Of a stretch of 64,000 nt of DNA, positions 1-64,000 are shown piece by piece. Both the position numbers and the translations under genes were made by a program. Position 1 is the stretch's first letter; every line of letters starts with the position of its first letter. The notes under the pieces are model-generated. The model did not search any database. It saw nothing but the letters and a program-made list of their open reading frames with translations, and was not told the DNA's origin. Source of the stretch: Chloroflexota bacterium. GTDB lineage: Bacteria > Chloroflexota > Dehalococcoidia > GIF9 > JBFMDU01. The stretch lies in assembly GCA_040753815.1 (NCBI GenBank), contig JBFMDU010000005.1, forward strand, positions 85,350 through 149,349, in the 5' to 3' direction.

Positions 1-900
1 ATGGCAATCGGTACACACCGGCTGTTTGATGAAGGCCACTGACGACTGCTCGGCGAGAAGCGTCGTGGTTACGCCATGGAAGTCCTCCAGGTAGGTCTTG
101 GTTACCGCGGTTGAAAGACCATATTTAGACATTAGCTTCTCGTCACCGTGGCACCTGTCGCACAGGGCAGGGATGTTCAGATGAAATGCAACCGTGCGTG
201 GGTCGTAAATGTTGTGCACACCATGGCAATCGGTGCAGACCGGCACATCATTATTGCCTTCCTTGACCAGCGCCGCCCCATGCACGCTCTCACGATACTC
301 CCGGTAAATATCGTCATGACATTTGGCGCAGGTCTGCGAAATACCCCCACGAGACTCACTGGGCCTGGTGACATAATGGGCGCTGTGGCAATCGGTGCAT
401 AGCGCTGACTTAGGATTGCCGGCCTCGAGCACCTTGTAATGAATGCTGTCCAGTGTCCGGGTGTAGTTGGCGAAGTGGCACCGCTTGCAGATCTCATAGT
501 TATCACCGGCATAGTCACGCCGGTCCTGGCTGAAGACCGGCCCGTGCGGTGCCGTCCCATAGCCTCGATGACAATCGGTACAGGTCAGCTTGCCGCCATG
601 CACGGAACTCAGGTAGCGCTCCTGGTCCAGGTCGAGGTCCAGCTTTTCGCCGCCGGAGAATGCTAAAACCAACCCCCGGGAGGCATGGCAAACAAGACAT
701 GCCTTCTCCCCGTCATCCGGAGGCGGTGCTGCCTGAATATAAGGCTCACTCGCAGGCGGACTTGACACTGTCATCGCGGCGGCAGCTAACCCGAACAACA
801 GGCTGGCCATGATGGCTATGGCCCCACCGATCACAAAGAGGAGACCGCGATTACCCGCAAGTCTCCTCCAGACAGTTTTCCCTATATTTGAAAACGACAT
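1..900 (-). CDS. Multiheme c-type cytochrome (N-terminal 300 aa; runs off the window edge)
   Basis: Manual translation from ATG at 900 (MSFSNIGKTVWRRLAGNRGLLFVIGGAIAIMASLLFGLAA...) is open to position 1. It has an N-terminal hydrophobic helix and 8 CxxCH motifs (CLVCH, CTDCH, CKRCH, CTDCH, CAKCH, CTDCH, CDRCH, CTDCH). Absent from the ORF track. Confidence 0.92.
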   Translation of the reverse strand, partial: MSFSNIGKTVWRRLAGNRGLLFVIGGAIAIMASLLFGLAAAAMTVSSPPASEPYIQAAPPPDDGEKACLVCHASRGLVLAFSGGEKLDLDLDQERYLSSVHGGKLTCTDCHRGYGTAPHGPVFSQDRRDYAGDNYEICKRCHFANYTRTLDSIHYKVLEAGNPKSALCTDCHSAHYVTRPSESRGGISQTCAKCHDDIYREYRESVHGAALVKEGNNDVPVCTDCHGVHNIYDPRTVAFHLNIPALCDRCHGDEKLMSKYGLSTAVTKTYLEDFHGVTTTLLAEQSSVAFIKQPVCTDCH

Positions 901-1054
901 TCTATGTTATCCCGATTACCTCATCTCCTCACAACCCTCGAACCCAGCACCCCTGCAGATAAGATACCACGGAAGGGTACCAGTCTGAAATTGTACCTTT
1001 CTCTCGGCAGAATAACAAACATCACAAGGTTCTGGACTTGAGCGCCAGACGCGT

Positions 1055-1360
1055 TCAGGACCGGTGTTTCAATTCGCCGGGCGTCGCCTCTTCTGTTCGC
1101 CGCACAGCCCCACGCACTACCAGCCAACCCTTGCGAACCATCAGACTGCCGCCCAGAACGAAGCCGACCAGCGGCAGGAAGATCAAGTAGGCAAGCCCGA
1201 GGAACGGTGCGGCAACCCCCGCCACCGGCATGCTCAAGTAACTCCTCTTGCTCTCCCCCGGCAGAATGCCTCCTTGCTTAGGGATACGCACCCACTCACC
1301 GGTGGCAAGCCCGACATAGGTTCCTTCCTTAACCTTCTGACCACCACGATGCACTAACAT
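1055..1360 (-). CDS. Small conserved membrane protein upstream of the multiheme cytochrome
   Basis: 101 aa; HRGGQKVKEGTY...GGILPG followed by a hydrophobic APFLGLAYLIFLP segment; co-oriented with the cytochrome. Confidence 0.7.
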   Translation of the reverse strand: MLVHRGGQKVKEGTYVGLATGEWVRIPKQGGILPGESKRSYLSMPVAGVAAPFLGLAYLIFLPLVGFVLGGSLMVRKGWLVVRGAVRRTEEATPGELKHRS

Positions 1361-1439
1361 TATTGTTACCCCCTTTCCATCCCTTCTACCCCCTCATCTA
1401 CCAGCCACATTCTAGACCACGTCCACTCGTCGCAGAATA

Positions 1440-1478
1440 GGTAAACCGCCCTGTTGAACAAGGGTAAACCGCCCTGTT
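1440..1478. promoter_or_regulatory. Tandem 16-bp direct repeat, candidate response-regulator binding site
   Basis: GGTAAACCGCCCTGTT at 1440-1455 and 1463-1478 (23-bp period), between the NarL regulator and the cytochrome operon. Confidence 0.5.
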
Positions 1479-1523
1479 TCAGGGCGCTGTAGCCCGTGGA
1501 GCCGGTGAAGTCCTGCCTGCCGA

Positions 1524-2180
1524 TTACTCTACCCGTATCAGCCCGCGCTTAATGGCGTATTTAATAAGCTCGGTCCGGCTGTGGATGCCGAGCTTTTCCA
1601 TGACATTCTCGCGGTGCCCCATGACTGTCTTCACGCTCAGTGAAAGCATGCTGGCGATGTCTGAGTTGCTGTACCCTTCGGCCACCAGCTTGAGCACCTG
1701 CTTCTCACGGTCGGTAAGCCTTTCATAAGCGTCTTCAGCCTCTGTCAGCTCCTGCCCTTTCAGGTAACCCTCAATGACCGTCCCGGCTATCTGCGGTGAA
1801 AGGAAGGAACTCCCCCTCTGAACCGCCCGAATAGCCGCCACCAGCTCGGTGCCCGCCACTTTCTTGAGCACATAGCCGGAAACACCCGCCTTAAGGAAAC
1901 GGTGGACGTACTCAGGGTCATCATACTGCGTCAGCACCAGCACCTTGGTATCGGGACTGCGCTTGCGTATTTCCAGCGTCGCCTCCAGCCCACCAAGACC
2001 AGGCATGGCAATATCCATGAGCACAATATCCGGAGAAAGCTGGACAACTTTCTCCACAGCCTCCCAACCATCCCCGGCCTCCCCTACCACCTCGATGTCG
2101 TCGTACATCTTGAGAAGACTGCGGATGCCCTCGCGGAGGATAGTGTGGTCGTCGGCTATCAGCACCCTGATTGCGCTCAT
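1524..2180 (-). CDS. NarL/LuxR-family response regulator (REC + HTH_LuxR)
   Basis: IRVLIADDH, DIVLMDIAMPG, LTDREKQVLKLVAEGYSN...KLGIHSRTEL. Confidence 0.95.
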   Translation of the reverse strand: MSAIRVLIADDHTILREGIRSLLKMYDDIEVVGEAGDGWEAVEKVVQLSPDIVLMDIAMPGLGGLEATLEIRKRSPDTKVLVLTQYDDPEYVHRFLKAGVSGYVLKKVAGTELVAAIRAVQRGSSFLSPQIAGTVIEGYLKGQELTEAEDAYERLTDREKQVLKLVAEGYSNSDIASMLSLSVKTVMGHRENVMEKLGIHSRTELIKYAIKRGLIRVE

Positions 2181-4024
2181 CCCGGATCCGTACCTCCCGT
2201 TACCGGCACGCGGACTTTTATCGCCGTGCCGCCTCCCGGTCTAGAGTCTATGGAAAACTTGCCGTTGAGTAAAGACACTCTTTCCTTCATTCCAAGAAGC
2301 CCCAACCCCTGGCCTTTCTCCGATGGTTTAGCCACCTCGAGCGGGTCAAAGCCTTTCCCATCGTCTTCAACATCGACGGCAACCTCGGAAGTCCCGCACT
2401 CAATGCTAAGGACTACGTTTTCCGCCTCAGCGTGCTTGGCGATATTCGTAATCGCCTCCTGGACCACCCTGAACAGCGATGTTTCCACCTGCGGCGGCAG
2501 TCTTTGGTCACTGCCGCTGGACTCTACCCGCACCCTGACTCCAAGCGGCTTAAGTCTCTGTTCCGCGTACCACTTCAAAGCCGGCACCAGCCCCAGGTCA
2601 TCGAGCAGGGCCGGGCGCAGGTCATAAATCATCTGCCGGACGCTGTCGAGCAGTCCGACTGTGACACTCTTCATGAAGGCCAGCCTGGACTTCAGTTTTT
2701 CGTCCAGGTTTACCGTCATAGACGCTGTATCAAGCGATACTACCAACGCCGTGAGCGCCTGGCTGGTCTCGTCGTGCAGTTCCCGGGCGATTCTCCTCCG
2801 CTCATCCTCCTGAGCAGTGATAACCCGATGGAGGAGTTCGCCCTCCATGGCATGCGCCTCCTCAAGCTCACGCGTCCTTTCCCTGACTGTCTGCTCGAGT
2901 TCCCAGTTCCATTGCTGAATCCTTTCAAGGGAAGCTCTCAACTGCTGTCTCATTATGTCGAAATTACGTGCCAGCTCACCAAGTTCGCCCTCCCCGGGAA
3001 CGGGCACCGGATCGTTAAATCTGCCGGCGGCGATTTTCCGTGCCGAATCGGTAAGCTGGACTACCGGCCGTACGATACTGCGTGCCAGCCCCCAGGTGAA
3101 GATAAGACCAACGACAAGTATGGAAATGCCCACCAGGTAGAACTGGCGCTGAAGCGTCTGCGCCGGTACCAACGCCTCGCTCTCGAGTTGACGCACTGCT
3201 ACACCCCACGGTACCAGAAAGACGAATCGTGAGAGCGGGAAGAAAGCAACGATTTCAGCACCAGAAGAGGCCGCACCTTCAACTATCCGCCTCTCGGTCT
3301 CCTGTCTTGCAATCAATGCCGCGAACTCTTCACCCTGCTTGCTCTCCTGAAGGACACGCTCCCGTTTGGTGCTGGCGATAATCACACCCCGACTATCCAC
3401 CAGGTCGGCATACTCGCCACTGCTCCCAAGAGTCGGCAACTGGATGGCCGATTGGAACGAAGGACTTGTCAGGTCGATGTTGCCGACAACCATACCCCCC
3501 AACCTCCCACCCCTGGCCCACGGCATCGCCACCGATACCAGCGGCTCACCGGTCGGCTCCAGGCGATAATATCCCGAGACCACAGGCCGCCGCGTGGCAA
3601 TTGCCTCCCGTATATGTGAATATCCTGTCATGTCCGGCGGCAAGTTCGGACGAGATGGCTCGCTAAGCACCAGTCTGCCGCTCTCATCAAGGAGAAGAAT
3701 GCCGCCGCTGAACGGTGTCTGAAGATACAGGTCATGGACCATACCCTTCAGTTCGGAATCAGTATACTGGCCGGAAGCCAGCGTCAATCCGACCTCATTC
3801 AAGTTCTCAAGGGCGTCCTGAAGTACGTACTGGACATGTCCGGCGGTCGTTTCGGCAAGCCGTAACTGCTGCTGGAGGATATCGTCAACCCGCTCTTTGA
3901 CAGATAGTGTGCCGAATATCCCCAGCGACAGCAACATCAACACCATAGCCGCCATCACCAGAGAAAAGAGCCTTCCCTGCAGACCAAATCTCAATTGCTC
4001 CCCCCATCTGTCATCGTGGCCCAA
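2177..4024 (-). CDS. Membrane sensor histidine kinase (Cache-like, HAMP, HisKA_3, HATPase)
   Basis: Two TM helices, HAMP region, ERRRIARELHDE, EAITNIAKHA, DDGKGF, GLGLLGMKER; 4-bp overlap with the regulator. Confidence 0.95.
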   Translation of the reverse strand: MGHDDRWGEQLRFGLQGRLFSLVMAAMVLMLLSLGIFGTLSVKERVDDILQQQLRLAETTAGHVQYVLQDALENLNEVGLTLASGQYTDSELKGMVHDLYLQTPFSGGILLLDESGRLVLSEPSRPNLPPDMTGYSHIREAIATRRPVVSGYYRLEPTGEPLVSVAMPWARGGRLGGMVVGNIDLTSPSFQSAIQLPTLGSSGEYADLVDSRGVIIASTKRERVLQESKQGEEFAALIARQETERRIVEGAASSGAEIVAFFPLSRFVFLVPWGVAVRQLESEALVPAQTLQRQFYLVGISILVVGLIFTWGLARSIVRPVVQLTDSARKIAAGRFNDPVPVPGEGELGELARNFDIMRQQLRASLERIQQWNWELEQTVRERTRELEEAHAMEGELLHRVITAQEDERRRIARELHDETSQALTALVVSLDTASMTVNLDEKLKSRLAFMKSVTVGLLDSVRQMIYDLRPALLDDLGLVPALKWYAEQRLKPLGVRVRVESSGSDQRLPPQVETSLFRVVQEAITNIAKHAEAENVVLSIECGTSEVAVDVEDDGKGFDPLEVAKPSEKGQGLGLLGMKERVSLLNGKFSIDSRPGGGTAIKVRVPVTGGTDPG

Positions 4025-4108
4025 TTGTAAGTTGTCACCCGTAAGGCGTCAAAGCAGGGCGAATATTGCGCTCACCCATCCCGACAATTCCATAAAATTC
4101 GGCTGGTA

Positions 4109-4124
4109 CATGACCTAAGTCATA
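4109..4124. promoter_or_regulatory. Palindromic box CATGAC-CTAA-GTCATA (variant of the island box)
   Basis: Same GA-N6-TC geometry as the boxes at 36986, 41817, 41863, 43893, 44469 and 45202; upstream of the Zn-ribbon/ferredoxin genes. Confidence 0.45.
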
Positions 4125-4182
4125 TTTCTCCAGGCCGTACAGCTTTAGAATGGGCGCAGAAAAAGTTTGGAGGCCCGGTGAA

Positions 4183-4410
4183 ATGAAATCCTGTTCCGGA
4201 GAAAAAGCCAGACTGCGGCTGGGACTGTACCGCTGTCCGGTCTGCGGCGTACGATTGCAGATATTCTCCGATGAGTCGAGTGTAACCTGTCATAACTGCG
4301 GGATCGCCGTCATCCGGGAACAGGCTGGATGCTGTATGGAATGGTGCGCCTCAGTCCGGGAGTGCCTAGATGAGCGCCAACCCGCAGCATCAAGAACAGA
4401 CAAGAGTTAA
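4183..4410 (+). CDS. Small Cys-rich double Zn-ribbon protein
   Basis: CPVCG...CHNCG...CCMEWCASVREC; paralog of the next gene. Confidence 0.65.
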   Translation: MKSCSGEKARLRLGLYRCPVCGVRLQIFSDESSVTCHNCGIAVIREQAGCCMEWCASVRECLDERQPAASRTDKS

Positions 4411-4421
4411 GGAGGCAAGAA

Positions 4422-4694
4422 ATGTTCGATAAGTGCCCGGGGTCGGGACTGGTAAAGACCCCGACCATCAAGCTCAAGACCTGCCCCCAGTGCGGGGAAA
4501 AAATCGAAATGTTCTCCAACGAACTGCAGGCGCAGTGCCCTAAATGCGGGCTGACCGTTTTTGACGACCTGACCTCATGCGTCCAGTGGTGCAAATGGGC
4601 CGAAGAATGCGTTGGCCCTGAAATGTACCAGAAACTCAAGAAGCAGGCGGCAGAGAAAGCCCAGGCAGAGTCAAAGGGGAAAATTCATAGCTAA
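4422..4694 (+). CDS. Small Cys-rich double Zn-ribbon protein
   Basis: CPG...CPQCGEKIEMFSNE...CPKCG...CVQWCKWAEEC; AGGAGG RBS. Confidence 0.8.
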   Translation: MFDKCPGSGLVKTPTIKLKTCPQCGEKIEMFSNELQAQCPKCGLTVFDDLTSCVQWCKWAEECVGPEMYQKLKKQAAEKAQAESKGKIHS

Positions 4695-4709
4695 TAAGGA
4701 GACCTGCAA

Positions 4710-5447
4710 ATGACGAAAACAGCTACTGCTAAAAAGACGACCCGGAAGATCGTCCATATTGATGAAGAGAAATGTAATGGTTGCGGTGCTTGCATTATTG
4801 CCTGCGCCGAAGGCGCCCTCAAGATTATCGACGGAAAAGCCCGCCTGGTCAGCGATATCTATTGCGACGGCCTGGGAGCCTGTCTCGGTAAGTGCCCTGA
4901 GGACGCCATCACTATCGATGAGAGACCGGCTGAAGAGTTCGATGAAGATGCCGTGAAGCACCATCTGGCCGAGGAGCAAAAGGCGGAGGCCAATCTGCCC
5001 TGCGGCTGTCCCTCAACTGCCGTCCACGAGTTTGACCGCCGCAGTGAAGCTGCTCAACATACCATCCATCACGAGCGCCAGGAATCACGGCTGGCCAACT
5101 GGCCGATCCAGTTGAGGCTGGTGCCGCCGACAGCGCCATTTCTCCAGGGGGCTGACGTACTCCTGGCGGCGCACTGCGCTGCCTTCGCTCACCCGAATTT
5201 CCACTCAGACCTGCTTGACGGGCATGCCCTGCTTATCGCCTGCCCCAAACTCGACGACTTCGAAGGCCACCTGGCCAAGCTCACCCAGGTGCTCAAGCAA
5301 TCGGACGTCAGGAGCGTTACCGTAGCCCATATGGAGGTGCCCTGCTGTTCCGGCCTGGTGCACCTGGCCAAACAGGCAGCTAAGGCCAGCGGCAAGGACA
5401 TCCCGGTCGACGACATCACTATCGGCGTGGAAGGCGAGGTTCTCTGA
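4710..5447 (+). CDS. 2x[4Fe-4S] ferredoxin-domain protein with Cys-rich C-terminal domain
   Basis: CNGCGACIIACAEGA, CDGLGACLGKCP, CGCPS, NWPIQL, IACPKLD, MEVPCC. Confidence 0.88.
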   Translation: MTKTATAKKTTRKIVHIDEEKCNGCGACIIACAEGALKIIDGKARLVSDIYCDGLGACLGKCPEDAITIDERPAEEFDEDAVKHHLAEEQKAEANLPCGCPSTAVHEFDRRSEAAQHTIHHERQESRLANWPIQLRLVPPTAPFLQGADVLLAAHCAAFAHPNFHSDLLDGHALLIACPKLDDFEGHLAKLTQVLKQSDVRSVTVAHMEVPCCSGLVHLAKQAAKASGKDIPVDDITIGVEGEVL

Positions 5448-5474
5448 CACCTCGCTCCACTCTATATATCTGAA

Positions 5475-5509
5475 GGTGCCGCTTCCTTCTGCCACCCGGA
5501 AGCGGCACC
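5475..5509 (+). terminator. Stem-loop, probable terminator
   Basis: 12-bp inverted repeat GGTGCCGCTTCC / GGAAGCGGCACC after the ferredoxin gene. Confidence 0.55.
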
Positions 5510-5756
5510 AGTGTTTTGTCACGCCGAGCACCCTCACTATGTCACCCCACACACCTTTTCCCCCGTACAGCAACTCGGCGTTTCGCACTGCACCGGTTTT
5601 TACGCTTCAGTGCAACTGGCGCAAGAGTTTGGCGACCGCTTCTTCCTCAACAATTCCGGCATCACTATCACCCTGCCCTGACGTGAAAACCACCGCTTGT
5701 GGGCCTATAATAGTGTGGCTTCTAGTCTATTGTTTGTTAAACCCAAGGAGGCAAAC

Positions 5757-5996
5757 ATGTCTCCGCTCAAGCTAAGTGTTGAAGAAATCAAAGCGGCGCG
5801 CATCGTCGGCTACAAAATGCAGATCGTAGCCACCGCTTATGGACAGTACGACGACCGGCCTGTGTTCATCACGCCGGAGTGCGTGACCTTTAACCAGCTT
5901 GAGCGCGAGATAACCAGAATGCAGGACGATTTAAAGAATATACTTGAAGAAGCACGGTCAAAGTTCGACCATCAAGGACAGGACAACCTGCTATGA
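5757..5996 (+). CDS. Hypothetical protein (79 aa)
   Basis: AAGGAGG RBS before ATG 5757; upstream GTGAAA-17-TATAAT (5683-5711). Confidence 0.65.
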   Translation: MSPLKLSVEEIKAARIVGYKMQIVATAYGQYDDRPVFITPECVTFNQLEREITRMQDDLKNILEEARSKFDHQGQDNLL

Positions 5997-6065
5997 GGAG
6001 TACCAACCAAATAGGGCACGGCCCTCTTAATAATGATTTATTCCCCTTCACCGGTTATTAACAAT

Positions 6066-6145
6066 GGAGTCCGAGAGGGGCAGGTCCCCTCTTATTAAAC
6101 CATATTCCCCTTCCCTTGCAACGGAAGGGGACAAAGGAGATCAGG
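6066..6145. repeat. Intergenic REP-like hairpin element (family A)
   Basis: GAGGGG-CAGGT-CCCCTC and CCCCTTCC...GGAAGGGG hairpins; related copies at about 12500-12535, 13157-13194 and 23866-23932. Confidence 0.55.
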
Positions 6146-6146
6146 T

Positions 6147-6704
6147 ATGACTGCTTATTTCAATAACCCGGGCAAGGAGAACACCGCCGAAGCGCTCCGC
6201 ATTGCTAAGGAGCGGGCAACGCAACTCGGCATCAAGAAAATCATCGTGTCCTCAACCACCGGTCCCACGGCACTGGCGGCTATGGAAGCGCTAAAGGGCT
6301 TCCAGGTTATCATTGTAACCCACGAAGCCGGCTTCAAAGAACCGAACACCAGTGAGTTCCCTGAGGATATTCGCCGACAGGTCCAGGAAAAGGGCGGCAC
6401 TGTCATTACTGTCACCCATGCCTTTGGCGGGCTGAGCATGGCCATGCGTAAGAAATTCAATACCCATGTTATCGGCGACATCATTGCCAACACGCTCCGG
6501 ATATTCGGCCAGGGTATGAAGGTCGCCTGCGAAATATTGCTCATGGCGGCTGATGCCGGCGCTGTCCGTACCGACGAGCAGGTTATCTCGATGGGCGGCA
6601 GTAACAGTGGCGTAGACACCGCCATCGTCTGCAGGCCGGTCAATGCCCAGCGTTTCTTCGAGCTAAGGATTCAGGAAATCCTATGCAAGCCGCATTTTAT
6701 GTAG
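6147..6704 (+). CDS. Pyruvate-kinase C-terminal-like domain protein (COG1751/MTH1675 family)
   Basis: YFNNPGKENT, SSTTGPTA, LRIFGQGMKVACEI, DTAIV, EILCKP. Confidence 0.85.
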   Translation: MTAYFNNPGKENTAEALRIAKERATQLGIKKIIVSSTTGPTALAAMEALKGFQVIIVTHEAGFKEPNTSEFPEDIRRQVQEKGGTVITVTHAFGGLSMAMRKKFNTHVIGDIIANTLRIFGQGMKVACEILLMAADAGAVRTDEQVISMGGSNSGVDTAIVCRPVNAQRFFELRIQEILCKPHFM

Positions 6705-6726
6705 CTCATACCAGTGGAGGAATACC

Positions 6727-7296
6727 ATGCCGATTGAAGGCAGAATCGTTTACTTTGAGAAACCGGGCAGACGCAATACTGACGATGTATTGAAAATTGC
6801 CAGAAAGCGCGCCGATGAGCTCGGCATCAAAACAGCCGTTATTGCCTCGGTCACCGGCTACACCGCCGAAAAGGCGCTTGACATCTTCGATGGCATTAAC
6901 GCCGTTATCGTCACCGCCCATACCGGCTTCAGCAAGCCGGACCAGCAGTCATTCTCAGAGGACGTCCGGAGGAAGGCGCTCGCCAAAGGCTGGAAGATAC
7001 TCACCTCTCCCCACGTCTTCGGCGGCCTGAGCTACGCCATGCGCGACTTATACGGTACGGCCACTCTAGGCGTAGATATGGGCAATACCCTGCGCATTCT
7101 GGGTCAGGGAATGAAAGTGGTCTGCGAATGTCCCATGGCCGCCGCCGACGCCGGCCTGGTGCGCACCGACGAGGAGATTGTTTCCATCGGCGGCACCGAC
7201 CAGGGCGCCGACACTGCCGTGGTGTTGAAACCGGTCAACGTCAGGGACTTCTTCAGCCTGCGGGTCAAGGAAATTCTCTGCAAGCCGAGGTTGTAG
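6727..7296 (+). CDS. Second PK_C-like (COG1751) paralog
   Basis: YFEKPGRRNT, ASVTGYTA, LRILGQGMKVVCEC, EILCKP. Confidence 0.85.
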   Translation: MPIEGRIVYFEKPGRRNTDDVLKIARKRADELGIKTAVIASVTGYTAEKALDIFDGINAVIVTAHTGFSKPDQQSFSEDVRRKALAKGWKILTSPHVFGGLSYAMRDLYGTATLGVDMGNTLRILGQGMKVVCECPMAAADAGLVRTDEEIVSIGGTDQGADTAVVLKPVNVRDFFSLRVKEILCKPRL

Positions 7297-7366
7297 TAAT
7301 TAGCCCCACCCTGCCAGATTCCTCAGTAGTTGTGCTCCTTCGGGGTGACAACCAGTCTTGTCTGCT

Positions 7367-7395
7367 TTGATTTTCACCCTTGTCAGCTTTATAAT
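7367..7395 (+). promoter_or_regulatory. Sigma70-type promoter for pdxST
   Basis: TTGATT-17 nt-TATAAT. Confidence 0.55.
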
Positions 7396-7447
7396 GTAGC
7401 TGTTAAAAAGCCCTTTTTAAGGGCTTTGCGGAGGCTTCAGAAACATA

Positions 7448-8329
7448 ATGGAAACCGGTAGCTGGAAAGTTAAGGTCGGCCTGGCGCAAATGCTCAAGGG
7501 CGGCGTCATCATGGACGTCGTCACCCCGGAGCACGCCCGTATTGCTGAAGACGCCGGCGCCTGTGCCGTTATGGCGCTTGAGCGTGTGCCGGCCGATATC
7601 CGCGCCGCCGGCGGTGTTGCCCGCATGGCCGACCCGACCATAATCGAGAACATCAAAAAAACCGTCTCCATCCCGGTCATGGCCAAATGCCGCATCGGTC
7701 ACTTCGTCGAAGCCCAGGTCCTCCAGGCGCTGGGCGTTGACTACATCGACGAGTCCGAGGTGCTGACCCCGGCCGACGAGTCTCATCATGTCTGGAAACA
7801 CGCCTTCAAAGTGCCGTTCGTGTGTGGCTGTCGCGACCTTGGCGAGGCCCTGCGCCGCATCGCTGAAGGCGCCGCCATGATACGCACCAAGGGCGAGGCC
7901 GGCACCGGCAATATTGTCGAAGCCGTGCGCCACATGCGCGCCGTTCAAGACGGCATTCGCCGTCTCAAGTCCCTGCCCGAAGACGAACTGTCTGCCGAGG
8001 CCAAGGCGCTCGGCGCACCGATGGAAATAGTCCTCGAAGTCCACAAGCAGGGAAAACTTACCGTGGTGAACTTCGCCGCCGGCGGTGTGGCCACCCCGGC
8101 TGACGCTGCCTTAATGATGCAATTGGGCGCTGAGGGCGTCTTCGTCGGTTCCGGCATTTTTAAGTCATCCGACCCCGAGGTACGCGCTCGGGCTATCGTT
8201 AAAGCGACTACGCACTACCAGGACCCGGCCGTCATCGCCGAAGTCTCCAAAGGGCTGGGCGAGGCTATGCCCGGTCTCGACGTCAAGACGATGAAGCCCG
8301 ACCAACTGCTTGCCACGCGAGGCTGGTAG
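7448..8329 (+). CDS. pdxS: Pyridoxal 5'-phosphate synthase lyase subunit
   Basis: [58 protein letters not shown]. Confidence 0.98.
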
Positions 8330-8332
8330 CGA

Positions 8333-8929
8333 ATGAGAATCGGTGTCCTGGCTCTTCAGGGAGCCTTCGCCGAGCATATCGCCATCCTCTCCCGACTCGG
8401 TGTCGAAACCCTTGAAGTCCGCCTACCCAAGCACCTGGCCAACCTTGACGGTCTTATCATCCCCGGGGGTGAAAGCACCACCATCAGCCGCCTGATGTGG
8501 GAGTACCAGATGGCTGGCCCTATCACCAAGCTCGCCCTGAACGGTATGGCGGTCATGGGGACCTGCGCTGGCATGATTGTCATGGCCGCCAGCGCGGACT
8601 CCCTCGACCGGCCAACTCTCGGCTTGATTAACGTCGCTATAAAGCGCAATGCCTTCGGCCGGCAGGTCGACAGTTTTGAAACCGACCTCAACATCCCGGC
8701 TCTCGGTGCCGAGCCATTCAAGGGTGTCTTTATCCGTGCTCCGGTTGTCACATCGGTTGGACCTGATGTTGAGGTACTGTGCCGGCTATCGACCGGTGAT
8801 ATTGTGGCAGTGCGTCAGGGAAAACACCTCGCTATGGCTTTCCACCCCGAACTTACGGACGATACCCGATTCCACCGCTATTTCATGAACGTGGTCTCAG
8901 GAGCTCTTATTGCAGAAAGTAGTCGTTGA
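8333..8929 (+). CDS. pdxT: PLP synthase glutaminase subunit
   Basis: [43 protein letters not shown]. Confidence 0.97.
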
Positions 8930-10406
8930 CGACCTCGAAGCTCTGCTTCACGTCCTGCCGCCGCATATCCGCGAACCACTCTCACAGGACCCGCGGGAGC
9001 ACGACCTGATTGAAGTCATCCTCGACCTGGGCCGCCCGCCAGAGGCGCGCTATCCCGACCAGGAAGCCAGCCTCGGCACTCATGAGGTTAGCCAGAACGA
9101 TATTGACTATGTCGTTTCACGCATCGGCAGTTTCGGCGAAGACAACCGTGCCGGCATACCGAGGACACTGCACCGCATCTCGGCCATACGCAACCGCAGC
9201 GGCCAGATAGTCGGCCTTACCTGCCGGGTCGGCCGCGCCGTCCAGGGGACCGTCGACATCATCCGCGACCTGGTCGAGTCCGGCAAAAGCGTCCTCCTCC
9301 TGGGACGGCCCGGCATCGGCAAGACAACCGTCCTGCGTGAGGTCGCCCGGGTCCTGGCCGAAGACCTGAAGAAGCGCGTCATTGTCGTCGATACTTCCAA
9401 CGAGATTGCCGGCGACGGCGACATCCCTCACCCCGCCATCGGCCACGCCCGTCGCATGCAGGTGCGAACGCCGGAGAAACAACATGCAGTGATGATTGAA
9501 GCGGTGGAAAACCACATGCCCCAGGCAATTATCATTGATGAAATCGGCACCGACCTAGAAGCCCAGGCGGCCCGTACCATCGCCGAGCGCGGTGTCCAGC
9601 TTGTCGGGACCGCACACGGCAACACTCTCGATAACCTGATGATGAACCCGACGCTCTCTGACCTCGTCGGCGGTATCCAATCGGTGACGCTCAGCGACGA
9701 GGAAGCCCGGCGGCGAAAAACACAGAAATCGATACTCGAACGCAAGGCGCCGCCGACCTTCGACATCGTCGTTGAAATCCAGGACCGCTGGAAGGTCATC
9801 GTCCATCCCAATGTGAGCGAAGCTATCGATGCCATTCTGCGTGGTCAGGTGCCGCAGGCGGAAACGCGCTGGATGGATGATGAAGGCGTTCACCGGGCCA
9901 CGGTCACCACCAAGCGGGAGGAACCGGTGCGGGTGGAGACAAAAGAGCCGCCGCGGATATATCTTTTCGGCGTCAACCGCGACCGCCTGGAAGACGCCGC
10001 CCGGGAGCGCAACATACCGATTGAGATTGTAAGCGACTTGCATGAGGCAAATATTTTGCTGACGACACGCGGCTTTTACCGGCGAAAACCGCAGAAGATA
10101 CGGGATGCCGAAGCAGCACAGATTCCCATCTATGTTTTGAGAAACAATAACGTGCCGCAGATGCGGCAGTGCCTGGCCAGCCTGTATCCGTCAGCGAAAC
10201 GCGCCTACGGAGTGGAAGATGCCCTGGCCGAAGCGGAGGAAGCGGCACAGCGGGTCAGGAACGGCGAGCCTGCTGTTGAGCTGAGCCCGCAGGCCAGCTA
10301 TATCCGGCGCCTCCAGCACACATTGGCTGATAAGTACGGAATCACATCCCGCAGTGCCGGCAAAGACCCCAACCGGCGCGTCGCCTTTATGACCCGGCAG
10401 CAATAA
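8910..10406 (+). CDS. Ycf45/SpoIIIAA-like AAA ATPase with C-terminal R3H domain
   Basis: GRPGIGKTT Walker A, IIIDEIG Walker B, R3H motif SYIRRLQH. Confidence 0.9.
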
Positions 10407-10687
10407 CTCAGGTGTGAACAAAATAGTCTTGCCCCCTCGTGTGTTTCATCCCTTTGGAAGAGCTTTACTCACATAGTCTCTATAAGCAGTTTTACCCTTT
10501 TAGCAACTGCCGATTCTGCCCGAAACGTCAATATCACACCAAACTCATAAATAAAGTGAATCGAGCCATATTATATTTGGCACTGAACCTTGATATGATA
10601 TTAGACAGATGGAGCGTCTGCTTATGAAGGGCAAGGATAATGGGTGCAGATTGGCTTAGATATAGACATCCGACGGAGAGAACTTAG

Positions 10688-11545
10688 ATGGTTACCGAAA
10701 TAAGGGAGCACTCAGAGATTAGCAAAGCTGAAAAGCCGGGAGGCACATGTGGGGAATTAGAGACTGATCGTATTTACTGCGGTGATTGCGTTGACTTGAT
10801 GAAGCGGATAGCGCCAAACAGTATTGACTTGGTTGTCACTAGCCCACCATATGACACACTGAGAAATTACAACGGATTCTCATTTACTTTCGAGAAAATA
10901 GCCGCCGAATTGCTTCGAGTGCTAAAGGAACACGGAGTTATTGTCTGGGTGGTTGGTGACAAGATAGATAATGGCAACAAAAGCCTTACCAGTTTTCGGC
11001 AGGCTATTTACTTTCAAGAACACGGCTTCAAAATACATGACATCATGATATATGAGAAAAGGAACACGCCTTTTATGCGTTCTAACGCCTATACAAATTG
11101 CTACGAACTAATGATTGTCCTTTCTAAGAAAGGGCCAAAAATTTTCAACCCTATCATGGTTAAAACGAGACGTAAAGGCTATGAGATGCTCCCTCACAAC
11201 AAACTAGCGGATGGCATCAATAAGAAAATTCTCGGCAAACTTAACGAGACAAAGGTCAGGAACAACATCTGGCAATATGCAGTTGGGTTAGGGGGAAGTA
11301 CAAGAGACAAGGTAGCCTTCGCCCATCCAGCAATCTTTCCCGAGCGACTCGCAGAGGACCACATACTATCCTGGACAAATGAAGGAGATATTGTCCTTGA
11401 CCCAATGTGCGGCAGTGGTACAACTTGCAAAATGGCTATGGTAAACAATCGCCGATACATTGGGATTGATATAAGCGAAGAGTATTGTGAGATTGCCAGA
11501 AAGAGATTGGTCACCGCGACAAAAAGGATGGCGAAACTGCAATGA
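10688..11545 (+). CDS. Beta-class amino DNA methyltransferase (N4-C/N6-A)
   Basis: Motif IV DLVVTSPPY precedes HPAIFP and motif I DPMCGSGTT; AT-rich relative to the flanks. Confidence 0.93.
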   Translation: MVTEIREHSEISKAEKPGGTCGELETDRIYCGDCVDLMKRIAPNSIDLVVTSPPYDTLRNYNGFSFTFEKIAAELLRVLKEHGVIVWVVGDKIDNGNKSLTSFRQAIYFQEHGFKIHDIMIYEKRNTPFMRSNAYTNCYELMIVLSKKGPKIFNPIMVKTRRKGYEMLPHNKLADGINKKILGKLNETKVRNNIWQYAVGLGGSTRDKVAFAHPAIFPERLAEDHILSWTNEGDIVLDPMCGSGTTCKMAMVNNRRYIGIDISEEYCEIARKRLVTATKRMAKLQ

Positions 11546-12456
11546 CGGATAATGAAGACATTGGCTACACAGAGTATCTCAAGAATGGTAGTGGGATAAA
11601 GCGCTACAGAACTACCAAGCTGGTGAGAGCTTGGCAGTTCGGACGCTCTCAGAAAGCCTTAAAAGAACTAGAAGCCGAAATGGGGAATCTTGATTATCCC
11701 GGGCTGTATATCCTGTTTGAAGGCGACCGGAAAGTCTATGTAGGTGAGGCTAAAGCCATTTGCAGGCGTCTCGAAACTCACACAAAGACACCCGAAGACA
11801 AGATAAAGAATTGGAGCACTGTAATTTGCCTTAATGACGGCCGGCCAGCTACACAATCTGATTTCAATGATGAAGTCGTGAGAAAAGCATTGGAACTCTA
11901 CCTTATCAACCTATTCAAGACTAATAGATACACTGTCGTTTCGCAGGGAGAACCGCAAAACCTAAACCCCATGCAGAAACAGTTAGTAAACTCACTAAAA
12001 AATGAGCTTCTGTTCTTTTTCATGAAGGCTACCCTTGTAGACAAGGATGTCGAGAGTAGAGAGGAGCGAGAGGTTTTTTCCGATGAAGTGCAAGCAATCT
12101 TAAAGAAGCGCGGGATAACCATCAACCACTGGAAAGAAAAAGACGCCATAATCGATGGCAAACCTACTTTTGTGCGGCAAGGCAGCAAGAAGGATAAAGG
12201 CTATCAAATCACCATCAGAGGCAGGAAGCCGGGCAGCTTCATTGACTGTTTAAAGTCTCGAAAAGGTAACTTGTTGGTGCGTAGAGATGGTGTCCTATTG
12301 ATCCCGTTAACGAAAATCCGTGATGTAATTAAGGATGATTCAGCCCTAGAGCAAGATACAGTTGATATCTATATCACATTCAAGGATGAAAAGGCATCCC
12401 TAACTTACAAGACCAATATGATTGATGTCACTGAATACAAATTATCAACTGGATGA
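11542..12456 (+). CDS. GIY-YIG nuclease family protein, putative restriction endonuclease
   Basis: PGLYIL...KVYVGEA...RRLETH, downstream ALELYLI (metal-binding Glu); ATGA overlap with the MTase. Confidence 0.75.
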   Translation: MTDNEDIGYTEYLKNGSGIKRYRTTKLVRAWQFGRSQKALKELEAEMGNLDYPGLYILFEGDRKVYVGEAKAICRRLETHTKTPEDKIKNWSTVICLNDGRPATQSDFNDEVVRKALELYLINLFKTNRYTVVSQGEPQNLNPMQKQLVNSLKNELLFFFMKATLVDKDVESREEREVFSDEVQAILKKRGITINHWKEKDAIIDGKPTFVRQGSKKDKGYQITIRGRKPGSFIDCLKSRKGNLLVRRDGVLLIPLTKIRDVIKDDSALEQDTVDIYITFKDEKASLTYKTNMIDVTEYKLSTG

Positions 12457-12535
12457 CTTTTAAGGCAACTTATTGACTTTTTGGGGTAAATAACAACTGT
12501 GAGGCAAAGCCCTTCCGGAAAGGCCGGGGGATAGG

Positions 12536-13156
12536 TTGAAAAGACTCTTCATTACCTTCGAGGGAGGTGAGGGCTGCGGCAAGAGCACCCAGGCCAGGGC
12601 TCTCTATACTCACCTCAAGCGCCAAGGAATCCCTGTCCTGCTGACACAGGAACCCGGAGGGACAGACCTCGGACGGCATATCCGCGACCTGCTCAAGCGG
12701 CAGGTAAGCACCAGCATCTCACCCGAAGCCGAACTCCTGTTGTTCAACGCCTCCCGCGCCCAACTGGTCAGTGAAGTCATTAAGCCGGCCCTCAAAAAGG
12801 GGATGGTCGTCATCTGTGACCGTTTCTACGATTCGACCACCGCCTACCAGGGCTATGGGCGCGGGCTGGATTTGACTGCGGTCAAAGCGGTCAACGATTT
12901 TGGCGCCGGCGGGTTGAAGCCTGACCTCACCATTCTGCTGGATATCCCTCCCGAGCGCGGCCTTGACCGTAAAGGGCGCAGTGTCGAAGACCGGTACGAG
13001 CAGGAAGCAGTACGCTTTCACAAACGCGTCCGTGCCGGCTACCTCAAGCTGGCCAGGATGGAGCCGGAGCGATGGCTGGTCATTGACGGCCGGCTCAAAA
13101 GACGCGAAATCGCCGACCGCATCTGGGAACGCATCGGCCAGATGGTCAAACGCTAA
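12536..13156 (+). CDS. tmk: Thymidylate kinase
   Basis: FITFEGGEGCGKSTQ, TQEPGGT, DRFYDSTTAYQG. Confidence 0.97.
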   Translation: MKRLFITFEGGEGCGKSTQARALYTHLKRQGIPVLLTQEPGGTDLGRHIRDLLKRQVSTSISPEAELLLFNASRAQLVSEVIKPALKKGMVVICDRFYDSTTAYQGYGRGLDLTAVKAVNDFGAGGLKPDLTILLDIPPERGLDRKGRSVEDRYEQEAVRFHKRVRAGYLKLARMEPERWLVIDGRLKRREIADRIWERIGQMVKR

Positions 13157-13194
13157 CTCCCTTCCCTTCGAAGGGAAGGGGGCAAGGGGATAGG

Positions 13195-14256
13195 TTGAGC
13201 TTACGAGTAGTGGCCGCGATGAGCGGCGGCGTTGACTCCTCGGTAGCCGCCGCTCTCCTCAAAAATTCCGGCTACGAGGTCACCGGCATCTACCTGCGCC
13301 TCTGGCCGGGCGGGACGACTGCCCCCGGCAACCGCTGTTGTTCCGACGAAGCGCTTGAGGATGCCCGCCGTGTCTGCCAGGCCATCAGCATTCCATTCTA
13401 CGTTCTCAACTTCGAGGACGAGTTCCGCAACTACGTTGTTGAATATTACACCACCGAGTCCGCTCGGGGACGCACGCCGAACCCCTGCATCGTCTGCAAC
13501 CGGCATCTCAAGTTCGGCTTCTTGATGAGCCACGCCGTCGCTCTGAAAGCCGACTTTCTGGCCACCGGCCACTACGCCCGGATAACTCAGAACGAATCCG
13601 GCTACCATCTCCTCAAAGGCAAACACCACGATAAGGACCAGTCATACGTCCTGTACACTCTTGACCAGACCAGCCTGGCCCGCATCCTGTTCCCACTTGG
13701 AGAAATGACCAAGGCTGAGGTCAGAGAGATTGCACAGGTCAAGAGTCTTCCAGTAAGCGACAAACCGGAAAGCCAGGACCTCTGCTTCCTCTATGCCGAA
13801 TCTGGTTACGTTCCGACGGGGGCCGGCGACACACCCGGTGAAATTGTGGATACCCGGGGCAAGATACTCGGCAAACACCGAGGCATCGCCCATTACACCA
13901 TCGGCCAGAGGCACGGCCTTAACGTCACTGTGGGACACCCCGTCTATGTCATCCGCATTGACGCCGGTGTCAACCGTGTCATTGTTGGCGGAGAGCGCGA
14001 CCTGCTTCACAAGCGACTCATCGCCAGCCAGCTTAGCTGGGTATCAGGCAGGCCGCCTCAAGTCCCTGTTAGCATCACTGCCAAGATACGCTACAAGTCA
14101 CCAGAAGCGCCGGCCACGCTGAAAGTCAACGGTGATACCACTGAGGTCACTTTTAACGAACCACAGCGGGCTATTACCCCCGGCCAAGCGGTGGTCTTCT
14201 ACCAGGGGGAAGAGGTGCTGGGCGGCGGCGCCATCGAGACTGTCACCGAGTCTTGA
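13195..14256 (+). CDS. mnmA: tRNA-specific 2-thiouridylase
   Basis: AMSGGVDSSV, TPNPCIVCN, ATGHYAR, KDQSY, PGQAVVFY. Confidence 0.96.
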   Translation: MSLRVVAAMSGGVDSSVAAALLKNSGYEVTGIYLRLWPGGTTAPGNRCCSDEALEDARRVCQAISIPFYVLNFEDEFRNYVVEYYTTESARGRTPNPCIVCNRHLKFGFLMSHAVALKADFLATGHYARITQNESGYHLLKGKHHDKDQSYVLYTLDQTSLARILFPLGEMTKAEVREIAQVKSLPVSDKPESQDLCFLYAESGYVPTGAGDTPGEIVDTRGKILGKHRGIAHYTIGQRHGLNVTVGHPVYVIRIDAGVNRVIVGGERDLLHKRLIASQLSWVSGRPPQVPVSITAKIRYKSPEAPATLKVNGDTTEVTFNEPQRAITPGQAVVFYQGEEVLGGGAIETVTES

Positions 14257-14274
14257 CACCAGGTGCTAGGATAA

Positions 14275-14913
14275 ATGCCAGCCATGTCGAAACCAATCCC
14301 CAACACCGACTATGAGACGGCCTTCAACTCCCGTGGCTACACCCTCATCGCCGGGGTTGATGAGGCGGGACGCGGCGCACTGGCCGGGCCGGTAGTAGCC
14401 AGCGCCGTTATCCTGCCCGGGAATGCCCCCTATCCATGGCTAGCCGATGTCAGGGACAGCAAGCAGTTAACTCCAAAAAAACGCGAGGAATTGGCTCCAC
14501 TTATTCAGGACGCAGCGATTGCCTGGAGCACCGGCATCGTACCTCCGGAAGTCATCGACATGATCGGCATCGCCGCCGCGACCTTCGATGCCATGCGCCA
14601 GGCAGTAAAACAGCTTTCAAGACGGCCGGAATACGTACTCGTTGACTATTTCACCATCCCGCGCCTCGGCATACCGCAAAAGGGCGTGGTCAATGGCGAT
14701 GACTCCTGCCTGTCAATCGCCTGCGCCTCAATCATCGCCAAGGTAACGCGCGACCGGATAATGTGCGAACTAGACGGGGATTACCCCGGCTATGGTTTCA
14801 CCCGGCACAAGGGCTACGGAACGGCCGGCCATCTTGAATGTCTCCAGAAATTTGGCCCCTGCCGCATCCACAGGACTTCATTCGCCCATGTCCTGGGCGA
14901 TGAGTACGAGTAG
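14275..14913 (+). CDS. rnhB: Ribonuclease HII
   Basis: AGVDEAGRG, DSKQL, SIACASIIAKVTRD, HKGYGT. Confidence 0.96.
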   Translation: MPAMSKPIPNTDYETAFNSRGYTLIAGVDEAGRGALAGPVVASAVILPGNAPYPWLADVRDSKQLTPKKREELAPLIQDAAIAWSTGIVPPEVIDMIGIAAATFDAMRQAVKQLSRRPEYVLVDYFTIPRLGIPQKGVVNGDDSCLSIACASIIAKVTRDRIMCELDGDYPGYGFTRHKGYGTAGHLECLQKFGPCRIHRTSFAHVLGDEYE

Positions 14914-15274
14914 ATTGAAACGACAGGAGCTTGGTGCCGCCGGCGAGAAAGTCGCACGGGACTTCCTCAGGAAAAAAGGCTATAAAATCATCGAGACCAA
15001 CTTCCGGTGCCGCCACGGCGAAATCGACATCATCACCAGGAAGGGCGGCTCGGTCGTTTTCGTCGAAGTCCGCACCAAAAGCAGTGACGCCTTCGGGACT
15101 CCCGAGGAATCGGTGACACGCCAGAAGCGGGAGAGACTCGTCGCCACCGCCCTCACCTACTTGATCAGTCATCCTGGTCTTCCTGAGAATTGGCGCATCG
15201 ATTTGCTGGCAATTGAAACCGACCGTGATGGCAAAACCCAGCGCGTCTCGCTCATCGAAAACGCCGTGAGTTGA
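14900..15274 (+). CDS. yraN: YraN/UPF0102 family protein
   Basis: GAAGEKVARDFL, NFRCRHGEIDII, FVEVRTK. Confidence 0.92.
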   Translation: MSTSRLKRQELGAAGEKVARDFLRKKGYKIIETNFRCRHGEIDIITRKGGSVVFVEVRTKSSDAFGTPEESVTRQKRERLVATALTYLISHPGLPENWRIDLLAIETDRDGKTQRVSLIENAVS

Positions 15275-15361
15275 CTCACATGCTCCACCTATTGCCAGAC
15301 CTGCTAAAATAGCACCAACCGGACGAGCATGCCCGGCGACCGGCCGGGGGGAGGTGAAACC

Positions 15362-15655
15362 ATGCCGCTCTACGTGATGTTGACCAACCTGACTGAAGAA
15401 GGGCGCAAGACCATCAAGGAAAAACCGGAGAGAATTAAAGAGGTGAACAAAGAGGTGGAGGCGATGGGCGTCAAGATTCTCAACCAGTGGGCACTGCTCG
15501 GCCCCTATGACTTCCTCAATATCCTGGACGCGCCGAATAACGAGGCCATCGCCAGAGTAGCCGTTGAGCTAAGCGCCCGCGGTACACTATCCACCCAGAC
15601 CATGCCCGCTATCAGCGTGGATATGCTGATGGCTACGCTGAAGCCTAAAAAGTAA
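15362..15655 (+). CDS. GYD domain protein
   Basis: MPLYVMLTNLTEEG...LLGPYDFL. Confidence 0.88.
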   Translation: MPLYVMLTNLTEEGRKTIKEKPERIKEVNKEVEAMGVKILNQWALLGPYDFLNILDAPNNEAIARVAVELSARGTLSTQTMPAISVDMLMATLKPKK

Positions 15656-15665
15656 GAGGGATACC

Positions 15666-15792
15666 ACCCCACCAGACCTCTCACTTCGTTCGAGGTGGCG
15701 TGTCGAATTCGCATCATTCTGGAAGGCATAAGGCGACGAAGAACCCGGCGGTGTATCGCCCGCCCCACCAGACTCCTCGCTACGCCGGGATG
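15666..15792. repeat. Intergenic REP-like element (family B)
   Basis: CCCCACCAGA(C/T)(C/T)C core present twice here; related cores at about 7305-7326, 60620-60720 and 63411-63452. Confidence 0.45.
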
Positions 15793-15802
15793 GCATGTAA
15801 TA

Positions 15803-17506
15803 CTAAGGCGTGATTATCTGAAACGCCGCCACATCAACCAGCCCCTTATCAGTCAGCTTTAATTCCGGAATGACCGGCAGGGCCAGGAAAGAAAGCAGGG
15901 CGAATGGCGAAGGCGGTAAAGTTCCCAGGCCGGCAGCGGCTTTTTCCACCTGGTTAAACTTCCGCACTACCTGCTTAAGCGGCTCAGGCGAAAGCAAGCC
16001 GGCGACAGGGAGAGGCAGACTGGCCAGCACTTTGCCTTGGGAGCAGACAACAAGGCCGCCTTCCATCCGCTGGATTTCCTTAACCGCCGTAATGATATCG
16101 TCATCCATCACGCCGACCGCCACGATATTATGCGAATCATGGGCGACCGATGAAGCTATCGCGCCATGTTTCAGACCAAAGCCTTTGACCAGCGCCACAC
16201 CAACATTTCCGGTCGCCTTATGCCTTTCCACCACTACCAGCTTCAGCAAATCCTTGAAAGCATCGGGCTGGGCGACGCCGTTATCAATAGCAATCTTGAC
16301 CATCCGCTTCTTGGTCACTATCTGGCCAGGTACCACCTGTATAACAGGGTAATAGTCGCTCCTGGTCCGCAATTGCAGGGCATCTTCAGTCAACCGCTTT
16401 ATTTTCACCGTCCCTGTCAGCTCCACTGCCATAACAGCCGGCATGGGTATGACCAGCGACCCACCATCGGCAACGAGCCGCCCGTAATGAAAGACTTTCT
16501 TTATTTCAAGCCGTTCGAGACTGCCCATGGTAATCAGGTTTGCCATATAGCCGGGAGCCACCGCACCCCGGTCGTGAAGCCGGAAATACTCCGCGGTGTT
16601 GATGGTAGCCAACTGTATCGCCCGCACCGGGTCGAGGCCAAGCTTGATGGCCTTACGTACTACCCCATCAATATCGCCATCGCTCAGTAAATCGGAGCAA
16701 CTGCGGTCATCGACCACAAACATGCACCGCTTATACGTCTTATCGGTCACAAGCGGCAGTAGCTCCTGAAGGTTCTTTTCCGAAGACCCTTCCCGGATCA
16801 TGATATACATTCCTCGGCGTAGTTTCTCGCTGGCCTCAGCCAACTTGGTGCACTCGTGGTCGGAGCGAATTCCGGCAACAATGTAGGCGCTTAGTTCCTT
16901 GCCGGAAACACCCAGGGCGTGGCCGTCAATTACCCGACTGGACATGGCCGTTATCTTCGCCAGGACATCTTCAGAACCCCCGATAACGCCGGGAAAATTC
17001 ATCATTTCCCCCAGGCCAATAACGCGGTGCATCCGCTTCAGCATGGCTATCTGGGACACGCCGATCTCTGCCCCGGATGTCTCGAGATGGGTGGCAGGGA
17101 CACATGAAGGCAGCATGAAGAACATGTCCAGCGGCAGTTCATCCGCCCAGTGGTCGATAAACTTTATACCGCTGATACCGCATACATTGGCTATCTCATG
17201 GAGGTCGGTGACGACAGCAGTCGTCCCGCGCGGCACAACCGCCTCGGCATAGCGCAGGGGATGAAGCATCGAGCTTTCGATATGGGTATGGCCGTTAATC
17301 AATCCGGGCGCAACGTAATCGCCCTTCAAATCAATAATGTTTCGACCCTTCTTATGGTCCCCGACTCCGGCGATCCGGCCCTCACAAACGGCGATATTGG
17401 CGTACTCGATATCACCATTAAAAACGTTAACGATACGTGCATTGGCAAGAAGCAAATCGGGAACTCCATCCCCCCTGCCCACGGCAACCATTTCTGAAAG
17501 TCCCAT
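15803..17506 (-). CDS. ade: Adenine deaminase
   Basis: PGLINGHTHIESS, DLHEIANV, GLGEMMNFPG, SDHEC, HDSHN. Confidence 0.96.
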   Translation of the reverse strand: MGLSEMVAVGRGDGVPDLLLANARIVNVFNGDIEYANIAVCEGRIAGVGDHKKGRNIIDLKGDYVAPGLINGHTHIESSMLHPLRYAEAVVPRGTTAVVTDLHEIANVCGISGIKFIDHWADELPLDMFFMLPSCVPATHLETSGAEIGVSQIAMLKRMHRVIGLGEMMNFPGVIGGSEDVLAKITAMSSRVIDGHALGVSGKELSAYIVAGIRSDHECTKLAEASEKLRRGMYIMIREGSSEKNLQELLPLVTDKTYKRCMFVVDDRSCSDLLSDGDIDGVVRKAIKLGLDPVRAIQLATINTAEYFRLHDRGAVAPGYMANLITMGSLERLEIKKVFHYGRLVADGGSLVIPMPAVMAVELTGTVKIKRLTEDALQLRTRSDYYPVIQVVPGQIVTKKRMVKIAIDNGVAQPDAFKDLLKLVVVERHKATGNVGVALVKGFGLKHGAIASSVAHDSHNIVAVGVMDDDIITAVKEIQRMEGGLVVCSQGKVLASLPLPVAGLLSPEPLKQVVRKFNQVEKAAAGLGTLPPSPFALLSFLALPVIPELKLTDKGLVDVAAFQIITP

Positions 17507-18264
17507 GAGCCTCCTCCTCTATTAGTGTGGCACCTGATACAAGATAGCACAGGTCGCGGTAGTTTGTAAGACCTGCCCCGCCTGCTATGTTGCCTTACCC
17601 CCATGACATCTGGCTGTATTCGCAAGTTAACAAATAATTAATATTTGTGTGATAAAATGAGCACATTGAAAGCTTACCGGAGATAGAACCGGTGACTCAT
17701 TTCTCGTCTGACACCTGGAGGTAACAACTCCCATGCTGAACCATCGGCATATGCGGCAGGTCATAAGCGCCATCAGTATCATTACCCTGTTAACATTAAG
17801 CCTGCTGTTATCGAGTCCGACATCTGCGGCGGCAACCATCAATGTATCCCCCGCCAGCGGTACCGTCGGAACAAGCGTGACGGTAACTGGAACCGTCGAT
17901 GCTAACGGAAACACCTTTGAAATACAGTGGGACGGGGCGGCTATTACCAGCGGATCCGCTCCGTCAGGAAGCACCAACATCACCTCTACCTTCAGCATCC
18001 CGAACACCACGGGAGGCGTGCATACCGTTACCCTGAAAGACACGGCAACACAGGTCACAGCATCAACAACCGTCACGGTCAACCCGGCAATAACAGTAAC
18101 CCCTGCAACCGGCTCGGTGGGCACGATTATCACTGTTAATGGCTCGGGGTTCAACGCCAGCGAGACCGGTGTTACCATCAACTACGACGGAACGCCCACA
18201 AATGCTGTTGTAACCGTCAGCTCTTCAGGGAGCTGGTCCACTACTTTCAACATCCCGGACAGCC

Positions 18265-18374
18265 CATCCAGCCTAACCCACTCTGTCAGCATCACACGCA
18301 CTATTATGCCCAGCAATACGGCACGGCGTGGTCTATGCATCCAGCCTAACCCACTCTGTCAGCATCACACGCAC
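18265..18374. repeat. 37-bp perfect direct repeat flanking a 36-bp unrelated insert
   Basis: CATCCAGCCTAACCCACTCTGTCAGCATCACACGCAC at 18265-18301 and 18338-18374; insert TATTATGCCCAGCAATACGGCACGGCGTGGTCTATG at 18302-18337. Confidence 0.95.
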
Positions 18375-18975
18375 AGCTACCGGCGCCAGCATACCTCCCA
18401 GCCAGAACCTGACCGTCACCCCCAGCTTTACCATTACTCCAACTACCGGAGTTGTCGGCACCAGCATCACCGCCACAGGTAAAGGCTTCGCCGCCAATGA
18501 AACTGGCATCAACGTATCCATCAACGGCGAAAGTGTTAAAACCGGCCTTACCGCAGACACCAACGGAAGCTGGCAAAGCACCTTCGCCTTACCCGATAGC
18601 CCCGGCGGCACATGCAGCATCGGCGTTTATGGTTCGACAACGGGCTCTGGTGCTATAACACCCCACGCTTTCACAGTCGTTCCTCAAGTCACGATGAGTC
18701 CGAGTTCCGGCAGCGCCGGTACCCAGGTTACGGTAACCGGCACCGGCTTCGGAGCCGGGGAGACCGGCATCACCGTAATGTTTGGCAACATCGCTGTAGG
18801 CCAGGGGATTACCGCAAACACGAAAGGAAGATGGACCACCACATTCATCGTACCGATAGGAAGCGGCGGAGGGCAGGTTGTAAACGCCTACGGAAGTATT
18901 ACCAGCGCTTCTCAGGTCGCGGGGTTAAGTTTCAATGTCACAGCGCGCATCGCAGTCAGCCAGAACTCAGGAACG

Positions 18976-19796
18976 GTCGGCGACACGGTAAATGTCACCG
19001 GCCAGAGCTTCGGCGCTAACGAGACTGGCATCAGCATCCTCTACGACGGCTCCCCGGTCGCCAGCAATCTCACCGCCAGCGCCACCGGCGACTGGACCGC
19101 TACCTTTACCATCCCACCAAGCACCACTGGTAATCACCGTATCGGCGCCTCCGGCGCCTTCACCGCCGCCGCTTCAGTGCCCGAGCAGGGATTCTCGGTC
19201 ACCCCCAAGCTCTCCATCACCCCGGCTACCGGCGCCGTCGGCACCCAGATAACCATAACCGGCACCGGCTTCGCCGCCACCAGACCAGTGACCCTCTCTT
19301 ACGATAACCAGCCTGTTACCCCAACCTCCGGTACCACCCAAAGCACGGCTCAGGGCAACATCACCGCTACTTTCAACGCCCCCAAGAGCAAGGGCGGCGT
19401 CCATAAAATCATAGTCAGCGACGGCACCAACCAGCGCGACAGCGACTGGACCATGGAAAGCACCCCACCTCCACTACCTGCCCTCTCCAAACCTTCCAAC
19501 GGCGAACTCATCGGCTGGTTCGGCGATGACCCTGTCACCTTCAAATGGTCCGAGATCCAGGACCCCTCCGGTGTCTCCTATACCCTTCACGTCTCAACCG
19601 ATGCCTCCTTCTCTACCCTGGCTATTAAACAAGAGGGCCTTACCAAACCCGAATTTACCACCAGCCCGCTCCCGCTGGGCGTCTACCACTGGCGCGTCAG
19701 GGCTATCGACGGCGCCGATAATACCTCCGACTGGACGCCGGTCATGTCCGTCCGCGTCGGCATTATGCCCTTGTGGGCCTTCATCGCTATCGCAGC
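18976..19796 (+). repeat. Near-identical 821-bp segment shared with 21276-22096
   Basis: Constant 2300-bp offset at both ends with scattered substitutions only; flanking parts of the paralogs are much more diverged. Confidence 0.9.
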
Positions 19797-20108
19797 AGCG
19801 CTTATATGCGTCATGGCGATAGTCATTTTTACACTGATGCGCCGCCGCTCATCAGCACCTTGGTAGAGAACTACACAGGGTTTATTCCAACCGGTCAGGA
19901 CCGGTGAGCCGATGCTCTCCACCTTAAACCACAGCACCAGCCAGCCTTTTCAGGGAAACTGTCATTTCTCCGGCACCGCCCGCGAACTGGCAGAAATCAC
20001 TGAACCATCCGCTGAGCTATCCGTTATTAGTGGTAGAATAATGTCAATAACGTTGACCGGAATCAGTATCGTCTGGTTCGCCTCACCATAGTCTGGGAGG
20101 ACAACATC

Positions 20109-23100
20109 ATGCGGAATATAAAAACCACCTGGGCCAGGCTGATAGCCAGTCTGGTTCTAGCCGCAATTGCCACAGCGCCTCTGCTCTTCACGGCGCCGAC
20201 GCAAGCGGTAACAATCATGATTTCACCGACCAGCGGCCCCGTCGGCACTACGGTGACGGTGACCGGTGCGGTCGATGGTAATGGGAACTCCTATGATGTG
20301 TTGTGGGATAATGTAGTTGTCCAAAACGGGACGGCTGCGGCGAGCAGTGTTATTGTATCTACCGCCATCACCGTGCCGGTGACAAATGGCGGCACGCACA
20401 CCGTCGCGCTGAGAGATGCCTTAACTCTAAACTCTGTTTCGACAACCTTCACTGTTACCCCGACCATCACAATAACACCGACCAGCGGCACCGTCGGCAC
20501 CACCATAACCATGAATGGTACCGGCTTTGATAACGGTGAGACCGGTATCTCGATTACCTATAATGCCAACACAATCAAGAGCAATATTTCTGCAGATACC
20601 ACAGGGAGCTGGTCAACTACCTTCAACATCCCGGACAGCCCTTCCGGTGCGACACACGTTGTCGGCGTATCACGTACTGCCACCGGAGCTACTGCTCCAA
20701 CCAGTCAGAACCTGACAGTCGTACCCAGTTTCACAGTAACCCCGACCAGCGGCACAATCAGCACCAGCATTACTGTCACTGGCAAGGGTTTCGCCGCCAG
20801 TGAAACCATAACTATAACAATCGACGATGAGAGCGCAAAGACTGGAATTGCCACAGACACCAACGGTAGCTGGCTGAGTACCTTTGCCTTCCCCGACAGC
20901 CCGGGCGGCGTACACAACATCGGCGTCTACGGCTCGACCACGAGCACCGGCACTGTGACTGATAAGACCTTCACCGTAAGTCCCGGCATCACGGTAACCC
21001 CCAGCACCGGCACGGTCGGCACCCAGGTTACGGTAACCGGCACCGGCTTCGGAGCCGGGGAGACCGGCATCGTTGTAACTTTCAATGCTATGTCTGTCAG
21101 CTCCGGTATTACCGCCTCAACCAAAGGCCGATGGACGACAACCTTCCAGGTGCCGTCTGGCGCCGGCGGTGCACACAGCATATCGGCCTACGGCAACACG
21201 ACGCCGGCCTCGGGATTAGCAACGGCGACCTTTGGCATAGTCGCCCGCATCACCGTTAACCCTGCCAGTGGAGTAGTCGGCGACACAGTGAATGTCACCG
21301 GCCAGAGCTTCGGCGCTAACGAGACTGGCATCAGCATCCTCTACGACGGCTCCCCGGTCGCCAGCAATCTCACCGCCAGCGCCACCGGCGACTGGACCGC
21401 TACCTTTACTATCCCTCCAAGCACCACCGGTAATCACCGCATCGGCGCCTCCGGCGCCTTCACCGCCGCCGCCTCAGTGCCCGAACAGGGATTCTCTGTC
21501 ACCCCCAAACTCTCCATCACCCCGGCTACCGGCGCCGTCGGCACCCAGATAACCATAACCGGCACCGGCTTCGCCGCCGCCAGACCAGTGACCATCTCTT
21601 ACGATAACCAGCCTGTTACCCCAACCTCCGGTACCGCCCAAAGCACCGCTCAGGGCAACATCACCGCCACCTTAAACGCCCCCAAGAGCAAGGGCGGCGT
21701 ACACAAAATCACAGTCAGTGACGGCACCAGCCAGCGCGACAGTGACTGGACCATGGAAAACACCCCACCTCCACTACCTGCCCTCTCCAAACCTTCCAAC
21801 GGCGAACTCATCGGCTGGTTCGGCGATGACCCTGTCACCTTCAAATGGTCCGAGGTCCAGGACCCCTCCGGTGTCTCCTATACCCTTCACGTCTCGACCG
21901 ATGCTTCCTTCTCTACCCTGGCTATTAAACAAGAAGGCCTCACCAAACCCGAATTTACCAGCGGCCCGCTCCCACTGGGCGCTTACCACTGGCGCGTCAA
22001 GGCTATCGACGGCGCCGATAATGCCTCCGACTGGACGCCGGTCATGTCCGTCCGCGTCGGCATCATGCCCTTGTGGGCCTTCATCGCTATCGCAGCCCTG
22101 GTCTTCGCTATTCTTGGCGCCGTTATTTTCCTCCTCGTCGGCCGGAAAGGCCGGAGCGTACCAAGAGCGAAGCGGGAAAAGTTACCGAAGGCAAAACCCA
22201 GGCGCATAAGCGAACCGGAGTTAGAGGCTGAACTGAGGCCTGTAGAGGAAGCGGAGGAGGTGAGTGAAGGAGAACCCGAACCAACGCCACCACCGCCGCC
22301 ACCACCCAGAGCGGTGCCTAAGACACCAGCCAAGGCTGTACCACCCCACACGACTGCGCCTCAGCCATCTCCTGCTCCATCACCTCAACCCGAGATAGAG
22401 CCCGACCAGGCTGAGACCGAAGAAATCGTAATCAAAGCGGTATCCGGACTCACCGATACCGATATCAGCCTTCTCGCCCAGCGTGAAGACCTGCGGCAGC
22501 GCGGGCTCACCCTGGCCAAACTCTATAGAATCTGTTCCCGTCTTGAGCGAGAGGGTAGACTCGTCCGCGACCGGAACGACCGCTATCAGCCATCGGGCAT
22601 ACCGGCCGGTGGTAAACCAACCCCACCAGAACCACCGCTGGCAAAAGCGCCGGTACCACCACACGAGGGGATTGTCGCCGAAGAGCCAACCAGGCCGCCG
22701 TCGAAGCCAAAGCCGGTGGCCCGGCCGGCGCCATCCGTGGAAAGTCCACCCGGACTGGTGAAGAAGGCGCCGCCGCCAGAAGAGCCATCACTGCCGCCAC
22801 CACAGGCTGACACGTTAGACCCGGAGACCGAACAACTGGTAGCCGACTCCGTAATCGGCATGAGCGATGCCGATATAACTCAGGTCGCCCAGTCCGAACT
22901 TATCCGCTCACGCGGACTAACCCTAGCCAGGGTCTACAAGATTGTCGGCCGGCTGGAGAAAGGCGGCCAACTGGTCCGTGACGATAATGGCCGCTATCAA
23001 AAGGCAGCAGGCAAAGCCATACCGAAACCACCAGCTAAAGAAGAGACCTTCCCAACCTGGGAGAAACCCGGTGCGGAGGAGAATGAAGCGATTGAAACGG

Positions 23101-23852
23101 TTGGCTTGGAAGACTACAGGCCGCTTGAGAAACCACCAACCGCTAAGGAAACCAAGCCACAGCTAAAACCAGCCGGCACAACTGAGGAAATTTTCGATGT
23201 CGTGATCGAGGCGATAGTTAACCAGACCGATGCCGACATACCACAGATCGCCCAGCAACCTGAACTCAGGTCACGCGGCCTGAACCTGGCCAAAATATAT
23301 CAGATAACCAGCCGGCTGGAGAAAGATGGCAGAATAATCCGTGACGACGCCGGTTATTACCGGCGGGCAACCGGTAAACCCGAGAAGACAGAACCCCCAA
23401 AACGCTTCACTACTATCGAATGGACAGGCAAACTGCCCTGGCAACAATGGTCGCAGTTCTACGCCCAGGTGCTATCAGCATACCTTACTGAAGACGTGCT
23501 GAGTATCGACGTCTACTTCAAAGTAGGTCCCGAAGCCAGTATATCCAGCGAAAAGCTTGAAGAAACCCGAGCGGCGCTCAGAGAACTCAAACTGAGCGAC
23601 GAAATGACAGCGGAACGCCGAGCAGACGCGCCAGCGCGGCTCTCAAGAGTCGAACGGTCAGGAAACCTGCCGTGGCAGAGCTGGGAGGCTTTCTTCGCCA
23701 AAGTGCTCTCGCGGTTCCTGTCCGAGACCACTCTCTCTATCTCTGTCAGCGTGAAGGCAGTCTCGAAGGCCGGCTTCAATCAGGCCCGGGTTGATGGGAC
23801 TACCGCCGCTCTAAAAGGCCTGGCCCTTACCCCTGACCTCAAGGTTTCTTAA
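20109..23852 (+). CDS. Single-pass membrane protein: 6 Ig-like + FN3-like ectodomain, TM, Pro-rich linkers, 3 wHTH-like repeats, 2 C-terminal alpha/beta repeats
   Basis: 1247 aa; signal peptide; repeats IT(V/I)xPxxGxVGTxxTVTGxGF; TM LWAFIAIAALVFAILGAVIFLLV; 3x RGLxLAxxYxIxxRLExxGxxxRD; 2x (W/R)xGxLPWQxWxxFxAxVLSxxL. Confidence 0.88.
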   Translation: MRNIKTTWARLIASLVLAAIATAPLLFTAPTQAVTIMISPTSGPVGTTVTVTGAVDGNGNSYDVLWDNVVVQNGTAAASSVIVSTAITVPVTNGGTHTVALRDALTLNSVSTTFTVTPTITITPTSGTVGTTITMNGTGFDNGETGISITYNANTIKSNISADTTGSWSTTFNIPDSPSGATHVVGVSRTATGATAPTSQNLTVVPSFTVTPTSGTISTSITVTGKGFAASETITITIDDESAKTGIATDTNGSWLSTFAFPDSPGGVHNIGVYGSTTSTGTVTDKTFTVSPGITVTPSTGTVGTQVTVTGTGFGAGETGIVVTFNAMSVSSGITASTKGRWTTTFQVPSGAGGAHSISAYGNTTPASGLATATFGIVARITVNPASGVVGDTVNVTGQSFGANETGISILYDGSPVASNLTASATGDWTATFTIPPSTTGNHRIGASGAFTAAASVPEQGFSVTPKLSITPATGAVGTQITITGTGFAAARPVTISYDNQPVTPTSGTAQSTAQGNITATLNAPKSKGGVHKITVSDGTSQRDSDWTMENTPPPLPALSKPSNGELIGWFGDDPVTFKWSEVQDPSGVSYTLHVSTDASFSTLAIKQEGLTKPEFTSGPLPLGAYHWRVKAIDGADNASDWTPVMSVRVGIMPLWAFIAIAALVFAILGAVIFLLVGRKGRSVPRAKREKLPKAKPRRISEPELEAELRPVEEAEEVSEGEPEPTPPPPPPPRAVPKTPAKAVPPHTTAPQPSPAPSPQPEIEPDQAETEEIVIKAVSGLTDTDISLLAQREDLRQRGLTLAKLYRICSRLEREGRLVRDRNDRYQPSGIPAGGKPTPPEPPLAKAPVPPHEGIVAEEPTRPPSKPKPVARPAPSVESPPGLVKKAPPPEEPSLPPPQADTLDPETEQLVADSVIGMSDADITQVAQSELIRSRGLTLARVYKIVGRLEKGGQLVRDDNGRYQKAAGKAIPKPPAKEETFPTWEKPGAEENEAIETVGLEDYRPLEKPPTAKETKPQLKPAGTTEEIFDVVIEAIVNQTDADIPQIAQQPELRSRGLNLAKIYQITSRLEKDGRIIRDDAGYYRRATGKPEKTEPPKRFTTIEWTGKLPWQQWSQFYAQVLSAYLTEDVLSIDVYFKVGPEASISSEKLEETRAALRELKLSDEMTAERRADAPARLSRVERSGNLPWQSWEAFFAKVLSRFLSETTLSISVSVKAVSKAGFNQARVDGTTAALKGLALTPDLKVS

Positions 23853-23904
23853 GAGACAGACCTAAGGGGCAGCGACCCTTCGAAACTCAACACCCCTTTT
23901 CCCC

Positions 23905-24456
23905 TCAGAGAGAGGTGGCCGGAGGTGTGGGCTCTTCTATGCAGCGTATGTCCGACAGGTAGCGATACTTCTCATCGTAGTCTAACCCATAACCCACGAC
24001 GAACTTATTGGGCACACGGAAGCCGCGGTAATCTACAACAACCGGCACTTTCCGCCTTAGTTCCTTATCCAGCAAAACACATAGCTTCAACGAGGCTGGC
24101 CGCCGCTGGCGGAGGTAATCGAGAAGATAGCTTACGGTGTAGCCGGAGTCAATGATATCCTCTACCACCAGCACGTGACGTCCTTTAATAGTGGTATGGA
24201 CACCCTTGGCCATCCGTACCTTACCGGCACTTTCAGTCTCACTGCCATAGCTGGAAAGCACCACAAATTCCACCTCCACCGGCATAGCTAGCTCCCGTAT
24301 CAGGTCAGCAATGAACATGAATGAGCCTTTGAGGATGCCGATAATCACCGGATTTTTACCCTGATAGTCGTGCCTTATCTCAGACGCCAGGCGACCGACG
24401 GCTTCAACAATCTGCTCGCGGGCGTACAGGACTACCGGCTCTTTTTCATCGGTCAT
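23905..24456 (-). CDS. hpt: Hypoxanthine phosphoribosyltransferase
   Basis: IGILKGSFMF, VLVVEDIIDSG, FVVGYGLDY. Confidence 0.96.
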   Translation of the reverse strand: MTDEKEPVVLYAREQIVEAVGRLASEIRHDYQGKNPVIIGILKGSFMFIADLIRELAMPVEVEFVVLSSYGSETESAGKVRMAKGVHTTIKGRHVLVVEDIIDSGYTVSYLLDYLRQRRPASLKLCVLLDKELRRKVPVVVDYRGFRVPNKFVVGYGLDYDEKYRYLSDIRCIEEPTPPATSL

Positions 24457-24480
24457 AGGCGATTACGGCCTCCGGCCGGC

Positions 24481-25464
24481 TTAGAGTTTACCAAATATCT
24501 CCGGATGCAGGAACTTCGCTGCCTGTTCCAGGGCCAGCACCAGCCTTGGCCCGGCCCGTTCTATGATGGCCGAATCCATCTCATAGACCTGACCCTTAAC
24601 CCTGGCTTCGATACCGCTAAGACGCGCTTCCGACATTATAGCGTTGTAAGTCTTCTTACGGTTGTCACCCATGCCGCTAACGATGATGACCTGGGGATTC
24701 CGGTCTATTATGGTTTCCAGAGAAATCGTACTATACCCGGACAAATCGGTGGCTACATTATCACCGCCCGCCTTCGCAATAAGGTCGTCGGCAAAAGTAT
24801 CACTCCCCGCTATTTTAATCGGGTCGGCCCAGTTTATGTAAAGGACCCTTGGATACTTCCCCGGGGGGAGACCGCCGGTCTTGGACACCACCGCCGCTAT
24901 GCGGGTTTTCAACTCCCCGGTCAACCTCTCTGCGGCAGATACCTGACCGGTTATTTTACCCGTCAGCGTAATGCTCTCCAGTACCGCGTCAACCGTCTTC
25001 GGGCTAAGCCCGAAGACTTTCAAGCCCACCCTTTCCAGCGCCGGTATTACCTCCTTTTGGTGAATCCTGGTTGCCAGAACCAGGTCGGGAGATAGGGAAA
25101 CAATCTTTTCGATATCGGCAGTAGAGAAGCCGCCTATTTTCGGTTTGCTCTTAGCTTCCTCGGGAAAGTCGCAGTACTGGGTTACCCCGACTAATCTATC
25201 TCCAATCCCGAGAGCAAACAGGATTTCGGTGTTGCTAGGCGCCAGTGAGACTAGTTTCTCTGGCATCATTTCCAACTTAACCTGGCGGCCGAGCATATCA
25301 GTCACCATCATCGGAAAACTACCCTGCGGCGGGATGTTTACTGAAGCAACAGGAGAAGCGGCTGGAGAGGCTGAAGGGTTTGCCGGACCCGGTGCGCATC
25401 CAGACAGCAACAACATTACCGCAACAACCAATGATAATGCGGCACCAAACAACTTTTTACTCAT
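24481..25464 (-). CDS. btuF: Cobalamin ABC transporter substrate-binding lipoprotein
   Basis: Lipobox LLSGC, VSLAPSNTEILFALG, VGVTQYCDFP; located in the B12 operon. Confidence 0.9.
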   Translation of the reverse strand: MSKKLFGAALSLVVAVMLLLSGCAPGPANPSASPAASPVASVNIPPQGSFPMMVTDMLGRQVKLEMMPEKLVSLAPSNTEILFALGIGDRLVGVTQYCDFPEEAKSKPKIGGFSTADIEKIVSLSPDLVLATRIHQKEVIPALERVGLKVFGLSPKTVDAVLESITLTGKITGQVSAAERLTGELKTRIAAVVSKTGGLPPGKYPRVLYINWADPIKIAGSDTFADDLIAKAGGDNVATDLSGYSTISLETIIDRNPQVIIVSGMGDNRKKTYNAIMSEARLSGIEARVKGQVYEMDSAIIERAGPRLVLALEQAAKFLHPEIFGKL

Positions 25465-26005
25465 CAGTTTTCCCCTTCAGTTTGAGCGGCATACTAGCAA
25501 CCATGAAATAGACCTCATCGGCCCGGCGTGCTACCGCCTGGTTGGCTTCGCCAAGAAGGTCACGATACAAACGACCCAGGGGATTATCCGGCACGAGACC
25601 AAGGCCAACTTCGTTAGAAACGATAACAAAAGTCGCATTAGTGCCGTCCAGGCACCTGAGCAACGAGCTAATCTCTCGCTGGACGCGGCGTCCGGCCTCT
25701 TCACCACTGCCGCCCCGGCCAACCAGATTCGAGACCAGCAGGGTAAGACAATCGATAATCACCACTCCGGCATCATCTGCATGTTCCGGAATACGGCGAC
25801 CGAGACCCTTTGTTAGCTCAAGCGTTCGCCATTCTGCCGGCCGTGCCTTACGGTGCGCCTCGATCCGCACCCGCATCTCATCATCCAGCGCCTGTGCCGT
25901 AGCCACGAAAAGCACATCACCGCCGTGACTTAACGCCAGCTTCTGAGCATAGTCGCTTTTACCACTCCGGGCACCGCCGATTATCAGAATGCACTTGTTC
26001 GCCAA
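25457..26005 (-). CDS. cobU: Adenosylcobinamide kinase / adenosylcobinamide-phosphate guanylyltransferase
   Basis: IIGGARSGKS, RIEAHRKARP, IDCLTLLVSN, VSNEVGLG; probable TTG start at 26005. Confidence 0.95.
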   Translation of the reverse strand: MANKCILIIGGARSGKSDYAQKLALSHGGDVLFVATAQALDDEMRVRIEAHRKARPAEWRTLELTKGLGRRIPEHADDAGVVIIDCLTLLVSNLVGRGGSGEEAGRRVQREISSLLRCLDGTNATFVIVSNEVGLGLVPDNPLGRLYRDLLGEANQAVARRADEVYFMVASMPLKLKGKTDE

Positions 26006-26015
26006 TTCATACTCC

Positions 26016-26681
26016 TCACTCGTATTCCAGCACCTCAAGGAACCATCGCCCGTCTCTGAGCACCCGCTCTGTCCTCTTGACTGTTACCGGCCTCCGGAAT
26101 AATGGGCCATCGATAACGAAGGTGTGGTACTCACCCGATTCGCCGCATGGATGAAATCCGGTACTTTCCTGAAGGCCCCTGAACTTATCAAGCACATCCC
26201 TAGTAATCTCCCTACCCAGCCACTCTTTACCCAGGATATCGGCTTTAGTCGCTACGATGATCGTCCTGAAGCCAGCACTGGTGAACCCGTTAAGAATCGC
26301 CCATGGAGGCCATTGCCACAGTGGCAACAGTAGTTCCATGCCAGCTTCAGCGCAGACCTTTTCCAGCCAGTCGCGGTGTTCTCGAAGCTCCAGGTCGCCC
26401 GCTACAACGCCGGTGATACCTTGTGAGACCCTCAATTCCTGGAAGGTTGCCTTGAAGGTCTTCTCATAAGCACCTCGGTCAGTCACCGGCTGTACCACAG
26501 GCAGTCCGATTGACTCTGCCTGATAGGCCAGAAGCGCCGCCGGCAGACCGTGGGAGCGCGACCATCCATCCTCACCGGCAAAATTGACTAGGCATGAGAC
26601 CTCAAGGCCGGCGCGCATCGCGCAATAGCCGGCATAGCAGCTATCCTTGCCACCGCTCCACAAACATGCGTACTTCGTCAT
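26016..26681 (-). CDS. Diphthine-ammonia ligase-like PP-loop ATPase (Dph6/DUF71 family)
   Basis: WSGGKDS, SHG, GDL, PCGESGEYHTFVIDGPLF. Confidence 0.9.
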   Translation of the reverse strand: MTKYACLWSGGKDSCYAGYCAMRAGLEVSCLVNFAGEDGWSRSHGLPAALLAYQAESIGLPVVQPVTDRGAYEKTFKATFQELRVSQGITGVVAGDLELREHRDWLEKVCAEAGMELLLPLWQWPPWAILNGFTSAGFRTIIVATKADILGKEWLGREITRDVLDKFRGLQESTGFHPCGESGEYHTFVIDGPLFRRPVTVKRTERVLRDGRWFLEVLEYE

Positions 26682-27413
26682 TTACAGCCACCTCATTAAA
26701 GCTATTACCAGTACCAGGATCAGAACTTCAGACACTTCGATAATCGCTCCATAGCTGTCGCCGGTAAGCCCCCCGAGTTTCGACTTCAACAGGGCGGCAA
26801 CACCATACGCGATAGCCCAAACGAGCAACATGATAGCGATGCCTGCCAACCAGAACGTCGCCAATGATGCCGCCAGGGCGATTACAGTAGCGATAAGGAA
26901 GTGATACCAGCGTACGCCCTGCTTATACGGTGTCCCCATGCCCGAAGCGCGGGCATAGGGAAAAACAAGAATAGCCCCAACCACTACCCAGCGGCTTAGC
27001 ACCGGCATCAACAGCACGGCGGCTCTGTCGCCGACAGAATAAAGAGCCGCGAACTTGAGAAGCAGGATGACACAGATACCGGTAGCCCCGAAGGCGCCAA
27101 TGCCGCTTCTTGTCATCAACTCAAGGCGCTCATCTGGCGTCTTGCCGCTCACAAGGCCGTCGCAGGTATCTGCCAGCCCGTCAAGATGGTGCCCGCCGTT
27201 GAGCACCGCCAGCACCAGAACTATAACCGCGGCAGTTACGCCCGGCGGGAAGAGATAGCTAAGGCCCCAGTCAAGCCCGAACAGAATGAACCCCAGCAGA
27301 AGCCCGACTACCGGAAAGCACGACAGTGAAGCGCCCAGTTTGCTTGCGTCTACCTCACCCGTCTTCGGCACCGGGATAATAGTCAGGAATTGTAATGCCA
27401 GCCAGAAAGACAT
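26682..27413 (-). CDS. cobS: Cobalamin 5'-phosphate synthase
   Basis: ALQFLTIIP, GHHLDGLADTCDG, GGLTGDSYGA. Confidence 0.95.
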   Translation of the reverse strand: MSFWLALQFLTIIPVPKTGEVDASKLGASLSCFPVVGLLLGFILFGLDWGLSYLFPPGVTAAVIVLVLAVLNGGHHLDGLADTCDGLVSGKTPDERLELMTRSGIGAFGATGICVILLLKFAALYSVGDRAAVLLMPVLSRWVVVGAILVFPYARASGMGTPYKQGVRWYHFLIATVIALAASLATFWLAGIAIMLLVWAIAYGVAALLKSKLGGLTGDSYGAIIEVSEVLILVLVIALMRWL

Positions 27414-28478
27414 CTATGATTTCTCGATATCAGAAACTCCGGCTTCCTTAAAGGTCGCCATCTCCGTCAGCGTCTTGACCGCCGCTTCAGCCAGAAACAT
27501 CGCCAGCACTCCGCCTGTCCCCTCACCCAACCTCATCCCGAGGTCAAGCAGAGGTGTAAGCCCGAGATGTTTCAGCATCAGTCCGTGACCGGTCTCAGCC
27601 GAAAGGTGCGCCGCAATCAGATACTCTCTCACTTGCGGACACAGACCAACCGCTGCCATCGCCGCCGCCCCGGAGACAAAGCCGTCAATGACCACGGGAA
27701 TCCGCCGCGCCGCGGCGCCAAGGATAACACCGACCAGCCCGCCAATCTCAAACCCGCCGACCTTAGCCAGCACATCCAGTGCGTCACGGCGGTCCGGCTT
27801 GTTGACTTTAAGCGCCTGCTCAATAACTTGAACCTTGTGGCGAAGCTGGGCATCATCGAGTCCGGCGCCCCTGCCAGCTACCATAGCCGCCGGCTCACCA
27901 CTGAACACGGCGCAAATGGCGGCGCTGGCGGTGGTATTGCCAATACCCATATCACCGGTGCCGACGATGTCCAGCCCCACAGCGGTTTCCCCTTCAAGAA
28001 TCTCGATGCCAGCCTCCACCGCATCCACGGCTTGCGTTCGTGTCATCGCCGGGCCATTGGCCATGTCCTTCGTCCCGAAGTCAATCATCTTACAGACCAG
28101 CCCCGGCGTCGGTGGAAAACCACCGACGACCCCCATGTCAACCACAGTGACTCTTACCCCGACGAGCTTGGCCAGGACGTTGATGCCGGCGCCGCCGCGG
28201 ACGAAGTTGAGCACCATCTCCCGTGTCACCGCCTGCGGATAAAGACTTACCCCTTCGGCGACGACACCGTGGTCGGCGGCCATAGTGACAATCACCTTCC
28301 GGCCCAGCTTCGGCAACGGATTACCGGTGATACCGGCAATCTGAATTGAAAGCTCCTCCAGTCTGCCAAGGGCGCCCCTTGGTTTAGTAAGCCATTGCTG
28401 ACGCTCCCGCGCTGCCGCCATCGCTGATCTATCCAGCGGCTTGATTAACTTGATAACACGCTCCAGAGAATCCGCCAT
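27414..28478 (-). CDS. cobT: Nicotinate-nucleotide-dimethylbenzimidazole phosphoribosyltransferase
   Basis: LTKPRGALGRLE, AADHGV, GDMGIGNTT, MRLGEGTG. Confidence 0.96.
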   Translation of the reverse strand: MADSLERVIKLIKPLDRSAMAAARERQQWLTKPRGALGRLEELSIQIAGITGNPLPKLGRKVIVTMAADHGVVAEGVSLYPQAVTREMVLNFVRGGAGINVLAKLVGVRVTVVDMGVVGGFPPTPGLVCKMIDFGTKDMANGPAMTRTQAVDAVEAGIEILEGETAVGLDIVGTGDMGIGNTTASAAICAVFSGEPAAMVAGRGAGLDDAQLRHKVQVIEQALKVNKPDRRDALDVLAKVGGFEIGGLVGVILGAAARRIPVVIDGFVSGAAAMAAVGLCPQVREYLIAAHLSAETGHGLMLKHLGLTPLLDLGMRLGEGTGGVLAMFLAEAAVKTLTEMATFKEAGVSDIEKS

Positions 28479-28502
28479 GTAGTTAGCCTTTCCTTTGTTG
28501 AT

Positions 28503-29039
28503 TTAAAACTCAATGCCGCGCCGGGCAGAAAGCCCTTGAGCAAACGGGTGCTTGATCGCCAGCATTTCCGTGACCAGGTCGGCCGCCTTGACCACCTCCG
28601 GTGGTGCGTTGCGGCCGGTCAGCACCAGTTCCACCTTCTCCGGTCTCTTCCTGATAAGTTCCATCACCTGCACCCCGTCAAGCAGGCCGTCCCTGACCGC
28701 CACCAGCACTTCATCGAGTATCACCACGTCATACTGCCCGCCAGTGAGGGCCTTTTCGGCAAAGGCGAAAGTTTCTGCCGCCTCCCGTTGCAACTGCTCC
28801 TTAGGAGTAGAGAAAACATCGCTCTGATGAAGTTGGACCAGCTCGAACGGATGATACTTCTCCACGAAGCGGTGCTCCCCGCAGTTCGGGTCGCCCTTCA
28901 TAAACTGAATAAAAATAACCTTCAGCCCCTGCCCCACGGCGCGCATCGCCAGACCCAGCGCCGCCGTTGTTTTCCCCTTACCGTCGCCGGTATATACCTG
29001 CATCAACCCTTTCGAAAGATTGCCGTTGTCAGACATCAT
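28503..29039 (-). CDS. cobO: Cob(I)alamin adenosyltransferase (CobA/CobO/BtuR)
   Basis: YTGDGKGKTTAALG, IQFMKG, VILDE, LVLTGR, RRGIEF. Confidence 0.95.
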   Translation of the reverse strand: MMSDNGNLSKGLMQVYTGDGKGKTTAALGLAMRAVGQGLKVIFIQFMKGDPNCGEHRFVEKYHPFELVQLHQSDVFSTPKEQLQREAAETFAFAEKALTGGQYDVVILDEVLVAVRDGLLDGVQVMELIRKRPEKVELVLTGRNAPPEVVKAADLVTEMLAIKHPFAQGLSARRGIEF

Positions 29040-30544
29040 CGCCTCCCGAAAACGATTTCATAGACACGCCCCATATCAAGGTTCTCTCTCACCAGCCGCG
29101 CCAGCCGGTTATAACGGTCGTCGTGCACTCTCCCCTGATACAGCAAAGCGTCCGGCTTCCTGAGCCGCCGCACGTTCTCCAGAAAGCGTCGCGCGAACTC
29201 CGCGTTGTGGAACAGCCCGTGAATATACGTGCCGAAGACCAGACCGGAGCCGCTGACACGGCCGTCAGGATAATCAGTACTACCCTGCGGTGTGGCGGTC
29301 ACGCGGAATAAGGGCCGACCGTCCCCGGAACTGACACCCATATGTATCTCGTAGCCACCGACCTCCATCCCCCCAAGACCAGCAAAAAGCCCGGTATCAC
29401 AGACAACGCGTGCTTCCACCTGCACCGTGCGTTTTTCCGGCCGGAAGACTGTATCTATATCGAGCAGGCCCAACCCCGGCACACTGCCGGGAATGCCCTC
29501 CACCCCGCCGGGGTCACTGACAACGCGGCCAAGCATCTGATAGCCGCCGCAGATACCGACCACCGGCGTGCCGGCCTCCGCCAGGGACATGATCGCCCTG
29601 TCCAGCCCCTGATGCCGCACATACTCAAGGTCAGCCATGGTGCTTTTGGTGCCGGGGAGGATAACCATATCGGGCATACCTAATTCATCAGCGACCCGGA
29701 CATAGCGCACACTGCATCCGGCCTCTTCCAGCGGGTCAAAATCATCATAGTTGGCCACCCGGGGCAGACGGATGACCACGACATCTAGGCCGCCATTTAC
29801 TGAAGACCGACGACGCTCATCAAGATAGACCGAGTCCTCCTGGGCCACCGCAACGTCACGCGAATAAGGGATGACGCCCAGGACTGGCTTACCCGTCCTC
29901 TGCTCCAGAAAGTCCAGCCCGGGCCGGAGCAGGTCCAGATTACCGCGGAACTTGTTGATGACGAAGCCTTTAATCAGCTCTCTGTCTTCAGGTCCGAGCA
30001 GTTCTAGCGTTCCCACCAGCGAGGCGAAGACGCCGCCGCGGTCAATATCACCCACCAGCAGGACCGGCGTCTGCCGGAGATAGGCGATGCGCATGTTGGC
30101 AATCTCCTGTTCTTTCAGGTTGACCTCGGCGGGGCTGCCGGCGCCCTCAATAACAATTACATCGTAAACAGCACATAAGCGGTCGAGCGCCCCCACCACC
30201 ACCTTCAGCAAATCCGGAGTATGCTCGTAATACTCTTCAGCTTTGAGCTTACCGGCCACCTTACCCAGCACGATAACCTGCGACATGGCATCGGCTTCCG
30301 GCTTGAGCAAGACAGGGTTCATATCAACTGTAGCCTCAATACCCGCAGCCTCGGCCTGGACCGCCTGGGCGCGGCCGATTTCGCCTCCCTCCCTGGTCAC
30401 AAAGGAATTGAGGGCCATGTTTTGAGACTTGAATGGAGCTACCCGGTACCCCCTCTGATGGAAGATTCGGCACAGAGCGGCGGCAATGATACTCTTGCCC
30501 GCCGATGATGCCGTGCCCTGCACCATAACCGTCCGCGCCGTCAT
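29036..30544 (-). CDS. cobQ: Cobyric acid synthase
   Basis: QGTASSAGKS, PFKSQNMALNS, EGAGSPAEVNL, GICGGYQMLG, GTYIHGLF. Confidence 0.97.
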   Translation of the reverse strand: MTARTVMVQGTASSAGKSIIAAALCRIFHQRGYRVAPFKSQNMALNSFVTREGGEIGRAQAVQAEAAGIEATVDMNPVLLKPEADAMSQVIVLGKVAGKLKAEEYYEHTPDLLKVVVGALDRLCAVYDVIVIEGAGSPAEVNLKEQEIANMRIAYLRQTPVLLVGDIDRGGVFASLVGTLELLGPEDRELIKGFVINKFRGNLDLLRPGLDFLEQRTGKPVLGVIPYSRDVAVAQEDSVYLDERRRSSVNGGLDVVVIRLPRVANYDDFDPLEEAGCSVRYVRVADELGMPDMVILPGTKSTMADLEYVRHQGLDRAIMSLAEAGTPVVGICGGYQMLGRVVSDPGGVEGIPGSVPGLGLLDIDTVFRPEKRTVQVEARVVCDTGLFAGLGGMEVGGYEIHMGVSSGDGRPLFRVTATPQGSTDYPDGRVSGSGLVFGTYIHGLFHNAEFARRFLENVRRLRKPDALLYQGRVHDDRYNRLARLVRENLDMGRVYEIVFGRR

Positions 30545-31635
30545 TGCTTCAATACCCCGCTGGACTTAATAGCCTCAATGAGCTTGCGGCACTCGGGCAC
30601 CGTCCTGACTCCAAGCCTTATATATTCCGGCAGTCCGAAAGATGCACAGTCACGGACCAGGAAACCACAGCGGAGCAGACCACGGCGGAACTGCGTCGCG
30701 TTACCGACCCTTACCAGAAAGAAATTAGCCGCCGAAGGCAACGGCCTCAACCCGAGAAGCTTCAGTTCTCGGATAAGAAACCCCTTAGCTTTCTTGATAC
30801 GTCTCCGGCACTTCTCCAGATACCCGGCTGCCTCAAGCGCCGCCAGACCGGCTGACTGGGCCGCCGAGCTGACACTCCAGGGAGACTGTACCCGTTCCAG
30901 CACATGGATAATCGGTTGATGGGCCAGTGCGTATCCCAACCTCAGCCCGGCTAGAGCATAGTCTTTGGTCATGGAACGTACAACCAGCAGATTGCGTCTG
31001 TCCAGGAGCGCTTCAGAAGACCAGCGTTCCGCCACAAAAGACGCATATGCCTCATCAAGCACCACCAGCGTTTCCAGGGATGCGCCAAGGACTGACTCGA
31101 CATCCTGCCGCGAGAAATACTGGCCGGTCGGATTGTTGGGATTGCACAGGAAGAGCAATCGCGGCTGGCGGCGTTTCAAGACCGAAACGATTTCTGGCAG
31201 GTCAAGCTGCAGGTCATTACCACCGGCGCGGGGTCGATCGACTACTGAAGCGCCGCTCAAACGGCAGGCTATCTCATAATCGCCGTAGGCTGGTTGTGGA
31301 ATCACAACAGTATCGCCGGGCCCGGTATAAGCCAGCGCCGCCATACGGATGAGGTCGGTGGAGCCGCTGGACACCAACACATTCCCTTCTTCCACCCCAG
31401 AATACGCCGCCAGCGCCCGCCGGAGCACGGTACTGCGCGAGTCGGGGTAACATTCTAGCTTCGCATGTTGCAATGCTTTCCGGGCGTAAGGAGGCGGCAC
31501 GAATGGATTGGTGCAAACGCTGAAATCGACAACTTTGTCCGGCTCGACCCCCAGCTTCTCCAACTCAGCGTAATCAATGCCGCCGTGGACGCCGGCAACA
31601 AGTTTACCGATATACGGCTTAGGTGAAGGCGGCAC
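30541..31635 (-). CDS. cobD: L-threonine-O-3-phosphate decarboxylase
   Basis: DFSVCTNP, CNPNNPTG, VLDEAY, RSMTKDYALAGLRLGY. Confidence 0.88.
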   Translation of the reverse strand: MPPSPKPYIGKLVAGVHGGIDYAELEKLGVEPDKVVDFSVCTNPFVPPPYARKALQHAKLECYPDSRSTVLRRALAAYSGVEEGNVLVSSGSTDLIRMAALAYTGPGDTVVIPQPAYGDYEIACRLSGASVVDRPRAGGNDLQLDLPEIVSVLKRRQPRLLFLCNPNNPTGQYFSRQDVESVLGASLETLVVLDEAYASFVAERWSSEALLDRRNLLVVRSMTKDYALAGLRLGYALAHQPIIHVLERVQSPWSVSSAAQSAGLAALEAAGYLEKCRRRIKKAKGFLIRELKLLGLRPLPSAANFFLVRVGNATQFRRGLLRCGFLVRDCASFGLPEYIRLGVRTVPECRKLIEAIKSSGVLKQ

Positions 31636-32548
31636 GTAAGACCTCCAGAATAAGGCACAGACCCGTCCAGATAATCGCCTGACCGTTCAGCAGGGACAGC
31701 GAGGCGTCAATCGCCGCCTCGGTCGGCGCCGCCCCGGCATCCCCGAGGCGGTAGTACCCGACTTTTTCCAGCGTCAGCCCGAGGGCGCCGGCGACGGCGC
31801 CCATCGTCCAGCCGGCATTCGGGCTTTCCGTAAGCCGGTGGTCACGCCGCATAATGCGCCAAGCTCCGGCCAGGTTCTGTCGCGTGACTCCGGCGGCAAA
31901 CGTCAGTAAAAGCGCACTTATCCTGGCCGGGATGTAGTTTGCGGCATCGTCCAGCCGCGCCGCAAACTTACCCGGGTACTCCCACTCACCGTGATGTCCG
32001 ATCATGGCGTCGAAGGTATTGATAACGCGGTAGGCAACCGCTCCGGGCACGCCGAACAGGATGAAATAGAAAAGCGGCGCAATAAAGCTGTCGCAACTAT
32101 TTTCGGCCACCGACTCGACCACCGCTGAAGCCATCTGAGAACGGTCAAGCCCGGCGGTGTCCCGCCCCACTAAGACCCTCAGTTCAAACCGTGCCTGGTC
32201 GTCTTTCCGGGCCGAGAGAAGCCTCTTTGCCGAAACCGCCGCCGACCTCAACCCGCGCAGGGAGAACGACGCCTTCAGGAGTAAGGCCGCGGCTATGACA
32301 TAGGCTATGATGCTCACTTCATAGAGATTAACCAGCAAAAAGTAGACTCCTGCCGCAGCCGCGACGGTAACCAGTGACACAACGAGCAGCCCATAAACGA
32401 ACTGCCGCCGCTTGCCGGACCGGAGCGCCGGCCGCATTACCAGCGCTATCAGCCGCCCCAGCCAGGCGACCGGATGAAAAGCGTTTGGTGGGTCGCCAAA
32501 GGCAAGGTCGATTGCCAGAGCCAGCAGCAAGACAGCTACGTTTTCCAT
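31619..32548 (-). CDS. cbiB: Adenosylcobinamide-phosphate synthase
   Basis: GDPPNAFHPV, VGRDT, ESVAEN, YRVINTFDAMIG, SPNAGW. Confidence 0.95.
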   Translation of the reverse strand: MENVAVLLLALAIDLAFGDPPNAFHPVAWLGRLIALVMRPALRSGKRRQFVYGLLVVSLVTVAAAAGVYFLLVNLYEVSIIAYVIAAALLLKASFSLRGLRSAAVSAKRLLSARKDDQARFELRVLVGRDTAGLDRSQMASAVVESVAENSCDSFIAPLFYFILFGVPGAVAYRVINTFDAMIGHHGEWEYPGKFAARLDDAANYIPARISALLLTFAAGVTRQNLAGAWRIMRRDHRLTESPNAGWTMGAVAGALGLTLEKVGYYRLGDAGAAPTEAAIDASLSLLNGQAIIWTGLCLILEVLRAAFT

Positions 32549-33363
32549 AGCATCCGTTCCCGCTCCTCGACCTTGCGTCCGTCCGGAGTAACCGTCACCA
32601 GCGGCAGACCATTCACCGGATGGGGCTGGATATGGACATCCACGCCGTATACTTCACGGATGCTGGCCGTGGTGATAACTTCCTCCGGCCTGCCCTGAGT
32701 ATGAACGCCGCCGCTGGCAATCATCACCAGCCGGTCGCAGTACTGGGCGGCTAGATTCAGGTCATGGAACGCCGCCAACACCGCCAACCCCCGATTGCGG
32801 CAGAGTGCCCGGACCAGGTCAAGCGTTTCCGCCTGATGATTGATGTCAAGATGCACCGTTGGCTCATCAAGAAGGAGCACCTTCGGCTCCTGGGCCAGGG
32901 CGCGGGCGATGCATAGCCGCTGTCTTTCGCCGCCGGAAAACTCTCCAACCCTGCGTTCCGCTAGCCCCAACGTGTCCGTAGCCTCCATTGCCTGCCAGGC
33001 GATGGCGAAATCCCGGGCGCTTTCGTGGTGGAAGCGGCCGAGATGCGGCGTCCGGCCCATCATCACTACCTCAAGGGCAGTGAACAGTTCGGGCAGGGAT
33101 GCGTTCTGAGGGACGACCGCCACGGTCCGGGCCAGGCTCTCACGGCTTAACTGGCGTATTTCCCGGCCGACAAGAAATATCTTACCACCATGTAAAGCAA
33201 CAAGCCGGGTAATTCCCCGGATCAGCGTCGTCTTGCCACTGCCGTTCGGCCCAATCAGACCCAGCATCTCCCCCGACGCCACCTCCAGGGTCACGTTGCG
33301 CAGCACCACACGCTCACCGTAACCAATGGTCATTCCTTCAAGCCGCAATTGAAACTCGCTCAT
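32536..33363 (-). CDS. btuD: Cobalamin ABC transporter ATPase
   Basis: GPNGSGKTT, FSGGERQR, LLLDEPT. Confidence 0.9.
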   Translation of the reverse strand: MSEFQLRLEGMTIGYGERVVLRNVTLEVASGEMLGLIGPNGSGKTTLIRGITRLVALHGGKIFLVGREIRQLSRESLARTVAVVPQNASLPELFTALEVVMMGRTPHLGRFHHESARDFAIAWQAMEATDTLGLAERRVGEFSGGERQRLCIARALAQEPKVLLLDEPTVHLDINHQAETLDLVRALCRNRGLAVLAAFHDLNLAAQYCDRLVMIASGGVHTQGRPEEVITTASIREVYGVDVHIQPHPVNGLPLVTVTPDGRKVEERERMLWKT

Positions 33364-33364
33364 A

Positions 33365-34453
33365 TTAAAAGACCGCCTTCTTCTTACGTCTCAAAAGATA
33401 CAGGAAGAACGGCGCGCCCAGGAACGCCGTGATGACCCCGACCGGCATTTCCGCCGGCGCCGTCAGCGTCCGCGCCGCAGTATCCGCCAGAATGAGAAAA
33501 CTGGCTCCAGCCAGTGCTGAAAGCGGCAGGAGAAAGCGGTGGTCCGGCCCCCATACCAGCCGCACCGCATGGGGGACGATGATGCCGACAAAGCCGATAA
33601 TACCGCAGAAAGAGACAGCCGAAGCGGTGATAAGGGTAGCAACACCCAGCAGGACAAGTTTGACGCGCTCGACATTGATGCCCAGTTGCTGGGCCTGTTC
33701 CTCGTCCAACTGCATCACATTGAGCGGTCTGGCATATAACGAGATAACTGCGACCCCGGCAATCACATAGGGCGCGACGATAGCTACCTGCGCCCAGTTG
33801 CTCACCGAAAACCGCCCCAATATCCAGGCGATTATCCCGTGAAGACGGTCGCCGGAAATCACAATGAGATACGAGGTAATCGACGCCAGGAAAGCTCCCA
33901 GCGCCACACCGGCCAGAATCAGGGTCGTCACTGGCAGGGTCTTGCCGACACGGGCGATAGCGTAGACGACGGCCACGGCGCCGATGCCGCCGGCAAAAGC
34001 CAGGACTGGAATCAGACCAAGCATGGCGGCGTCGGCCATAACCGGCAGGAGAAAGCCGGCGGCCGCACCCAGCGCCGCACCCTGCGAGACGCCGATGAGG
34101 TAAGGGTCGGCCAGCGGATTGCGGAACAGCCCCTGATAGGTCGCCCCGGCTACTGCCAGTGCCATGCCGACCAGCCCGGCCAGGAGCACCCGCGGCAGTC
34201 TGATATCAAAGATAATCGTCTGCAAAGCCGTGGAGACTTCTGCCGCTTCTATGAAAGGCAAGCGGGACAACCATGCCTTAGCCAGGTCACCCAGCGGTAT
34301 CTGGGTGCTTCCCACTGCCGTCGCCAAGAAGACCACCAGCGCCAGCAAGATAGCCAGCCCGGCCATAGCATAGACGCGCCGCCGCCACGGAAGGTAGAGG
34401 ACCAGGTCAACCTGTCTGACGGTATCCGTCTGTTTTACCGAAACAGCTTTCAC
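33365..34453 (-). CDS. btuC: Cobalamin ABC transporter permease (FecCD family)
   Basis: DIRLPRV, QGLFRNPLADPY, GFVGIIVPH, ADTAAR. The ORF-track start (34474) lies inside the attenuator hairpin, so the true start is at or after the GTG at 34453. Confidence 0.9.
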   Translation of the reverse strand: MKAVSVKQTDTVRQVDLVLYLPWRRRVYAMAGLAILLALVVFLATAVGSTQIPLGDLAKAWLSRLPFIEAAEVSTALQTIIFDIRLPRVLLAGLVGMALAVAGATYQGLFRNPLADPYLIGVSQGAALGAAAGFLLPVMADAAMLGLIPVLAFAGGIGAVAVVYAIARVGKTLPVTTLILAGVALGAFLASITSYLIVISGDRLHGIIAWILGRFSVSNWAQVAIVAPYVIAGVAVISLYARPLNVMQLDEEQAQQLGINVERVKLVLLGVATLITASAVSFCGIIGFVGIIVPHAVRLVWGPDHRFLLPLSALAGASFLILADTAARTLTAPAEMPVGVITAFLGAPFFLYLLRRKKKAVF

Positions 34454-34455
34454 CG

Positions 34456-34490
34456 AAAAAAATCCCCTTGCCACCCGAGCAAGGGGATTT
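34456..34490 (-). terminator. Intrinsic terminator (riboswitch expression platform)
   Basis: Minus strand AAATCCCCTTGC-TCGGGTG-GCAAGGGGATTT followed by a U-run. Confidence 0.8.
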
Positions 34491-34569
34491 CACGACTTAC
34501 GCTTGGTCTTGCGGACCTTTCCCGAATCAGCCCGCTACAAACAATAAGTCCCGCCCCCTTACTCCGCGG

Positions 34570-34705
34570 AGGCAGAAAACTCTGGCTGGGGCTGACGTCC
34601 TGGCTATACAGTAGGCGGGACTGCGCCGGAATCACACCGGCTTGCCGTCCAATTAAGCCCCTCGGTCGCCCGGGGGCGCCCCATTTGCACTATTCAGTTG
34701 TCTAA
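34570..34705 (-). ncRNA. Cobalamin riboswitch
   Basis: Minus strand ...GTGC...GGCAAGCCGGTGTGATTCCGGCGCAGTCCCGCCTACTGTA...AGCCAGA...CTGCC matches the B12-element core; sits directly upstream of the btu/cob operon. Confidence 0.85.
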
Positions 34706-34749
34706 AAGGTAACAGAGAAACGGGACAAAGTCAACACCCACCACGCCAT

Positions 34750-35172
34750 TTAGATGTACCAGTTGATGGTCGCGTCACTTGCCAGAGGTAGGAACGTAGC
34801 CAGTCCCATGGTACCATCAACTTCCGAACGCAGGTCACTCCGGGCAATATTAAGTGCCGCCATTGCATTCGGGCAAGCGTATATCTTCAACCCGAGAACC
34901 CTGGCATCTGCCAACTGCGTTTCCAGTGTCTGGATGCCGCCTGTCGCCAATCCACGCTGAATACGTTCCTTAGTCAACGGCGAAGTCTCGTCACCCATTT
35001 GCATCAGACGGTTGCCAACAAAACGGCCTAAAGCCCCGTAAGTAAGGAGGACATATACTTCCATACCGGACGCAAGCGCCACCTGCGCCAGAGACAGGGC
35101 GTAACTCACCCTGTCGTAAGCTTCACTGTGGAGAATGATAGCAACCCGCTTTCCCTCAGTGCGGGCCCCCAT
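34750..35172 (-). CDS. DsrE/DsrF-like (DrsE_2) protein
   Basis: VAIILHS...ALSLAQVALASGMEVYVLLTY, KIYACPNAM, GLATFL...INWYI. Confidence 0.8.
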   Translation of the reverse strand: MGARTEGKRVAIILHSEAYDRVSYALSLAQVALASGMEVYVLLTYGALGRFVGNRLMQMGDETSPLTKERIQRGLATGGIQTLETQLADARVLGLKIYACPNAMAALNIARSDLRSEVDGTMGLATFLPLASDATINWYI

Positions 35173-35182
35173 AGTCACTGTC

Positions 35183-35671
35183 TTAGTTTCGCCTATTCCG
35201 AATAGTATCGGCCCAGCGCAGTAGCGGTACACCGGCGCCCCGGGACTCAGCGTAATGCGTCCCGAGATCATCTAGTTGGCCCGGTGATAACCGTTCGGTA
35301 AGTATGTTGAGACCGTCGCAGTTACTCACATGCACCAGCAGTGCCCTGGCCGCCTTAGACACCGCCTTCCTTTCTTCTCCAGAAAGCGTTGACTGGGACA
35401 GCAGTCTGGCCGCCGTCTTGGCAGTCTCGATGGCTCCATCATGTTCGCCTATGAGGGTGTCCACATAATCACCCAGAAATTCCCGCAGGGTCGGATAGAG
35501 GGATTCCTCTTCATAGCGAAAATGGGGGCCAACCAGCGTATCAATGTCGCCTAGAATTTTACGGGCTTTATCCAGGTCCCCGACCTCGGCGGCCCCGGCC
35601 AGATTCAAAAGGCCGTCACGAACCTTCCGGTGATCCTCCCGGAATTCGACGATTGGGTCAAGCTTTGCCAT
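35183..35671 (-). CDS. Hemerythrin-like (HHE) protein
   Basis: FREDHRKV, PHFRYEEESLYP, GEHD, VHVSNCDGL. Confidence 0.82.
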   Translation of the reverse strand: MAKLDPIVEFREDHRKVRDGLLNLAGAAEVGDLDKARKILGDIDTLVGPHFRYEEESLYPTLREFLGDYVDTLIGEHDGAIETAKTAARLLSQSTLSGEERKAVSKAARALLVHVSNCDGLNILTERLSPGQLDDLGTHYAESRGAGVPLLRWADTIRNRRN

Positions 35672-35683
35672 CTTCCTTCCTCC

Positions 35684-36925
35684 TTATTTCGTTTTCTTAA
35701 TTTTCACTATCCAGTCCTGCGGGCCTTTCTGCTCGTACTCCCACTGATAAGCGTCCTTATATTCGGCCTCAAACTGGTAGTGGAGCGGTTTGGGGTCGTG
35801 GTCGTTAATAATCCTCAACGTTTCGCCAGGCCTCAAGGCATCCCAGTTCTCAAATATCTTGTCATGCCGCAGGAAAGGCGGCAGGCTCCTCAAGTCCAGT
35901 GTAACCACCTTAGGTCCCTCCTCATGATGTTCTTTCCCCGGTGTAAAACAACAATATCCAATCCGATCGCACGCCTTCTTAATCTCTGCCCATTCTCCAT
36001 CGGACAGCACCTGAAGCGCTATCTGATAGAGGATGTTATCCTCCTTGAAAATATGACCCTCAAGCTCCTGAGTGAGGAATTCCCCGGCATCTATAACCCG
36101 TGTTTTGAATTCGCTGAATGGAGTATCCTCAGCGTTGTGGCTGGCCCCGTATAGTTCCTTTTTCTTCTGCCGCAGGTCCACATGCTCTGCTTTCATAATT
36201 TGCGGCGGCTCGACCACGTCGTGCTTCTCCAGCACCGGGAACAGTACCTCTTCCTCGCGCTGGTGATGACTTTCGGCTTCAACTAGGTGATGAGCGATGT
36301 CCTTCAGCCTTTCCAGATCACCGCCCAGGTCGGCAAGGTTGTCCTTATCCTTCAACCCCTCCACAATGGTCTTGAGCTCAGACAAATTGCGCAGGATGAC
36401 CTTATGCTCCTCCATAAAAGTATGGATCGGGTGCCCTGGCGGCGCTTCAAGTTTCTGGGCCACCAGGCTCTCCCTCATGATATCCAGGTGGACATCGCAC
36501 AGGCTTTTCCTGATATCCTCGTGAGAAACCCCTTCCCGGATTAACTCCTGCTCCAGCCGTCCCAGCGTCCCAGCGTCCACCGTTTCCAGCAACTTCCTGG
36601 CCTTGTTCTTAGCTTCCTGAGAGACCTGTCCCTCTTTCAACTCCTTAAGTAATTGCCTGAACTGCGCCTTCTTCTCGTCCTCCGGGCCGGTACCGGTTCG
36701 GACTACCTTCAAAATCCACTCGTCCGGACCCTCTTTCTCGTATGTTACACTGAATTCACCCCGGGCCTTGAGCATATAGACCAGCGGCACCGGATTAAAC
36801 TCCACGACAATTCTCAAGGTTTCGCCTTCAGCCAGTTCCTCGATGGCCGGGAAAATAACCTGTTCTCTCTGACCATGCTCCAGCTTTCTTACATCAACTG
36901 TTCTTGCCGTATTAGTCGTAGTCAT
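35684..36925 (-). CDS. DUF2249-DUF438-hemerythrin-DUF2249 protein
   Basis: N- and C-terminal LDLR/DVR...NDHDPKPL domains; CDVH; HPIHTFMEEH; HHQREEEVLFP; HIFKEDNILY. Confidence 0.85.
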   Translation of the reverse strand: MTTTNTARTVDVRKLEHGQREQVIFPAIEELAEGETLRIVVEFNPVPLVYMLKARGEFSVTYEKEGPDEWILKVVRTGTGPEDEKKAQFRQLLKELKEGQVSQEAKNKARKLLETVDAGTLGRLEQELIREGVSHEDIRKSLCDVHLDIMRESLVAQKLEAPPGHPIHTFMEEHKVILRNLSELKTIVEGLKDKDNLADLGGDLERLKDIAHHLVEAESHHQREEEVLFPVLEKHDVVEPPQIMKAEHVDLRQKKKELYGASHNAEDTPFSEFKTRVIDAGEFLTQELEGHIFKEDNILYQIALQVLSDGEWAEIKKACDRIGYCCFTPGKEHHEEGPKVVTLDLRSLPPFLRHDKIFENWDALRPGETLRIINDHDPKPLHYQFEAEYKDAYQWEYEQKGPQDWIVKIKKTK

Positions 36926-36985
36926 CTTCCTCTCCTCCTTTCAAGTTTTCACGCGGACATGTTAGTCCTTCTCAACATCGCCGGA

Positions 36986-37001
36986 TACGACTATTGTCGT
37001 A
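36986..37001. promoter_or_regulatory. Crp/Fnr-type palindrome TACGAC-TATT-GTCGTA
   Basis: Perfect 6-bp arms about 60 bp upstream of the DUF438/hemerythrin gene; recurs across the island. Confidence 0.7.
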
Positions 37002-37158
37002 CTAAACTTTCCTCCGTAAATCAGACCCAAGCTACCAGTTCTTAGAGTTCTTCGCTGCGATAAGGAAGCTCACCCTGGTGTAAGGGTATTGGTCCAGCGT
37101 CTCAGTAGCTAAATCAGTCCAAGACGGACCGGGGTGATGGCGTTAGCAATCTTAAAGA

Positions 37159-37190
37159 GAAGGGGCCTAGCTCTACCGCAAGGCCCCTTA
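37159..37190 (-). terminator. Stem-loop after nirK
   Basis: AAGGGGCCT...AGGCCCCTT inverted repeat. Confidence 0.5.
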
Positions 37191-37198
37191 ACAGATTC

Positions 37199-38308
37199 CT
37201 AGTGACCCATGACCGGTTTGCCACTGCTGTCCGGCGGCGCTTCGCGCGGGCCCTTGTAGATTTCAGGATTGTCCAGACCCGATACTTTAAGTATGCCGAG
37301 CGCCCCTTTATCCATGGCACGGGATATAGCGTGATCAACAAGAACGAAGTCCCCGGGCACTTCTAACTTCAAATCCACTACCACCGCACCACCCGGCGGC
37401 ACCAGTGTCGTTTGGATACCCTGCTGGGGTGAAGATATGAGGTCTCCCATGAGGTACACGCGGTCGAAGATTTCCCCGATGATATGAAAGGACGAAATCA
37501 GGTTAGGCCCACCGACTCCAAAATAGATGCGGATAGTCTCACCAACATTAGCTTTGAGGGCGTGATCCCCGGTCAATCCATGGAACCTTCCATTGAACAA
37601 GACGTAAGTCGGCTTCTCGTCCTTGACCGCCTCCGTATCGAAAATCTGATGCCCCTTGGTTCCGGCTGGCCACTTGGTGTAAAAATCTCCCTGCATCACA
37701 TAGAACTCTTTATCGACTGGAGGTAGTCCTCCCTTCGGCTCCACCAGTATCAGCCCGTATAGGCCGTTGGCAATGTGCCAGGCGACATTAGGGATAGCAC
37801 AATGGTATATGTAGAGCCCGGGGGAAAGGGCTTTGAATTCGAAGCTGGTTTCTTGCCCTGGTGGGGTTCTGGTTGCCACAGCACCACCGCCAGGACCGGT
37901 AACGGCGTGGAAATCAACATCGTGGTTCTGCGGGTTAGACGCTGCGTTCTTAAAGTTCACCTTGACTGTATCGCCTACCATAACACGGAAAAACGGCCCG
38001 GGAACCTGCCCGTTAAACGTCCAGTAGGTGTAGGTAGTGCCATCCTCTATCTCGGCGACGAGTTCTTTAGCTTCCAGGCTAATCTCAACCCTTGTCGGCG
38101 TGGTCCGTTTCAACGGCGGTGGAAGGTCAGTCACAGACCTTGAAATGTATGGTACGTCAACTTGCCTGGCTGGCCCGGGCTTCTCCGTTCTGGCCACAGT
38201 AATCGAAGCCGGCGAGAATAAGCCGCCCAGTAAAATGCCGGTAATTATGCCCACCAGGGCAACTGCAATTGCAGTATAAACAAGTCTTCTTCTTTCACTG
38301 ATCGCCAT
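37199..38308 (-). CDS. nirK: Copper-containing nitrite reductase (AniA-like), N-terminal membrane anchor
   Basis: WTFNGQVPGP, HDVDFHA, GLYIYHCA...WHIANGLYG, SSFHIIGE, LVDHAISR. Confidence 0.93.
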   Translation of the reverse strand: MAISERRRLVYTAIAVALVGIITGILLGGLFSPASITVARTEKPGPARQVDVPYISRSVTDLPPPLKRTTPTRVEISLEAKELVAEIEDGTTYTYWTFNGQVPGPFFRVMVGDTVKVNFKNAASNPQNHDVDFHAVTGPGGGAVATRTPPGQETSFEFKALSPGLYIYHCAIPNVAWHIANGLYGLILVEPKGGLPPVDKEFYVMQGDFYTKWPAGTKGHQIFDTEAVKDEKPTYVLFNGRFHGLTGDHALKANVGETIRIYFGVGGPNLISSFHIIGEIFDRVYLMGDLISSPQQGIQTTLVPPGGAVVVDLKLEVPGDFVLVDHAISRAMDKGALGILKVSGLDNPEIYKGPREAPPDSSGKPVMGH

Positions 38309-38318
38309 GTTTTCCTCC

Positions 38319-41174
38319 TTAAATGGCCGCCGAAAGCGCCCAGACGGCCGCCATAGTCATGATAAATATGAAAGTCCCTATGGGAAGAAAGGCTCTAAAA
38401 GCCGTTTCTCTATCCGGCAGGAGCCGCAATGCCAGCTTGTATGCCGCAAAGATACTGAACACGAACCCGACCGTGACCATGAGCATTTGCATGATGTATG
38501 TCTGGTCGGCGCTCATGAGCTGCTGGACAGTGATCCCTTCCGGGATGACGCGGTTGAAGGGGAAATCCTGGGCCAGTGCCCGAATAACATCAAACACCGC
38601 CCCCCACGTACGGAATACATGGTCAAGAATATCGGCAAGGAATTTCATCCCGGCCAGCGGTAGTAAAGCATAACCAAAGTGAATAAAGAATTCCTTTACT
38701 GTCTTGTTTTTCATTCCACTGAACAGTTTTGAAAGATAGCTGAACCCGAATCCCAAACCAAGAGTCGCTGATATGCCTCCCAGGTATAACGCAATCACGC
38801 TCACAACACGAGGCCAGTCGTTGGGAGGTTCGCCAGCAGGCAGGACAAGCTTCAACACCGACCTTAAAGGCGACATGTAAAGCACCAGCAGTAGCGAGAC
38901 AATGGTGACCAGTGACGTGATGATGAGCGAGGCTACCGATTCATCCAGCTTGGCCGTAGTCCTCCCCCATAGGTCCAGCCCTGGTTTCCGGAACCCTATT
39001 TTCAGATTATAGTTGGGACATGCCTTAATACACTCGGTGCAGAGGATGCAGTTCAGATTCCGATCAACGCGCTCAGCGAACGGAGAATAACCACAATTCC
39101 AACAGCGTCCGCTTTCTAAAACCGCCGCGGCGTCATCCAGTCCTTTTTCAACTTCCCGGAACGACGTCTGACGTACGTTTGCTTCGAGCAAAGGCATGAT
39201 TGTCCTGGCTTTGAACTCAGCCGCCATTGCTGTCCCAGCACCGTCGTAACTGGCTGAAGTCCTGCCTTTCCTCAGGTCCATCCCTCTTAGATACCGTTCA
39301 ATCGAAACCGCCGCCTCTCTCCCGTCAGATATCGCATGGACAACATCGGCCGGCCCTCTTACCGCATCACCCCCGGCGAAGACGCCCGGCATATCGGTTT
39401 GCATCGTCAGCATATCAACTGAGAGGTACCCCGGTTCAGTGTATTTAAGTTCCGTCGCCAACCCCCGACCGTCTACTGATTGCCTGATAGCAACAATAAC
39501 GTTATCAACCTCAATTGCAAAGTCAGACACACTAACTGGCGTGAGACGCCGCTGATCATCCGCTTCCGGCTCACCAGCTTTCACATTAATACACTCAATA
39601 CCAGTCACCCGATTGCCGTTCGATAGTATGTTAATCGGCGCCGCTAGGTAATAGAACTTAATCCCTTCTGCCTCGGCGGCCTGTATCTCAGAAGCCAGCG
39701 CAGACAAGTCTTCACGTGACTGGCGGCTTATTACCGCGACTTCACCCGCGCCAAGCCGCCGCGCAACCCGGGCGGAGTGAATCGCAGCGTTCCCACTGCC
39801 AATGATACCCACTCGTCTTCCAATCTCGATAGTTCCGTTTACATTGACATCCCGGAGGAAATCTAGAGCGTTAATAACACCGGTATTCTCCTCACCCGGA
39901 ATACCTGGCTTCTGGCTGACCCCAGCGCCGATCCCCACGAAAACGGCCCGGTAGCCCTGCTGGAATAACGCCCCGATATCTTTAACCGGGGAACCAGTCT
40001 TGATTTCCACCCCCAAGCGCTTGATGTATTTTATCTCTCCATCGAGGATGTTCTTGGGCAGTCGGTAGCCTGGTATGCCGTACCGGAGGAGACCACCGGC
40101 TTCCGGCGCGGCTTCGAAGACCGTGACCGGGTAGCCCCGCTTAACCAGGTCATAAGCGCAGGTTAGCCCCGCTGGCCCGGACCCGACGACGGCCACCCGG
40201 TCGGAATGCTTTGCTCTCACCGGTTTGACCTTCTCTTCCCCCATCGCTAGGAACTGGTCTGCCATGTAGCGCTTAATATCGCGGATGGTCACGTTCCCAT
40301 CAACCTTCGCCCTCTCACATCCGATTTCACAGGGATGAGTGCAGACTCGTCCCAGCGTGCCTACCAGGGCCGTGGTCTTACGATGAAGTTCCACACCCTC
40401 GCGGTACCTGCCCTGCGCCGCAAGCTGAATGTAGCCAGCGCTGTCCACACCGGCAGGGCATGTCGCCTGACATAAGGGATACCCTTTCGAATCGATGGTG
40501 AAATCGCAGTGCCGGAGCATCATCGGGCAACCATAAGCCTGCTCGCTGCCGTTTATGCAAGCCTTCGCCTTACACTTGCGGCAGACTATCTCGCGCTTCC
40601 TACGGACTTCGAACGGAGCGGCCATCGAACTCATGCCAATAAAGACGGTCAGCGGACAAAGGTATAAACAAAAGGTCCGCCTTTCAAAGAAGAGATTTAT
40701 CCAGACCGGCCCGAGTATCATTACCGTAATCAACCCGGCGGTCAAAGCCGGGCTATTAGAAATACCGTAGCCGGTATCAAGAAAAATGAAGACCACAAAG
40801 AATACGATGCCTATCCACAGGTTGCGCAGGCGCCGAGGGTACTTAAAGTTGAATCCCAGCCCCCATTTCCTCTTCCACCACAGGCTCAGCCTCTGAAACC
40901 ACTCGCCGGCAACTCCGAAGGGACACATTATGCACCAACCCCGACCCACCAAAATGAAGAGCACGATGAGGAGTCCCCACCACACCACCCAGGTAAAAAC
41001 GGTACCGAAGTTGAAGGCCGGGTTGGAAACCCCCCAGAAGAGGGAGGCCGCGGCGATGATAAAAACTAAAAACGCCGGCGCCACCAGCAGAAACTGGAAA
41101 TAGCGGCGGGTAATAAGAAACTTCAGGGCACGCGCTTCAAGCAGGTTGGTAAGAATAACCTGTAGTTTTTTCAT
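38319..41174 (-). CDS. NapH/MauN-like membrane polyferredoxin containing an inserted GltD-like FAD/[4Fe-4S] oxidoreductase module
   Basis: N-terminal TMs with GRGWCIMCP and RTFCLYLCP; CQATCPAG, GRVCTHPCEIGC, VGSGPAG, GLLRYGIPGYRL, GVFAGGD, RCWNCG; then NCILCTECIKACP and C-terminal TMs. Confidence 0.88.
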   Translation of the reverse strand: MKKLQVILTNLLEARALKFLITRRYFQFLLVAPAFLVFIIAAASLFWGVSNPAFNFGTVFTWVVWWGLLIVLFILVGRGWCIMCPFGVAGEWFQRLSLWWKRKWGLGFNFKYPRRLRNLWIGIVFFVVFIFLDTGYGISNSPALTAGLITVMILGPVWINLFFERRTFCLYLCPLTVFIGMSSMAAPFEVRRKREIVCRKCKAKACINGSEQAYGCPMMLRHCDFTIDSKGYPLCQATCPAGVDSAGYIQLAAQGRYREGVELHRKTTALVGTLGRVCTHPCEIGCERAKVDGNVTIRDIKRYMADQFLAMGEEKVKPVRAKHSDRVAVVGSGPAGLTCAYDLVKRGYPVTVFEAAPEAGGLLRYGIPGYRLPKNILDGEIKYIKRLGVEIKTGSPVKDIGALFQQGYRAVFVGIGAGVSQKPGIPGEENTGVINALDFLRDVNVNGTIEIGRRVGIIGSGNAAIHSARVARRLGAGEVAVISRQSREDLSALASEIQAAEAEGIKFYYLAAPINILSNGNRVTGIECINVKAGEPEADDQRRLTPVSVSDFAIEVDNVIVAIRQSVDGRGLATELKYTEPGYLSVDMLTMQTDMPGVFAGGDAVRGPADVVHAISDGREAAVSIERYLRGMDLRKGRTSASYDGAGTAMAAEFKARTIMPLLEANVRQTSFREVEKGLDDAAAVLESGRCWNCGYSPFAERVDRNLNCILCTECIKACPNYNLKIGFRKPGLDLWGRTTAKLDESVASLIITSLVTIVSLLLVLYMSPLRSVLKLVLPAGEPPNDWPRVVSVIALYLGGISATLGLGFGFSYLSKLFSGMKNKTVKEFFIHFGYALLPLAGMKFLADILDHVFRTWGAVFDVIRALAQDFPFNRVIPEGITVQQLMSADQTYIMQMLMVTVGFVFSIFAAYKLALRLLPDRETAFRAFLPIGTFIFIMTMAAVWALSAAI

Positions 41175-41749
41175 CTTATCCAGCGCCGCGCAACGGCAGT
41201 GAAACCGCCGAAAACGACGACAACCAGCGCCGCGCTGGCAAATGGCAGGTATTTAGTCATCCCACCACCGGCTTCCCCGATTATAAGATGCGCCTTCATG
41301 TAGGGATGGCCGATACCGCAAAACACCGTGCAGTACATCGCGTATGTCCCCTCGGAAATATCGGCCGGTATCGTGACGCGGCGCGTTATCTTCTCCCCTG
41401 GCGGCAGATCCATGTTGATACCCAGTTCATTAATCGCAAAACCGTGGGTGATATCCTCGCTCTGAAGCGTCAGCATAATATTTTCCCCACGGTTTACCTT
41501 GATGGCCCTGGGTTCAAATTCCCATTGCTGAGCCTTCAGTTCAAACTCCCTGACCCCATTAACCATCCTACCTTCCGATATGCTCACGGCGGCCACATTA
41601 TGGACGCCATACGCCATACCGAAGGTGATCAGGATGCCGATAACCGCGACTATAGCAGCAATAAGCGGCACTTTGTTGAAGACGCCGCTGCTGTTCGAAA
41701 CCATCTGTGGGTCAGCCCCGCTGTTGGTCATCTTTACAAATATCCACAT
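41171..41749 (-). CDS. Membrane-anchored CuA cupredoxin (Cox2/NosZ C-terminal-like)
   Basis: EDITHGF and CTVFCGIGHPYM (complete CuA ligand set); N- and C-terminal TM helices. Confidence 0.88.
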   Translation of the reverse strand: MWIFVKMTNSGADPQMVSNSSGVFNKVPLIAAIVAVIGILITFGMAYGVHNVAAVSISEGRMVNGVREFELKAQQWEFEPRAIKVNRGENIMLTLQSEDITHGFAINELGINMDLPPGEKITRRVTIPADISEGTYAMYCTVFCGIGHPYMKAHLIIGEAGGGMTKYLPFASAALVVVVFGGFTAVARRWIR

Positions 41750-41816
41750 ACCTTTATTTTCTCAACCCGATTGAACGACCATCCTGGTTAACATAATGGA
41801 ATATCTGACCTGTTCA

Positions 41817-41878
41817 TAGGACTTTTGTCGTAATTCTAAAACCTGGTGGCGCCGAAGCCTTTTGGGACAAAAGTCGTA
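41817..41878. promoter_or_regulatory. Two Crp/Fnr-type boxes in a divergent promoter
   Basis: TAGGAC-TTTT-GTCGTA (41817-41832) and TGGGAC-AAAA-GTCGTA (41863-41878). Confidence 0.65.
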
Positions 41879-41942
41879 GCCGCAAATCAAATAACCGCGT
41901 ATCGTACGGAACACCAAGCCTTTCGAAGAGGAGTACCGTAAA

Positions 41943-42437
41943 GTGGATATCAGGAAAGCTCTGACAGATGCCATGGAAGAATATTTCAATGGCGATACGA
42001 AGAGAATAAACCATGCCCGCAAAGTGACCGAATATGCCGAGAAACTAATCGACCTGGAAAAAGGAGACGGTGTAATTGTGCTGGGAGCATCAGTCCTCCA
42101 CGACATCGGCATTCACGAGGCGGAGAGGAAATATAACAGCACCGCCGGGAAATACCAGGAAATTGAGGGGCCGCCTATCGCTCGCAGCATATTAAATAGA
42201 CTCGGATTCCAGCCCGAGCAAATCGATGAAATATGCAACATCATTGCTCATCACCACAGCCCCGGAATAATCAATACCCAAAACTTCAAGATACTCTATG
42301 ACGCTGACTGGCTGGTGAATTTAAGAGATGAATACGATATCAAGGACCGGCAAAAGCTGACGAACATCATTGATCGCGTCTTCCTAACCGATACCGGCAA
42401 GTCCATGGCGCGGGCGATATACCTGGGAAAACACTGA
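41943..42437 (+). CDS. HD-domain phosphohydrolase
   Basis: RINHARKV, VLHDIG, AHHH, LYDAD. Confidence 0.9.
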   Translation: MDIRKALTDAMEEYFNGDTKRINHARKVTEYAEKLIDLEKGDGVIVLGASVLHDIGIHEAERKYNSTAGKYQEIEGPPIARSILNRLGFQPEQIDEICNIIAHHHSPGIINTQNFKILYDADWLVNLRDEYDIKDRQKLTNIIDRVFLTDTGKSMARAIYLGKH

Positions 42438-42495
42438 CAACAGACGAACTACGGGTAAAGCCACAAATTCGTACCGACAAGTATACTGCCTGCAC

Positions 42496-43215
42496 CTAAA
42501 TCCCATAGGATTGAAGACCATCGGACATAGCGAAATAAAAGGCGGCCTCGGCATGAATTCTGGCTGTGTCGAGTACCGGGATACCAATCGAATCTTGAGT
42601 CATCACCATCGGCAACTCGGTACACCCGAGTATCAGAGCCTGTATCTCTTTCTCTTTCGCCATTACCCTTGCGAGACTGCATAATCCCTGTCGCGTTTCC
42701 TCAACAATGACGCCGCTCACCAATTCCGACATGATCTTGTGGTGAATATAATCCTGCTCTGGCTCTTCAGGGGTAACCACGGCTATCCCATACCTAGTCG
42801 AAAGTACTCTGTTATAGAAGCCAGCCTTCATCGTGAAGTTTGTACCGAAGAGTCCAACCCTGCTATACCCAAGACCCTTTGCCACCCGGCCGGTCTCCTC
42901 TACTATACTCAGCAAGGGGACTGGTGAGCTGGCAGCCACATCGTCGAATACCACATGTGGTGTATTTGAAGCCAATAAAGCGAATTCCGCCCCAGCTCTG
43001 TGAAGAGACCTGATAGCACCGACCAGCAGGTGGGCTAGGCCTGATAAATCCCGGGCGGCGAGAAGACCAACCATCTCCTCAAAGTTCAAGCTATAAACGA
43101 GTACTTCCGGATAGAAGTACTCCTTGCCTTTTCGTGGACCAAGGCGCGTTATGGTGCGATAGTATTCGATGGTTGACTCCGGAGCCATCCCTCCGACGAT
43201 ACCTATCTTTTTCAT
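42496..43215 (-). CDS. Aspartate/glutamate racemase family protein
   Basis: IGIVGGMAPESTIEYY, ASNTPH, LGCTELP. Confidence 0.92.
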   Translation of the reverse strand: MKKIGIVGGMAPESTIEYYRTITRLGPRKGKEYFYPEVLVYSLNFEEMVGLLAARDLSGLAHLLVGAIRSLHRAGAEFALLASNTPHVVFDDVAASSPVPLLSIVEETGRVAKGLGYSRVGLFGTNFTMKAGFYNRVLSTRYGIAVVTPEEPEQDYIHHKIMSELVSGVIVEETRQGLCSLARVMAKEKEIQALILGCTELPMVMTQDSIGIPVLDTARIHAEAAFYFAMSDGLQSYGI

Positions 43216-43288
43216 CGTCCACCACTTAGGAATATCGTGATTCCCGGCAGTCTATGTTTTCTGTTCTCAGGCTAACAACCATGCCAAC

Positions 43289-43795
43289 CTACTTTCGTAC
43301 GGGGCGTTGCTTTTCCAGCTTTTGAAATACCCGAAGAATCTTCTCATTCTGGTTTTTATCCAGATGCATATTGGCCATCATAAAAAGGATATGATCCTCC
43401 TTCTCTATGTGCTGACGCAACGTTGAAATGATGTGCTGTCCCTCGTACTTGACCACCTCTCTTGCATTACCATCGTTAGAGTTCTTGATTACACGAGCCA
43501 GGGCATCCTGGAACCTGTCATTGCTTGCCCGCAGGTACTCATGCTCCGCCAACATAACTCCTATGGGTCCACTGTCCCTGGGTAAAAACTTCTCTATCTC
43601 AGGGAACAACCCCTCCTCTTCCTTGATGAAATGAGTCCATATCTCATCCTTAAAGAACTTACCGTATCCCTGAAGACGTGAAATATCAGCCTTGATGTTC
43701 ATCCTGTCAAGAACTTCGTCAAGACCATCCAGTATTTTCAACACCTCCCGATGCTCCTCGCTCAAGATATCAGTCGGTTTAAATTGTGTGTCCAT
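43289..43795 (-). CDS. Hemerythrin-like protein
   Basis: LSEEHREV, THFIKEEEGLFP, MLAEH, HIEKEDHILF. Confidence 0.9.
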   Translation of the reverse strand: MDTQFKPTDILSEEHREVLKILDGLDEVLDRMNIKADISRLQGYGKFFKDEIWTHFIKEEEGLFPEIEKFLPRDSGPIGVMLAEHEYLRASNDRFQDALARVIKNSNDGNAREVVKYEGQHIISTLRQHIEKEDHILFMMANMHLDKNQNEKILRVFQKLEKQRPVRK

Positions 43796-43892
43796 TTTCT
43801 ACTTTTATTCCTCTTCCTCGATTATCCCCTTCCAAGAGCCGGTGTGGTTATAACCTCGTTGGAAAATATAGTTAACCTTCCCCCGACTAAAC

Positions 43893-43908
43893 AACGACAT
43901 AAGTCACA
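43893..43908. promoter_or_regulatory. Crp/Fnr-type box AACGAC-ATAA-GTCACA
   Basis: Upstream of the hemerythrin gene. Confidence 0.5.
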
Positions 43909-44027
43909 CTGCACCTAACAATATCCAGCGGGCGGCTATCAATGGCAGAGGGATAAAGCGCCAGATATCGTCAAGTACTAGAAGTTACCTCCGCTAGTGA
44001 TGTTCCCAATCCGGAAAACTACAAATG

Positions 44028-44411
44028 TTACGGGAAACAGCCAAGCTGACACCTGACAATCTTTATCTTCAACATGGTGGCGGTGTCGCCGATCTCCTTC
44101 AGACTGACCCCGAGTTCCGTCCTTAACTTGAATGCTTTTGCACAGGGGAGACTTCCATTGACGAGAGAGCCTTTCACTGCCTCAGCCATGACATCGCTAA
44201 TGCTTGCCTTGTCGAGGTCGTCATGCGTCGCCTTTTTTACGGCGAAGCATCCCAGCTGGCAATCTCTGATGCGTACTCCCATCTCATCTGCCGCATCCCC
44301 GATAGTTTTTGGCACCACTTTTAATTTTCCCGCTAATTCAAGAGCGCTGGAGCAGGGAAGATAGCCACCAACCAGAGAGGCTTTTATTTCATCCTTCAAT
44401 GTCGTCGCCAT
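44028..44411 (-). CDS. Small Cys protein with an internal duplication (LPC...CQLGCF x2)
   Basis: YLPCSSALELA...IRDCQLGCF and SLPCAKAFKL...IVRCQLGCF. Confidence 0.8.
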   Translation of the reverse strand: MATTLKDEIKASLVGGYLPCSSALELAGKLKVVPKTIGDAADEMGVRIRDCQLGCFAVKKATHDDLDKASISDVMAEAVKGSLVNGSLPCAKAFKLRTELGVSLKEIGDTATMLKIKIVRCQLGCFP

Positions 44412-44468
44412 GCTTAATACCCTCCAGAAATATCCTGTTTATTGTCGGACATTCGCCAAGAAGCCGTA

Positions 44469-44484
44469 AATGACTTTTGTCGGG
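44469..44484. promoter_or_regulatory. Crp/Fnr-type box AATGAC-TTTT-GTCGGG
   Basis: In the divergent promoter of the Crp/Fnr gene. Confidence 0.55.
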
Positions 44485-44535
44485 ATTCTATGGTAGTATT
44501 TCGATAGCCATACATAACTTTCGAGATTCTTACTG

Positions 44536-45198
44536 ATGCCTCCAACAATTAATTTCTTAAAATCACTACCCTACTTCGCCGCCTTGCGGCCAGCCACACT
44601 AGACAACATTGCCAGGACGGCGACGGAGCTTTCCTTCGCCAGGGGCGAGGTCGTCATACTGGAGGGAGAGCCCTGCCGCGGCTTATACATCGTCAGGATG
44701 GGGCGAGTGCGCATCTTCAAAAGTTCGGCTGAGGGACGGGAGCAAGTGCTGTACATCGCTGGCCCGGGCGATACCTTTAACGACGTCCCGGTCTTCGATG
44801 ACGGCGCCAACCCGGCCAGCGCTTCGGCACTAGAACCAGCCACCATCTACCTCATTCCCAGGCAGACAATGACCTACCTGGCAACCGACAGCCAGACGGC
44901 CCAGGCAATTATCAAGGTCTTCGCCACCCGCCTCCGCCACCTGACTACGATAGCTGAAGATCTCTCTTTCCGCAGTGTCCCCAGCCGGCTGGCCAAGCTG
45001 CTACTAAAGCTGGCCGTGGTCGAAGGCGGCGAAGCGCCAATCCCACAATTAACCCAGGACGAGATGGCGGCCATGGTCGGCTCGGTCAGGGATGTCGTCG
45101 GTCGGTCGCTTAGAACCATGACAGGCATGGGAGTTATCGAAATAAAGGGGAAGCGCATTACTATTACCGATCCCGATAAGCTTAAGGACATAAGTTGA
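44536..45198 (+). CDS. Crp/Fnr-family regulator (no FNR Cys cluster; DNR/HcpR-like)
   Basis: cNMP-binding fold (GRVRIFKSSAEGREQ, GDTFNDV); HTH LTQDEMAAMVGSVRDVVGRSL. Confidence 0.92.
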   Translation: MPPTINFLKSLPYFAALRPATLDNIARTATELSFARGEVVILEGEPCRGLYIVRMGRVRIFKSSAEGREQVLYIAGPGDTFNDVPVFDDGANPASASALEPATIYLIPRQTMTYLATDSQTAQAIIKVFATRLRHLTTIAEDLSFRSVPSRLAKLLLKLAVVEGGEAPIPQLTQDEMAAMVGSVRDVVGRSLRTMTGMGVIEIKGKRITITDPDKLKDIS

Positions 45199-45201
45199 GT
45201 C

Positions 45202-45217
45202 TGCGACAAAAGTCGTA
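45202..45217. promoter_or_regulatory. Crp/Fnr-type box TGCGAC-AAAA-GTCGTA
   Basis: Upstream of the ferredoxin/NOR operon. Confidence 0.65.
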
Positions 45218-45295
45218 TCACCATTGCCGCCCCTTGCCTACAATCACCCTGTCGCTTGACAAGGCAGGGGCTTGGTATAAATAAATAGAGGACTA

Positions 45296-45589
45296 ATGAA
45301 GACGGCCATACCCGAAGTTGACAGCGAAAAGTGCACCGGATGCGGGGACTGTGTCGAACAATGTCCCACCGATGCGGTTGAGGTGATTGATGGCAAGGCT
45401 GTCATCGTCAGGCCCGGCGACTGCACCTACTGCACCGACTGTGAAGCCTACTGCCCTGCCCACGCGATCCGATGCCCGTATGAAATCGTCCTCCTTCCGG
45501 CAGGAACCAGAAAACGTACTCCGGTGAGGAGGTCACACGGCAAAAGAGCAGATGGCACGCACACAAAGACACGCACATTCCGAAGGTAG
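45296..45589 (+). CDS. 2x[4Fe-4S] ferredoxin
   Basis: CTGCGDCVEQCP and CTYCTDCEAYCP. Confidence 0.92.
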   Translation: MKTAIPEVDSEKCTGCGDCVEQCPTDAVEVIDGKAVIVRPGDCTYCTDCEAYCPAHAIRCPYEIVLLPAGTRKRTPVRRSHGKRADGTHTKTRTFRR

Positions 45590-46100
45590 CGAAAATCCAG
45601 CCGCCAACCCTGTACCATCAGGGTGGCTGAAAACTTCCCGAAGTCGGCTCCGTTTCGAATTAGCTGGCCTGGCCTTTGCCTGTCGCCACGGCTTTGCCCC
45701 GGAGGACTACGCCCATCACCTGTGGAGCCGCGGTGCGGCGGCGTGGATGGGCAAGGAAAATCCCGACGCCGCCGAATACTTGCGTAAAGAAGCCGGAGCC
45801 TGCCGGGAGTTCTACCCCGAAGTAGCTATGTCCCTGATAAAGGCCCGCCCCGGGATGGCCGAACTTGTCTTCACCCGGGGCTGTCTCGGGGGATGGGGAG
45901 ACGACCAGTGGGCACTGGCCAGAAGTCTGGGACTGAACAAGAAACGCATCTGTGCCTACTGTCAGGAATCTTTCCGTGTCTGGACAAAGCAGTTAGGACT
46001 GGCATCACATATCGGCCCGTCAACGGATGGTCACTGCCACCTGCTGGTAGTAATAGATGGCGATTCGTTAGCGCCTCCAGGCGCTGACTGCAACAAATAA
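45552..46100 (+). CDS. Hypothetical Cys/His-containing protein
   Basis: 182-aa ORF filling the gap in the operon; RGC, CAYC, HCH. Confidence 0.6.
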   Translation: MARTQRHAHSEGSENPAANPVPSGWLKTSRSRLRFELAGLAFACRHGFAPEDYAHHLWSRGAAAWMGKENPDAAEYLRKEAGACREFYPEVAMSLIKARPGMAELVFTRGCLGGWGDDQWALARSLGLNKKRICAYCQESFRVWTKQLGLASHIGPSTDGHCHLLVVIDGDSLAPPGADCNK

Positions 46101-46115
46101 AAGGAGGTATGGCTT

Positions 46116-46220
46116 ATGTACGTAACCGATTACATTTTCTGGGCTTACACCACCTTCCTGGTGGCGGCTGCGGTCTTCATGGCCGTCTTCGTCTCCCTGG
46201 TGCGGAAGAAGAGGGAGTAA
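46116..46220 (+). CDS. 34-aa single-TM protein, probable small subunit of the heme-copper enzyme
   Basis: AAGGAGG RBS; MYVTDYIFWAYTTFLVAAAVFMAVFVSLVRKKRE; stop lies 1 nt before subunit II; not in the ORF track. Confidence 0.75.
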   Translation: MYVTDYIFWAYTTFLVAAAVFMAVFVSLVRKKRE

Positions 46221-46221
46221 C

Positions 46222-46644
46222 ATGGAAAAACACGAACGAGTCTGGCTGGGAATCCTGTGTGTCGTCTTTATCATCGTCAACGCCATCACCATCTCACCGC
46301 TGGTCCCCTGGCAGGAGTGGCAGGTCTGGTCAAAACCAGTCCCGGAAAAGATAATCCCGGTCGAGGTGGAAAATTACCGCTTCAAGCTCCCTCCACAGGG
46401 AATCGAGGCCAAAGCCAACCAGTACGTGGAGTTCGTCGCCACATCGAAGGACGTGACCTACGGTTTCGGGGTTTTCCGGCAGGATGGCTCCCTGGTTTTC
46501 CAGATGCAGGTCATACCCGGCCGTGAGAGCCGGCTTGCCTGGAAATTTGACGCCCCCGGCGTCTACGATGTCCGCTCCACCGAATACTCCGGGCCAAGAC
46601 ATCCGGAGATGTTCGTCAAGAACGCCATCCGGGTAACGGCATAG
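46222..46644 (+). CDS. Heme-copper oxidoreductase subunit II lacking CuA ligands
   Basis: One TM plus cupredoxin fold; DVTYGF (His->Tyr) and STEYSGPRHPEM (both Cys->Ser). Confidence 0.88.
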   Translation: MEKHERVWLGILCVVFIIVNAITISPLVPWQEWQVWSKPVPEKIIPVEVENYRFKLPPQGIEAKANQYVEFVATSKDVTYGFGVFRQDGSLVFQMQVIPGRESRLAWKFDAPGVYDVRSTEYSGPRHPEMFVKNAIRVTA

Positions 46645-46657
46645 AGGAGACACTGAA

Positions 46658-48364
46658 ATGCTGAAATTAGGCTGGCAAGAGAAATGGACACTAAGGTACG
46701 CAGTGGTCGCCCTCTTATTCTTAGCCCTGGCCGGTATCGAAGGCGTCATGATGCGTTCGCAATTAATATCGCCAACTTCACTGGAGAGCCTGGAAACGAC
46801 ACTGGCGGCACTCCGTGGCGGCAGTCAGTCGGGGCCGGCTGAGCTGTTTTACTCCGTCCTGACCGCCCACCCCATCGTCGGCATCTACGGCTTCGCCTAC
46901 ATGGCCGTCTTCGGCGCTTTTTACTTCCTGGTGCCATTCCTGCTGAACAAGCCAGTCCGCCACAAGCGCCTGGTTCCGGTCAATTTCTGGCTCCAGATTG
47001 CCGGTGTGCTGGTCTGCTGGGGAGCCGGTTTCTTCGCCCTGTTCAATGCCACCTACACCCTCTACTGGCCCTTGCCGGTAGCCTACGACCGGGTGCCGCT
47101 AATAGGCAGTATCGTCTTCGGCTTCGGCCTTGCCTTAATTGAAGCTAACGTCCTGCTCTTCGTTTTCAATGTTTTCAGCACCGTACTCAGCAAAAGCAAC
47201 CCGCATCCTTACAGCTTCCGCCAATTCCTTGCCTCGGCTTTCGGCATACCCCGCCTGTTAAAGCTGTTCGGCAGGAAACCGGCCAACGGCGGCGAGGTCA
47301 ACTATAACGACCTTCCTGTCTTCGTCGTCGCTGTCGGGCGCGGGTCTATTGATACCGTTATTAACGCCATCGTTCTGCTGACCGCCGGTGTGCTCATGCT
47401 GGTCTATGGCCTACCCGCCCTTATCCAGGGCATCATGCTCAACTCCGGCGCTGTGGACGCCCTCATTTATAAGAACTTCTTCTGGTGGGGGCTGGACATG
47501 ATTGCCGATGGCAACGTTCTCATGTACGCCGCCGGCACCTGGTACCTGTTGGTCCCTCTATTGGTGGGCCGCAAGCTCTACGGCGAATCCGTGGTAAGAA
47601 CCGTCATCCTGGCCGACCTGCTGGTGTCCATGGGCGTCTGGAGTCACCATCTGCTGGCCGACCAACCCCAACCCTTCGGCCTCCGCCTCATCTCCGGCCA
47701 GTTCATCACCTGGGGTGAGTTCTTCACCATGGGTCTGACCATGTTCGCCATCCTGATGACCATCTGGCTGGCCAGACCGGTCAAGTTCACCGCGCCGCTT
47801 AAGTTCGTCCTCGCCTCGGTCTTCGGATTTGCCGTCGGCGGTATCGCCGGCATCACCCAGGCCAACGTCGGCCTTAACGTCGTTCTCCACAACACCCAGT
47901 GGGTTATCGGCACCCACGGCCACATGATGCTGTTAGGAGGGCTAGCATCACTGCTGTTCGCTGTGATTTATGCCCTTATCCCGATGCTGACCAAAGCCGA
48001 AATCTGGAGCCAGAAGCTGGTCAGCGTCCACCTAGGGCTGTGGCTGCCCGGCGCCGTCCTCATGGCTGACTCCATGGGGCTGGCTGGCATCGAGGGCATG
48101 TTGAGGCGGACGCTCTACTCGGGCGGCGAGTACCAGTTGCACATGATTGTCGCTACTCTTGGCGGCATCCTAATGGCCGCTGGTTTTACCGTTTTCCTGG
48201 TCAACGTCATCAAGACGCTGGGGCTGAAGAATGTGCTCGGACTGGTCTTACCGGAACAGTGGCTGATGCCAAAGCCAGCCGTAGCGGCAGGCGTTATCCC
48301 GGCTACTGGATTGCCTGAACCAGCGCCGGTTCCTGTGACTGTAATCCAGAACATCCAAAGATAA
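46658..48364 (+). CDS. Heme-copper superfamily subunit I, gNOR-type nitric oxide reductase
   Basis: TAHP (low-spin His), WWGLDMIADGNVL in place of WxxGHPxVY, VWSHHL, THGHMM; about 13 TM helices. Confidence 0.8.
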   Translation: MLKLGWQEKWTLRYAVVALLFLALAGIEGVMMRSQLISPTSLESLETTLAALRGGSQSGPAELFYSVLTAHPIVGIYGFAYMAVFGAFYFLVPFLLNKPVRHKRLVPVNFWLQIAGVLVCWGAGFFALFNATYTLYWPLPVAYDRVPLIGSIVFGFGLALIEANVLLFVFNVFSTVLSKSNPHPYSFRQFLASAFGIPRLLKLFGRKPANGGEVNYNDLPVFVVAVGRGSIDTVINAIVLLTAGVLMLVYGLPALIQGIMLNSGAVDALIYKNFFWWGLDMIADGNVLMYAAGTWYLLVPLLVGRKLYGESVVRTVILADLLVSMGVWSHHLLADQPQPFGLRLISGQFITWGEFFTMGLTMFAILMTIWLARPVKFTAPLKFVLASVFGFAVGGIAGITQANVGLNVVLHNTQWVIGTHGHMMLLGGLASLLFAVIYALIPMLTKAEIWSQKLVSVHLGLWLPGAVLMADSMGLAGIEGMLRRTLYSGGEYQLHMIVATLGGILMAAGFTVFLVNVIKTLGLKNVLGLVLPEQWLMPKPAVAAGVIPATGLPEPAPVPVTVIQNIQR

Positions 48365-48444
48365 GACCAGAACGTTAACGGCAGAGATGCGGCGATTAGT
48401 ACCAGTCGCCGCATCTCTATACATATTGAACCACCAAGCAAAGC

Positions 48445-49131
48445 GTGATAGCATCAAAGCCAATGGAACATAAAGAGCGCCGTACCCTGCTGGAACTTCT
48501 GGAACCAGACACCCGGGAGAAACTGCAGAGCATAACCCAGAAGAAGTCCTTTACTGCCGGGGAACAAATATTTCCCCAGGGCTCACCGCCAACAGCTATC
48601 TATTTCATAACCTGCGGACAGGTCAAGGTAGCGCGTACCACGCCCGATGGGCATGAGATTATCCTGTGTATGCCCGGCCCTGGCGATTCTTTCTGCCCGG
48701 TGACTTTACTTGACGGCGGGCCGCAACTGGGCATGGCCCAGGCCGTGACCGATACCGAGGTAATGCGGGTCGACAGCCGCCAATTCCTCGCCCTCTGCCG
48801 CGAGCGCCCGCAACTGCAGGCCTCGGTACAGCAGGCGTGCCTGGGCGAGGTGCGGCGACTCGTCCAGCGCATGGAACTGCTCTCTTTCCGCACTTTGAGA
48901 CAGCGGCTGTCTACCGTCCTGCGGCATACCATCCGACGCCAGCGGTCCGGTCCGTGCCAGCCAGCAGAAATACGCATTACCCAGCAGGAACTGGCCCAAC
49001 TGGCCGGAGGCTCCCGGGAAAGCACCTCGCGGCTCCTCGCCATGTGGCAGCGGGAAGGCATCGTATCGCTCGGCCGGGGCCGCATCACCATTCTCGACCC
49101 AGACCGGCTTGAATCCCTATCTCGCGAGTAG
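48445..49131 (+). CDS. Second Crp/Fnr-family regulator
   Basis: GQVKVARTTPDGHE, HTH ITQQELAQLAGGSRESTSRLL. Confidence 0.92.
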   Translation: MIASKPMEHKERRTLLELLEPDTREKLQSITQKKSFTAGEQIFPQGSPPTAIYFITCGQVKVARTTPDGHEIILCMPGPGDSFCPVTLLDGGPQLGMAQAVTDTEVMRVDSRQFLALCRERPQLQASVQQACLGEVRRLVQRMELLSFRTLRQRLSTVLRHTIRRQRSGPCQPAEIRITQQELAQLAGGSRESTSRLLAMWQREGIVSLGRGRITILDPDRLESLSRE

Positions 49132-49172
49132 CCTGACGGTGTCATCGGTTGGACTAACGACATGCGGCGTTG

Positions 49173-49188
49173 TGTGACAAACCTCACA
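49173..49188. promoter_or_regulatory. Perfect CRP-consensus box TGTGA-CAAACC-TCACA
   Basis: Centre about 31 bp upstream of GATAAT (49211), i.e. class II activation geometry for the 49253 operon. Confidence 0.75.
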
Positions 49189-49252
49189 GACATATGGTAA
49201 TACCTGTTACGATAATATGCTGTAATTAATCAGATGTGAGGAGGACTCGAAG

Positions 49253-49873
49253 ATGCTTGACCAGATTATTCTGCTGGCGACGGGGCTAACGGCTATCTAT
49301 CTCATCTGGCGGTTCGTCCAGGACTACCGACGCAAGGGAAAACCGGCACATGACATCGCCTATATTGTAGCTTTTGCCGTACTCCTGATAGCCGGGCTTC
49401 TGCTTATCGGCTTCGGATACGGCGTCCTCGGGTCGCCTCTGGTCGTGACCGTAGCTGTCCTAATCCCGGCTGGCATTGCCCTGGGGCTGGTTTCGGAATA
49501 CACGACTAAATGGCGGCTTGCCTATCTTATCTTCGCCATTGTTGGGCTTGTGGCTATCGCTGTTACCCGCTTCACCGGACCGGCCCTGGTTGCCACCATC
49601 ATCCTTGTCATCGTCCACTCCGTCAGTGGTCTGCTTATCTTCGCCCTACCCATAGTTGCCGTCAACAAAGGCACGGCTCCCAGTGGTTTCATCGGCGTCA
49701 CTGTCGGCGGTGCCCTTATCGGCATCGGCGGCATTGCCATGGCGGCACTCAAGACCGGCGGCCAGCTTCTCTTCTTCAGCGCACCGGTGGTCTTTGCTAT
49801 CTTAGCACCGCTTCTGCTGCTAATGACCCTGGCCTTTACCTGGGGCTTTGTCAAGAAAATCAAAGCGGCTTAG
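49253..49873 (+). CDS. Polytopic membrane protein (about 7 TM), unknown function
   Basis: Highly hydrophobic 206 aa; AGGAGG RBS. Confidence 0.8.
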   Translation: MLDQIILLATGLTAIYLIWRFVQDYRRKGKPAHDIAYIVAFAVLLIAGLLLIGFGYGVLGSPLVVTVAVLIPAGIALGLVSEYTTKWRLAYLIFAIVGLVAIAVTRFTGPALVATIILVIVHSVSGLLIFALPIVAVNKGTAPSGFIGVTVGGALIGIGGIAMAALKTGGQLLFFSAPVVFAILAPLLLLMTLAFTWGFVKKIKAA

Positions 49874-49914
49874 ACTGACTTCATACCGGTATCCCAGCAA
49901 CGGAAAGTATTGAT

Positions 49915-51393
49915 ATGCAGGCTCTTGCCAGCAGGTTCGATTATCTCTTCCACTCAACCAGGGGCCTGGCGCTGGTGGCCATTGCTCTCATCGGTCTCGT
50001 CACCGCCGTCTTCGGTACACTCTCCGGACCGATGGCCGACCTCGGCCTCAAAGACATCTCCGTCCGCATCTTCGGCATGCAGTTGGTCGAGGCCGAGCGT
50101 GAGGCGCGCATCATCATGCTCTACCACACCATCGCCATGGCGGTAATCGCTATCGAGACCTATTTCATCACCGCCATCGTCCCGATGAAGAAGAGCCAGC
50201 AGGCTAATATCAACGCCACTATAACCGTCGGCTACATCACGTCGCTTGTCTTTGGTCTGCTCTTCGCCTACTTCGGCGGCAACTTCATCTTCCACGGCCT
50301 TTTTATCTTCGGACAGTCTCTGGTCTTCTTCGCCGGCCTCCTGCTGGCCAAAGCCCTCTGGCCCTGGAGCAAGGAGTACCGCCAGCCAAATCGCGACTAC
50401 GCCCGCACCCGCGGTGGCATTGACCTGGAGCGCGCCGCCTTCTTCACCATGGCCGTCTGTACGCTCGGTTCGGCGCTGTTCGGGGCGATACCCGGCTCGA
50501 TGTTCGGCACCGGCTTTGAATCTTTCCTGGCCGAAGACATCGTACGCGAGCCGCACAAAACGACCCTTCAACTCTCGGTCATCGGCCACCTCCATATCAT
50601 GCTGACGCTTATCGCCGTTGCCCTGTCCCTTATCCTTGTCCGGTGGATAGACTTCAAGGGCTGGATGCACAAAGTATCCATGCCGCTTATCATCGCCGGT
50701 TCCATCGTTGTTACCCTGGGCGTCTGGCTGGTGGTCCCATTCGAGGCCATCGCCCACTACATCATCTACGCCGGCTCGGTCATCGTCATGCCGGCGGCGC
50801 TTTTTCTGGTGATATTCGCCTGGCGCAAGCTCATCCGTAACCGTTTTGCACAGTTAAACATCAAGAACTGGACCTTCTGGCAGGGAGTAAGCGCCCTGCT
50901 CCACGACCCGCTCAAGTTCGGCACCTTCTGGCAGGTCGTCTACATGAACTTCGTCGTCACCTTCGTCGGCATCTTCATGGCCATCCGGCTCGACAAAGTG
51001 ATGCGCATGATGCCGCTCCGCGAGGAGCGAATCACCCTGACTGGCCACTGGCACATCCTGGCCGGCATTATCGCCACCATTCTTCTGCTCTACTACGCCG
51101 ACCTCTCCGGCCTCAAAGGCAAGGTGAGGCAGTGGTTCGGCTGGCTGGTCATCGTCGGCTCCGACCTCGCTTTTGCCGCAGTCACACTATTCGAGACCAA
51201 ACGTCTCTACGTAGCCGAGTCTGCCCAACAGCCTCTGGTGAACATCACCATGCTGTTGACCGACGTCGGCCTGATTCTGGTCCTGCTGATCCTGGCGGCT
51301 TTCTTGGTCTACCGGCTGGTGGATCTCTTCCATAGCAAAGGCAGGTGGACTAAGGAGCTCGCCGTGGCCGAACCGCCGGAGGTGCGGCGATGA
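49915..51393 (+). CDS. About 12-TM membrane protein with three periodic His motifs (possible divergent HCO-fold protein)
   Basis: LYHTIAM, IGHLHIML and TGHWHIL spaced 156 and 153 aa apart. Confidence 0.75.
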   Translation: MQALASRFDYLFHSTRGLALVAIALIGLVTAVFGTLSGPMADLGLKDISVRIFGMQLVEAEREARIIMLYHTIAMAVIAIETYFITAIVPMKKSQQANINATITVGYITSLVFGLLFAYFGGNFIFHGLFIFGQSLVFFAGLLLAKALWPWSKEYRQPNRDYARTRGGIDLERAAFFTMAVCTLGSALFGAIPGSMFGTGFESFLAEDIVREPHKTTLQLSVIGHLHIMLTLIAVALSLILVRWIDFKGWMHKVSMPLIIAGSIVVTLGVWLVVPFEAIAHYIIYAGSVIVMPAALFLVIFAWRKLIRNRFAQLNIKNWTFWQGVSALLHDPLKFGTFWQVVYMNFVVTFVGIFMAIRLDKVMRMMPLREERITLTGHWHILAGIIATILLLYYADLSGLKGKVRQWFGWLVIVGSDLAFAAVTLFETKRLYVAESAQQPLVNITMLLTDVGLILVLLILAAFLVYRLVDLFHSKGRWTKELAVAEPPEVRR

Positions 51394-52292
51394 AGGGCGC
51401 TGTCATCCTGCTGATTGCAGTGACCCTGCTCGCAGTTGGCTGCTCCACCCCGGCGGCAACGACCCCGCCGCAGTTCGAGACCGGCGTTGACCCGGCCTCG
51501 TGGGCACGGGTACCCATCGGCGATTTCCTGATGGGACAACATGAACATAAGACCTCTGTCAACTACGATTACGAAATCATGGTGACGCCGGTAAGCAACG
51601 CCCAGTTTGCCCGGTACCTCAACTCGGCGTTGGCGGCAAGTAAGGTCAAGATTTCCGGCAACTTCGTTGTCGGCTACTACCCCGGAGACACGTTCCACGG
51701 CTACCGGCATGAGATGAGAATCGACCCCGGCGACTATCCTCATTTCCCACTCAGTGACCGTGACTCCCGGATGTCCTTCGATGGCAAGACTTTCACCGTC
51801 AAGCCTGGCTATGAGAACCACCCGGTGACCACAGTCACCTGGTTCGGCGCCAAGGCATACTGCGAGTCTATTGGAGGACGCCTTCCCACCGAAGCCGAAT
51901 GGGAAAAGGCCGCCCGCGGCACCGATGCCCGGCCTTTCCCCTGGGGCAACGGTATCACCCCGGCCAACGCCAACTACTACAACAGCCATGACCCGTTCGA
52001 GAAAGGCATCGGTGCTATCGGCAATACCACGCCAGTCGGCTTCTACAACGGCAAGGCCTATGATGGTTTCGCTACTGTCGACTCCCCAAGCCCCTACGGC
52101 CTGTACGATATGGCCGGCAACGTCTGGCAATGGACGGCGGATATTTATGAGGGTGTACACTATCGCTATCTCCGCGGCGGCAGTCACGCCGATTACGGTT
52201 ATAATCTGCGTGCATGGACGCGCAATAGCGTCCGTCCCGACTACTATGGCCCGAGCATCGGCTTCCGCGCCGTTCGGGACGTGAAGAAATAA
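51390..52292 (+). CDS. FGE-sulfatase/SUMF1-fold lipoprotein (NirV-like)
   Basis: Lipobox LAVGC; VSNAQF, HPVTTVTW, RLPTEAEWEKAARG, YDMAGNVWQW, RGGS, GFR; no catalytic Cys pair. Confidence 0.85.
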   Translation: MKGAVILLIAVTLLAVGCSTPAATTPPQFETGVDPASWARVPIGDFLMGQHEHKTSVNYDYEIMVTPVSNAQFARYLNSALAASKVKISGNFVVGYYPGDTFHGYRHEMRIDPGDYPHFPLSDRDSRMSFDGKTFTVKPGYENHPVTTVTWFGAKAYCESIGGRLPTEAEWEKAARGTDARPFPWGNGITPANANYYNSHDPFEKGIGAIGNTTPVGFYNGKAYDGFATVDSPSPYGLYDMAGNVWQWTADIYEGVHYRYLRGGSHADYGYNLRAWTRNSVRPDYYGPSIGFRAVRDVKK

Positions 52293-52294
52293 TC

Positions 52295-53173
52295 ATGGCA
52301 GTTTACTCTATGCCAGGACAGTTCGGGAGAAGGCTCAGGGCTTACTGGAGCCTGACCAAGAGCCTGCAGACGGCCCTCCTGCTGGCGACCGGCATTGCCG
52401 GCTATCTGAGCGCCCGCTGTCCTGTCTTTGCCTGGCAGACTGTGCTGGCCCTGGCCGCTAGCCTGTTCCTGGCCATCGCCGGCAGTACCGTACTCAACAT
52501 GGTCTATGACCGCGATATCGACTTCGCCATGTCCCGCACCTGCCGTCGTCCTTTACCTTCCAGACTGGTTTCACTCAGAGAAACGCTGACGGTGGGCCTA
52601 TTGCTGTCATTTGCCGGTGTTGCCTGGGCCTTTGTGATGAGCCCGCTTTATGGCACTATCGTTCTTGCCGGGGTCTTCTTCGACGTGGTTATTTATACTC
52701 TGTGGCTCAAGCGTCGGACGCCCTGGTCAATCGTCTGGGGCGGGCTGGCTGGAGGTATGCCCATCCTGGCCGGGCGCGCCCTCGGCACCGGACAAATCGA
52801 CCTGGCCGGATTGACGCTGGCCGTAGCGGTGCTTTTCTGGATACCGACGCACATCGTCACCTTCAGCATCAAGTACGCCGATGACTATAGAAACGCCGGA
52901 GTGCCGGTAATACCCAACGCTTACGGGCTAAAGGCGGCGCGGCTGGTGATTGCTGTTTCGACCTGTCTGGCGGCGGCCGCCATGCTGGCATCGGGGTGGC
53001 TCATCGGCATCCGCTGGGGATTCCTCTACGCCGTGTCCGGCCTTGGCGCGGTGCTCGTCGCTCTTGCTCTGGTCACCGTCATCAGGGCTTCCCCGAAGCT
53101 GAACTTTGCCCTTTTCAAGATGGCTTCGGTCTATATGCTGGCTTCGACGGCGGTCATCGCCGCCGGCGCCTGA
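52295..53173 (+). CDS. ctaB: Protoheme IX farnesyltransferase (heme O synthase)
   Basis: NMVYDRDIDFAMSRTCRRP, YTLWLKRRTP, GGMPILAG, FWIPTH, DDYRNAGVP. Confidence 0.92.
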   Translation: MAVYSMPGQFGRRLRAYWSLTKSLQTALLLATGIAGYLSARCPVFAWQTVLALAASLFLAIAGSTVLNMVYDRDIDFAMSRTCRRPLPSRLVSLRETLTVGLLLSFAGVAWAFVMSPLYGTIVLAGVFFDVVIYTLWLKRRTPWSIVWGGLAGGMPILAGRALGTGQIDLAGLTLAVAVLFWIPTHIVTFSIKYADDYRNAGVPVIPNAYGLKAARLVIAVSTCLAAAAMLASGWLIGIRWGFLYAVSGLGAVLVALALVTVIRASPKLNFALFKMASVYMLASTAVIAAGA

Positions 53174-53211
53174 CAATAAATGCGAATAAAATCAAGGGAG
53201 GTTGACGAGAT

Positions 53212-53937
53212 ATGAAATCGAAAACCGGTATGGTGCTGCGCATTGTGGCTATTGTCCTCATGGGCATGGCAACGGTGTTCACACTTTTAGGCGGACTTGG
53301 TACCGTCTGTATTGCATGGAACGCCGACAAGTACCCAGCGGCGGCATTTGGTGTATTCGTGCCTTTTATGCCCGTTTACCAGACATTCGTCTACACTAAA
53401 GTCATCACCGCCCTGATCATGTCGGCCGTTGTCTATGCCCTGGTGAAAGGCGATAAGTGGGCTTACTGGGGCGCGGTCGGGACGCTCGTCGTCGGTCTCG
53501 CCGCGGCCGCACTTCAGATGTTCTATACCAGCACCCTGAAAGGCGTTTCTTTCTTCCAGACGCCGCCGACCAATGTCCGCTTCTACATTACTCTGCTAAC
53601 TTTGGTCTTCTTCCTGATTCTACTTATCCCCGGTATTAAAGAGCGGGCCTCAATGAGCGGGCCGTGGAAGTCGAAGGGGACTGGTGCTATGACCGGCGGC
53701 GTGACTGCCATCGTCACCGGCATCATCGCCCTGACCACACCCTTCTGGACCGCGGAATCACACACCGTCGATGGCAATAACCTGGTCTATGTCTTCGAAA
53801 CACCACTGATGGTCTTCGGCTGGGTGGTACTCTTCACCGGCATCGTTCTGGTTACTTATGTCATCCTCGGCCCAAGCCGTGAGGCAGTAATCGCCTCACT
53901 AAAGAAATGGTTAAGGATAGCACCAGCGGCATCTTAG
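53212..53937 (+). CDS. Hypothetical membrane protein
   Basis: Six hydrophobic segments; GGGAGG RBS; last gene of the operon. Confidence 0.75.
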   Translation: MKSKTGMVLRIVAIVLMGMATVFTLLGGLGTVCIAWNADKYPAAAFGVFVPFMPVYQTFVYTKVITALIMSAVVYALVKGDKWAYWGAVGTLVVGLAAAALQMFYTSTLKGVSFFQTPPTNVRFYITLLTLVFFLILLIPGIKERASMSGPWKSKGTGAMTGGVTAIVTGIIALTTPFWTAESHTVDGNNLVYVFETPLMVFGWVVLFTGIVLVTYVILGPSREAVIASLKKWLRIAPAAS

Positions 53938-54035
53938 ACTTAAAGCGGATATTAGCGTAACCACCCTATAACCATTTCGAGCGTAACGAGAAATCTGGCG
54001 GGGCGAGGCCGGCTCTTAAGACCCTTTCAGTATCG

Positions 54036-57000
54036 CTACTCGAACCGGTTATTCCTTACCCCTACCACCATCTGGGCGATGTACATAGCATCGAAGATGT
54101 CCAGCTTGTCATTGCCGGTGTCATGCTTGACGCAGGCGGCATTGACAGCATTGATTTGAGAAGCCGGCCGCACCCCGACAACATACTGGGCAATGAACAT
54201 GGCATCAAAAACATCCACCGTGCCATTGCCGTTGGTATCACCGCGCCTGAAAGTCACCGTCTTGGCGCTGTCCTCGGGGACGTTGCCTCCGCCAGTGGCG
54301 GCAGTTATTGACTGGAAGGCGACGGTAAAGGTATAGGCGGTGTCCTTGTCGCCGTTGAGTTTCATCAGCAGTTTCACCACGGTGGAGTTATTGGGCTGCT
54401 CCGGCGAGGCGACATTGCTGACGCCGAAAACGCCGGTGGTGGCGTTGAAAGTGGGGTTAAGGTAGGGAGTGACCTCCCCAACACCGGTGAACTCCATTCC
54501 GGAGAAACCGCCTATCATTCCAGTAGCCTGGGCTGACGAGGCGGTAGCCGAGTATGCCCCGATACCTCCAGCGATGGTGGCCGTGTTACCCGTAGCCGGA
54601 TCCTTGATGCGGTTGATTTTCACGCTGACAACAGCAATGTCGCCGGCATCGATCCCCTGAATCAGTGCCGTCTCAGCGACCATCTGGCCGGCGGCGTAAG
54701 TATCGAAAGACAGGGTTGTGCCGTAGCCGATACCGCTTACCCCGCCGTCAGCTTTGGCAAAGAAATAGTATCTTTTAGGCCCAGCAAGCCCGGTCAGGTT
54801 GGCGCTGAAAGCGCCGGTTGCTGTTTTCGTTTCGAGAGCGGTATAAGTAGGAATAAGGGGCCACGAAATCCCGTATCCGAAACTGACGTTCACTGATGTC
54901 GCCGAGCCGAGCGAGGTGAGATTGCCATTAAGCGTGGCTGTATTAACCGCCACATTGGTCGCCGCCAGCGTCGTTACCGCCGGGGCTACAATTGCCGCTA
55001 GGGTGGTAAAAGACGTGTCATCCCCGTAGGCAATGCCGGCGGTGCCGCCGTCAACTCTGGCGCGATTGTGGTATAAAGTGCTGACGCTAAGGCTTGTGAT
55101 AGCGGCGCTGAACGGACCGGTAACAGTCCTGGCCTGAGATGGCGTCGTTATGCCATAAGCAGTAGTCGTCCCGTATTCGAACGACACGTTGACTGTCGTT
55201 GCCAGGCCGAGCGAAGCGAGGTTGCCATTGAGGGTTGCGGTGATGTCACGAATGTCGCTGGCGCTGCCGGTGGTCACGGCAAGCGCTAAAGGAGCGTAGT
55301 GGAGGATAGTACCCCATCGGCCAACAGCAAAGACATCGGATGCGGAGCTACCCCAAATCCCCATGAGGTTATTGGAAGGGCTGCCGCCGGACATCGTGGC
55401 CCAGGCGCTGCCGTTGTAGTGAAGAATAATGCCACCGTCCCCAACCGCAAAGACGTCGGAGCCGGAACTGCCCCAGACCCCCCAGAGAATGCTGGTTACG
55501 CCGGAAGTCATGGCGCTCCAGGCAGTGCCGTTGTAGTGGAGGATGGTGCCGCCTGCGCCCACGGCGAAGACATCAGAGGCGGAACTACCCCAAACGCCAT
55601 AAAGCAGGTTGTTAGTGCCGCTGGTCATGGCATTCCAAGAACTGCCGTTATAACGGATGATAGTGCCGTTAGCTCCGACGGCGAAGATGTCTGAAGCCGA
55701 GCTTCCCCATATGCCATAAAGATTGTTCCCTGTACTGCTGGCCACAGCGCTGAAAGCGCTGCCGTTGTAGCGAAGGATAGAGCCACTGTCCCCGGCAATA
55801 TAGATGTCCGAAGCGGAACTTCCCCAGATACCATAGTAGTTCCCGAAGGTTCCGGTATTGATGTAGCTCCAGGAACTACCGTTGTAGCGCAGAATGACGG
55901 CGGCTCCGCCCGAGGGGACGGTGGCGAAGATATTGGAGGCGGAAGCGCCCCAGATTCCATAAGGCGTCCAACCATAGCTGTAGCCGGTCATGGCGCTCCA
56001 GGCAGTGCCGTTGTAATGGAGGATGGCACCGCTGTCTCCCACGGCGAAGACATCTGTGGCTGAGCAGCCCCAGACACCCTTCAGCCAGTTGGCGGTGCCG
56101 GTAGCCATGTCGCTCCAGGCAGTGCCGTTGTAGTGCACAATCATGCCGCCGTCACCCACCGCGAAGATGTCCGAGGCGGATGTTCCCCAGATGCCGTTCA
56201 GATGGTAGCTCTTACCGCCGAATGCGTAATTCCAGGCGCTGCCGTCATAGCGGTAGATATTCGCGTTCCACCCGGCAGCGTAAACGTTGCTACCGGAGCT
56301 TCCCCAGACCCCTAGGTAGATGAGGCCAGTGCCGGAGGTCATAACGCTCCAAGTATTACCGTTGTAATGGAGAATCGTGCCGGCCCCACCCACCGCGAAA
56401 ACATCGGATGCCGAATTGCCCCAAACACCGTACAGGAAACTTTCGGTACCGGAGGTCATGGCGCTCCAGACACTGCCGTCGTAATGGTATATTTTCCCGC
56501 TATACCCAACAGCGAAGACATCCGAAGCGGAACTGCCCCAGACGCTGTTGAAATCGTACCAGATGGCACCGCTCGTCATAGTGGTCCAGGACGTGCCGTT
56601 GTAGCGGAGTATGACGCCGCCGTTCCCCACAGCAAAGACATTTGTTGACGAACTGCCCCAGATGCCGTTGAGGTTTTGCGTGGTGCCGGAGGTCATGGCA
56701 CTCCAGGCAGTGCCGTCGTAGTGGAGGATGGTACCGCCGGACCCGACGGCGAAGACATCAGATGCGGAACTGCCCCAGACCCCGGTCAGGTCCGCGATCG
56801 TCCCGCTGGTCATGGCACTCCAGGCAGTGCCGTTATAGTGGACGATAGTACCGTGCTGACCCACGGCGAAAACGTTCGAAGACGAACTGCCCCAGACTGC
56901 CTGTAATCCGTATCCCTGCGTCAGGGGGTTCTGCCACTGCCATGACATGGGGAAAGCCATGTCAGAGCCATAAACCGTGCCGGCAGCGCCAGCCTCGGCC

Positions 57001-59438
57001 TTTGCCCGGTAGTGGTAGGCTGGCCCAGTTGCCAGGCCGGTAAGGCCGGCGCTGAAGGGGCCGGTGGCGGTCCTTGCCTGTGGGGTCGTAGTGCTCCCAT
57101 AGTTTGTGGTTTGCCCGTACTCAAAAGAGACATTGACAGTAGTGGATGAACCGAGCGAAGTCAGGTTGCCATTCAGGGTTGCCGAGGTGGCCGTCACGTC
57201 GGTGGCCGTTACTGTCGCCACGGCCGGCGGTGTCGCCGTTGTAAAGGATATATCAGTACCGTTGGCGATGCCCGCGATGCCGCCATCAGCCTTGGCCCGG
57301 GCATGGTAGCCAGTGCCGTTGGCGAGTCCGGTCACGTCCTGGCTAAAGGTACCGGTAGCGGTCTTGGCCTGCGGCGGCGTCGGCGTGCCGTAGCTGGTAG
57401 TCGTACCGTACTCAAAATAGACATTGACGCTGGTAGCCGAGCCGAGCGATGTCAGGTTGCCGTTCAGGGTTGCCGAGTTAGAAGTTACCGCGCTGGCGGC
57501 GGATGTTTCGACAGTCGGGGCTACAATGGGCACCCCTACCCGGGCGCGCAGGCACACATTCAGGCCGCCGGCATAGCCGCTACCGTCCGTCCACGCACCA
57601 GAGTTACCCGCCCGGACAAATGATACTCCTGTCTGTAGCGTGGGATTACAGTAACCTTCCCAGTAGTGCTCCACCGGTATCGGGTAGTTGTAACCGGGGG
57701 TAGTCATCTTCACCGCTATTGTGAACTGCTGGCCGGCAGTGAAGTTAATGGCAGTGGTCAAGGGAATCGAGTAGTAGCCTGCCTCGGCACAGGTGCCCGA
57801 CTGGGAAGTCAGTTGCGCGCCAAAGGAGCCGTTGTAAACGTAGGCCTGGTACTGGGCGTTGTTGCTGGTGGTCCAGAACTCCACCCGGCTAAGGCCGCAG
57901 GCCGAATCCGCAGTAAAGACGCTGGCCATCCAGCCTGACGTCGGCGTCGCACCACCGAAGCCAAGCGAGTTTACCCACCCCGCCTCGTCCCAGTAGTACA
58001 GCTTGTCGCTAGCACCGGGGGTGATGTAGCCATTACTACCGTGGTACGACCCGACGGAGCTGAGATTGGCCGAGCCGTAGCACAGGTAGAAGTAGCCGCT
58101 GTTGGCCCAGGCCGTGCCCCAGCTGTTCTTGACAATCCAGGCGCCGGTTCCGCCGCCAGCGGGGTGGGCCACAGCATCATCCCAGCCGACGATGGTGACG
58201 GCATGGTTGGTACTCTGCGTGCAGTTGGGCCAGTAGTAGATATTGCCGGTATACAACTTTGAGTTGTCATGACGGTACGAGACCCTCAACGGGCCGTAGG
58301 TGTAAAGAGCGTTCTTGATTTCGGTGGTCTGGCTGGCGGAACTAGCCACGATGCGCAGGTCGGTCACATTAACCACGGTGGTGCAGGTATCGTTGCAGGC
58401 CTGGCTGTTGATAGTACTGGTGTTGTAGGGATTGCATGATTCCAGCCGCGCTCCCTTCTTGATGAGGGTCTCGGTGCTCATGATGATGTTGCCGCCGCCG
58501 TTGCACCGGTTCCCCACCAAGAAGTAGTACGCCGGGTCGGTACAGCAGGCGAGGTTCTGCTCGGAGAAGTCGTAGGTTGTCCCGTCAACGATGGCAATTC
58601 GTGACTCCAGTGAAGCCAGCGCGGCGAAGGTCCAGCAGGTGCCGCACGGGTTCTGGTCTTTGACCGGCGTCACTTTGCTCTGCGTCCTCCAGTCAAAGGT
58701 GTTGGGCAGTGCCTCACGGCGGACCGAGGCCGACGAGGTCGTCACGGGTATCTGCTTGAGGTGATTCAAGTCCATAGGAAGGGGAATATCGCCATACTGC
58801 GGCCCGGCCTGGAGGCGGTCGGCACTGCGTGATTTCTGCCATTCCTCGAACTGGGGGTTCAGCGGGGCGAGCTGGAACTGGCCCTGCGGGTCAGCCGCAG
58901 CAAGCCATGATGGCTTCGGGAGAGGCATGGGGCTGAATGAGGCGGCCAGAACAATGAGCACGGCCATGACGGAGATAGCTGCCCTGGCGATTGACATCAC
59001 CCGCCGCTTCTTTTCACCAGTTAGCGGGATGTTCCCGGGTTGGCGTTTGAGCAGGCAGGCCAGTACCATGCCCAGCATGATGATGTTGAGCGTGAGCGAC
59101 TGCCAGTGGCCGAGAGGGATGGCGTTCCCGAAGCAGCCGCAATCGCTTTGGGTGCCGGCGAGCAGGGCCTGGATGTTAGCGGTGATAAAGGCAAGCACCA
59201 GCACCAGCGCCAGGGCGGCGCCAGCGGCTGGCTGTCTCATCGGGCCGAGGAATAGCGCCAGCCCAACTGCGATTTCAAGCCAGGGCAGGATGGGGACAAG
59301 CGCCCCGGCGGGGGCAGGCAATGCACTGAGGAAAGCGGCAATGGCGTCCGGGGCCTGCTGACCCGACGTCAGCTTAAGTACTCCCGCGGAAAGGAAGAGC
59401 ACCCCGAGGATGTAGCTAAATATCTTTACCATGGACAT
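54036..59438 (-). CDS. Multidomain surface protein: MauE/DoxX - C1A cysteine peptidase - lectin-like - Ig/FN3 repeats - 14 beta-propeller repeats - dockerin
   Basis: DCGCFG (MauE); DQNPCGTCWTF, NHAVTIVGW, WIVKNSWG (papain Gln/Cys/His/Asn); 4x ATLNGNLxSLG; 14x GxWGSSxSxxFAVG; GDTNGNGTVDVFDA (dockerin). Confidence 0.9.
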   Translation of the reverse strand: MSMVKIFSYILGVLFLSAGVLKLTSGQQAPDAIAAFLSALPAPAGALVPILPWLEIAVGLALFLGPMRQPAAGAALALVLVLAFITANIQALLAGTQSDCGCFGNAIPLGHWQSLTLNIIMLGMVLACLLKRQPGNIPLTGEKKRRVMSIARAAISVMAVLIVLAASFSPMPLPKPSWLAAADPQGQFQLAPLNPQFEEWQKSRSADRLQAGPQYGDIPLPMDLNHLKQIPVTTSSASVRREALPNTFDWRTQSKVTPVKDQNPCGTCWTFAALASLESRIAIVDGTTYDFSEQNLACCTDPAYYFLVGNRCNGGGNIIMSTETLIKKGARLESCNPYNTSTINSQACNDTCTTVVNVTDLRIVASSASQTTEIKNALYTYGPLRVSYRHDNSKLYTGNIYYWPNCTQSTNHAVTIVGWDDAVAHPAGGGTGAWIVKNSWGTAWANSGYFYLCYGSANLSSVGSYHGSNGYITPGASDKLYYWDEAGWVNSLGFGGATPTSGWMASVFTADSACGLSRVEFWTTSNNAQYQAYVYNGSFGAQLTSQSGTCAEAGYYSIPLTTAINFTAGQQFTIAVKMTTPGYNYPIPVEHYWEGYCNPTLQTGVSFVRAGNSGAWTDGSGYAGGLNVCLRARVGVPIVAPTVETSAASAVTSNSATLNGNLTSLGSATSVNVYFEYGTTTSYGTPTPPQAKTATGTFSQDVTGLANGTGYHARAKADGGIAGIANGTDISFTTATPPAVATVTATDVTATSATLNGNLTSLGSSTTVNVSFEYGQTTNYGSTTTPQARTATGPFSAGLTGLATGPAYHYRAKAEAGAAGTVYGSDMAFPMSWQWQNPLTQGYGLQAVWGSSSSNVFAVGQHGTIVHYNGTAWSAMTSGTIADLTGVWGSSASDVFAVGSGGTILHYDGTAWSAMTSGTTQNLNGIWGSSSTNVFAVGNGGVILRYNGTSWTTMTSGAIWYDFNSVWGSSASDVFAVGYSGKIYHYDGSVWSAMTSGTESFLYGVWGNSASDVFAVGGAGTILHYNGNTWSVMTSGTGLIYLGVWGSSGSNVYAAGWNANIYRYDGSAWNYAFGGKSYHLNGIWGTSASDIFAVGDGGMIVHYNGTAWSDMATGTANWLKGVWGCSATDVFAVGDSGAILHYNGTAWSAMTGYSYGWTPYGIWGASASNIFATVPSGGAAVILRYNGSSWSYINTGTFGNYYGIWGSSASDIYIAGDSGSILRYNGSAFSAVASSTGNNLYGIWGSSASDIFAVGANGTIIRYNGSSWNAMTSGTNNLLYGVWGSSASDVFAVGAGGTILHYNGTAWSAMTSGVTSILWGVWGSSGSDVFAVGDGGIILHYNGSAWATMSGGSPSNNLMGIWGSSASDVFAVGRWGTILHYAPLALAVTTGSASDIRDITATLNGNLASLGLATTVNVSFEYGTTTAYGITTPSQARTVTGPFSAAITSLSVSTLYHNRARVDGGTAGIAYGDDTSFTTLAAIVAPAVTTLAATNVAVNTATLNGNLTSLGSATSVNVSFGYGISWPLIPTYTALETKTATGAFSANLTGLAGPKRYYFFAKADGGVSGIGYGTTLSFDTYAAGQMVAETALIQGIDAGDIAVVSVKINRIKDPATGNTATIAGGIGAYSATASSAQATGMIGGFSGMEFTGVGEVTPYLNPTFNATTGVFGVSNVASPEQPNNSTVVKLLMKLNGDKDTAYTFTVAFQSITAATGGGNVPEDSAKTVTFRRGDTNGNGTVDVFDAMFIAQYVVGVRPASQINAVNAACVKHDTGNDKLDIFDAMYIAQMVVGVRNNRFE
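55300..56910 (-). repeat. 14 tandem ~39-41-aa coding repeats (two 7-bladed propellers predicted)
   Basis: Consensus LxGVWGSSASDVFAVGxxGTILHYNGTAWSAMTSG. Confidence 0.85.
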
Positions 59439-59578
59439 ATCTCAACGTCCCGAGAATGTCAGAGCTTTCTTTCACAGCTCCAGGTATTCCATATGTAATG
59501 ATGTAATGCGGGCTTCACAACCCGCGTTAGCGTCGCCACCAGTGGTTATGAGAATAATTTCAGCGTCTGGCACCCGCT

Positions 59579-60190
59579 TTATCTCTGTTTGGTCAGGATA
59601 TAGGCCTTAGGGTCGCACTGGTTGGGCAAGTTGGAAGTGAAATGGCCGCTCATCAGGTCGGAGGTGAAGGTGAACTCCCACCGCCAGTTGTCTACCCTGA
59701 AATATAAGCGCGTATCGCCTGCTTGACCATCCCTGATCTGGTCTGGCCCGAAGTTCTGCGCCGGGAATCTGGCGGGAGTCAGGTCCTCATGTTTTATATC
59801 TATCATCGTCAATGTACCCTGGGGGACATTGCCGTTGACTGCGGCTATGTTGAGGGTTGCACGATAGGTGACTTTGGTTACCCGCTGCCCGTTATTCCCA
59901 TCTACTATGTAACTTGTTCCGGTTCCTTGCCACGTCCCCACCAGTTCACGGGACGGTTCCAGAACCAGCGTTGCCCTTGGCGTTGGAGAGGCTGGAACCG
60001 GCGCCGGGGCTTGCGGTGCTGGGGCTTGAGGTGCTGGAATTGGCGCTGGTGCCGGTGCTGGCGCTGGCGACGGTGGTGATGGACGCGGTTCGATCAGGGA
60101 CTGTGGAGGAGCAGGCGAAGAACATGATGTAAATGAAATCGCCAGAACCAGAATAACAGTGAACAGGGTTGCTGCCCTGCTTGGCATCAT
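59579..60190 (-). CDS. Pro/Ala-rich lipoprotein, unknown function
   Basis: Lipobox FTSC, PAPAP linker, beta-rich C-terminus. Confidence 0.75.
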   Translation of the reverse strand: MMPSRAATLFTVILVLAISFTSCSSPAPPQSLIEPRPSPPSPAPAPAPAPIPAPQAPAPQAPAPVPASPTPRATLVLEPSRELVGTWQGTGTSYIVDGNNGQRVTKVTYRATLNIAAVNGNVPQGTLTMIDIKHEDLTPARFPAQNFGPDQIRDGQAGDTRLYFRVDNWRWEFTFTSDLMSGHFTSNLPNQCDPKAYILTKQR

Positions 60191-60453
60191 TTACCCACCT
60201 GCTTTTATCAGGCGCGGGCCTGCATTACGGTTCGTAACGCAACTCTGGCTTCACTCTACTCCGGATTGAAAAGCTTGTCAATCTCAGTCACCACTTTCAG
60301 CTCCATTAGCTACAAACTGATTCTACCCCCCAGATCGCTCGTCAACTGGTTATGGTATACCCACCCCAGGCTCCTCACATCCATAGAACCTGTTAACAGG
60401 GTCCACTCACCACCAGATGCTTCCCTTCGCTCCAGCATGACATGATTTTTACC

Positions 60454-60482
60454 TTGAAACACCCCACCCCTTATGTTATATT
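60454..60482 (+). promoter_or_regulatory. Sigma70 promoter of the tRNA gene
   Basis: TTGAAA-17 nt-TATATT with extended -10 TG. Confidence 0.55.
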
Positions 60483-60518
60483 TCGCGCCGTCAGAAACCC
60501 TCTTTTTCGGCACCGGTT

Positions 60519-60613
60519 GGAGGGATCGCATAGTGGTCTAGTGCGGCCGCCTGCTAAGCGGTTACACGAGGTTAAAACTCGTGTCACGGGTTCGAATCCC
60601 GTTCCCTCCGCCA
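60519..60613 (+). tRNA. tRNA-Ser (GCT)
   Basis: GGAGGGA/TCCCTCC acceptor stem, GCCGC-CTGCTAA-GCGGT anticodon arm, long variable arm, GTTCGAATC T-loop, encoded CCA. Confidence 0.97.
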
Positions 60614-60719
60614 CTTAAAACCCATCTCGCCAGATTCCTCAGGGACAGTGCCCGTTTACCACCCCACCAGATTCTCACGCGCTCCTTTGGATGCGCTCAG
60701 AATAACATAGGCGAGATTC

Positions 60720-61994
60720 TCACGGCCGGCGCCGCTTCAACCAGTCAAGCAGAGGCACAAAGACCTGATCCCTGGCTTTCTCCCCGAGCAAGATGTCAAT
60801 ATGGCCGAATCCCTCCAGGAGATGGTACTCAGTATCCCTTGACCTGACCATCACCGTTCCCATCTCCCGCCACCAGCCGACCATCCCCATGGCATCCTTC
60901 CATTCGCCCGAGGCGAAGGCGATGACCGGTACGTCAATCTGACAGAGTTTCTCATGATAGCTATATTCCGCCCGGGGCGCCTTACCCCTCCAGTTGCCGA
61001 TATAGACATCATCAAGATAATCTGCTATCGGCCAATAGGGGTCGGAGGCCTTAAGGGCGAAGTTCAACAGCATATCTATTGACGCATACCCACCAAGCGG
61101 GTTACTGAATTGTCCCGAACCCCAGAGGTCCTGAAACTGCGAGGCGATGTAATCGCTGACCGTGCTGTATCCCTTGACCGGGCTTGGCGCTTTCGGCCCC
61201 TGCTCGTAGTAGACGCGTATCGCCATGGGAAACTCCGGGGCAAAGTCAGAAATACCGCCAACCTCGTAGTAGCCAGGGCCGGACGTTACCTCCCAGCTCT
61301 TGAACAGAGCGCGGTTGGCCGGCGTATCACCCTCTTTTAACGCCCGGTTGACCTGGTCGATATCAAGCGTGTAGGCCGAGCCATCCGGGCCATCCGTTTC
61401 CCAAGGGGAACCGTCAAGTGGTATCAGGCCGACGACGTCTTCCCGCCACCGCAGAGCACCGTAAAGATAGACATAGCGAGCGCCAGTGCTGTGCCCAGAA
61501 AGAAAGACCTTGCTGAAGCCGCTCTTCTGCTTGGCCAAAGCCACCGCTGCCTCAATGTCGCCGAGGAACACCCGCGTGTTCCATCCCGCCATACTGGACA
61601 AGTCCTTCTCTTCAGCCGGGATAAAGCTGGCCCGGTAATCAAGGCTGTAAATCTCGTAGCCGCGGTTGGCGAGGAATAAACGGAAATCGTGATCCTCGGA
61701 TGATGTATACAGTCGGGCGCTGGTGACCGAGGACGGAATGAAAAAGATAATCCCCAAAGTCGGACCAAGTGAGGTTGACTTCAAGCGCCTGACGCCGACT
61801 TTGTCATACTTCGCTTGGGGAGGCCTTTCGGTTTCCCAGACCGTTTCTAACAGGCCGGGCTGGCCTTCAACCGGTTTGGATGACACCTCGGTCCATGCCG
61901 CCTGCCCACCAGAACCAGCGGATGAAACACAACCGGTTATCACCACGGACGCCAGCATAACCGCAACCGTCAATGCTAGTAAGGCCTTTTTCAT
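60720..61994 (-). CDS. Alpha/beta-hydrolase lipoprotein
   Basis: Lipobox ITGC; GHSTG nucleophile elbow; GFGHIDIL catalytic His. Confidence 0.85.
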   Translation of the reverse strand: MKKALLALTVAVMLASVVITGCVSSAGSGGQAAWTEVSSKPVEGQPGLLETVWETERPPQAKYDKVGVRRLKSTSLGPTLGIIFFIPSSVTSARLYTSSEDHDFRLFLANRGYEIYSLDYRASFIPAEEKDLSSMAGWNTRVFLGDIEAAVALAKQKSGFSKVFLSGHSTGARYVYLYGALRWREDVVGLIPLDGSPWETDGPDGSAYTLDIDQVNRALKEGDTPANRALFKSWEVTSGPGYYEVGGISDFAPEFPMAIRVYYEQGPKAPSPVKGYSTVSDYIASQFQDLWGSGQFSNPLGGYASIDMLLNFALKASDPYWPIADYLDDVYIGNWRGKAPRAEYSYHEKLCQIDVPVIAFASGEWKDAMGMVGWWREMGTVMVRSRDTEYHLLEGFGHIDILLGEKARDQVFVPLLDWLKRRRP

Positions 61995-62136
61995 TCGTAT
62001 CCGCCTTTCAGCTTGAGTTACTCAAGTGCGGCGCTTCAAGAGCCTGCAGCCATTCTCGCATGCCAGCGAACGTCAGTGCAATACGCGTGATTGATGATTC
62101 TGCGTCAGACAAGGCAATCAACTATAATTAGCCGCT

Positions 62137-63396
62137 ATGCCCAAATACCATATCTGGACCATCGGCTGTCAGATGAACAAGGCAGAGACCAGGGAAATCT
62201 CCGACTACCTGGAGATGCTCAACTATACGCCAGCAGTCAAACCCGATGATGCTGACCTGGTAATCCTCAACACCTGCGTCGTCCGCCAGAGCGCCGAGAG
62301 CAAAGTCATCGGCACCCTCGGCTACCTGAAGGGGCTGAAAAGACCCAGCCAGGCCATCATGGTCACCGGCTGTTTCGTCGATTCCGATATACCCGGCCTC
62401 AGGAAGCGCTACCCCCAGGTTGACCTTTTCTTCAGGCCCGGGGAGCTTGATGTCCTGCGGCAGTGGATGGCGGAAAGCGGCGAAAGCGTGATTTCGGAAC
62501 TGCCGCCCACGGCCACCGAAGTCACCGCCTACGTGCCCATCATCCAGGGCTGTAACAACTTCTGCTCCTACTGCATCGTCCCGTTCCGCCGCGGACGGGA
62601 AAAGAGCCGTCCTCCCGATGAAATTATCTACGAAGTCGAGCGGCTGGCACAGCGCGGCATGAGAGAAGTCACTCTGGTCGGCCAGAACGTCGATTCCTAC
62701 GGCCACGACCTGCCCGGCAAGCCAGACCTGGCCGGATTACTCCGAGAATTGAACAGCATCGATGGTCTGTGGCGTATCCGCTTCCTGACCAACCACCCCA
62801 AAGATATGAGCGACCTCCTTATCGACGCTATGGCGGCGCTAGACAAAGTCTGCGAGCAAATCAACCTGCCGGCGCAGGCCGGCGATAACGATATTTTGAA
62901 AGCCATGCGCCGCGGCTATACCATCGAACAGTACCGCGCCCTGGTCGCCCGCACCCGTGAAAAAGTGCCGGGCATCGCCCTAAGTACCGACCTCATCGTT
63001 GGCTTCCCCGGCGAGACCGATGAGCAGTTCCAGCATACCCTTGAGCTGGTGCGCAATGTCCGCTTCGATAACGTCTTCTGCGCCATGTACTCGCCGCGTC
63101 CGGAGACCCTGGCGGCGCGGCAGTATGAGGACAACGTCCCCCGTGACGCCAAAGAAAGCCGCCACAAGGCAATTGAAGACCTTCAGACGCGAATTGCCAC
63201 TGAAATCAACGCCGGTCTGCTTGGCAAGACGGTCGAAGTCCTCGTCGAAAGCAGAAAGTCGGGCAAGTGGTTCGGGCGCACCCGCACTAACAAGCTGGTG
63301 TTCTTCAGTGGCGAAACCAACCATACCGGCAGGCTGGTCAATATCGAAGTCACTCACACCAGCCCGTGGCACCTCAGCGGGCGCGAGACAGGATAA
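62137..63396 (+). CDS. miaB: tRNA-i6A37 methylthiotransferase
   Basis: TIGCQMN, NTCVVRQSAE, GCNNFCSYC, STDLIVGFPGET, C-terminal TRAM domain. Confidence 0.95.
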   Translation: MPKYHIWTIGCQMNKAETREISDYLEMLNYTPAVKPDDADLVILNTCVVRQSAESKVIGTLGYLKGLKRPSQAIMVTGCFVDSDIPGLRKRYPQVDLFFRPGELDVLRQWMAESGESVISELPPTATEVTAYVPIIQGCNNFCSYCIVPFRRGREKSRPPDEIIYEVERLAQRGMREVTLVGQNVDSYGHDLPGKPDLAGLLRELNSIDGLWRIRFLTNHPKDMSDLLIDAMAALDKVCEQINLPAQAGDNDILKAMRRGYTIEQYRALVARTREKVPGIALSTDLIVGFPGETDEQFQHTLELVRNVRFDNVFCAMYSPRPETLAARQYEDNVPRDAKESRHKAIEDLQTRIATEINAGLLGKTVEVLVESRKSGKWFGRTRTNKLVFFSGETNHTGRLVNIEVTHTSPWHLSGRETG

Positions 63397-63526
63397 TGCC
63401 GGACTCGCCCGGCCACCCCATCAGATTCCGCAGGGCCGGCCTGCGGAATGACACAATCGGGATTCGCTCCAGGCAACACCAGCGAAACCCGGGGACTAAT
63501 CCCCGCGTTTTGAGAGGAGGCGTCGT

Positions 63527-64000
63527 ATGAAATCGCGTCTAATTACTGCTGTTGTCATCTCTATTCTGCTATTGTTTGTAGCAGTTGGCTGTGCCTTGAG
63601 CCCCGGCCAGGGACCCGGTACTACTACCGAGAAAGGAGCACCAAAACCGGTGGAAGACCTGCTGAAATTCGTTTTCAACGACCCCCAGTACTCCTTCCAG
63701 GCCATGCGGGCCGCGGCTGTGGCACCGTTCGGCGGAGCCGACATCGGCGAATGCCTTTCAACCAGCTACCTCATCACGGAAGGCGATGATGAAAGCTGGT
63801 ACCGGGAATGGCTGAAGCTGGCCCAGCGGATTGATAAAAAAGGCCAGGACTTCGAAGCCACAAAGGACACCGTCAGCGCGCAGGAGTGCTACTTCCGCGC
63901 TTCTAACTACTACCGAACCGCCGAATTCTTCCTCCATGCCAATCCGCAGGACACGCGTATTCTCCAGACCTGGGGCAAGAGCCGCGAGACCTTTCTCAAG
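63527..64000 (+). CDS. Alpha/beta-hydrolase (FrsA/S9-like) lipoprotein, partial
   Basis: Manual translation MKSRLITAVVISILLLFVAVGC...GGADIGEC...RASNYYRTAEFF; open to the window end. Confidence 0.8.
   Translation, partial: MKSRLITAVVISILLLFVAVGCALSPGQGPGTTTEKGAPKPVEDLLKFVFNDPQYSFQAMRAAAVAPFGGADIGECLSTSYLITEGDDESWYREWLKLAQRIDKKGQDFEATKDTVSAQECYFRASNYYRTAEFFLHANPQDTRILQTWGKSRETFLK

Follow-up and report, generated by a model that had tools for sequence, protein, structure and literature searches.

The 64,000-nucleotide stretch of Chloroflexota DNA analysed here (the window) carries an island of nitrite reductase, hemerythrin and Fe-S protein genes in which a 16-bp palindrome recurs upstream of genes and a Crp/Fnr-family regulator is encoded at 44536-45198. 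The arrangement raises the questions of whether the palindrome is an operator, which protein reads it and what signal that protein answers to. Comparison of sequences makes it fairly likely that T(A/G)(C/G)GAC-W4-GTCGTA is the operator of the 44536-45198 protein, which would act as a class II activator of the island promoters, perhaps in response to an NO-related signal.

The palindrome and its sites

The first-pass annotation had reported the 16-mer at seven places, and all seven copies were found there, each intergenic and upstream of genes. The consensus it gave, TA(C/G)GAC-WWWW-GTCGTA, held for the core and failed at the outer positions of the boxes at 43893 (three departures) and 44469 (four departures); GAC-W4-GTC is the only part common to six boxes, the spacer of the box at 4109 being CTAA. 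The pattern TASGA-N6-TCGTA gave 3 matches against 0.12 expected, and TACGAC-N4-GTCGTA with up to two mismatches gave 6 against 1.23 expected, a count of six or more being reached in 0/100 shuffles; two of these six, at 17210 and 39160, lie outside the original set of boxes and have non-A/T spacers. In the 1,985,016-base assembly GAC-W4-GTC occurs 27 times, with 6 of the 27 copies falling within 8.2 kb (0.11 expected; Poisson P ~2.5e-9), and the remaining 21 showed no intergenic enrichment (P = 0.22). Shuffles, expected counts and the 8.2-kb clustering thus all place the motif above background frequency and exclude chance as the origin of the window boxes.

A matrix derived independently from 32 boxes of 18 other species, with none of the window boxes used, was run over the whole 1.985-Mb assembly; its four best hits were the boxes at 45202, 36986, 41817 and 41863, all intergenic. 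Two further high-scoring sites (C10:47416 and C19:27726) are in coding regions and were put down to chance. The site at C7:49884 (TTGACTTTTGTCAA), which has a HlyD/ABC efflux operon on one side and a TetR gene on the other, was not counted as a regulon member, being more probably a TetR operator. Among 120 genomes of the same order, TACGAC-W4-GTC gave no more than 2 strand-hits each versus 7 in the present genome, and an orthologue of the 44536 regulator with >50% identity was found in 0/120. The boxes, their -10 hexamers and the genes that they are predicted to serve are as follows.

45202..45217, plus strand: box TGCGACAAAAGTCGTA, 4 nt past the regulator stop codon, serving the ferredoxin / NOR-like operon
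45239-45244, plus strand: -10 TACAAT of box 45202, at +29.5
45296..48364, plus strand: ferredoxin / NOR-like operon, target of box 45202
45296-45589, plus strand: 2x[4Fe-4S] ferredoxin (Pfam Fer4)
45552-46100, plus strand: 182-aa protein of unknown function, same operon
46222-46644, plus strand: cupredoxin-like protein, 140 aa, same operon
46658-48364, plus strand: heme-copper oxidase subunit I-like protein (NOR-like); weak NCBIfam CtaD/CcoN matches, below cut-off
36986..37001, minus strand: box TACGACTATTGTCGTA, outer arms perfect, serving the operon headed by the 35684-36925 gene
36959-36964, minus strand: -10 TAACAT of box 36986, at +29.5
34750..36925, minus strand: DUF2249-hemerythrin operon, target of box 36986 (Pfam)
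35684-36925, minus strand: DUF2249-DUF438-hemerythrin-DUF2249 protein (Pfam)
35183-35671, minus strand: hemerythrin, 162 aa (Pfam)
34750-35271, minus strand: DsrE-like protein, 173 aa (Pfam)
41817..41832, minus strand: box TAGGACTTTTGTCGTA, serving the cupredoxin / 951-aa Fe-S flavoprotein / NirK operon
41790-41795, minus strand: -10 TATGTT of box 41817, at +29.5
37199..41749, minus strand: cupredoxin / Fe-S flavoprotein / NirK operon, target of box 41817
41171-41749, minus strand: CuA-type cupredoxin (CoxB/NosZ C-terminal matches)
38319-41174, minus strand: 951-aa polyferredoxin/GltD-like fusion (PRK12771)
37199-38308, minus strand: copper nitrite reductase NirK (NCBIfam TIGR02376, 356 bits, above cut-off)
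41863..41878, plus strand: box TGGGACAAAAGTCGTA, serving the HD-domain gene 41943-42437
41900-41905, plus strand: -10 TATCGT of box 41863, at +29.5
43893..43908, minus strand: weak box AACGACATAAGTCACA, serving the hemerythrin gene 43289-43795
43865-43870, minus strand: -10 TATATT of box 43893, at +30.5
44469..44484, no strand assigned: weak box AATGACTTTTGTCGGG, lying between the regulator and the 127-aa gene that diverges from it (44028-44411, minus strand)
44536..45198, plus strand: Crp/Fnr-family regulator, 220 aa (Pfam cNMP_binding and HTH_Crp_2), proposed cognate activator
4109..4124, plus strand: variant box CATGACCTAAGTCATA, serving tandem zinc-ribbon genes at about 4183-4410 and 4422-4694
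4146-4151, plus strand: -10 TAGAAT of box 4109, at +29.5

The box at 45202 has the best matrix score genome-wide (24.7 bits); orthologous boxes precede the same small ferredoxin at 32 loci, and also in the nearest relative (L081, 79% identity), and the gene order of the operon is kept in L081-L084. The box at 36986 (23.1, genome rank 2) likewise has an orthologue before the same gene in L081, and the other scores were 21.3 (41817), 19.4 (41863), 12.9 (4109), 10.9 bits (44469) and 6.0 bits (43893). Homologues of the DUF2249-hemerythrin operon (34750..36925) and of the HD-domain gene occur in clade-A neighbourhoods, the hemerythrin family behind box 43893 is present in 12 related loci, and the zinc-ribbon domain of the genes behind box 4109 lies beside, or is fused to, box-controlled hemerythrin in 13. 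Several window boxes (41863, 43893 and 45202) show a TG(N)GAC half-site on one side.

Promoter geometry

Among 95 boxes from related loci, a TANNNT hexamer starts at +29.5 bp from the box centre in 57 and at +30.5 in 21 (78/95 in all), compared with about 3 for any other position, and the same -10 spacing is seen for six window boxes (36986, 41817, 41863, 45202, 4109 and 43893). A consensus scan found no complete -35/-10 promoter at the box-to-hexamer spacers, and the -35 position of the 45202 promoter reads TATCAC (45216-45221). This distance between box and -10 element is the class II (-41.5) activator geometry, to which most window boxes conform. GA-N6-TC is present in all of the boxes and the centre would lie near -41.5, with predicted starts near 45251, 36952, 41783, 41912, 43858 and 4158; with G7-A8 kept at the CRP/FNR positions and the -10 distance fixed, the boxes behave as Crp/Fnr operators, as had been supposed. 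A dimer bound to a box whose centre is some 41.5 bp ahead of the start would stand in for the absent -35 element and recruit RNA polymerase in the class II manner, both binding by the 44536 protein and activation, as opposed to repression, being predicted from sequence.

For the box at 44469 no TANNNT hexamer was found at +29.5 in either direction; GACAAT can be read by eye at +30.5 towards the 127-aa gene, and in front of the regulator itself the -10-like hexamers are just 12.5-17.5 bp away from the centre. The regulator had been credited with a box in its own promoter; the box is indeed present, but it is weak, and its counterpart in orthologous loci, 86-109 bp upstream of the regulator, serves the divergent gene. 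It may act as a divergent promoter element, in autoregulation or in both.

The 44536 regulator and its recognition helix

The 44536 protein matches PF00027 (77 bits) and PF13545 (56 bits), both above the cut-offs, and all of its 98 PDB relatives belong to the Crp/Fnr superfamily. It reached none of the NCBIfam equivalogs (FtrB, FixK, Fnr, NtcA, LdrP, PtrA), the best being FtrB PRK09392 with 83 bits versus a cut-off of 211 and the others scoring lower, with a weak LdrP match of 30.7 bits versus a cut-off of 300; a homologue search returned 2,312 relatives at E <= 1e-10, with generic names only. Alignment with M. tuberculosis CRP showed that the CRP cAMP contacts (E. coli Glu72, Arg82, Ser83) are not kept, FNDV standing for FGEL and ANPAS for PRTSS, with loss of the phosphate-binding Arg; the sequence FNDVPVFD is invariant across the regulator family. 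In place of the FNR four-cysteine [4Fe-4S] set the protein has Cys47 as its only cysteine, and it lacks an N-terminal extension. Across the family alignment no His, Cys or Met of the sensor domain is invariant; of the two groups compared, 74% and 35% have His135, while 100% (the clade with an Arg-Asp helix, described below) and 42% have Cys47. Heme binding finds no support in an invariant His or Cys, and the pattern speaks against a ligand common to the family, though the protein may still bind heme.

The helix had been described as atypical, and translation confirmed this: 45082-45111 encodes SVRDVVGRSL, in which Asp186 (codon 45091-45093) occupies the place of CRP Glu181. The CRP triad Arg180-Glu181-Arg185, which reads TGTGA, is here Arg-Asp-Arg, with the half-site TACGAC. 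The FNR/DNR type is defined by an E..SR helix and a TTGAT-N4-ATCAA box; the 44536 helix reads R-D-V-V-G-R, and a symmetric GA-N6-TC scan of the window intergenic regions found no palindrome of the TTGAT-N4-ATCAA type.

Boxes flank orthologues of the 44536 protein in 80 related loci. Close orthologues have TACGACTTTTGTCGTA 86-109 bp upstream of the regulator and TCCGACAAAAGTCGTA 4 nt past its stop codon, and in L081 boxes are kept before the same two operons. The 19 regulators with an Arg-Asp helix all fall in one clade (support 100/98) and have TACGAC half-sites, whereas 62/62 regulators with an Arg-Glu helix have TG(A/C/T)GAC half-sites, Asp186 being present in 19/19 members of the clade versus Glu in 62/62 of the others. 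Position 5 is A in 65% and position 6 is C in 80% of the half-sites of the Arg-Asp group (19 loci, n=60), against G at position 5 in 91% for the Arg-Glu group (62 loci, n=138). C at position 6 is also found with Glu, in the R-E..Q-R clade, which leaves the loss of G5 as the one feature peculiar to Asp. As Glu gave way to Asp a single time, on one branch, the covariation amounts to one evolutionary event; R59, R68 and V184 are further substitutions on that branch. In CRP, Arg180 contacts G5, Glu181 contacts C7' and Arg185 contacts G7/T8' (PMC2677863; PMC1274295). In one monophyletic clade, it would appear, the equivalent of Glu181 became Asp and the half-site shifted from T-G-N-G-A-C to T-A-C-G-A-C alongside. 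The pairing of the Arg-Asp clade with TACGAC and of the Arg-Glu helix with TG(A/C/T)GAC ties the box to the 44536 protein, and the box represents a lineage-specific version of the CRP/HcpR-type TGTGA-N6-TCACA operator, in a continuum with TGTGAC-N4-GTCACA, and not an unrelated operator.

The genome has three Crp/Fnr genes, including one at 48445-49131 in the island and one on contig C16, and either of these two products might read the boxes if the 44536 protein had a different operator; the TG(N)GAC half-site in boxes 41863, 43893 and 45202 could perhaps be read by a helix of the Arg-Glu type. We consider this very improbable, since it is 44536 orthologues that the boxes flank in the 80 loci, where no closer relative of the second regulator occurs, and since the helix/operator covariation concerns those same orthologues. 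The second regulator has a perfect box of its own, TGTGACAAACCTCACA, of the TGTGA-N6-TCACA type directly behind it and kept in L081, and the third has an FNR-like I-E..I-R helix. Synteny and its own TGTGA box tell against the second island regulator as the binder, and the proposal that the 44536 protein is the likely cognate factor is upheld by the flanking boxes, by the way Glu-to-Asp tracks the operator and by the absence of the second regulator from these loci. That this protein instead represses, its box over the -35 region barring RNA polymerase until a signal frees the promoter, is improbable: a box from -49 to -34 does cover the -35 position, and the hexamers 12.5-17.5 bp from the centre of 44469 have a repression-like geometry, but a -10 distance fixed to the base pair in 78/95 boxes is a hallmark of CRP/FNR class II activation, and the consensus scan showed no -35-like hexamer beside these -10 elements. 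It is hardly credible that the palindromes match by chance, or that they form RNA hairpins or terminators and do not serve as protein-binding sites. RNA could fold into a 6-bp stem with a 4-nt loop, and some genomic copies of the core lie, chance-like, in coding sequence; against this stand the shuffle and clustering statistics, the retention of boxes at the same positions in other species, the fixed -10 spacing, which places the boxes upstream of transcripts, and the lack of an Rfam family at the boxes or a T-run after them. An Rfam gathering scan of 34000-50000 and a terminator scan gave nothing at the boxes. The sole Rfam match in 34000-50000 is a cobalamin riboswitch at 34573-34698.

Regulon content, signal and known systems

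Activation by the 44536 protein would switch on five or more island promoters, namely those of the DUF2249-hemerythrin, cupredoxin/Fe-S flavoprotein/NirK, HD-domain, hemerythrin and ferredoxin/NOR-like oxidase units. Further targets are probably the zinc-ribbon genes 4183-4694 and a glycyl-radical enzyme gene on another contig (C23). The conserved targets of the clade are ferredoxin, hemerythrin/DUF2249 proteins and small zinc-ribbon proteins; NirK is found in 1/80 related loci and the NOR-like oxidase in 0/80, and the nirK block, which carries its own boxes here, is missing in the nearest relative. The regulon took in NirK and the NOR-like oxidase recently; it would have grown by lateral acquisition, the nirK block arriving with its own boxes.

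The island had been called an NO regulon. The name describes the gene content at this place (NirK, NOR-like oxidase, RIC-like and DUF2249 hemerythrins); the conserved clade targets are stress and Fe-S proteins. Since a nitrite reductase, a NOR-like oxidase, RIC-like/DUF2249 hemerythrins and Fe-S proteins make up the targets, we infer from gene content, with little better than an even chance of being right, that the signal is NO or nitrosative damage. Haloarchaea induce DUF2249 proteins during denitrification, and Thermus requires them for nitrate respiration (PMC11218638, PMC6282519). In related loci, boxes are followed by NrfH-like and NnrS-like genes. The proteobacterial members count against an NO signal, as they adjoin efflux and PepSY genes; in Neoroseomonas the neighbours are DUF6448, HlyD, PepSY and a two-component system, with no N-oxide gene.

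With the same operator, regulator and activation, the signal could be oxygen/peroxide, general redox or Fe-S damage, or there could be none, control being exerted by regulator abundance. Targets in the Arg-Glu clade include sigma-70, Hsp20 and GrpE, and together with ferredoxin, hemerythrins, NifU-like and glutaredoxin-like proteins these would fit a general stress response of a strict anaerobe. NirK and the NOR-like oxidase are scarce in related loci, no ligand-binding His/Cys is invariant, and Cys47, conserved only in the Arg-Asp clade, could be a thiol switch; ligand-independent Crp/Fnr activators occur in Thermus (SdrP). A non-NO signal is nevertheless the rather unlikely reading, since recruitment of nirK and NOR-like operons under the box is the usual DNR, NnrR and HcpR pattern (PMC1274295), DUF2249 and RIC-like hemerythrins are tied to N-oxide metabolism, and NrfH-like and NnrS-like genes follow boxes elsewhere.

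One matrix predicts which genes respond together in a stress/N-oxide regulon of uncultured Dehalococcoidia, and the predicted regulon takes in proteins of unknown function (the 127-aa, 182-aa, zinc-ribbon and DUF2249-hemerythrin proteins). Should NO prove to be the signal, the 44536 protein would be a predicted NO regulator of NirK together with a gNOR-type enzyme, and the literature searched gave no earlier one for Chloroflexota. The Arg-Asp-Arg pairing with T-A-C-G-A-C is a natural addition to the residue-to-base code of Crp/Fnr proteins in which the Arg stays although its usual guanine is gone, position 6 being C in place of the T of CRP, FNR and published HcpR consensus boxes, and it could be used for building orthogonal regulators. 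A more speculative extension, tentative and on balance doubtful, is that proteins with the FNDVPVFD signature form a widespread, uncharacterised subfamily serving as the master nitrosative/oxidative-stress activator of Dehalococcoidia, sensing without cAMP, an Fe-S cluster or a classical His/Cys heme, and that the single Glu181-to-Asp change sufficed to turn TG(N)GAC into TACGAC. If so, the operator shift would keep the regulon apart from CRP-like (TGTGA) and FNR-like paralogues in the same cell, and laterally acquired nirK and gNOR operons would be wired in just by carrying the box.

The motif had been put forward as new, and it is absent from the literature searched, where the only match to the exact strings was the TTGACnnnnGTCAA motif of Rodionov 2005; the control logic itself is familiar. 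The 44536 regulator family is not treated in the CRP/FNR meta-regulon study (PMC8510549). NsrR and NorR of enterobacteria (ytfE (RIC), hmp, norVW) resemble it in that a dedicated regulator links NO stress to di-iron repair and NO-reducing enzymes (PMC1274295), but they belong to the Rrf2 and sigma-54 enhancer-binding families, have unrelated operators and work by repression or sigma-54 activation rather than class II. The closest solved structures by sequence are 3mzh, 3d0s, 3i54 (113 bits) and 4byy (109 bits). CRP (E. coli; M. tuberculosis Rv3676; C. glutamicum GlxR) shares the 16-bp geometry with G7-A8 and T4 kept, the equivalents of Arg180 and Arg185, and class II positioning at -41.5; here, in contrast, other residues stand at the cAMP contacts, Asp takes the place of Glu181, the operator reads A5-C6 in place of the G5-T6 of CRP, and the regulon is small and local instead of global.

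P. aeruginosa DNR (3dkw) is a sequence relative of the 44536 protein (65 bits), and DNR and NnrR are alike in being Crp/Fnr proteins beside nir/nor that activate nitrite-reductase and NO-reductase operons from class II promoters, as is predicted here. The DNR box, TTGAT-N4-ATCAA, is read by an E..SR helix, whereas the present helix, R-D..G-R, goes with TACGAC-N4-GTCGTA; DNR senses NO via heme, whereas the 44536 family has no invariant His/Cys; and the host is a Dehalococcoidia anaerobe that has NirK and a gNOR-type oxidase in place of cNOR or qNOR. The published DNR box is FNR-like, and the motifs of DNR and FNR are highly similar (PMC8510549).

HcpR1-branch regulons have been described in delta-proteobacteria and cyanobacteria (PMC1274295; PMC545781), and HcpR together with Chloroflexi was not found in the literature searched. 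The 60 best PDB matches of the 44536 protein do not include P. gingivalis HcpR, and no hcp gene was found in the 90%-complete assembly, where the sole Prismane-family match is a 768-aa CdhA-like CO dehydrogenase ORF in a Cdh-like cluster, without a box. Like the 44536 protein, HcpR1 is a Crp/Fnr regulator that lacks the FNR cysteine cluster. Its boxes read wTGTGAnnnnnnTCACAw or wyTTGACnnnnGTCAArw, the latter having the GAC-N4-GTC core in common with ours, and its local regulons contain ferredoxin-like, hemerythrin-like and N-oxide genes, with norB in Synechocystis. There too, helix residues co-evolve with the motif and the signal is deduced from regulon content only. The present system differs in combining TACGAC (A5, C6) with Arg-Asp, a combination not among the classes in the text of the searched papers, and in keeping the Arg despite the loss of G5, against the published R180-to-G rule.

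Distribution and promoter geometry of the boxes

All seven 16-mers that the first-pass annotation had proposed as a new Crp/Fnr operator were found at the positions listed below, and all seven lie between genes, as it had claimed. The consensus that it gave, TA(C/G)GAC-WWWW-GTCGTA, did not hold for the boxes at 43893 and 44469, where only the core GAC-W4-GTC agrees.

Candidate boxes in the window (start; sequence; -10 hexamer and distance of its start from the box centre)
4109 (variant); CATGACCTAAGTCATA; TAGAAT, 29.5 bp
36986; TACGACTATTGTCGTA; TAACAT, 29.5 bp
41817; TAGGACTTTTGTCGTA; TATGTT, 29.5 bp
41863; TGGGACAAAAGTCGTA; TATCGT, 29.5 bp
43893; AACGACATAAGTCACA; TATATT, 30.5 bp
44469; AATGACTTTTGTCGGG; none at 29.5 bp in either direction
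45202; TGCGACAAAAGTCGTA; TACAAT, 29.5 bp

The assembly that contains the window (1,985,016 bases in 23 contigs; the window is C5:85350-149349) has 27 copies of the core, six of them inside a single 8.2-kb part of the window, against 0.11 expected there (Poisson P = 2.5e-9). The motif is clustered far above background, in agreement with shuffles at the level of the window; the remaining 21 copies in the assembly showed no intergenic enrichment (P = 0.22). Apart from the one at 4109, the boxes lie among the following genes.

Genes of the island (coordinates, strand, product)
35684-36925, minus: DUF2249-DUF438-hemerythrin-DUF2249 protein; behind it, genes for a hemerythrin and a DsrE-like protein
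41749-37199, minus: operon of a CuA-type cupredoxin, a 951-aa polyferredoxin/GltD-like fusion and the copper nitrite reductase NirK (TIGR02376, 356 bits)
41943, plus: HD-domain protein
43289-43795, minus: hemerythrin
44028-44411, minus: 127-aa protein
44536-45198, plus: Crp/Fnr protein
45296-48364, plus: 2x[4Fe-4S] ferredoxin, 182-aa protein of unknown function, cupredoxin-like protein, relative of heme-copper oxidase subunit I
48445-49131, plus: second Crp/Fnr protein

The 127-aa protein, which matched no Pfam or NCBIfam family, consists of two repeats of about 60 residues; both repeats contain an LPC motif and have CQLGCF as their last residues. This protein stands directly behind the box-controlled ferredoxin in eight related loci. 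The 4109 box is followed by a tandem pair of small zinc-ribbon genes (about 4183-4410 and 4422-4694), whose domain occurs in other Dehalococcoidia as an N-terminal fusion to the regulator-divergent hemerythrin. A cobalamin riboswitch (RF00174, 34573-34698, minus, 33.2 bits, above gathering) precedes FecCD/ABC transporter genes at 33365-34474 and 32536-33363.

In the five window boxes with a TANNNT hexamer at 29.5 bp, this is always oriented to the downstream gene, and the same spacing prevailed in 95 boxes of related loci, where 57 hexamers started 29.5 bp and 21 started 30.5 bp from the centre, with about three cases at each other distance. Taking the -10 element as -12 to -7, the box centre falls at -41.5 or -42.5, as in the class II promoters of CRP and FNR. 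The box-linked -10 elements come without a -35-like hexamer, an absence that fits activator dependence. Class II activation is strongly indicated as the predicted mode at these promoters. The box at 44469 does lie between genes, but its assignment to the regulator's own promoter is doubtful, since it lacks the 29.5-bp hexamer in both directions and orthologous boxes drive the divergent gene.

The protein predicted to read the box

Species-representative genomes were scanned for relatives of the 44536 protein, giving 80 loci, nearly all from Dehalococcoidia or Chloroflexota MAGs, and in these the boxes travel with its orthologues. In relatives of 55-63% identity TACGACTTTTGTCGTA sits 86-109 bp upstream of the regulator gene and TCCGACAAAAGTCGTA lies 4 nt past its stop codon; in those of 40-50% identity the equivalent places hold TGAGACAAA(A/G)GTC(A/G)CA, TGCGAC-N4-GTCGCA or TGTGACAAAAGTCACA. 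The nearest relative found (L081, 79% identity) keeps boxes before the DUF2249-hemerythrin gene and before the ferredoxin/oxidase operon. A weight matrix was trained solely on boxes of other species (32 boxes, 18 species); run against the whole assembly, it gave 45202, 36986, 41817 and 41863 as the top four matches; the weaker window boxes scored 12.9 (4109), 10.9 (44469) and 6.0 (43893). The fifth-best match, TACGACTTAGGTCTTA at C23:5025-5040, has TATACT at +30.5 and precedes by 76 bp the gene for a glycyl-radical enzyme of 794 aa with PFL-like and Gly_radical domains; it is possibly a remote member of the regulon on another contig.

The recognition helix of the 44536 protein is atypical, as had been noted, reading SVRDVVGRSL. 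Position 186, equivalent to Glu181 of CRP, is Asp in 19/19 members of the close clade and Glu in 62/62 others. For comparison of helix and operator, boxes were defined only by the core and the -10 hexamer, to guard against bias. With the Arg-Asp helix (60 half-sites) position 5, outside G7-A8, was A in 65% and position 6 C in 80%, the commonest half-site being TACGAC; with the Arg-Glu helix (138 half-sites) position 5 was G in 91% and position 6 variable, the commonest being TGAGAC, TGCGAC and TGTGAC. The Arg-Asp clade is monophyletic (support 100/98), its nearest surroundings in the tree being Arg-Glu sequences from Chloroflexota among which it is nested. A caveat to the covariation is that the change from Glu to Asp happened only once, with further substitutions on the same branch. 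Where the helix is Arg-Glu, the TGA that stops the regulator gene also supplies the first three bases of the downstream box, TGAGAC... (L019, L020, L023, L026, L028, L032, L034, L035, L039, L040 and others), and the end of the coding sequence thus overlaps the operator of the next promoter.

Two further Crp/Fnr proteins of the genome differ from it in their helices. The second regulator has an R-E..S-R helix (GSRESTSRLL); it has no closer relative within the 80 loci, and the boxes do not travel with it. A perfect CRP-type box, TGTGACAAACCTCACA (49173-49188), stands 42 bp past its stop codon and 65 bp upstream of a 206-aa membrane-protein gene, and is kept in the nearest relative (L081, about 14626-14642). 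Perfect TGTGA-N6-TCACA occurs four times in the assembly, always between genes, and the other three copies (C7:115720, C7:129742 and C7:129868) adjoin TAXI-TRAP-like solute receptors; these boxes look like a second, separate Crp/Fnr regulon. The third gene (C16:56556-57299) encodes an FNR-like I-E..I-R helix (TTIETAIRVL), and adjoins a response-regulator gene. The independent comparative tests lend good support to the palindrome as the predicted operator of the 44536 protein, its probable cognate factor.

Origin of the locus and candidate signal

A sample of 120 genomes of this order contained no orthologue of the regulator above 50% identity, and each had at most two strand-hits of TACGAC-W4-GTC versus seven here. 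The same-genus genome in this sample, G003, has no orthologue at any identity. This distribution over G003 and the 119 others, together with closest relatives in MAGs and metagenome contigs elsewhere, points to lateral acquisition. The block 37199-44411 (nirK operon, HD gene, aspartate racemase, hemerythrin and 127-aa gene) is missing from the nearest relative's locus (L081-L084), in which the DUF2249-hemerythrin gene adjoins the regulator. Because of this absence and its lower G+C (0.48-0.54 versus 0.56-0.58 around it), the block looks inserted with its own boxes, of which it has three. Probably regulator and island were acquired laterally, and the regulon would have grown by the gain of box-bearing operons.

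The first-pass annotation had called this an NO regulon. The gene content fits N-oxide or nitrosative stress, as the targets include NirK, a NOR-like oxidase, RIC-like hemerythrins and DUF2249 proteins, the last tied to denitrification in Haloferax and Thermus (PMC11218638, PMC6282519), and NrfH-like and NnrS-like genes lie downstream of boxes in other loci. A strictly NO-specific role is nevertheless disfavoured by the conserved neighbours of the clade, which are ferredoxin (44/80 loci), hemerythrins, zinc-ribbon proteins, the 127-aa protein and the HD protein, by the rarity of NirK (1/80 loci) and of the oxidase (0/80), and by the unrelated genes beside proteobacterial members. It is further disfavoured by the Arg-Glu relatives, in which boxes of class II geometry precede genes for full-length sigma-70 (about 472 aa), Hsp20 and GrpE (L026, L035, L045, L050, L051, L067 (~360 bp past the regulator); L028, L074); these boxes suggest that the family may have a wider stress role. 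The protein itself has the cAMP contacts replaced when aligned to M. tuberculosis CRP, its best solved relative (113 bits), with FNDV for FGEL and ANPAS for PRTSS; it lacks the FNR cluster, having one Cys in total. Across the family neither His nor Cys occupies an invariant position, and Cys47 is fixed in the Arg-Asp clade only. NO or nitrosative damage is a plausible signal, with the balance tipping at most slightly in its favour.

Comparison with described regulators

By the residues and boxes that define CRP proper, FNR and the DNR type, the protein belongs to none of the three, and no NCBIfam equivalog was reached. Among described systems the HcpR regulons come nearest. They have the boxes wTGTGAnnnnnnTCACAw and wyTTGACnnnnGTCAArw, ferredoxin-like and hemerythrin-like genes are among their members, and the helices of their regulators co-evolve with the motif (PMC1274295). 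Membership of HcpR was not supported, as the assembly has no hcp gene: its sole Prismane-family match is a CdhA-like 768-aa ORF, and we therefore find no hybrid cluster protein. This ORF resembles the CO dehydrogenase/acetyl-CoA synthase alpha subunit and is flanked by Cdh-like genes (C10:63798-67708).

The TACGAC-type motif was not found in the literature searched; it is of interest for the Crp/Fnr recognition code and for annotation of uncultured Dehalococcoidia, and involves no new principle. By the published rule Arg180 pairs with G at position 5 (PMC1274295, PMC2677863), whereas the 44536 clade keeps the Arg but loses G5, and its box has C at position 6, where the consensus boxes of CRP and FNR and those published for HcpR have T.

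Follow-up and report, generated by a model that had tools for sequence, protein, structure and literature searches.

The usual view of NapH proper is that it acts as a quinol dehydrogenase, and NapGH of E. coli and Wolinella serves the periplasmic nitrate reductase. NapH is annotated as a quinol dehydrogenase ferredoxin subunit (PMC4683180, PMC8238504), and NapH-like proteins have been described as modular transmembrane electron-transfer units, including units directed toward nitrite reductases (Meheust et al. 2021, PMC8238504). NosR and PceC/RdhC are NapH-like systems with flavinylated FMN-binding heads (PMC8238504, PMC5928378). In Methanoperedens, the 'NapH' protein MPEBLZ_02040 has '5 additional TM helices' for a total of nine (Arshad et al. 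2015, PMC4683180). The operon that encodes it, NarGHJ-Orf7-HCOII-NapH(9 TM)-HCOII, is highly transcribed (PMC4683180), and the nitrate reductase is still termed non-canonical (PMC13079737).

The window, a stretch of 64,000 nucleotides from a Chloroflexota bacterium, encodes a 951 aa protein of this general kind in a single open reading frame (38319-41174, minus strand). The features of the locus are as follows:

41817..41832, no strand: near-palindrome TAGGACTTTTGTCGTA, which departs from TACGA-N6-TCGTA at one position
41171..41749, minus strand: CuA-type cupredoxin gene, 192 aa (Pfam Cupredoxin_1 and COX2; NCBIfam CoxB and NosZ C-terminal matches)
40509..41174, minus strand: scaffold N-terminal part, aa 1-222 (Fer4_5 matches; AF2 helices)
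39075..40508, minus strand: inserted GltD/NfnB-type cassette, aa 223-700 (Fer4_20 and Pyr_redox_2)
39720..39728, minus strand: S483-R484-Q485, end of beta-2 of the NAD(P)H Rossmann fold (alignment: YRR in relatives)
38319..39074, minus strand: scaffold C-terminal part, aa 701-951 and stop (weak Fer4 matches; AF2 helices)
37199..38308, minus strand: copper nitrite reductase gene nirK, 369 aa (TIGR02376)

The sequence-only reading had described the gene as coupled between a CuA gene and nirK, and the coordinates agree. The CuA gene (41171-41749) and the 951 aa gene share 4 bp (ATGA) at the start of the latter, and nirK (37199-38308) starts 10 bp past its stop codon. NirK scores 356 bits on TIGR02376 (cut-off 296), is N-terminally membrane-anchored, and is the terminal enzyme of the three-gene operon. 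The box precedes the start codon of the CuA gene by ~70 bp and is a candidate Crp/Fnr-type operator for the operon; a Crp/Fnr regulator gene is present in the window at 44536-45198. The three matches to TACGA-N6-TCGTA in the window are all intergenic, and their excess over the 1.03 expected is statistically weak, with at least three matches in 7 of 100 shuffles.

Outside of the cassette, the protein may be considered as a membrane scaffold of nine helices. The AF2 model places four TM helices in the N-terminal part (26-47, 56-83, 120-136 and 142-162; pLDDT around 90) and five in the C-terminal part (743-774, 787-819, 826-870, 889-918 and 922-950; pLDDT 86-98). Pfam Fer4_5 matched aa 59-106 with 28 bits in a scan of the full-length protein and two stretches with 36.5 bits when the N-terminal part was scanned by itself; the C-terminal TM part matched no Pfam family, with Fer4 only weakly matched. 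An exhaustive HMMER search with the C-terminal piece identified 265 relatives, and those that were checked have an N-terminal Fer4_5. Two Cys-Pro motifs of the N-terminal part, C81-x2-C84-P and C169-x3-C173-P, lie at the cytoplasmic membrane face. The first ferredoxin half-motif follows (C198-x2-C201-x4-C206-x9-C216-P) and the second (C709-x2-C712-x2-C715-x3-C719-P, in letters C709-ILC712-TEC715-IKAC719P) lies beyond the cassette. The motifs named earlier, CRKCKAKAC...GCP among them, are confirmed in the sequence.

In an alignment of 76 sequences over both scaffold parts, C81, C84, P85, C169, C173, P174, W62, W65 and W80 are identical in every one of the 76 scaffold-bearing sequences. Polar and aromatic residues near the periplasmic face are also conserved (N55, W62, W65, W66, D133, T145, H852 and Q896), as are the periplasmic loops LPAGxPPNDWPR and DHVFRTWGA...DFPxNR of the C-terminal part. 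No conserved His pair for haem is present in the scaffold. By the predicted topology, every Fe-S and FAD site is on the cytoplasmic side, and CuA is on the other.

The scaffold shares with NapH a set of four TM helices that carry Cys-Pro motifs at their cytoplasmic ends, and a pair of [4Fe-4S] motifs after them. While NapH has two Cx3CP motifs, the first membrane-face motif of the window protein is CxxCP and only the second is Cx3CP; its first ferredoxin motif is Cx2Cx4Cx9CP rather than CxxCxxCxxxCP. An additional 5-TM domain, a CuA partner and an inserted flavoprotein also set it apart. The earlier label of 'NapH-like' holds at the level of the superfamily but not of the family: un-inserted relatives score 28-44 bits on NapH profiles against cut-offs of 213 (TIGR02163) and 234 (NF007013), and NapH models are absent among the best 25 NCBIfam matches listed for the 951 aa protein. 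Neither NapG nor NapA is encoded in the operon, where the neighbours are CuA and NirK.

The protein fits an uncurated group of CuA-associated 9-TM NapH-like polyferredoxins, both in its order of a Fer4_5 4-TM domain, a dicluster ferredoxin and a 5-TM domain and in its adjacent CuA-type cupredoxin with the 4-bp overlap. As judged from its described architecture, MPEBLZ_02040 is likewise NapH-like, with nine TM helices, of which five are additional and C-terminal, and with CuA-type HCO II neighbours, and its context (Tat NarG, NarH, NarJ and the haem b protein Orf7/EB_dh) is that of two fused relatives, P0004 and P0008. MPEBLZ_02040 has no flavin cassette, whereas the window protein carries one of ~475 aa in its ferredoxin loop and has NirK as its end enzyme. 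With NosR and PceC/RdhC, the window protein shares the PF12801 membrane module, CxxxCP motifs, a cytoplasmic dicluster ferredoxin, and a modular link of the cell interior or membrane to extracytoplasmic reductases. It differs from them in its five extra TM helices, its built-in cytoplasmic donor module, and an outward head that is a separate CuA cupredoxin instead of a flavinylated FMN_bind domain. Domain scans of the protein and its neighbours identified neither ApbE nor FMN_bind in the operon, and the NosR model matched a relative only at E 0.0026 over 32 residues; an assignment to NosR/NirI/PceC was rejected.

The sequence-only reading had recognised a GltD/NfnB-type unit from its FAD GxGPAG, GSGNAA and Fe-S cysteine motifs, and domain searches confirm it. 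Fer4_20 matched aa 233-311 (E 8e-14, 51.8 bits, cut-off 25.8) and Pyr_redox_2 matched aa 326-618 (E 1.5e-24, 87.4 bits, cut-off 26.1), while NCBIfam PRK12771 covered aa 228-721 with 426 bits, under its cut-off of 516. The FAD site GSGPAG is at aa 331-336 and the second Rossmann motif for NAD(P)H, GSGNAA, is at aa 459-464. Eight Fe-S ligands (C235, C239, C278, C282, C286, E287, C691 and C694) are invariant in 13 of 13 fused proteins. They would hold two [4Fe-4S] clusters, including a Cys3-Glu set, and the GltD motif suggests which ligands belong to which cluster.

The same cassette is found within HdrA-like Chloroflexi proteins (56% identity over aa 223-693), and 40 such HdrA-embedded cassettes share C278, C282, C286, E287, C691 and C694 without exception. 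Identity to NfnB, StnC, the NfnABC large subunit and GltD is 35-40% with a Foldseek probability of 1.00 (PDB: 5jca_L, 4ylf_B, 8oh5_C, 9bov_A, 9n5u_A, 2vdc_G; DPD was also matched), and the cassette has the same Fe-S ligand set and the same FAD and NAD(P)H Rossmann folds. In solved complexes, these homologous modules are NAD(P)H-FAD-2x[4Fe-4S] entry modules. Unlike them, the cassette is inserted in a membrane protein, has a privately diverged NAD(P)H site, and is circularly permuted: the N-terminal helix and RCxxCG motif of GltD are located at the C-terminal end of the cassette. As a result, both cassette ends meet at one cluster. The glutamate synthase small subunit proper was rejected as an identity (TIGR01316/01317/01318 = 292/177/250 bits against cut-offs of 472/448/483), and no GltB or NfnA partner is encoded near the 951 aa gene.

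Un-inserted relatives, which lack the cassette, are about 475-510 aa in length and fix the insertion point to the residue. Where the un-inserted P0139 reads CPMMIFPYAIDRNTHCILCTEC, its fused sister P0011 reads CPMMTHPYDF, the cassette, and then IDRNTYCTLCTEC. Similarly, the un-inserted L031 from a Chloroflexi MAG reads YGCPMFEYQGRGMDKNNDCILCTEC and the window protein reads YGCPMMLRH, 478 aa, and then VDRNLNCILCTEC. These alignments define the cassette as a domain insertion in the loop that joins the first ferredoxin half-motif of the scaffold to the second, as the sequence-only reading had proposed. A motif that is contiguous in GltD is split by the insertion at a structurally sensible place. 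On the tree of the scaffold, at least four gains or losses of the cassette are needed.

The linkage of the scaffold with CuA and with GltD-type flavoproteins is recurrent. The CuA gene is translationally coupled to the scaffold in 12 loci (the window and 11 others); the 4-bp overlap is seen both among fused proteins (groups A and C) and among un-inserted ones of Chloroflexi and Methylomirabilota-type lineages. In 8 proteins CuA is N-terminally fused to the scaffold, and such coupling or fusion occurs across phyla. One of the eight, P0196, also has the cassette and therefore contains CuA, scaffold and cassette in one chain. In Actinomycetes, 4 of 5 loci have a separate GltD-type flavoprotein gene (Fer4x2 + Fer4_20 + Pyr_redox_2 + flavodoxin) immediately after the gene of the un-inserted scaffold. 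Three independent gene arrangements tie the parts together: CuA coupled or fused, the flavoprotein adjacent, and the single chain of P0196. The inserted, adjacent and fused forms lend comparative support to the earlier proposal that the scaffold works between a cytoplasmic GltD-type flavoprotein and a CuA cupredoxin.

The cupredoxin presents its copper domain outward between N-terminal and C-terminal membrane anchors, and both hydrophobic anchors are conserved across the 12 partner cupredoxins. The CuA ligands H102, C140, C144 and H148 are invariant in 12 of 12, with Met or Leu at M151. CuA is proposed to be the acceptor from the scaffold and the donor to NirK. Subgroup B is an exception in that its coupled upstream partner is YtkA-like and not CuA.

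The link to NirK holds in the window and in L031, where an orthologous CuA-scaffold-NirK operon encodes a NirK with 67% identity to that of the window. Since the L031 operon has no cassette, the cassette is not required for this system. The link does not hold as a general rule: other fused relatives adjoin a Tat-exported periplasmic Mo-enzyme of the type II DMSO-reductase family, which comes with a haem b subunit, or extra cupredoxins. NirK is one among several end partners. The fused architecture itself is rare, not common, with about 15 clusters among 5.8 billion proteins and an occurrence in 1 of 401 genomes of the class.

Taken together, the three genes are read as a chain that exports electrons from the cytoplasm to the periplasm, where nitrite is reduced, at a probability of roughly 55%. 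The cofactor content, donor, direction, transmembrane step and CuA-to-NirK transfer of this chain are those that we infer. The cassette FAD would oxidise a cytoplasmic hydride donor, NAD(P)H by family, though the site of the window protein has diverged. Electrons would pass through the two [4Fe-4S] clusters of the cassette, one of which would sit at the neck where both ends meet, and then through the two [4Fe-4S] clusters of the scaffold to a four-cysteine site (C81, C84, C169 and C173) at the cytoplasmic face on TM2 and TM4. The membrane may be crossed via a bound quinone or, alternatively, by a relay with the invariant W62, W65, W66 and W80 and the conserved periplasm-side D133, T145, H852 and Q896. 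The doubly anchored CuA cupredoxin would then be reduced and would in turn reduce NirK. The direction is suggested by thermodynamics: NAD(P)H lies at about -320 mV, transfer to CuA and nitrite would be downhill, a membrane potential that is positive outside would assist it, and the opposite transfer would be doubly uphill. Against such a chain, there is no evident cofactor in the membrane to bridge the distance from Fe-S to CuA across the bilayer.

A broader form of this proposal is offered tentatively, in which the scaffold would define a family of haem-free, quinone-independent transmembrane exporters, a prokaryotic Fe-S/copper counterpart of NOX/STEAP. In the fused form, NAD(P)H, FAD, four [4Fe-4S] clusters and the Cys4 centre would follow one another in one polypeptide, and the crossing would possibly be made by the invariant Trp ladder of TM2 to the tethered CuA. 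The cupredoxin would serve interchangeable periplasmic reductases, NirK here and a Nar-type Mo-enzyme elsewhere. The likeness to eukaryotic and bacterial exporters, NOX/FRE and STEAP as well as MsrQ-like proteins with a fused FNR domain (PMC8238504), is one of analogy, namely a cytoplasmic NAD(P)H-flavin domain on a membrane conduit whose acceptor is extracytoplasmic; there is no homology, and where those systems have two b haems in the membrane, the window protein has Fe-S inside, CuA outside, and no haem motif.

The scaffold might instead be a NapH-like quinol:CuA oxidoreductase, so that menaquinol and not NAD(P)H directly feeds CuA and NirK while the cytoplasmic Fe-S clusters and the cassette reduce the quinone pool, as an alternative NAD(P)H:quinone reductase attached to the quinol oxidase, or tune or balance redox. 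Distant homology to NapH with its annotated quinol dehydrogenase role is consistent with this, and the periplasmic-face residues listed above may resemble a quinol site. The genome encodes NuoH (complex I), a MenA-like prenyltransferase (95 bits, cut-off 102) and Ccm genes, which would allow electrons to take a conventional route through quinone. Nonetheless, MqnA/MqnD were not found in the genome and MenA is under its cut-off, so quinone synthesis is not established, and the repeated recruitment of NAD(P)H-type flavoproteins in inserted, adjacent and fused forms would go unexplained unless the module reduces quinone. A quinone-fed scaffold is considered unlikely.

It is improbable that the scaffold has a non-respiratory role, either reducing Cu(II)/Fe(III) or loading or repairing the copper of CuA and NirK. 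The gene is flanked by two copper proteins, the superfamily includes the cupric reductase CcoG, and YtkA/CtaK acts in CuA assembly. The YtkA-like partner of subgroup B, with thioredoxin, DsbD_TM and ArsP as neighbours, points the same way, as does one Methylomirabilota-type lineage in which translational coupling joins the module to FeoA-FeoB, with an MtrA/MtrB-like pair behind them. However, CuA centres are electron-transfer sites and not chaperones, and all 12 partners retain the full set of CuA ligands; other loci contain respiratory-type enzymes (the Tat Mo-enzyme with haem b, or NirK). The hallmarks of CcoG/FixG are also absent, with no match to the periplasmic Ig-like FixG_C domain and Fer4_18 only at E 0.14, and this identity was rejected.

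The nucleotide site of the cassette deserves separate consideration. The observation that the usual YRR reads SRQ was correct: S483-R484-Q485 of the window protein aligns with YRR in 12 of 12 relatives and in the solved relative 9bov_A. SRQ, which may reflect either an altered donor specificity or decay, is part of a much wider private divergence: 53 of 62 private changes at conserved positions are in the cassette, 18 of them substitutions in the NAD(P)H Rossmann fold (aa 441-505), including YRR to SRQ and GGGNAA to GSGNAA. With a branch of about 0.9 against a median of 0.13 (about 7x, where the scaffold branch is about 2x its median), the window cassette is the most diverged of all; this, like the orthologous L031 operon without a cassette, counts against the export chain. 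NAD(P)H use by the window protein is uncertain given this divergence and the 18 changes in the NAD(P)H fold.

The cassette could then be in decay, a spacer with Fe-S and FAD that no longer binds NAD(P)H, and the protein would act as in L031 with ferredoxin or another donor and with the direction of flow unchanged. The long cassette branch, the concentration of changes in the nucleotide-binding fold, the repeated gains or losses and the L031 operon are in keeping with decay. Yet the frame is open through all 478 residues, as verified by translation, and the eight Fe-S ligands, the FAD GxGxxG and the second GxGxxA are all retained. R484 and R487 are still near the 2'-phosphate position, and AF2 folds the NAD(P)H domain at a pLDDT of about 72-90. 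Decay is given little weight. That the 951 aa frame is an assembly or annotation artefact of two or three falsely joined genes is excluded for practical purposes by about 15 independently assembled full-length homologues (NCBI, ENA, JGI, Logan) with both of the same junctions, by the lack of a composition break, and by boundaries that fall at the sensible split of the GltD motif.

Returning to the export chain, we know of no identified donors to NirK and periplasmic Nar-type enzymes in Chloroflexi, Methylomirabilota-type bacteria or Methanoperedens. Genome papers have mentioned a 9-TM 'NapH-like' protein next to CuA partners since 2015, but to our knowledge it has never been characterised. The fused form points to the type of cytoplasmic partner that the scaffold has, a GltD/NfnB-type flavoprotein. 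With a donor module, a conduit, CuA and NirK, the three genes are a self-contained system that can be directly expressed and assayed, and so the long-standing question of the membrane crossing of electrons in NapH/NosR-type proteins and of the role of quinone becomes testable. The window and L031 operons, with and without the cassette, together with the circular permutation, also show cleanly how a domain can be inserted into a redox protein. If the transfer is quinone-independent, no energy would be conserved by it; its probable role would be that of an electron sink or of nitrite/NO handling rather than a coupling site, and such a nitrite/NO-producing sink would bear on the part of fermentative Chloroflexi in nitrogen loss. 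Should the scaffold prove to be a counterpart of NOX/STEAP, CuA would gain a third setting in biology, and electrons a new route across the membrane.

The fusion is encoded by a single ORF of 951 aa on the minus strand (38319–41174). The motifs quoted in the sequence-only reading (the Cys half-motifs, GSGPAG, GSGNAA and SRQ) are all present exactly as described.

Features of the fusion protein (window 38319–41174, minus strand; residue numbers are those of the protein)
aa 59–106, Fer4_5 domain (Pfam)
C198xxC201xxxxC206...C216P, first ferredoxin half-motif (fusion sequence)
aa 233–311, Fer4_20 domain (Pfam)
aa 326–618, Pyr_redox_2 domain (Pfam)
aa 331–336, GSGPAG (fusion sequence)
aa 459–464, GSGNAA (fusion sequence)
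S483-R484-Q485, SRQ (fusion sequence)
C709xxC712xxC715xxxC719P, second ferredoxin half-motif (fusion sequence)

The top NCBIfam model is PRK12771 (aa 228–721), which scores under its cut-off, and every glutamate-synthase equivalog in the same scan falls far under its own cut-off. The proposed coupling of the gene between its two neighbors was also confirmed. On the 5' side, the gene of a 192-aa CuA-type cupredoxin ends with a stop codon that overlaps the fusion ATG (ATGA), and on the 3' side, a gap of 10 bp separates the fusion from a bona fide NirK (356 bits vs. a cut-off of 296).

With the last 266 residues of the fusion as query, an exhaustive HMMER search identified 265 relatives. Many of these are 475–510 aa in length and have an N-terminal Fer4_5 module and a C-terminal membrane domain as in the fusion. 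In the un-inserted relatives, only ~13 residues separate the two half-motifs of the ferredoxin, which bears out the claim that a GltD-type unit splits the ferredoxin loop of a NapH-like protein. The un-inserted P0139 and the fused P0011, which are near-sisters, differ by the cassette at one loop position. The L031 locus from a Chloroflexi MAG encodes CuA, an un-inserted scaffold and NirK, and is thus the operon of the window minus the cassette; the scaffolds are 56–60% identical on either side of the insertion and the NirK proteins are 67% identical. These comparisons establish the cassette as a true domain insertion.

The cassette (aa 223–700) matches the solved NfnABC, StnC, NfnB, GltD and DPD structures in sequence and fold, and is 56% identical to a cassette within HdrA-like Chloroflexi proteins of ~1110 aa. 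The contiguous GltD motif C-G-x-P-x-C-x3-C-P, as seen in 2vdc_G, is split: the cassette starts with K-G-Y-P-L-C235-x3-C239-P and ends with the usual GltD N-terminal segment, finishing R-C691-x2-C694-G-Y-S-P-F. Since the motif is divided between the opening and closing ends, the cassette is circularly permuted. Its ends are predicted to come together at a single [4Fe-4S] cluster beside the host ferredoxin. With eight ligands counted in the cassette and eight in the host dicluster domain, four [4Fe-4S] clusters are predicted; two Cys-Pro motifs supply four more cysteines. The HdrA-embedded cassettes (~475 aa; P0017–P0120 from Chloroflexi/Dehalococcoidia, e.g. P0018 aa 282–753) have the same boundaries as the cassette of the fusion (ID-x-x-GYPPC ... 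RCLNCA) and immediately follow a CxxCxxCxxxCP motif. In this respect the cassette acts like a portable module that can be inserted into loops of the ferredoxin type.

An AlphaFold2 model of the fusion was calculated from a composite alignment of 87 rows (pLDDT = 82), in contrast to a 13-sequence alignment that gave only pLDDT = 50. The HdrA-like rows were trimmed to the cassette because their full-length flanks misaligned onto the transmembrane parts. The model has nine transmembrane helices, and the membrane parts exceed a pLDDT of 90. From the modeled helices and the positive-inside rule, the ferredoxin and the cassette are predicted to be cytoplasmic, as are the N-terminus and the two Cys-Pro motifs. 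Outside would be the CuA domain, together with conserved loops at 775–786 and 856–888. Across 76 scaffold-bearing sequences, C81, C84, P85, C169, C173, P174, W62, W65 and W80 are invariant, and conservation is 92% or higher at N55, D133, T145, H852 and Q896, which all lie close to the outer face. No conserved haem-binding His pair was found across the same sequences. Sequence and profile searches of the PDB with the scaffold matched no solved structure, and a Foldseek search with the full model returned only cassette homologs and was uninformative on the scaffold fold. The C-terminal five-helix domain (aa 745–951) has no Pfam family; one relative, P0130, has a sub-threshold match to Yip1 (PF04893, 24.4 bits vs. 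a cut-off of 28.6).

A 4-bp overlap joins a cupredoxin with a CuA motif to the scaffold in groups A and C of the fused form, and also in un-inserted forms. All 12 aligned CuA partners retain H102, C140, C144 and H148 together with N- and C-terminal anchors, with Met or Leu at position 151. In eight proteins an N-terminal CuA domain is fused onto the scaffold, and one of these, P0196, carries CuA, scaffold and cassette in a single chain. In four of five Actinomycete loci, the un-inserted scaffold gene is followed by one for a protein with Fer4x2, Fer4_20, Pyr_redox_2 and flavodoxin domains. The terminal partner is variable. NirK is found in the window and L031, a plastocyanin-type protein occurs elsewhere, and fused relatives have a Tat-exported set of type II DMSO-reductase-family alpha, beta, NarJ and haem-b gamma proteins; group C loci have additional cupredoxins. 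At the P0281 locus (L013/L014), FeoA-FeoB, a cupredoxin, the scaffold and an unknown 228-aa protein are translationally coupled, followed by an MtrA-like multihaem cytochrome and an MtrB/PioB porin, which suggests that this module has been put to an iron-linked use, either in reducing ferric iron so that it can be taken up or in transferring electrons extracellularly.

The fused architecture is rare, with only ~15 clusters in three subgroups among 5.8 billion proteins. Among 401 genomes of its class, the fused form is present in one, that of the window, and distant un-inserted scaffolds are present in 12 others, none from the same order. The un-inserted family is wider (199 clusters at E <= 1e-5), with labels that include Methylomirabilota/Rokubacteria, Myxococcales, Chloroflexi and Actinomycetes. 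Fused proteins are interleaved with un-inserted ones in the scaffold tree, where well-supported branches require at least four gains or losses; in the cassette tree, a single clade contains the HdrA-embedded cassettes, and all of the scaffold-borne cassettes lie outside of it. A single ancient insertion that was later lost precisely on several occasions would be compatible with both trees. A Dehalococcoidia MAG (UBA2162; L032, L033) has both forms: a fused copy of 950 aa, accompanied by CuA and a Tat Mo-enzyme, and a 474-aa un-inserted paralog, accompanied by a cupredoxin and a plastocyanin-type protein. P0172 (1085 aa), another relative of the scaffold, contains six Cys-Pro motifs, lacks a flavin motif and may represent a scaffold in tandem or doubled form.

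Taken together, the insertion, partners, topology and conservation are most economically read as those of an electron exporter. Electrons would pass from a cytoplasmic reductant to FAD, the four [4Fe-4S] clusters, the Cys4 site (C81, C84, C169, C173), a membrane step, CuA and finally NirK. An outward direction is inferred because flow from NAD(P)H to CuA/nitrite is downhill and aided by an outside-positive potential. On the same thermodynamic grounds, reverse flow from the periplasm to NAD(P)+ would be doubly uphill and was rejected; flavin-based bifurcation as in NfnB was set aside since the operon encodes neither a second exit path nor an NfnA-like partner. Of the conduit to CuA and NirK first proposed from the sequence, the evidence supports the logic of a conduit and the partnership with CuA, but the NirK link is local.

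A first rival is a quinol:CuA oxidoreductase containing its own NAD(P)H:quinone reductase, where a quinone-mediated membrane step would be electroneutral. The assembly (~2 Mb, 90% complete) includes NuoH and a MenA-like gene just below cut-off; MqnA/D were not found in it. CcmF- and CcmC-like cytochrome c maturation genes (G000:C5:74745–78392) lie ~7–10 kb upstream of the window, on the contig shared with the nitrite/NO island. A conventional quinone and cytochrome route is possible in the organism and, given the presence of these genes, the quinone bypass is best treated as hypothetical. A second rival is a metal reductase or copper maturation system: a Methylomirabilota-type lineage has the scaffold with FeoAB and an MtrA/MtrB-like pair, and subgroup B has a YtkA-like protein in place of CuA, with thioredoxin and DsbD neighbors. 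The third is a decaying cassette. The window cassette has a branch of ~0.9 substitutions per site (median 0.13, cassette tree) and the scaffold part one of 0.31 (median 0.16, scaffold tree). At positions where 11 or more of 12 relatives carry the same residue, the fusion has 62 private deviations vs. 5–29 in the other aligned proteins; 53 are in the cassette, and 18 fall within aa 441–505, the NAD(P)H Rossmann fold. These include GGGNAA to GSGNAA, D466H, MPA to LSA, and the substitution of the usual YRR by SRQ that had been noted earlier. The Fe-S ligands and FAD motif are intact. This divergence would fit either a changed donor or relaxed constraint.

Other features of the region may be considered alongside the exporter. 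The NirK proteins of the window (37199–38308) and L031 (L031:2160–3254) share ...(N/K)GLYGLILVEP, with Leu at the position usually taken in copper nitrite reductases by the axial Met of the type 1 copper; being common to fused and cassette-less operons, this Leu goes with the CuA-scaffold system and not the cassette. Directly downstream of nirK are a DUF2249-DUF438-hemerythrin-DUF2249 protein with a weak YtfE-like match (35684–36925) and a second hemerythrin (35183–35671), as is typical of proteins that accompany NO or iron-sulfur repair. At 46222–48364, a haem-copper oxidase subunit I (568 aa, COX1 213 bits) is beside a 140-aa subunit-II-like protein with a bare COX2 match (E = 0.007), and the stand-alone CuA (41171–41749) could also serve this oxidase. 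Three intergenic TACGA-N6-TCGTA-like palindromes were identified, a count that is weak alone (1.03 expected; 7 of 100 shuffles reach three).

Palindromes in the window
36986–37001, no mismatches, ahead of the hemerythrin/DUF2249 gene
41817–41832, one mismatch, ahead of the CuA operon
45202–45217, one mismatch, just after the Crp/Fnr gene

Meheust et al. (2021, PMC8238504) defined 'NapH-like' PF12801 proteins as modular units for electron transfer across the membrane; those units differ in having flavinylated FMN-binding heads, and the paper does not mention cupredoxins or GltD modules. Arshad et al. (2015, PMC4683180) reported a Methanoperedens operon, NarG-NarH-NarJ-Orf7-HCO II-NapH-HCO II, in which NapH has nine transmembrane helices (five of them extra) and every gene is highly transcribed, and proposed that the products form an unusual nitrate-reducing complex. 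A 2026 paper describes this complex as still uncharacterized, with co-localized CO dehydrogenases. No description of the flavin-inserted scaffold was found in the literature searched, and a paper on Chloroflexi NirK (PMC8756737) does not mention the fused architecture. This nine-helix kind of membrane electron-transfer protein is already known though uncharacterized, and the flavin-inserted form is the new part: the fusion is a variant with a built-in, circularly permuted flavin donor module. Since a direct wire would run down the membrane potential and not add to it, such an exporter suggests a role as an electron sink or in detoxification.

Follow-up and report, generated by a model that had tools for sequence, protein, structure and literature searches.

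To our knowledge, no enzymes except the canonical heme-copper oxidases (HCOs), whose CuB or FeB ligands are one His of helix VI and an HH pair of helix VII, make use of heme O or heme A, and we know of no C-family oxidase or cNOR that uses heme O. A membrane protein of another kind, NnrS (PF05940), is a 12-TM heme- and copper-containing NO-stress protein under the control of CRP/FNR-family regulators. The recently described gNOR is a divergent HCO with altered active-site His residues, a secondary subunit without CuA and a proposed use of quinol (Murali et al. 2024; PMC11214002). In Caldithrix abyssi, a strict anaerobe, ctaB has been viewed as ‘displaced’ from the cox cluster (PMC5317091). The 64-kb stretch of DNA analysed here, which we call the window, encodes a 492-aa protein, the target (49915-51393, + strand), with 12 TM helices and a predicted fold like that of HCO subunit I. 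How does this protein, with its neighbors, compare with the systems just named?

Hydropathy and the DSSP assignment on an AF2 model agree on 12 long helices, at residues 15-36, 59-88, 93-119, 124-147, 171-196 and 217-244 (helices 1-6) and at 250-272, 277-314, 332-357, 368-398, 402-427 and 435-472 (helices 7-12); an initial annotation, made from the sequence of the window, had counted about 12. The open reading frame and the three His motifs that it described were all recovered, with Y70-H71 encoded at 50122-50127, G224-H225-L-H227 at 50584-50595 and G377-H378-W-H380 at 51043-51054, as were the further His residues of FIFH127G and IAH281Y. It had also proposed a three-fold internal repeat, which hhalign comparisons of slices of the family profile bear out: unit 2 (166-320) aligns to unit 3 (321-475) with a probability of 96.2% (E 2.6e-9), with GHLH placed on GHWH. 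The match of unit 1 to unit 3 has a probability of 35% (E 4e-4) and places H71 on H380, and that of unit 1 to unit 2 has a probability of 6.8%, with H71 on H227 and H127 on H281. An identical test of a canonical A-family HCO alignment reached 11% at best. Judged from its sequence, the target is built of three four-helix units that are homologous to one another, and the statistics show this repeat to be real.

The residues H71, H127, H225, H227, H281, H378, H380, E207, E371 and W379 are invariant. All seven His are present in 119 of 119 close homologues, and all seven are kept in a sister subfamily that is 37-42% identical to the target. In 17 sequences extending down to 22% identity six of them are invariant, and H71 is missing from a single sequence that is truncated at its N-terminus, so that the conservation for which the initial annotation proposed to look does hold. 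Every one of the seven lies in the outer (P-side) half of an even-numbered helix, and by sequence and model DSSP those of TM2, TM6 and TM10 are placed 8-12 residues from the outer helix ends. TM6 carries the H225-L-H227 pair and the lone H281 opens TM8, while the homologue alignment has no invariant His on TM7 and no invariant Tyr on TM6 or TM7; the positions four residues after H225 and H227 are M229 and T231. The family is found in at least 589 species genomes, from Chloroflexota, Ignavibacteria, Calditrichota, Aminicenantes, Marinimicrobia, KSB1 and Desulfuromonadales, with 60-89% sequence identity across phyla. No Pfam (E ≤0.1) or NCBIfam model matches the target, and the family is not described in any of the literature that we searched.

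What sort of fold do these helices form? The AF2 model of the target has a pLDDT of 83 and a pTM of 0.87. When it was compared with the PDB by Foldseek, ranks 1-25 were all HCO subunit I, at TM 0.45-0.58 over about 510-580 columns and with a probability of 1.00, although with weak E-values (1.6e-3 at best) and an rmsd of 7-10 Å. Among these 25 are members of the A, B and C families as well as cNOR, and HCO subunit I accounts for 30 of the 50 matches listed; the other big helical membrane proteins among those 50 (a complex I subunit, H+/Na+-PPase, MurJ, MATE and GPCRs) have TM of 0.25 or less, and CtaA is not among the 50. Sequence comparison gave no such likeness. The Pfam COX1 model (PF00115) found nothing in the target at E ≤0.1, nor did the NnrS profile PF05940, and phmmer, like a search with the family profile, returned 0 matches among PDB sequences at E ≤10. 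In hhalign neither global nor local mode matched the target profile to an A-family HCO alignment (probability 2%), the separate thirds of that HCO alignment gave no match either, and the probability against CtaA was <1%, with no CtaA Pfam match. We conclude that the target is predicted to have an HCO-subunit-I-like 12-TM fold of three four-helix arcs, as the initial annotation had supposed.

Within this predicted fold, the invariant H71 of TM2 and H378-W-H380 of TM10 lie, going by sequence and model DSSP, at a depth that matches the heme ligands of HCOs (one His on helix II and HxH on helix X), of which they may be the equivalents. In other respects the target departs from the canonical pattern. 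It lacks the canonical CuB/FeB ligand set and the cross-linked active-site Tyr of O2 reductases; it also lacks the combination that marks gNOR, a PF00115 match with Asp in place of the helix VI CuB His, and has instead the HxH of TM6. Nor is there a cupredoxin-fold subunit II beside it, the coupled periplasmic partner having an FGE-sulfatase fold. The earlier remark that the protein fits no recognized HCO family agrees with both its His set and the want of a sequence match to any HCO model.

The partner gene (51390-52292, + strand) encodes a lipoprotein with lipobox AVGC18 and matches PF03781 over the full profile (2.8e-40). Its start overlaps the end of the target gene by the 4 nt ATGA (target end 51393, partner start 51390), and the two are translationally coupled. 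Two nt past its stop begins a gene for a CtaB-like heme O synthase of the UbiA family (52295-53173, + strand), which scores 212.5 bits against the TIGR01473 cut-off of 210.3. The gene order target, FGE-like lipoprotein, ctaB hardly varies across 80 species genomes: the lipoprotein gene directly follows the target gene in 79 of 80 loci, and ctaB is present in 74 of 80, five of the six others ending before its position and one (L085) showing none. A natural fusion of target and FGE-like protein also exists (P0122, 47% identity, E 3e-92), which, like the gene overlap and the adjacency, speaks for a complex of the two proteins. The tight linkage of the three genes that was noted at the outset is therefore a general one, and target, FGE-fold lipoprotein and CtaB-like heme O synthase are an obligatory gene module. 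The description of the lipoprotein as NirV-like needs to be divided. Membership of the FGE family stands, but the FGE Cys pair is missing: in an alignment to SUMF1 the positions of human Cys336 and Cys341 are occupied by a gap or Gly, and in 79 homologues there is no conserved Cys beyond the lipobox. The conserved residues are H107, E108 and H144, and the best PDB match is the non-catalytic paralogue pFGE/SUMF2 (1Y4J).

Could the target be a His-lined transporter or sensor of metal or ions (Cu, Fe or Zn) that resembles HCOs in fold only, next to a UbiA protein that prenylates a non-heme substrate? The FGE fold binds Cu(I) in true FGEs, so that the partner has a known Cu(I)-binding scaffold, and seven invariant His plus Glu within TM helices would suit such a function, as would the failure to find sequence homology between target and HCO. 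The ctaB score, barely above the cut-off, also leaves it less than certain that the prenylated product is heme O. Against this, the partner is without the Cu-binding Cys pair of FGE, the fold comparison points specifically to HCO subunit I and not to transporters, and the cassette UbiA proteins of 18 genomes reach 180-231 bits with TIGR01473, the equivalog model for heme O synthase, some of them just under the cut-off. A Pfam tally of flanking ORFs (102 ORFs, 37 loci) has CRP/FNR regulators, a few multiheme cytochromes, Rrf2 and DUF438-hemerythrin proteins as recurrent neighbors; it has no recurrent metal-homeostasis genes and no candidate electron donor. On balance a transporter or sensor seems to us improbable.

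If the product is heme O, what uses it? A PF00115 gene is absent from 17 of 50 carrier genomes, among them the single-contig chromosome CP070708.1, the other 16 being MAGs and possibly incomplete, and in all 17 the sole strong ctaB match is the cassette copy. Since these carriers have no recognizable HCO and no other strong ctaB, the target is the likely heme O user. A different role is that of a heme-handling protein, one that modifies the heme O made by CtaB, for example in place of heme A synthase but without O2, or that chaperones it and inserts it into clients such as gNOR. The initial annotation had offered a version of this idea, in which the target stands in for an absent CtaA. CtaA is indeed missing, with no PF02628 match in the source genome (about 90% complete), and it is also absent from carriers G015 and G025. 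The obligatory coupling to ctaB and the adjacency of gNOR, in the window as in its nearest relative, are in keeping with heme handling, and the spacing of His 71/127/225-227/281 on TM2, TM4, TM6 and TM8 resembles that of the four His of B. subtilis CtaA, a resemblance that we take as a lead only. The substitution for CtaA is nevertheless disfavored. A normal CtaA occurs alongside the cassette in three carriers (G006, G043 and G055), and the 17 carriers just described have no HCO client in which a modified heme might be put to use. The profile and fold comparisons, with no similarity to CtaA and with HCO subunit I so frequent among the matches listed, speak the same way, and the sister subfamily is usually without ctaB. 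We therefore consider a role in heme handling to be quite unlikely.

The sole PF00115 gene of the source genome is that of the gNOR-type HCO, which lies outside the cassette (46222-48364, + strand; PF00115 1e-62, weak COX2), 1.5 kb upstream of the target. Its subunit II is cupredoxin-like and has 140 aa, and its subunit I has 568 aa (46658-48364), with Asp replacing the helix VI CuB His (WWGLDMIADGNV); in the alignment to PDB oxidases the D falls on the His of GHPEV. Might the target be an accessory or maturation subunit for gNOR or another nearby NO enzyme, and not itself an enzyme? The gene arrangement gives this some appeal, as gNOR is directly beside the cassette in the window and in L043, the nearest relative, and gNOR operons lie 1-5 kb from sister-subfamily genes in L142 and L144. 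However, gNOR adjoins the cassette in only 1 of 80 subfamily-1 loci, a gNOR-like PF00115 gene is present in at most a few of the 50 carriers, 17 of which have no PF00115 gene at all, and an identity of 60-89% across phyla is more typical of a catalytic core. Such an accessory function strikes us as very improbable. The co-occurrence with gNOR that the initial annotation proposed to check is thus lineage-specific in the target's own subfamily, and it reappears near the sister subfamily.

Other neighbors of the sister subfamily are a flavodiiron protein, Hcp/Prismane, AhpC and DUF438-hemerythrin-PAS genes. The corresponding island in the window has, with gNOR, three hemerythrin-domain genes, a DUF438 protein and a two-cupredoxin-domain protein of the multicopper-oxidase type, which had first been named nirK. 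Both sets of neighbors are in keeping with a function related to O2 or NO.

Directly upstream of the cassette is a gene for a 228-aa CRP/FNR-family regulator (48445-49131, + strand; Pfam cNMP_binding and HTH_Crp_2), and about 46 of 80 loci have a Crp homologue on the upstream side of the cassette. The regulator in the window has no N-terminal Cys cluster, its recognition helix is RESTSR (the CRP-like R-E-x-x-x-R), and its best PDB relatives are CRP/FNR-family proteins, DNR among them. A perfect palindrome, TGTGA-N6-TCACA, is found at 49173-49188, with 65 bp between it and the first gene of the cassette downstream. The window has no other perfect match, and 25 of 71 loci have the same box upstream of their cassette where about 2.3 would be expected, an enrichment of about 10-fold. 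In the window the box overlaps the -35 element of a promoter-like site whose -10 is GATAAT (49211-49216), such sites being no more numerous than in shuffled sequence. The Fnr box TTGA-N6-TCAA is not enriched in the window, where it has 3 matches, none near the cassette.

Between this box and the target gene lies mp206 (49253-49873, + strand), which encodes a 206-aa, 7-helix membrane protein with an invariant H122 and no Pfam or NCBIfam match; homologues are present in 49 of 80 loci, and many genomes have a second copy after ctaB. Foldseek with its AF2 model (pLDDT 95.8) gave generic 7-TM bundles only, such as rhodopsins and GPCRs. Downstream of ctaB is mp241 (53212-53937, + strand), for a 241-aa membrane protein with conserved C33 and H184 and a sub-threshold DUF7144 match only, which has homologues in 40 of 80 loci. 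BLASTP detects no relation between mp241 and mp206 (E 2.4). The three-gene module is thus usually accompanied by one or two small His-bearing membrane proteins and often stands behind a CRP/FNR-type regulator and box.

What might such a cassette do? The reading that we favor, with a probability of roughly 0.55, is that the target is a new and very divergent HCO-like heme O enzyme for the reduction of O2 or NO under the control of a CRP/FNR-type regulator, its chemistry being inferred from the features above. H71 of TM2 and H380 of TM10 would bind a low-spin heme, and H378 would bind a high-spin one, probably the heme O that the neighboring synthase makes, an assignment that matches helices II and X of canonical HCOs. 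The linkage to ctaB gives indirect support for such bound hemes. The canonical set of one His on helix VI and HH on helix VII would be replaced by a rearranged non-heme metal site for Fe or Cu, made by H225/H227 of TM6, H281 at the start of TM8 and possibly H127 at the start of TM4, together with E207/E371. Because the two His of an HxH pair must face opposite sides of the helix, TM6 may bridge two centers, as helix X does. The lipoprotein would cap the outer face in place of subunit II. The cassette has no electron-input subunit and no c-type cytochrome partner genes, and as the lipoprotein has no recognizable redox site, electrons would most likely come from menaquinol. Once switched on by its CRP/FNR-type regulator, the enzyme would reduce O2 and/or NO, as detoxification or as low-level respiration, in anaerobes and microaerophiles. 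In the source genome nirK, gNOR and hemerythrin genes form one block with the cassette, so that NO is the more likely trigger here.

A bolder version would have the family as a surviving near-symmetric form of the triplicated HCO ancestor, with all three units still holding cofactors. The HxH of TM6, with H127 and H281, would then be the site of either a third heme or another non-heme metal center, and no heme O enzyme would have been known before it outside the canonical HCO families. In anaerobes it could reduce NO, or perform an NO reaction without precedent such as dismutation, and an FGE-fold protein would serve as its subunit II. We think this version unlikely.

If the target is a reductase, then an enzyme is being overlooked when O2 tolerance and the turnover of NO and N2O in anoxic sediments, groundwater and bioreactors are predicted from genomes. 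A conserved family without a Pfam or NCBIfam model is accompanied by its own heme O synthase even in oxidase-less genomes. For Caldithrix abyssi, in a MAG of which (L100) the genes run in the order target, FGE, ctaB, the cassette is an alternative to the view of a displaced ctaB, and the cultured relative is a possible experimental system.

How, then, does the target stand beside the described enzymes? CtaA/COX15 is, like it, a membrane protein made of four-helix units in which helices two and four carry His, and acts on the product of CtaB, but CtaA has 8 TM helices to the target's 12 and no Pfam or profile similarity. The gNOR subunit is a clear PF00115 protein in which Asp replaces one His, whereas the target has another ligand pattern and another partner; the gNOR genes are physically linked to the target family in four loci. 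CcoN of cbb3 and NorB of cNOR (3MK7, 8SMR, 9G6B and 3O0R) are of similar size, about 450-470 aa, and have TMt of 0.52-0.58 to the predicted model. Going by NOR structures, the Glu residues near the target's His set may recall the His3-Glu FeB site of NORs, though the cassette has no c-type cytochrome genes and there is no sequence match to CcoN or NorB.

The best structural match by query is the B-family CbaA of Thermus thermophilus cytochrome ba3 (1EHK, 4G7R), with a TMq of 0.58 for the predicted model. The two are alike in having 12 TM helices in three four-helix arcs, an HxH on the tenth helix and, probably, a dependence on a CtaB-type prenylated heme. The ligands of ba3, namely H72, H233, H282/H283 and H384/H386, have a numbering nearly identical to that of H71, H225/227, H281 and H378/380 in the target. 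The differences are several. The target has no detectable sequence similarity to ba3; where ba3 has a single His on helix VI and an HH pair that closes helix VII, the target has an HxH on TM6 and a lone His that opens TM8. It also has one more invariant His, on TM4, but no cross-link Tyr, and its partner is an FGE-fold lipoprotein and not a cupredoxin subunit II. A last difference from ba3 is that the target's sequence still shows its internal triplication, so that the long-discussed derivation of the oxidase fold from a unit of four helices can be tested directly.

The seven-histidine membrane protein is encoded by a 492-aa ORF at 49915..51393 (+), and the motifs that the initial annotation had placed in it, LYH71, FIFH127G, GH225LH227, IAH281Y and GH378WH380, are correctly located. 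About 12 TM helices had been claimed, and 12 long helices are indeed present in the hydropathy profile and in the secondary structure of an AlphaFold2 model built from an alignment of 119 sequences (pLDDT 83, pTM 0.87). Loops 89-92, 148-170, 243-249, 305-331 and 399-405 contain many K and R residues; by the positive-inside rule we read both termini as cytoplasmic, which would put all seven histidines in the outer half of even-numbered helices. Counted inward from where each helix meets the outer face, H71, H225/227 and H378/380 lie 8-12 residues deep, and H127 and H281 3-4 residues.

Does the protein have the fold of a heme-copper oxidoreductase (HCO), as had been proposed? When the model was compared with the PDB by Foldseek, ranks 1-25 were all HCO subunit I of the aa3, ba3, cbb3 and cNOR types (TM 0.45-0.58, probability 1.00, about 510-580 aligned columns). 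Among the 50 matches listed, non-HCO folds did not exceed TM 0.25, and CtaA did not appear. The model gives the protein the fold of HCO subunit I. No Foldseek E-value is better than 1.6e-3, which is weak, and nothing emerged when profiles were compared with those of HCO or CtaA, so that homology to HCO rests on the fold, the helix-by-helix placement of ligands and the genomic context. The three-unit repeat that had been noted by eye is measurable when slices of the family alignment are compared by hhalign. Residues 166-320 match 321-475 with a probability of 96.2% (E 2.6e-9), with E207..R211..GHLH in register with E371..R372..GHWH. Unit 1 matches units 3 and 2 more weakly in the same register, which pairs H71 with H380 and H227, and H127 with H281. 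Identical slicing of a control alignment of 27 A-family HCO sequences gave 11% at best.

The family is large and strongly conserved. It has no match in Pfam, NCBIfam or PDB sequences, and we found no description of it in the literature; in a collection of 5.8 billion proteins it makes up more than 3,230 clusters. The best 120 of these are 63-89% identical to the window's protein and are almost all labelled 'hypothetical'. Clustering at 50% left 292 representatives, including full-length relatives at 22-45% identity, and over that whole range H127, H225, H227, H281, H378 and H380 are invariant, as are E207, E371 and W379; H71 is likewise present in all but one sequence, which is truncated. The gene was found in at least 589 species-representative genomes, and the matches listed include Chloroflexota, Ignavibacteria, Calditrichota (among them Caldithrix abyssi), Aminicenantes, Marinimicrobia, KSB1 and Desulfuromonadaceae.

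The genomic context is the strongest functional evidence. The association with a lipoprotein gene and ctaB was borne out in 80 loci from different species: an FGE-like gene directly follows in 79, and ctaB comes next in 74. Five of the six loci without ctaB stop short of its position; the sixth, L085, has no ctaB match despite about 2.5 kb of following sequence. Homologues of the 206-aa protein (49253..49873) occur in 49/80 loci, frequently as a second copy after ctaB, and those of the 241-aa protein (53212..53937) in 40/80. The lipoprotein (51390..52292) matches PF03781. The two Cu-binding cysteines found in true FGEs are missing from it, its closest match is the non-catalytic pFGE, and H107, E108 and H144 are retained. 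In P0122, a homologue of 785 aa, the two proteins are naturally fused: over residues 476-772 it shares 47% identity with the window lipoprotein (E 3e-92), and the former signal peptide has become a thirteenth helix. This fusion implies that the membrane protein and the lipoprotein associate physically, the FGE domain lying on the outer face.

For what protein is the heme O made? The initial annotation had suggested a stand-in for CtaA or a heme-insertion factor, and no CtaA was found in the window's genome. A related idea is that the protein helps another oxidase. In 17 of the 50 carrier genomes that were searched, the single-contig chromosome CP070708.1 among the 17, no gene reached E 1e-5 against PF00115. 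Each of the 17 has one ctaB match that passes E 1e-20, the cassette copy, except that G086 has a weak second match of 80 bits. The window's genome (about 2.0 Mb, Dehalococcoidia-like) has a single PF00115 gene, that of its HCO-type NO reductase (gNOR), and, on a different contig from the cassette, a second, weaker UbiA-type gene (contig 20, 112812-113627), which reaches 157 bits with the heme O synthase model and so falls short of the cut-off. Together these observations argue against an oxidase helper and disfavor replacement of CtaA; heme O is apparently produced for the seven-histidine protein itself. In Caldithrix abyssi, a ctaB (Cabys_3115) 'displaced' from its cox cluster was described as a rearrangement disabling Cox maturation (PMC5317091). 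A simpler account may be that this ctaB belongs to the cassette, since a MAG locus of the species has the order membrane protein, FGE, ctaB.

In the window the cassette ends a block that includes two CRP/FNR genes. Its putative nitrite/NO island (34750-45600) encodes a DsrE-like protein, an HD-domain protein, a ferredoxin, the first CRP/FNR regulator, three hemerythrin-domain proteins (one fused to DUF438 and DUF2249), a 369-aa two-cupredoxin-domain protein of multicopper-oxidase type, earlier named NirK, a 951-aa Fe-S flavoprotein and a 192-aa cupredoxin/COX2-like protein. The gNOR follows (46222-48364), with a cupredoxin-like 140-aa subunit II, in which no clear match to CuA is seen, and a 568-aa subunit I whose CuB-His position on helix VI is occupied by Asp (WWGLDMIADGNV). 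Proximity to gNOR proved specific to this lineage: gNOR adjoins the gene in only 1/80 other loci, the nearest relative. Three further genes deserve mention. A 182-aa ORF without a family match (45552-46100) shares 38 nt with the ferredoxin gene on one side and has the gNOR subunit II gene on the other. A 127-aa protein without a Pfam match (44028-44411, minus strand), its gene flanked by those of a hemerythrin and of the first CRP/FNR regulator, has two similar halves, each LPC...C-x3-C (…GGYLPCSSALELAGKL…RDCQLGCF). Beyond the cassette, an 1800-aa protein (54036-59438, minus strand) carries a MauE/DoxX-like membrane domain at its N-terminus and a dockerin-like tail, together with a papain-family C1 peptidase domain, a lectin-like domain and 'WGSSASDVFAVG' repeats of ~40 aa in long runs.

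A CRP/FNR regulator is found upstream of the cassette in about 46/80 loci. In the window's regulator (48445..49131) the recognition helix is CRP-like, R-E-x-x-x-R, and the sequence shows no Fnr-type Cys cluster. The window's sole perfect TGTGA-N6-TCACA box (49173-49188) shares bases with the -35 element of a promoter-like site whose -10 reads GATAAT, a geometry that would suit a class II activator. Upstream of the cassette the same box recurs in 25/71 loci, where the background rate predicts about 2.3.

A sister subfamily of about 445-480 aa (at least 649 clusters, 37-42% identical) retains all seven histidines and mostly lacks the FGE and ctaB genes. In the eight loci read, including L139 (G015 contig 557), L140, L142 and L144, ctaB occurs once; the neighbors are DUF438-hemerythrin-PAS genes (3/8), DUF166 (3/8), flavodiiron protein (2/8), AhpC (2/8) and Hcp (1/8). 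Complete gNOR operons are nearby in two; WWGLDMVADGNV is visible in L142, and the L144 copy ends before the motif. Flavodiiron protein, Hcp, gNOR, AhpC and hemerythrin-type genes typically serve anaerobes against oxidative and nitrosative stress. The L142 gNOR subunit I (2761-4382) was called as two overlapping ORFs of 229 and 316 aa; by tblastn the N-terminal part runs on in another frame, and the split is a frameshift or assembly error.

We favor, at a probability of roughly 0.55, a heme O-dependent enzyme of HCO fold that reduces O2 and/or NO. That it is a heme-binding HCO-fold core dependent on heme O seems quite probable; O2/NO reductase chemistry specifically is a tentative assignment, at somewhat less than even odds. 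In such an enzyme quinol would be the electron donor and O2 and/or NO the acceptor, and the FGE-fold lipoprotein would form the outer cap. H225/H227 and H281, perhaps with H127 and E207/E371, would make up a rearranged non-heme metal site. H71 and H380 would hold a low-spin heme between them, while H378 would carry a high-spin one, probably heme O, an arrangement like that on HCO helices II and X.
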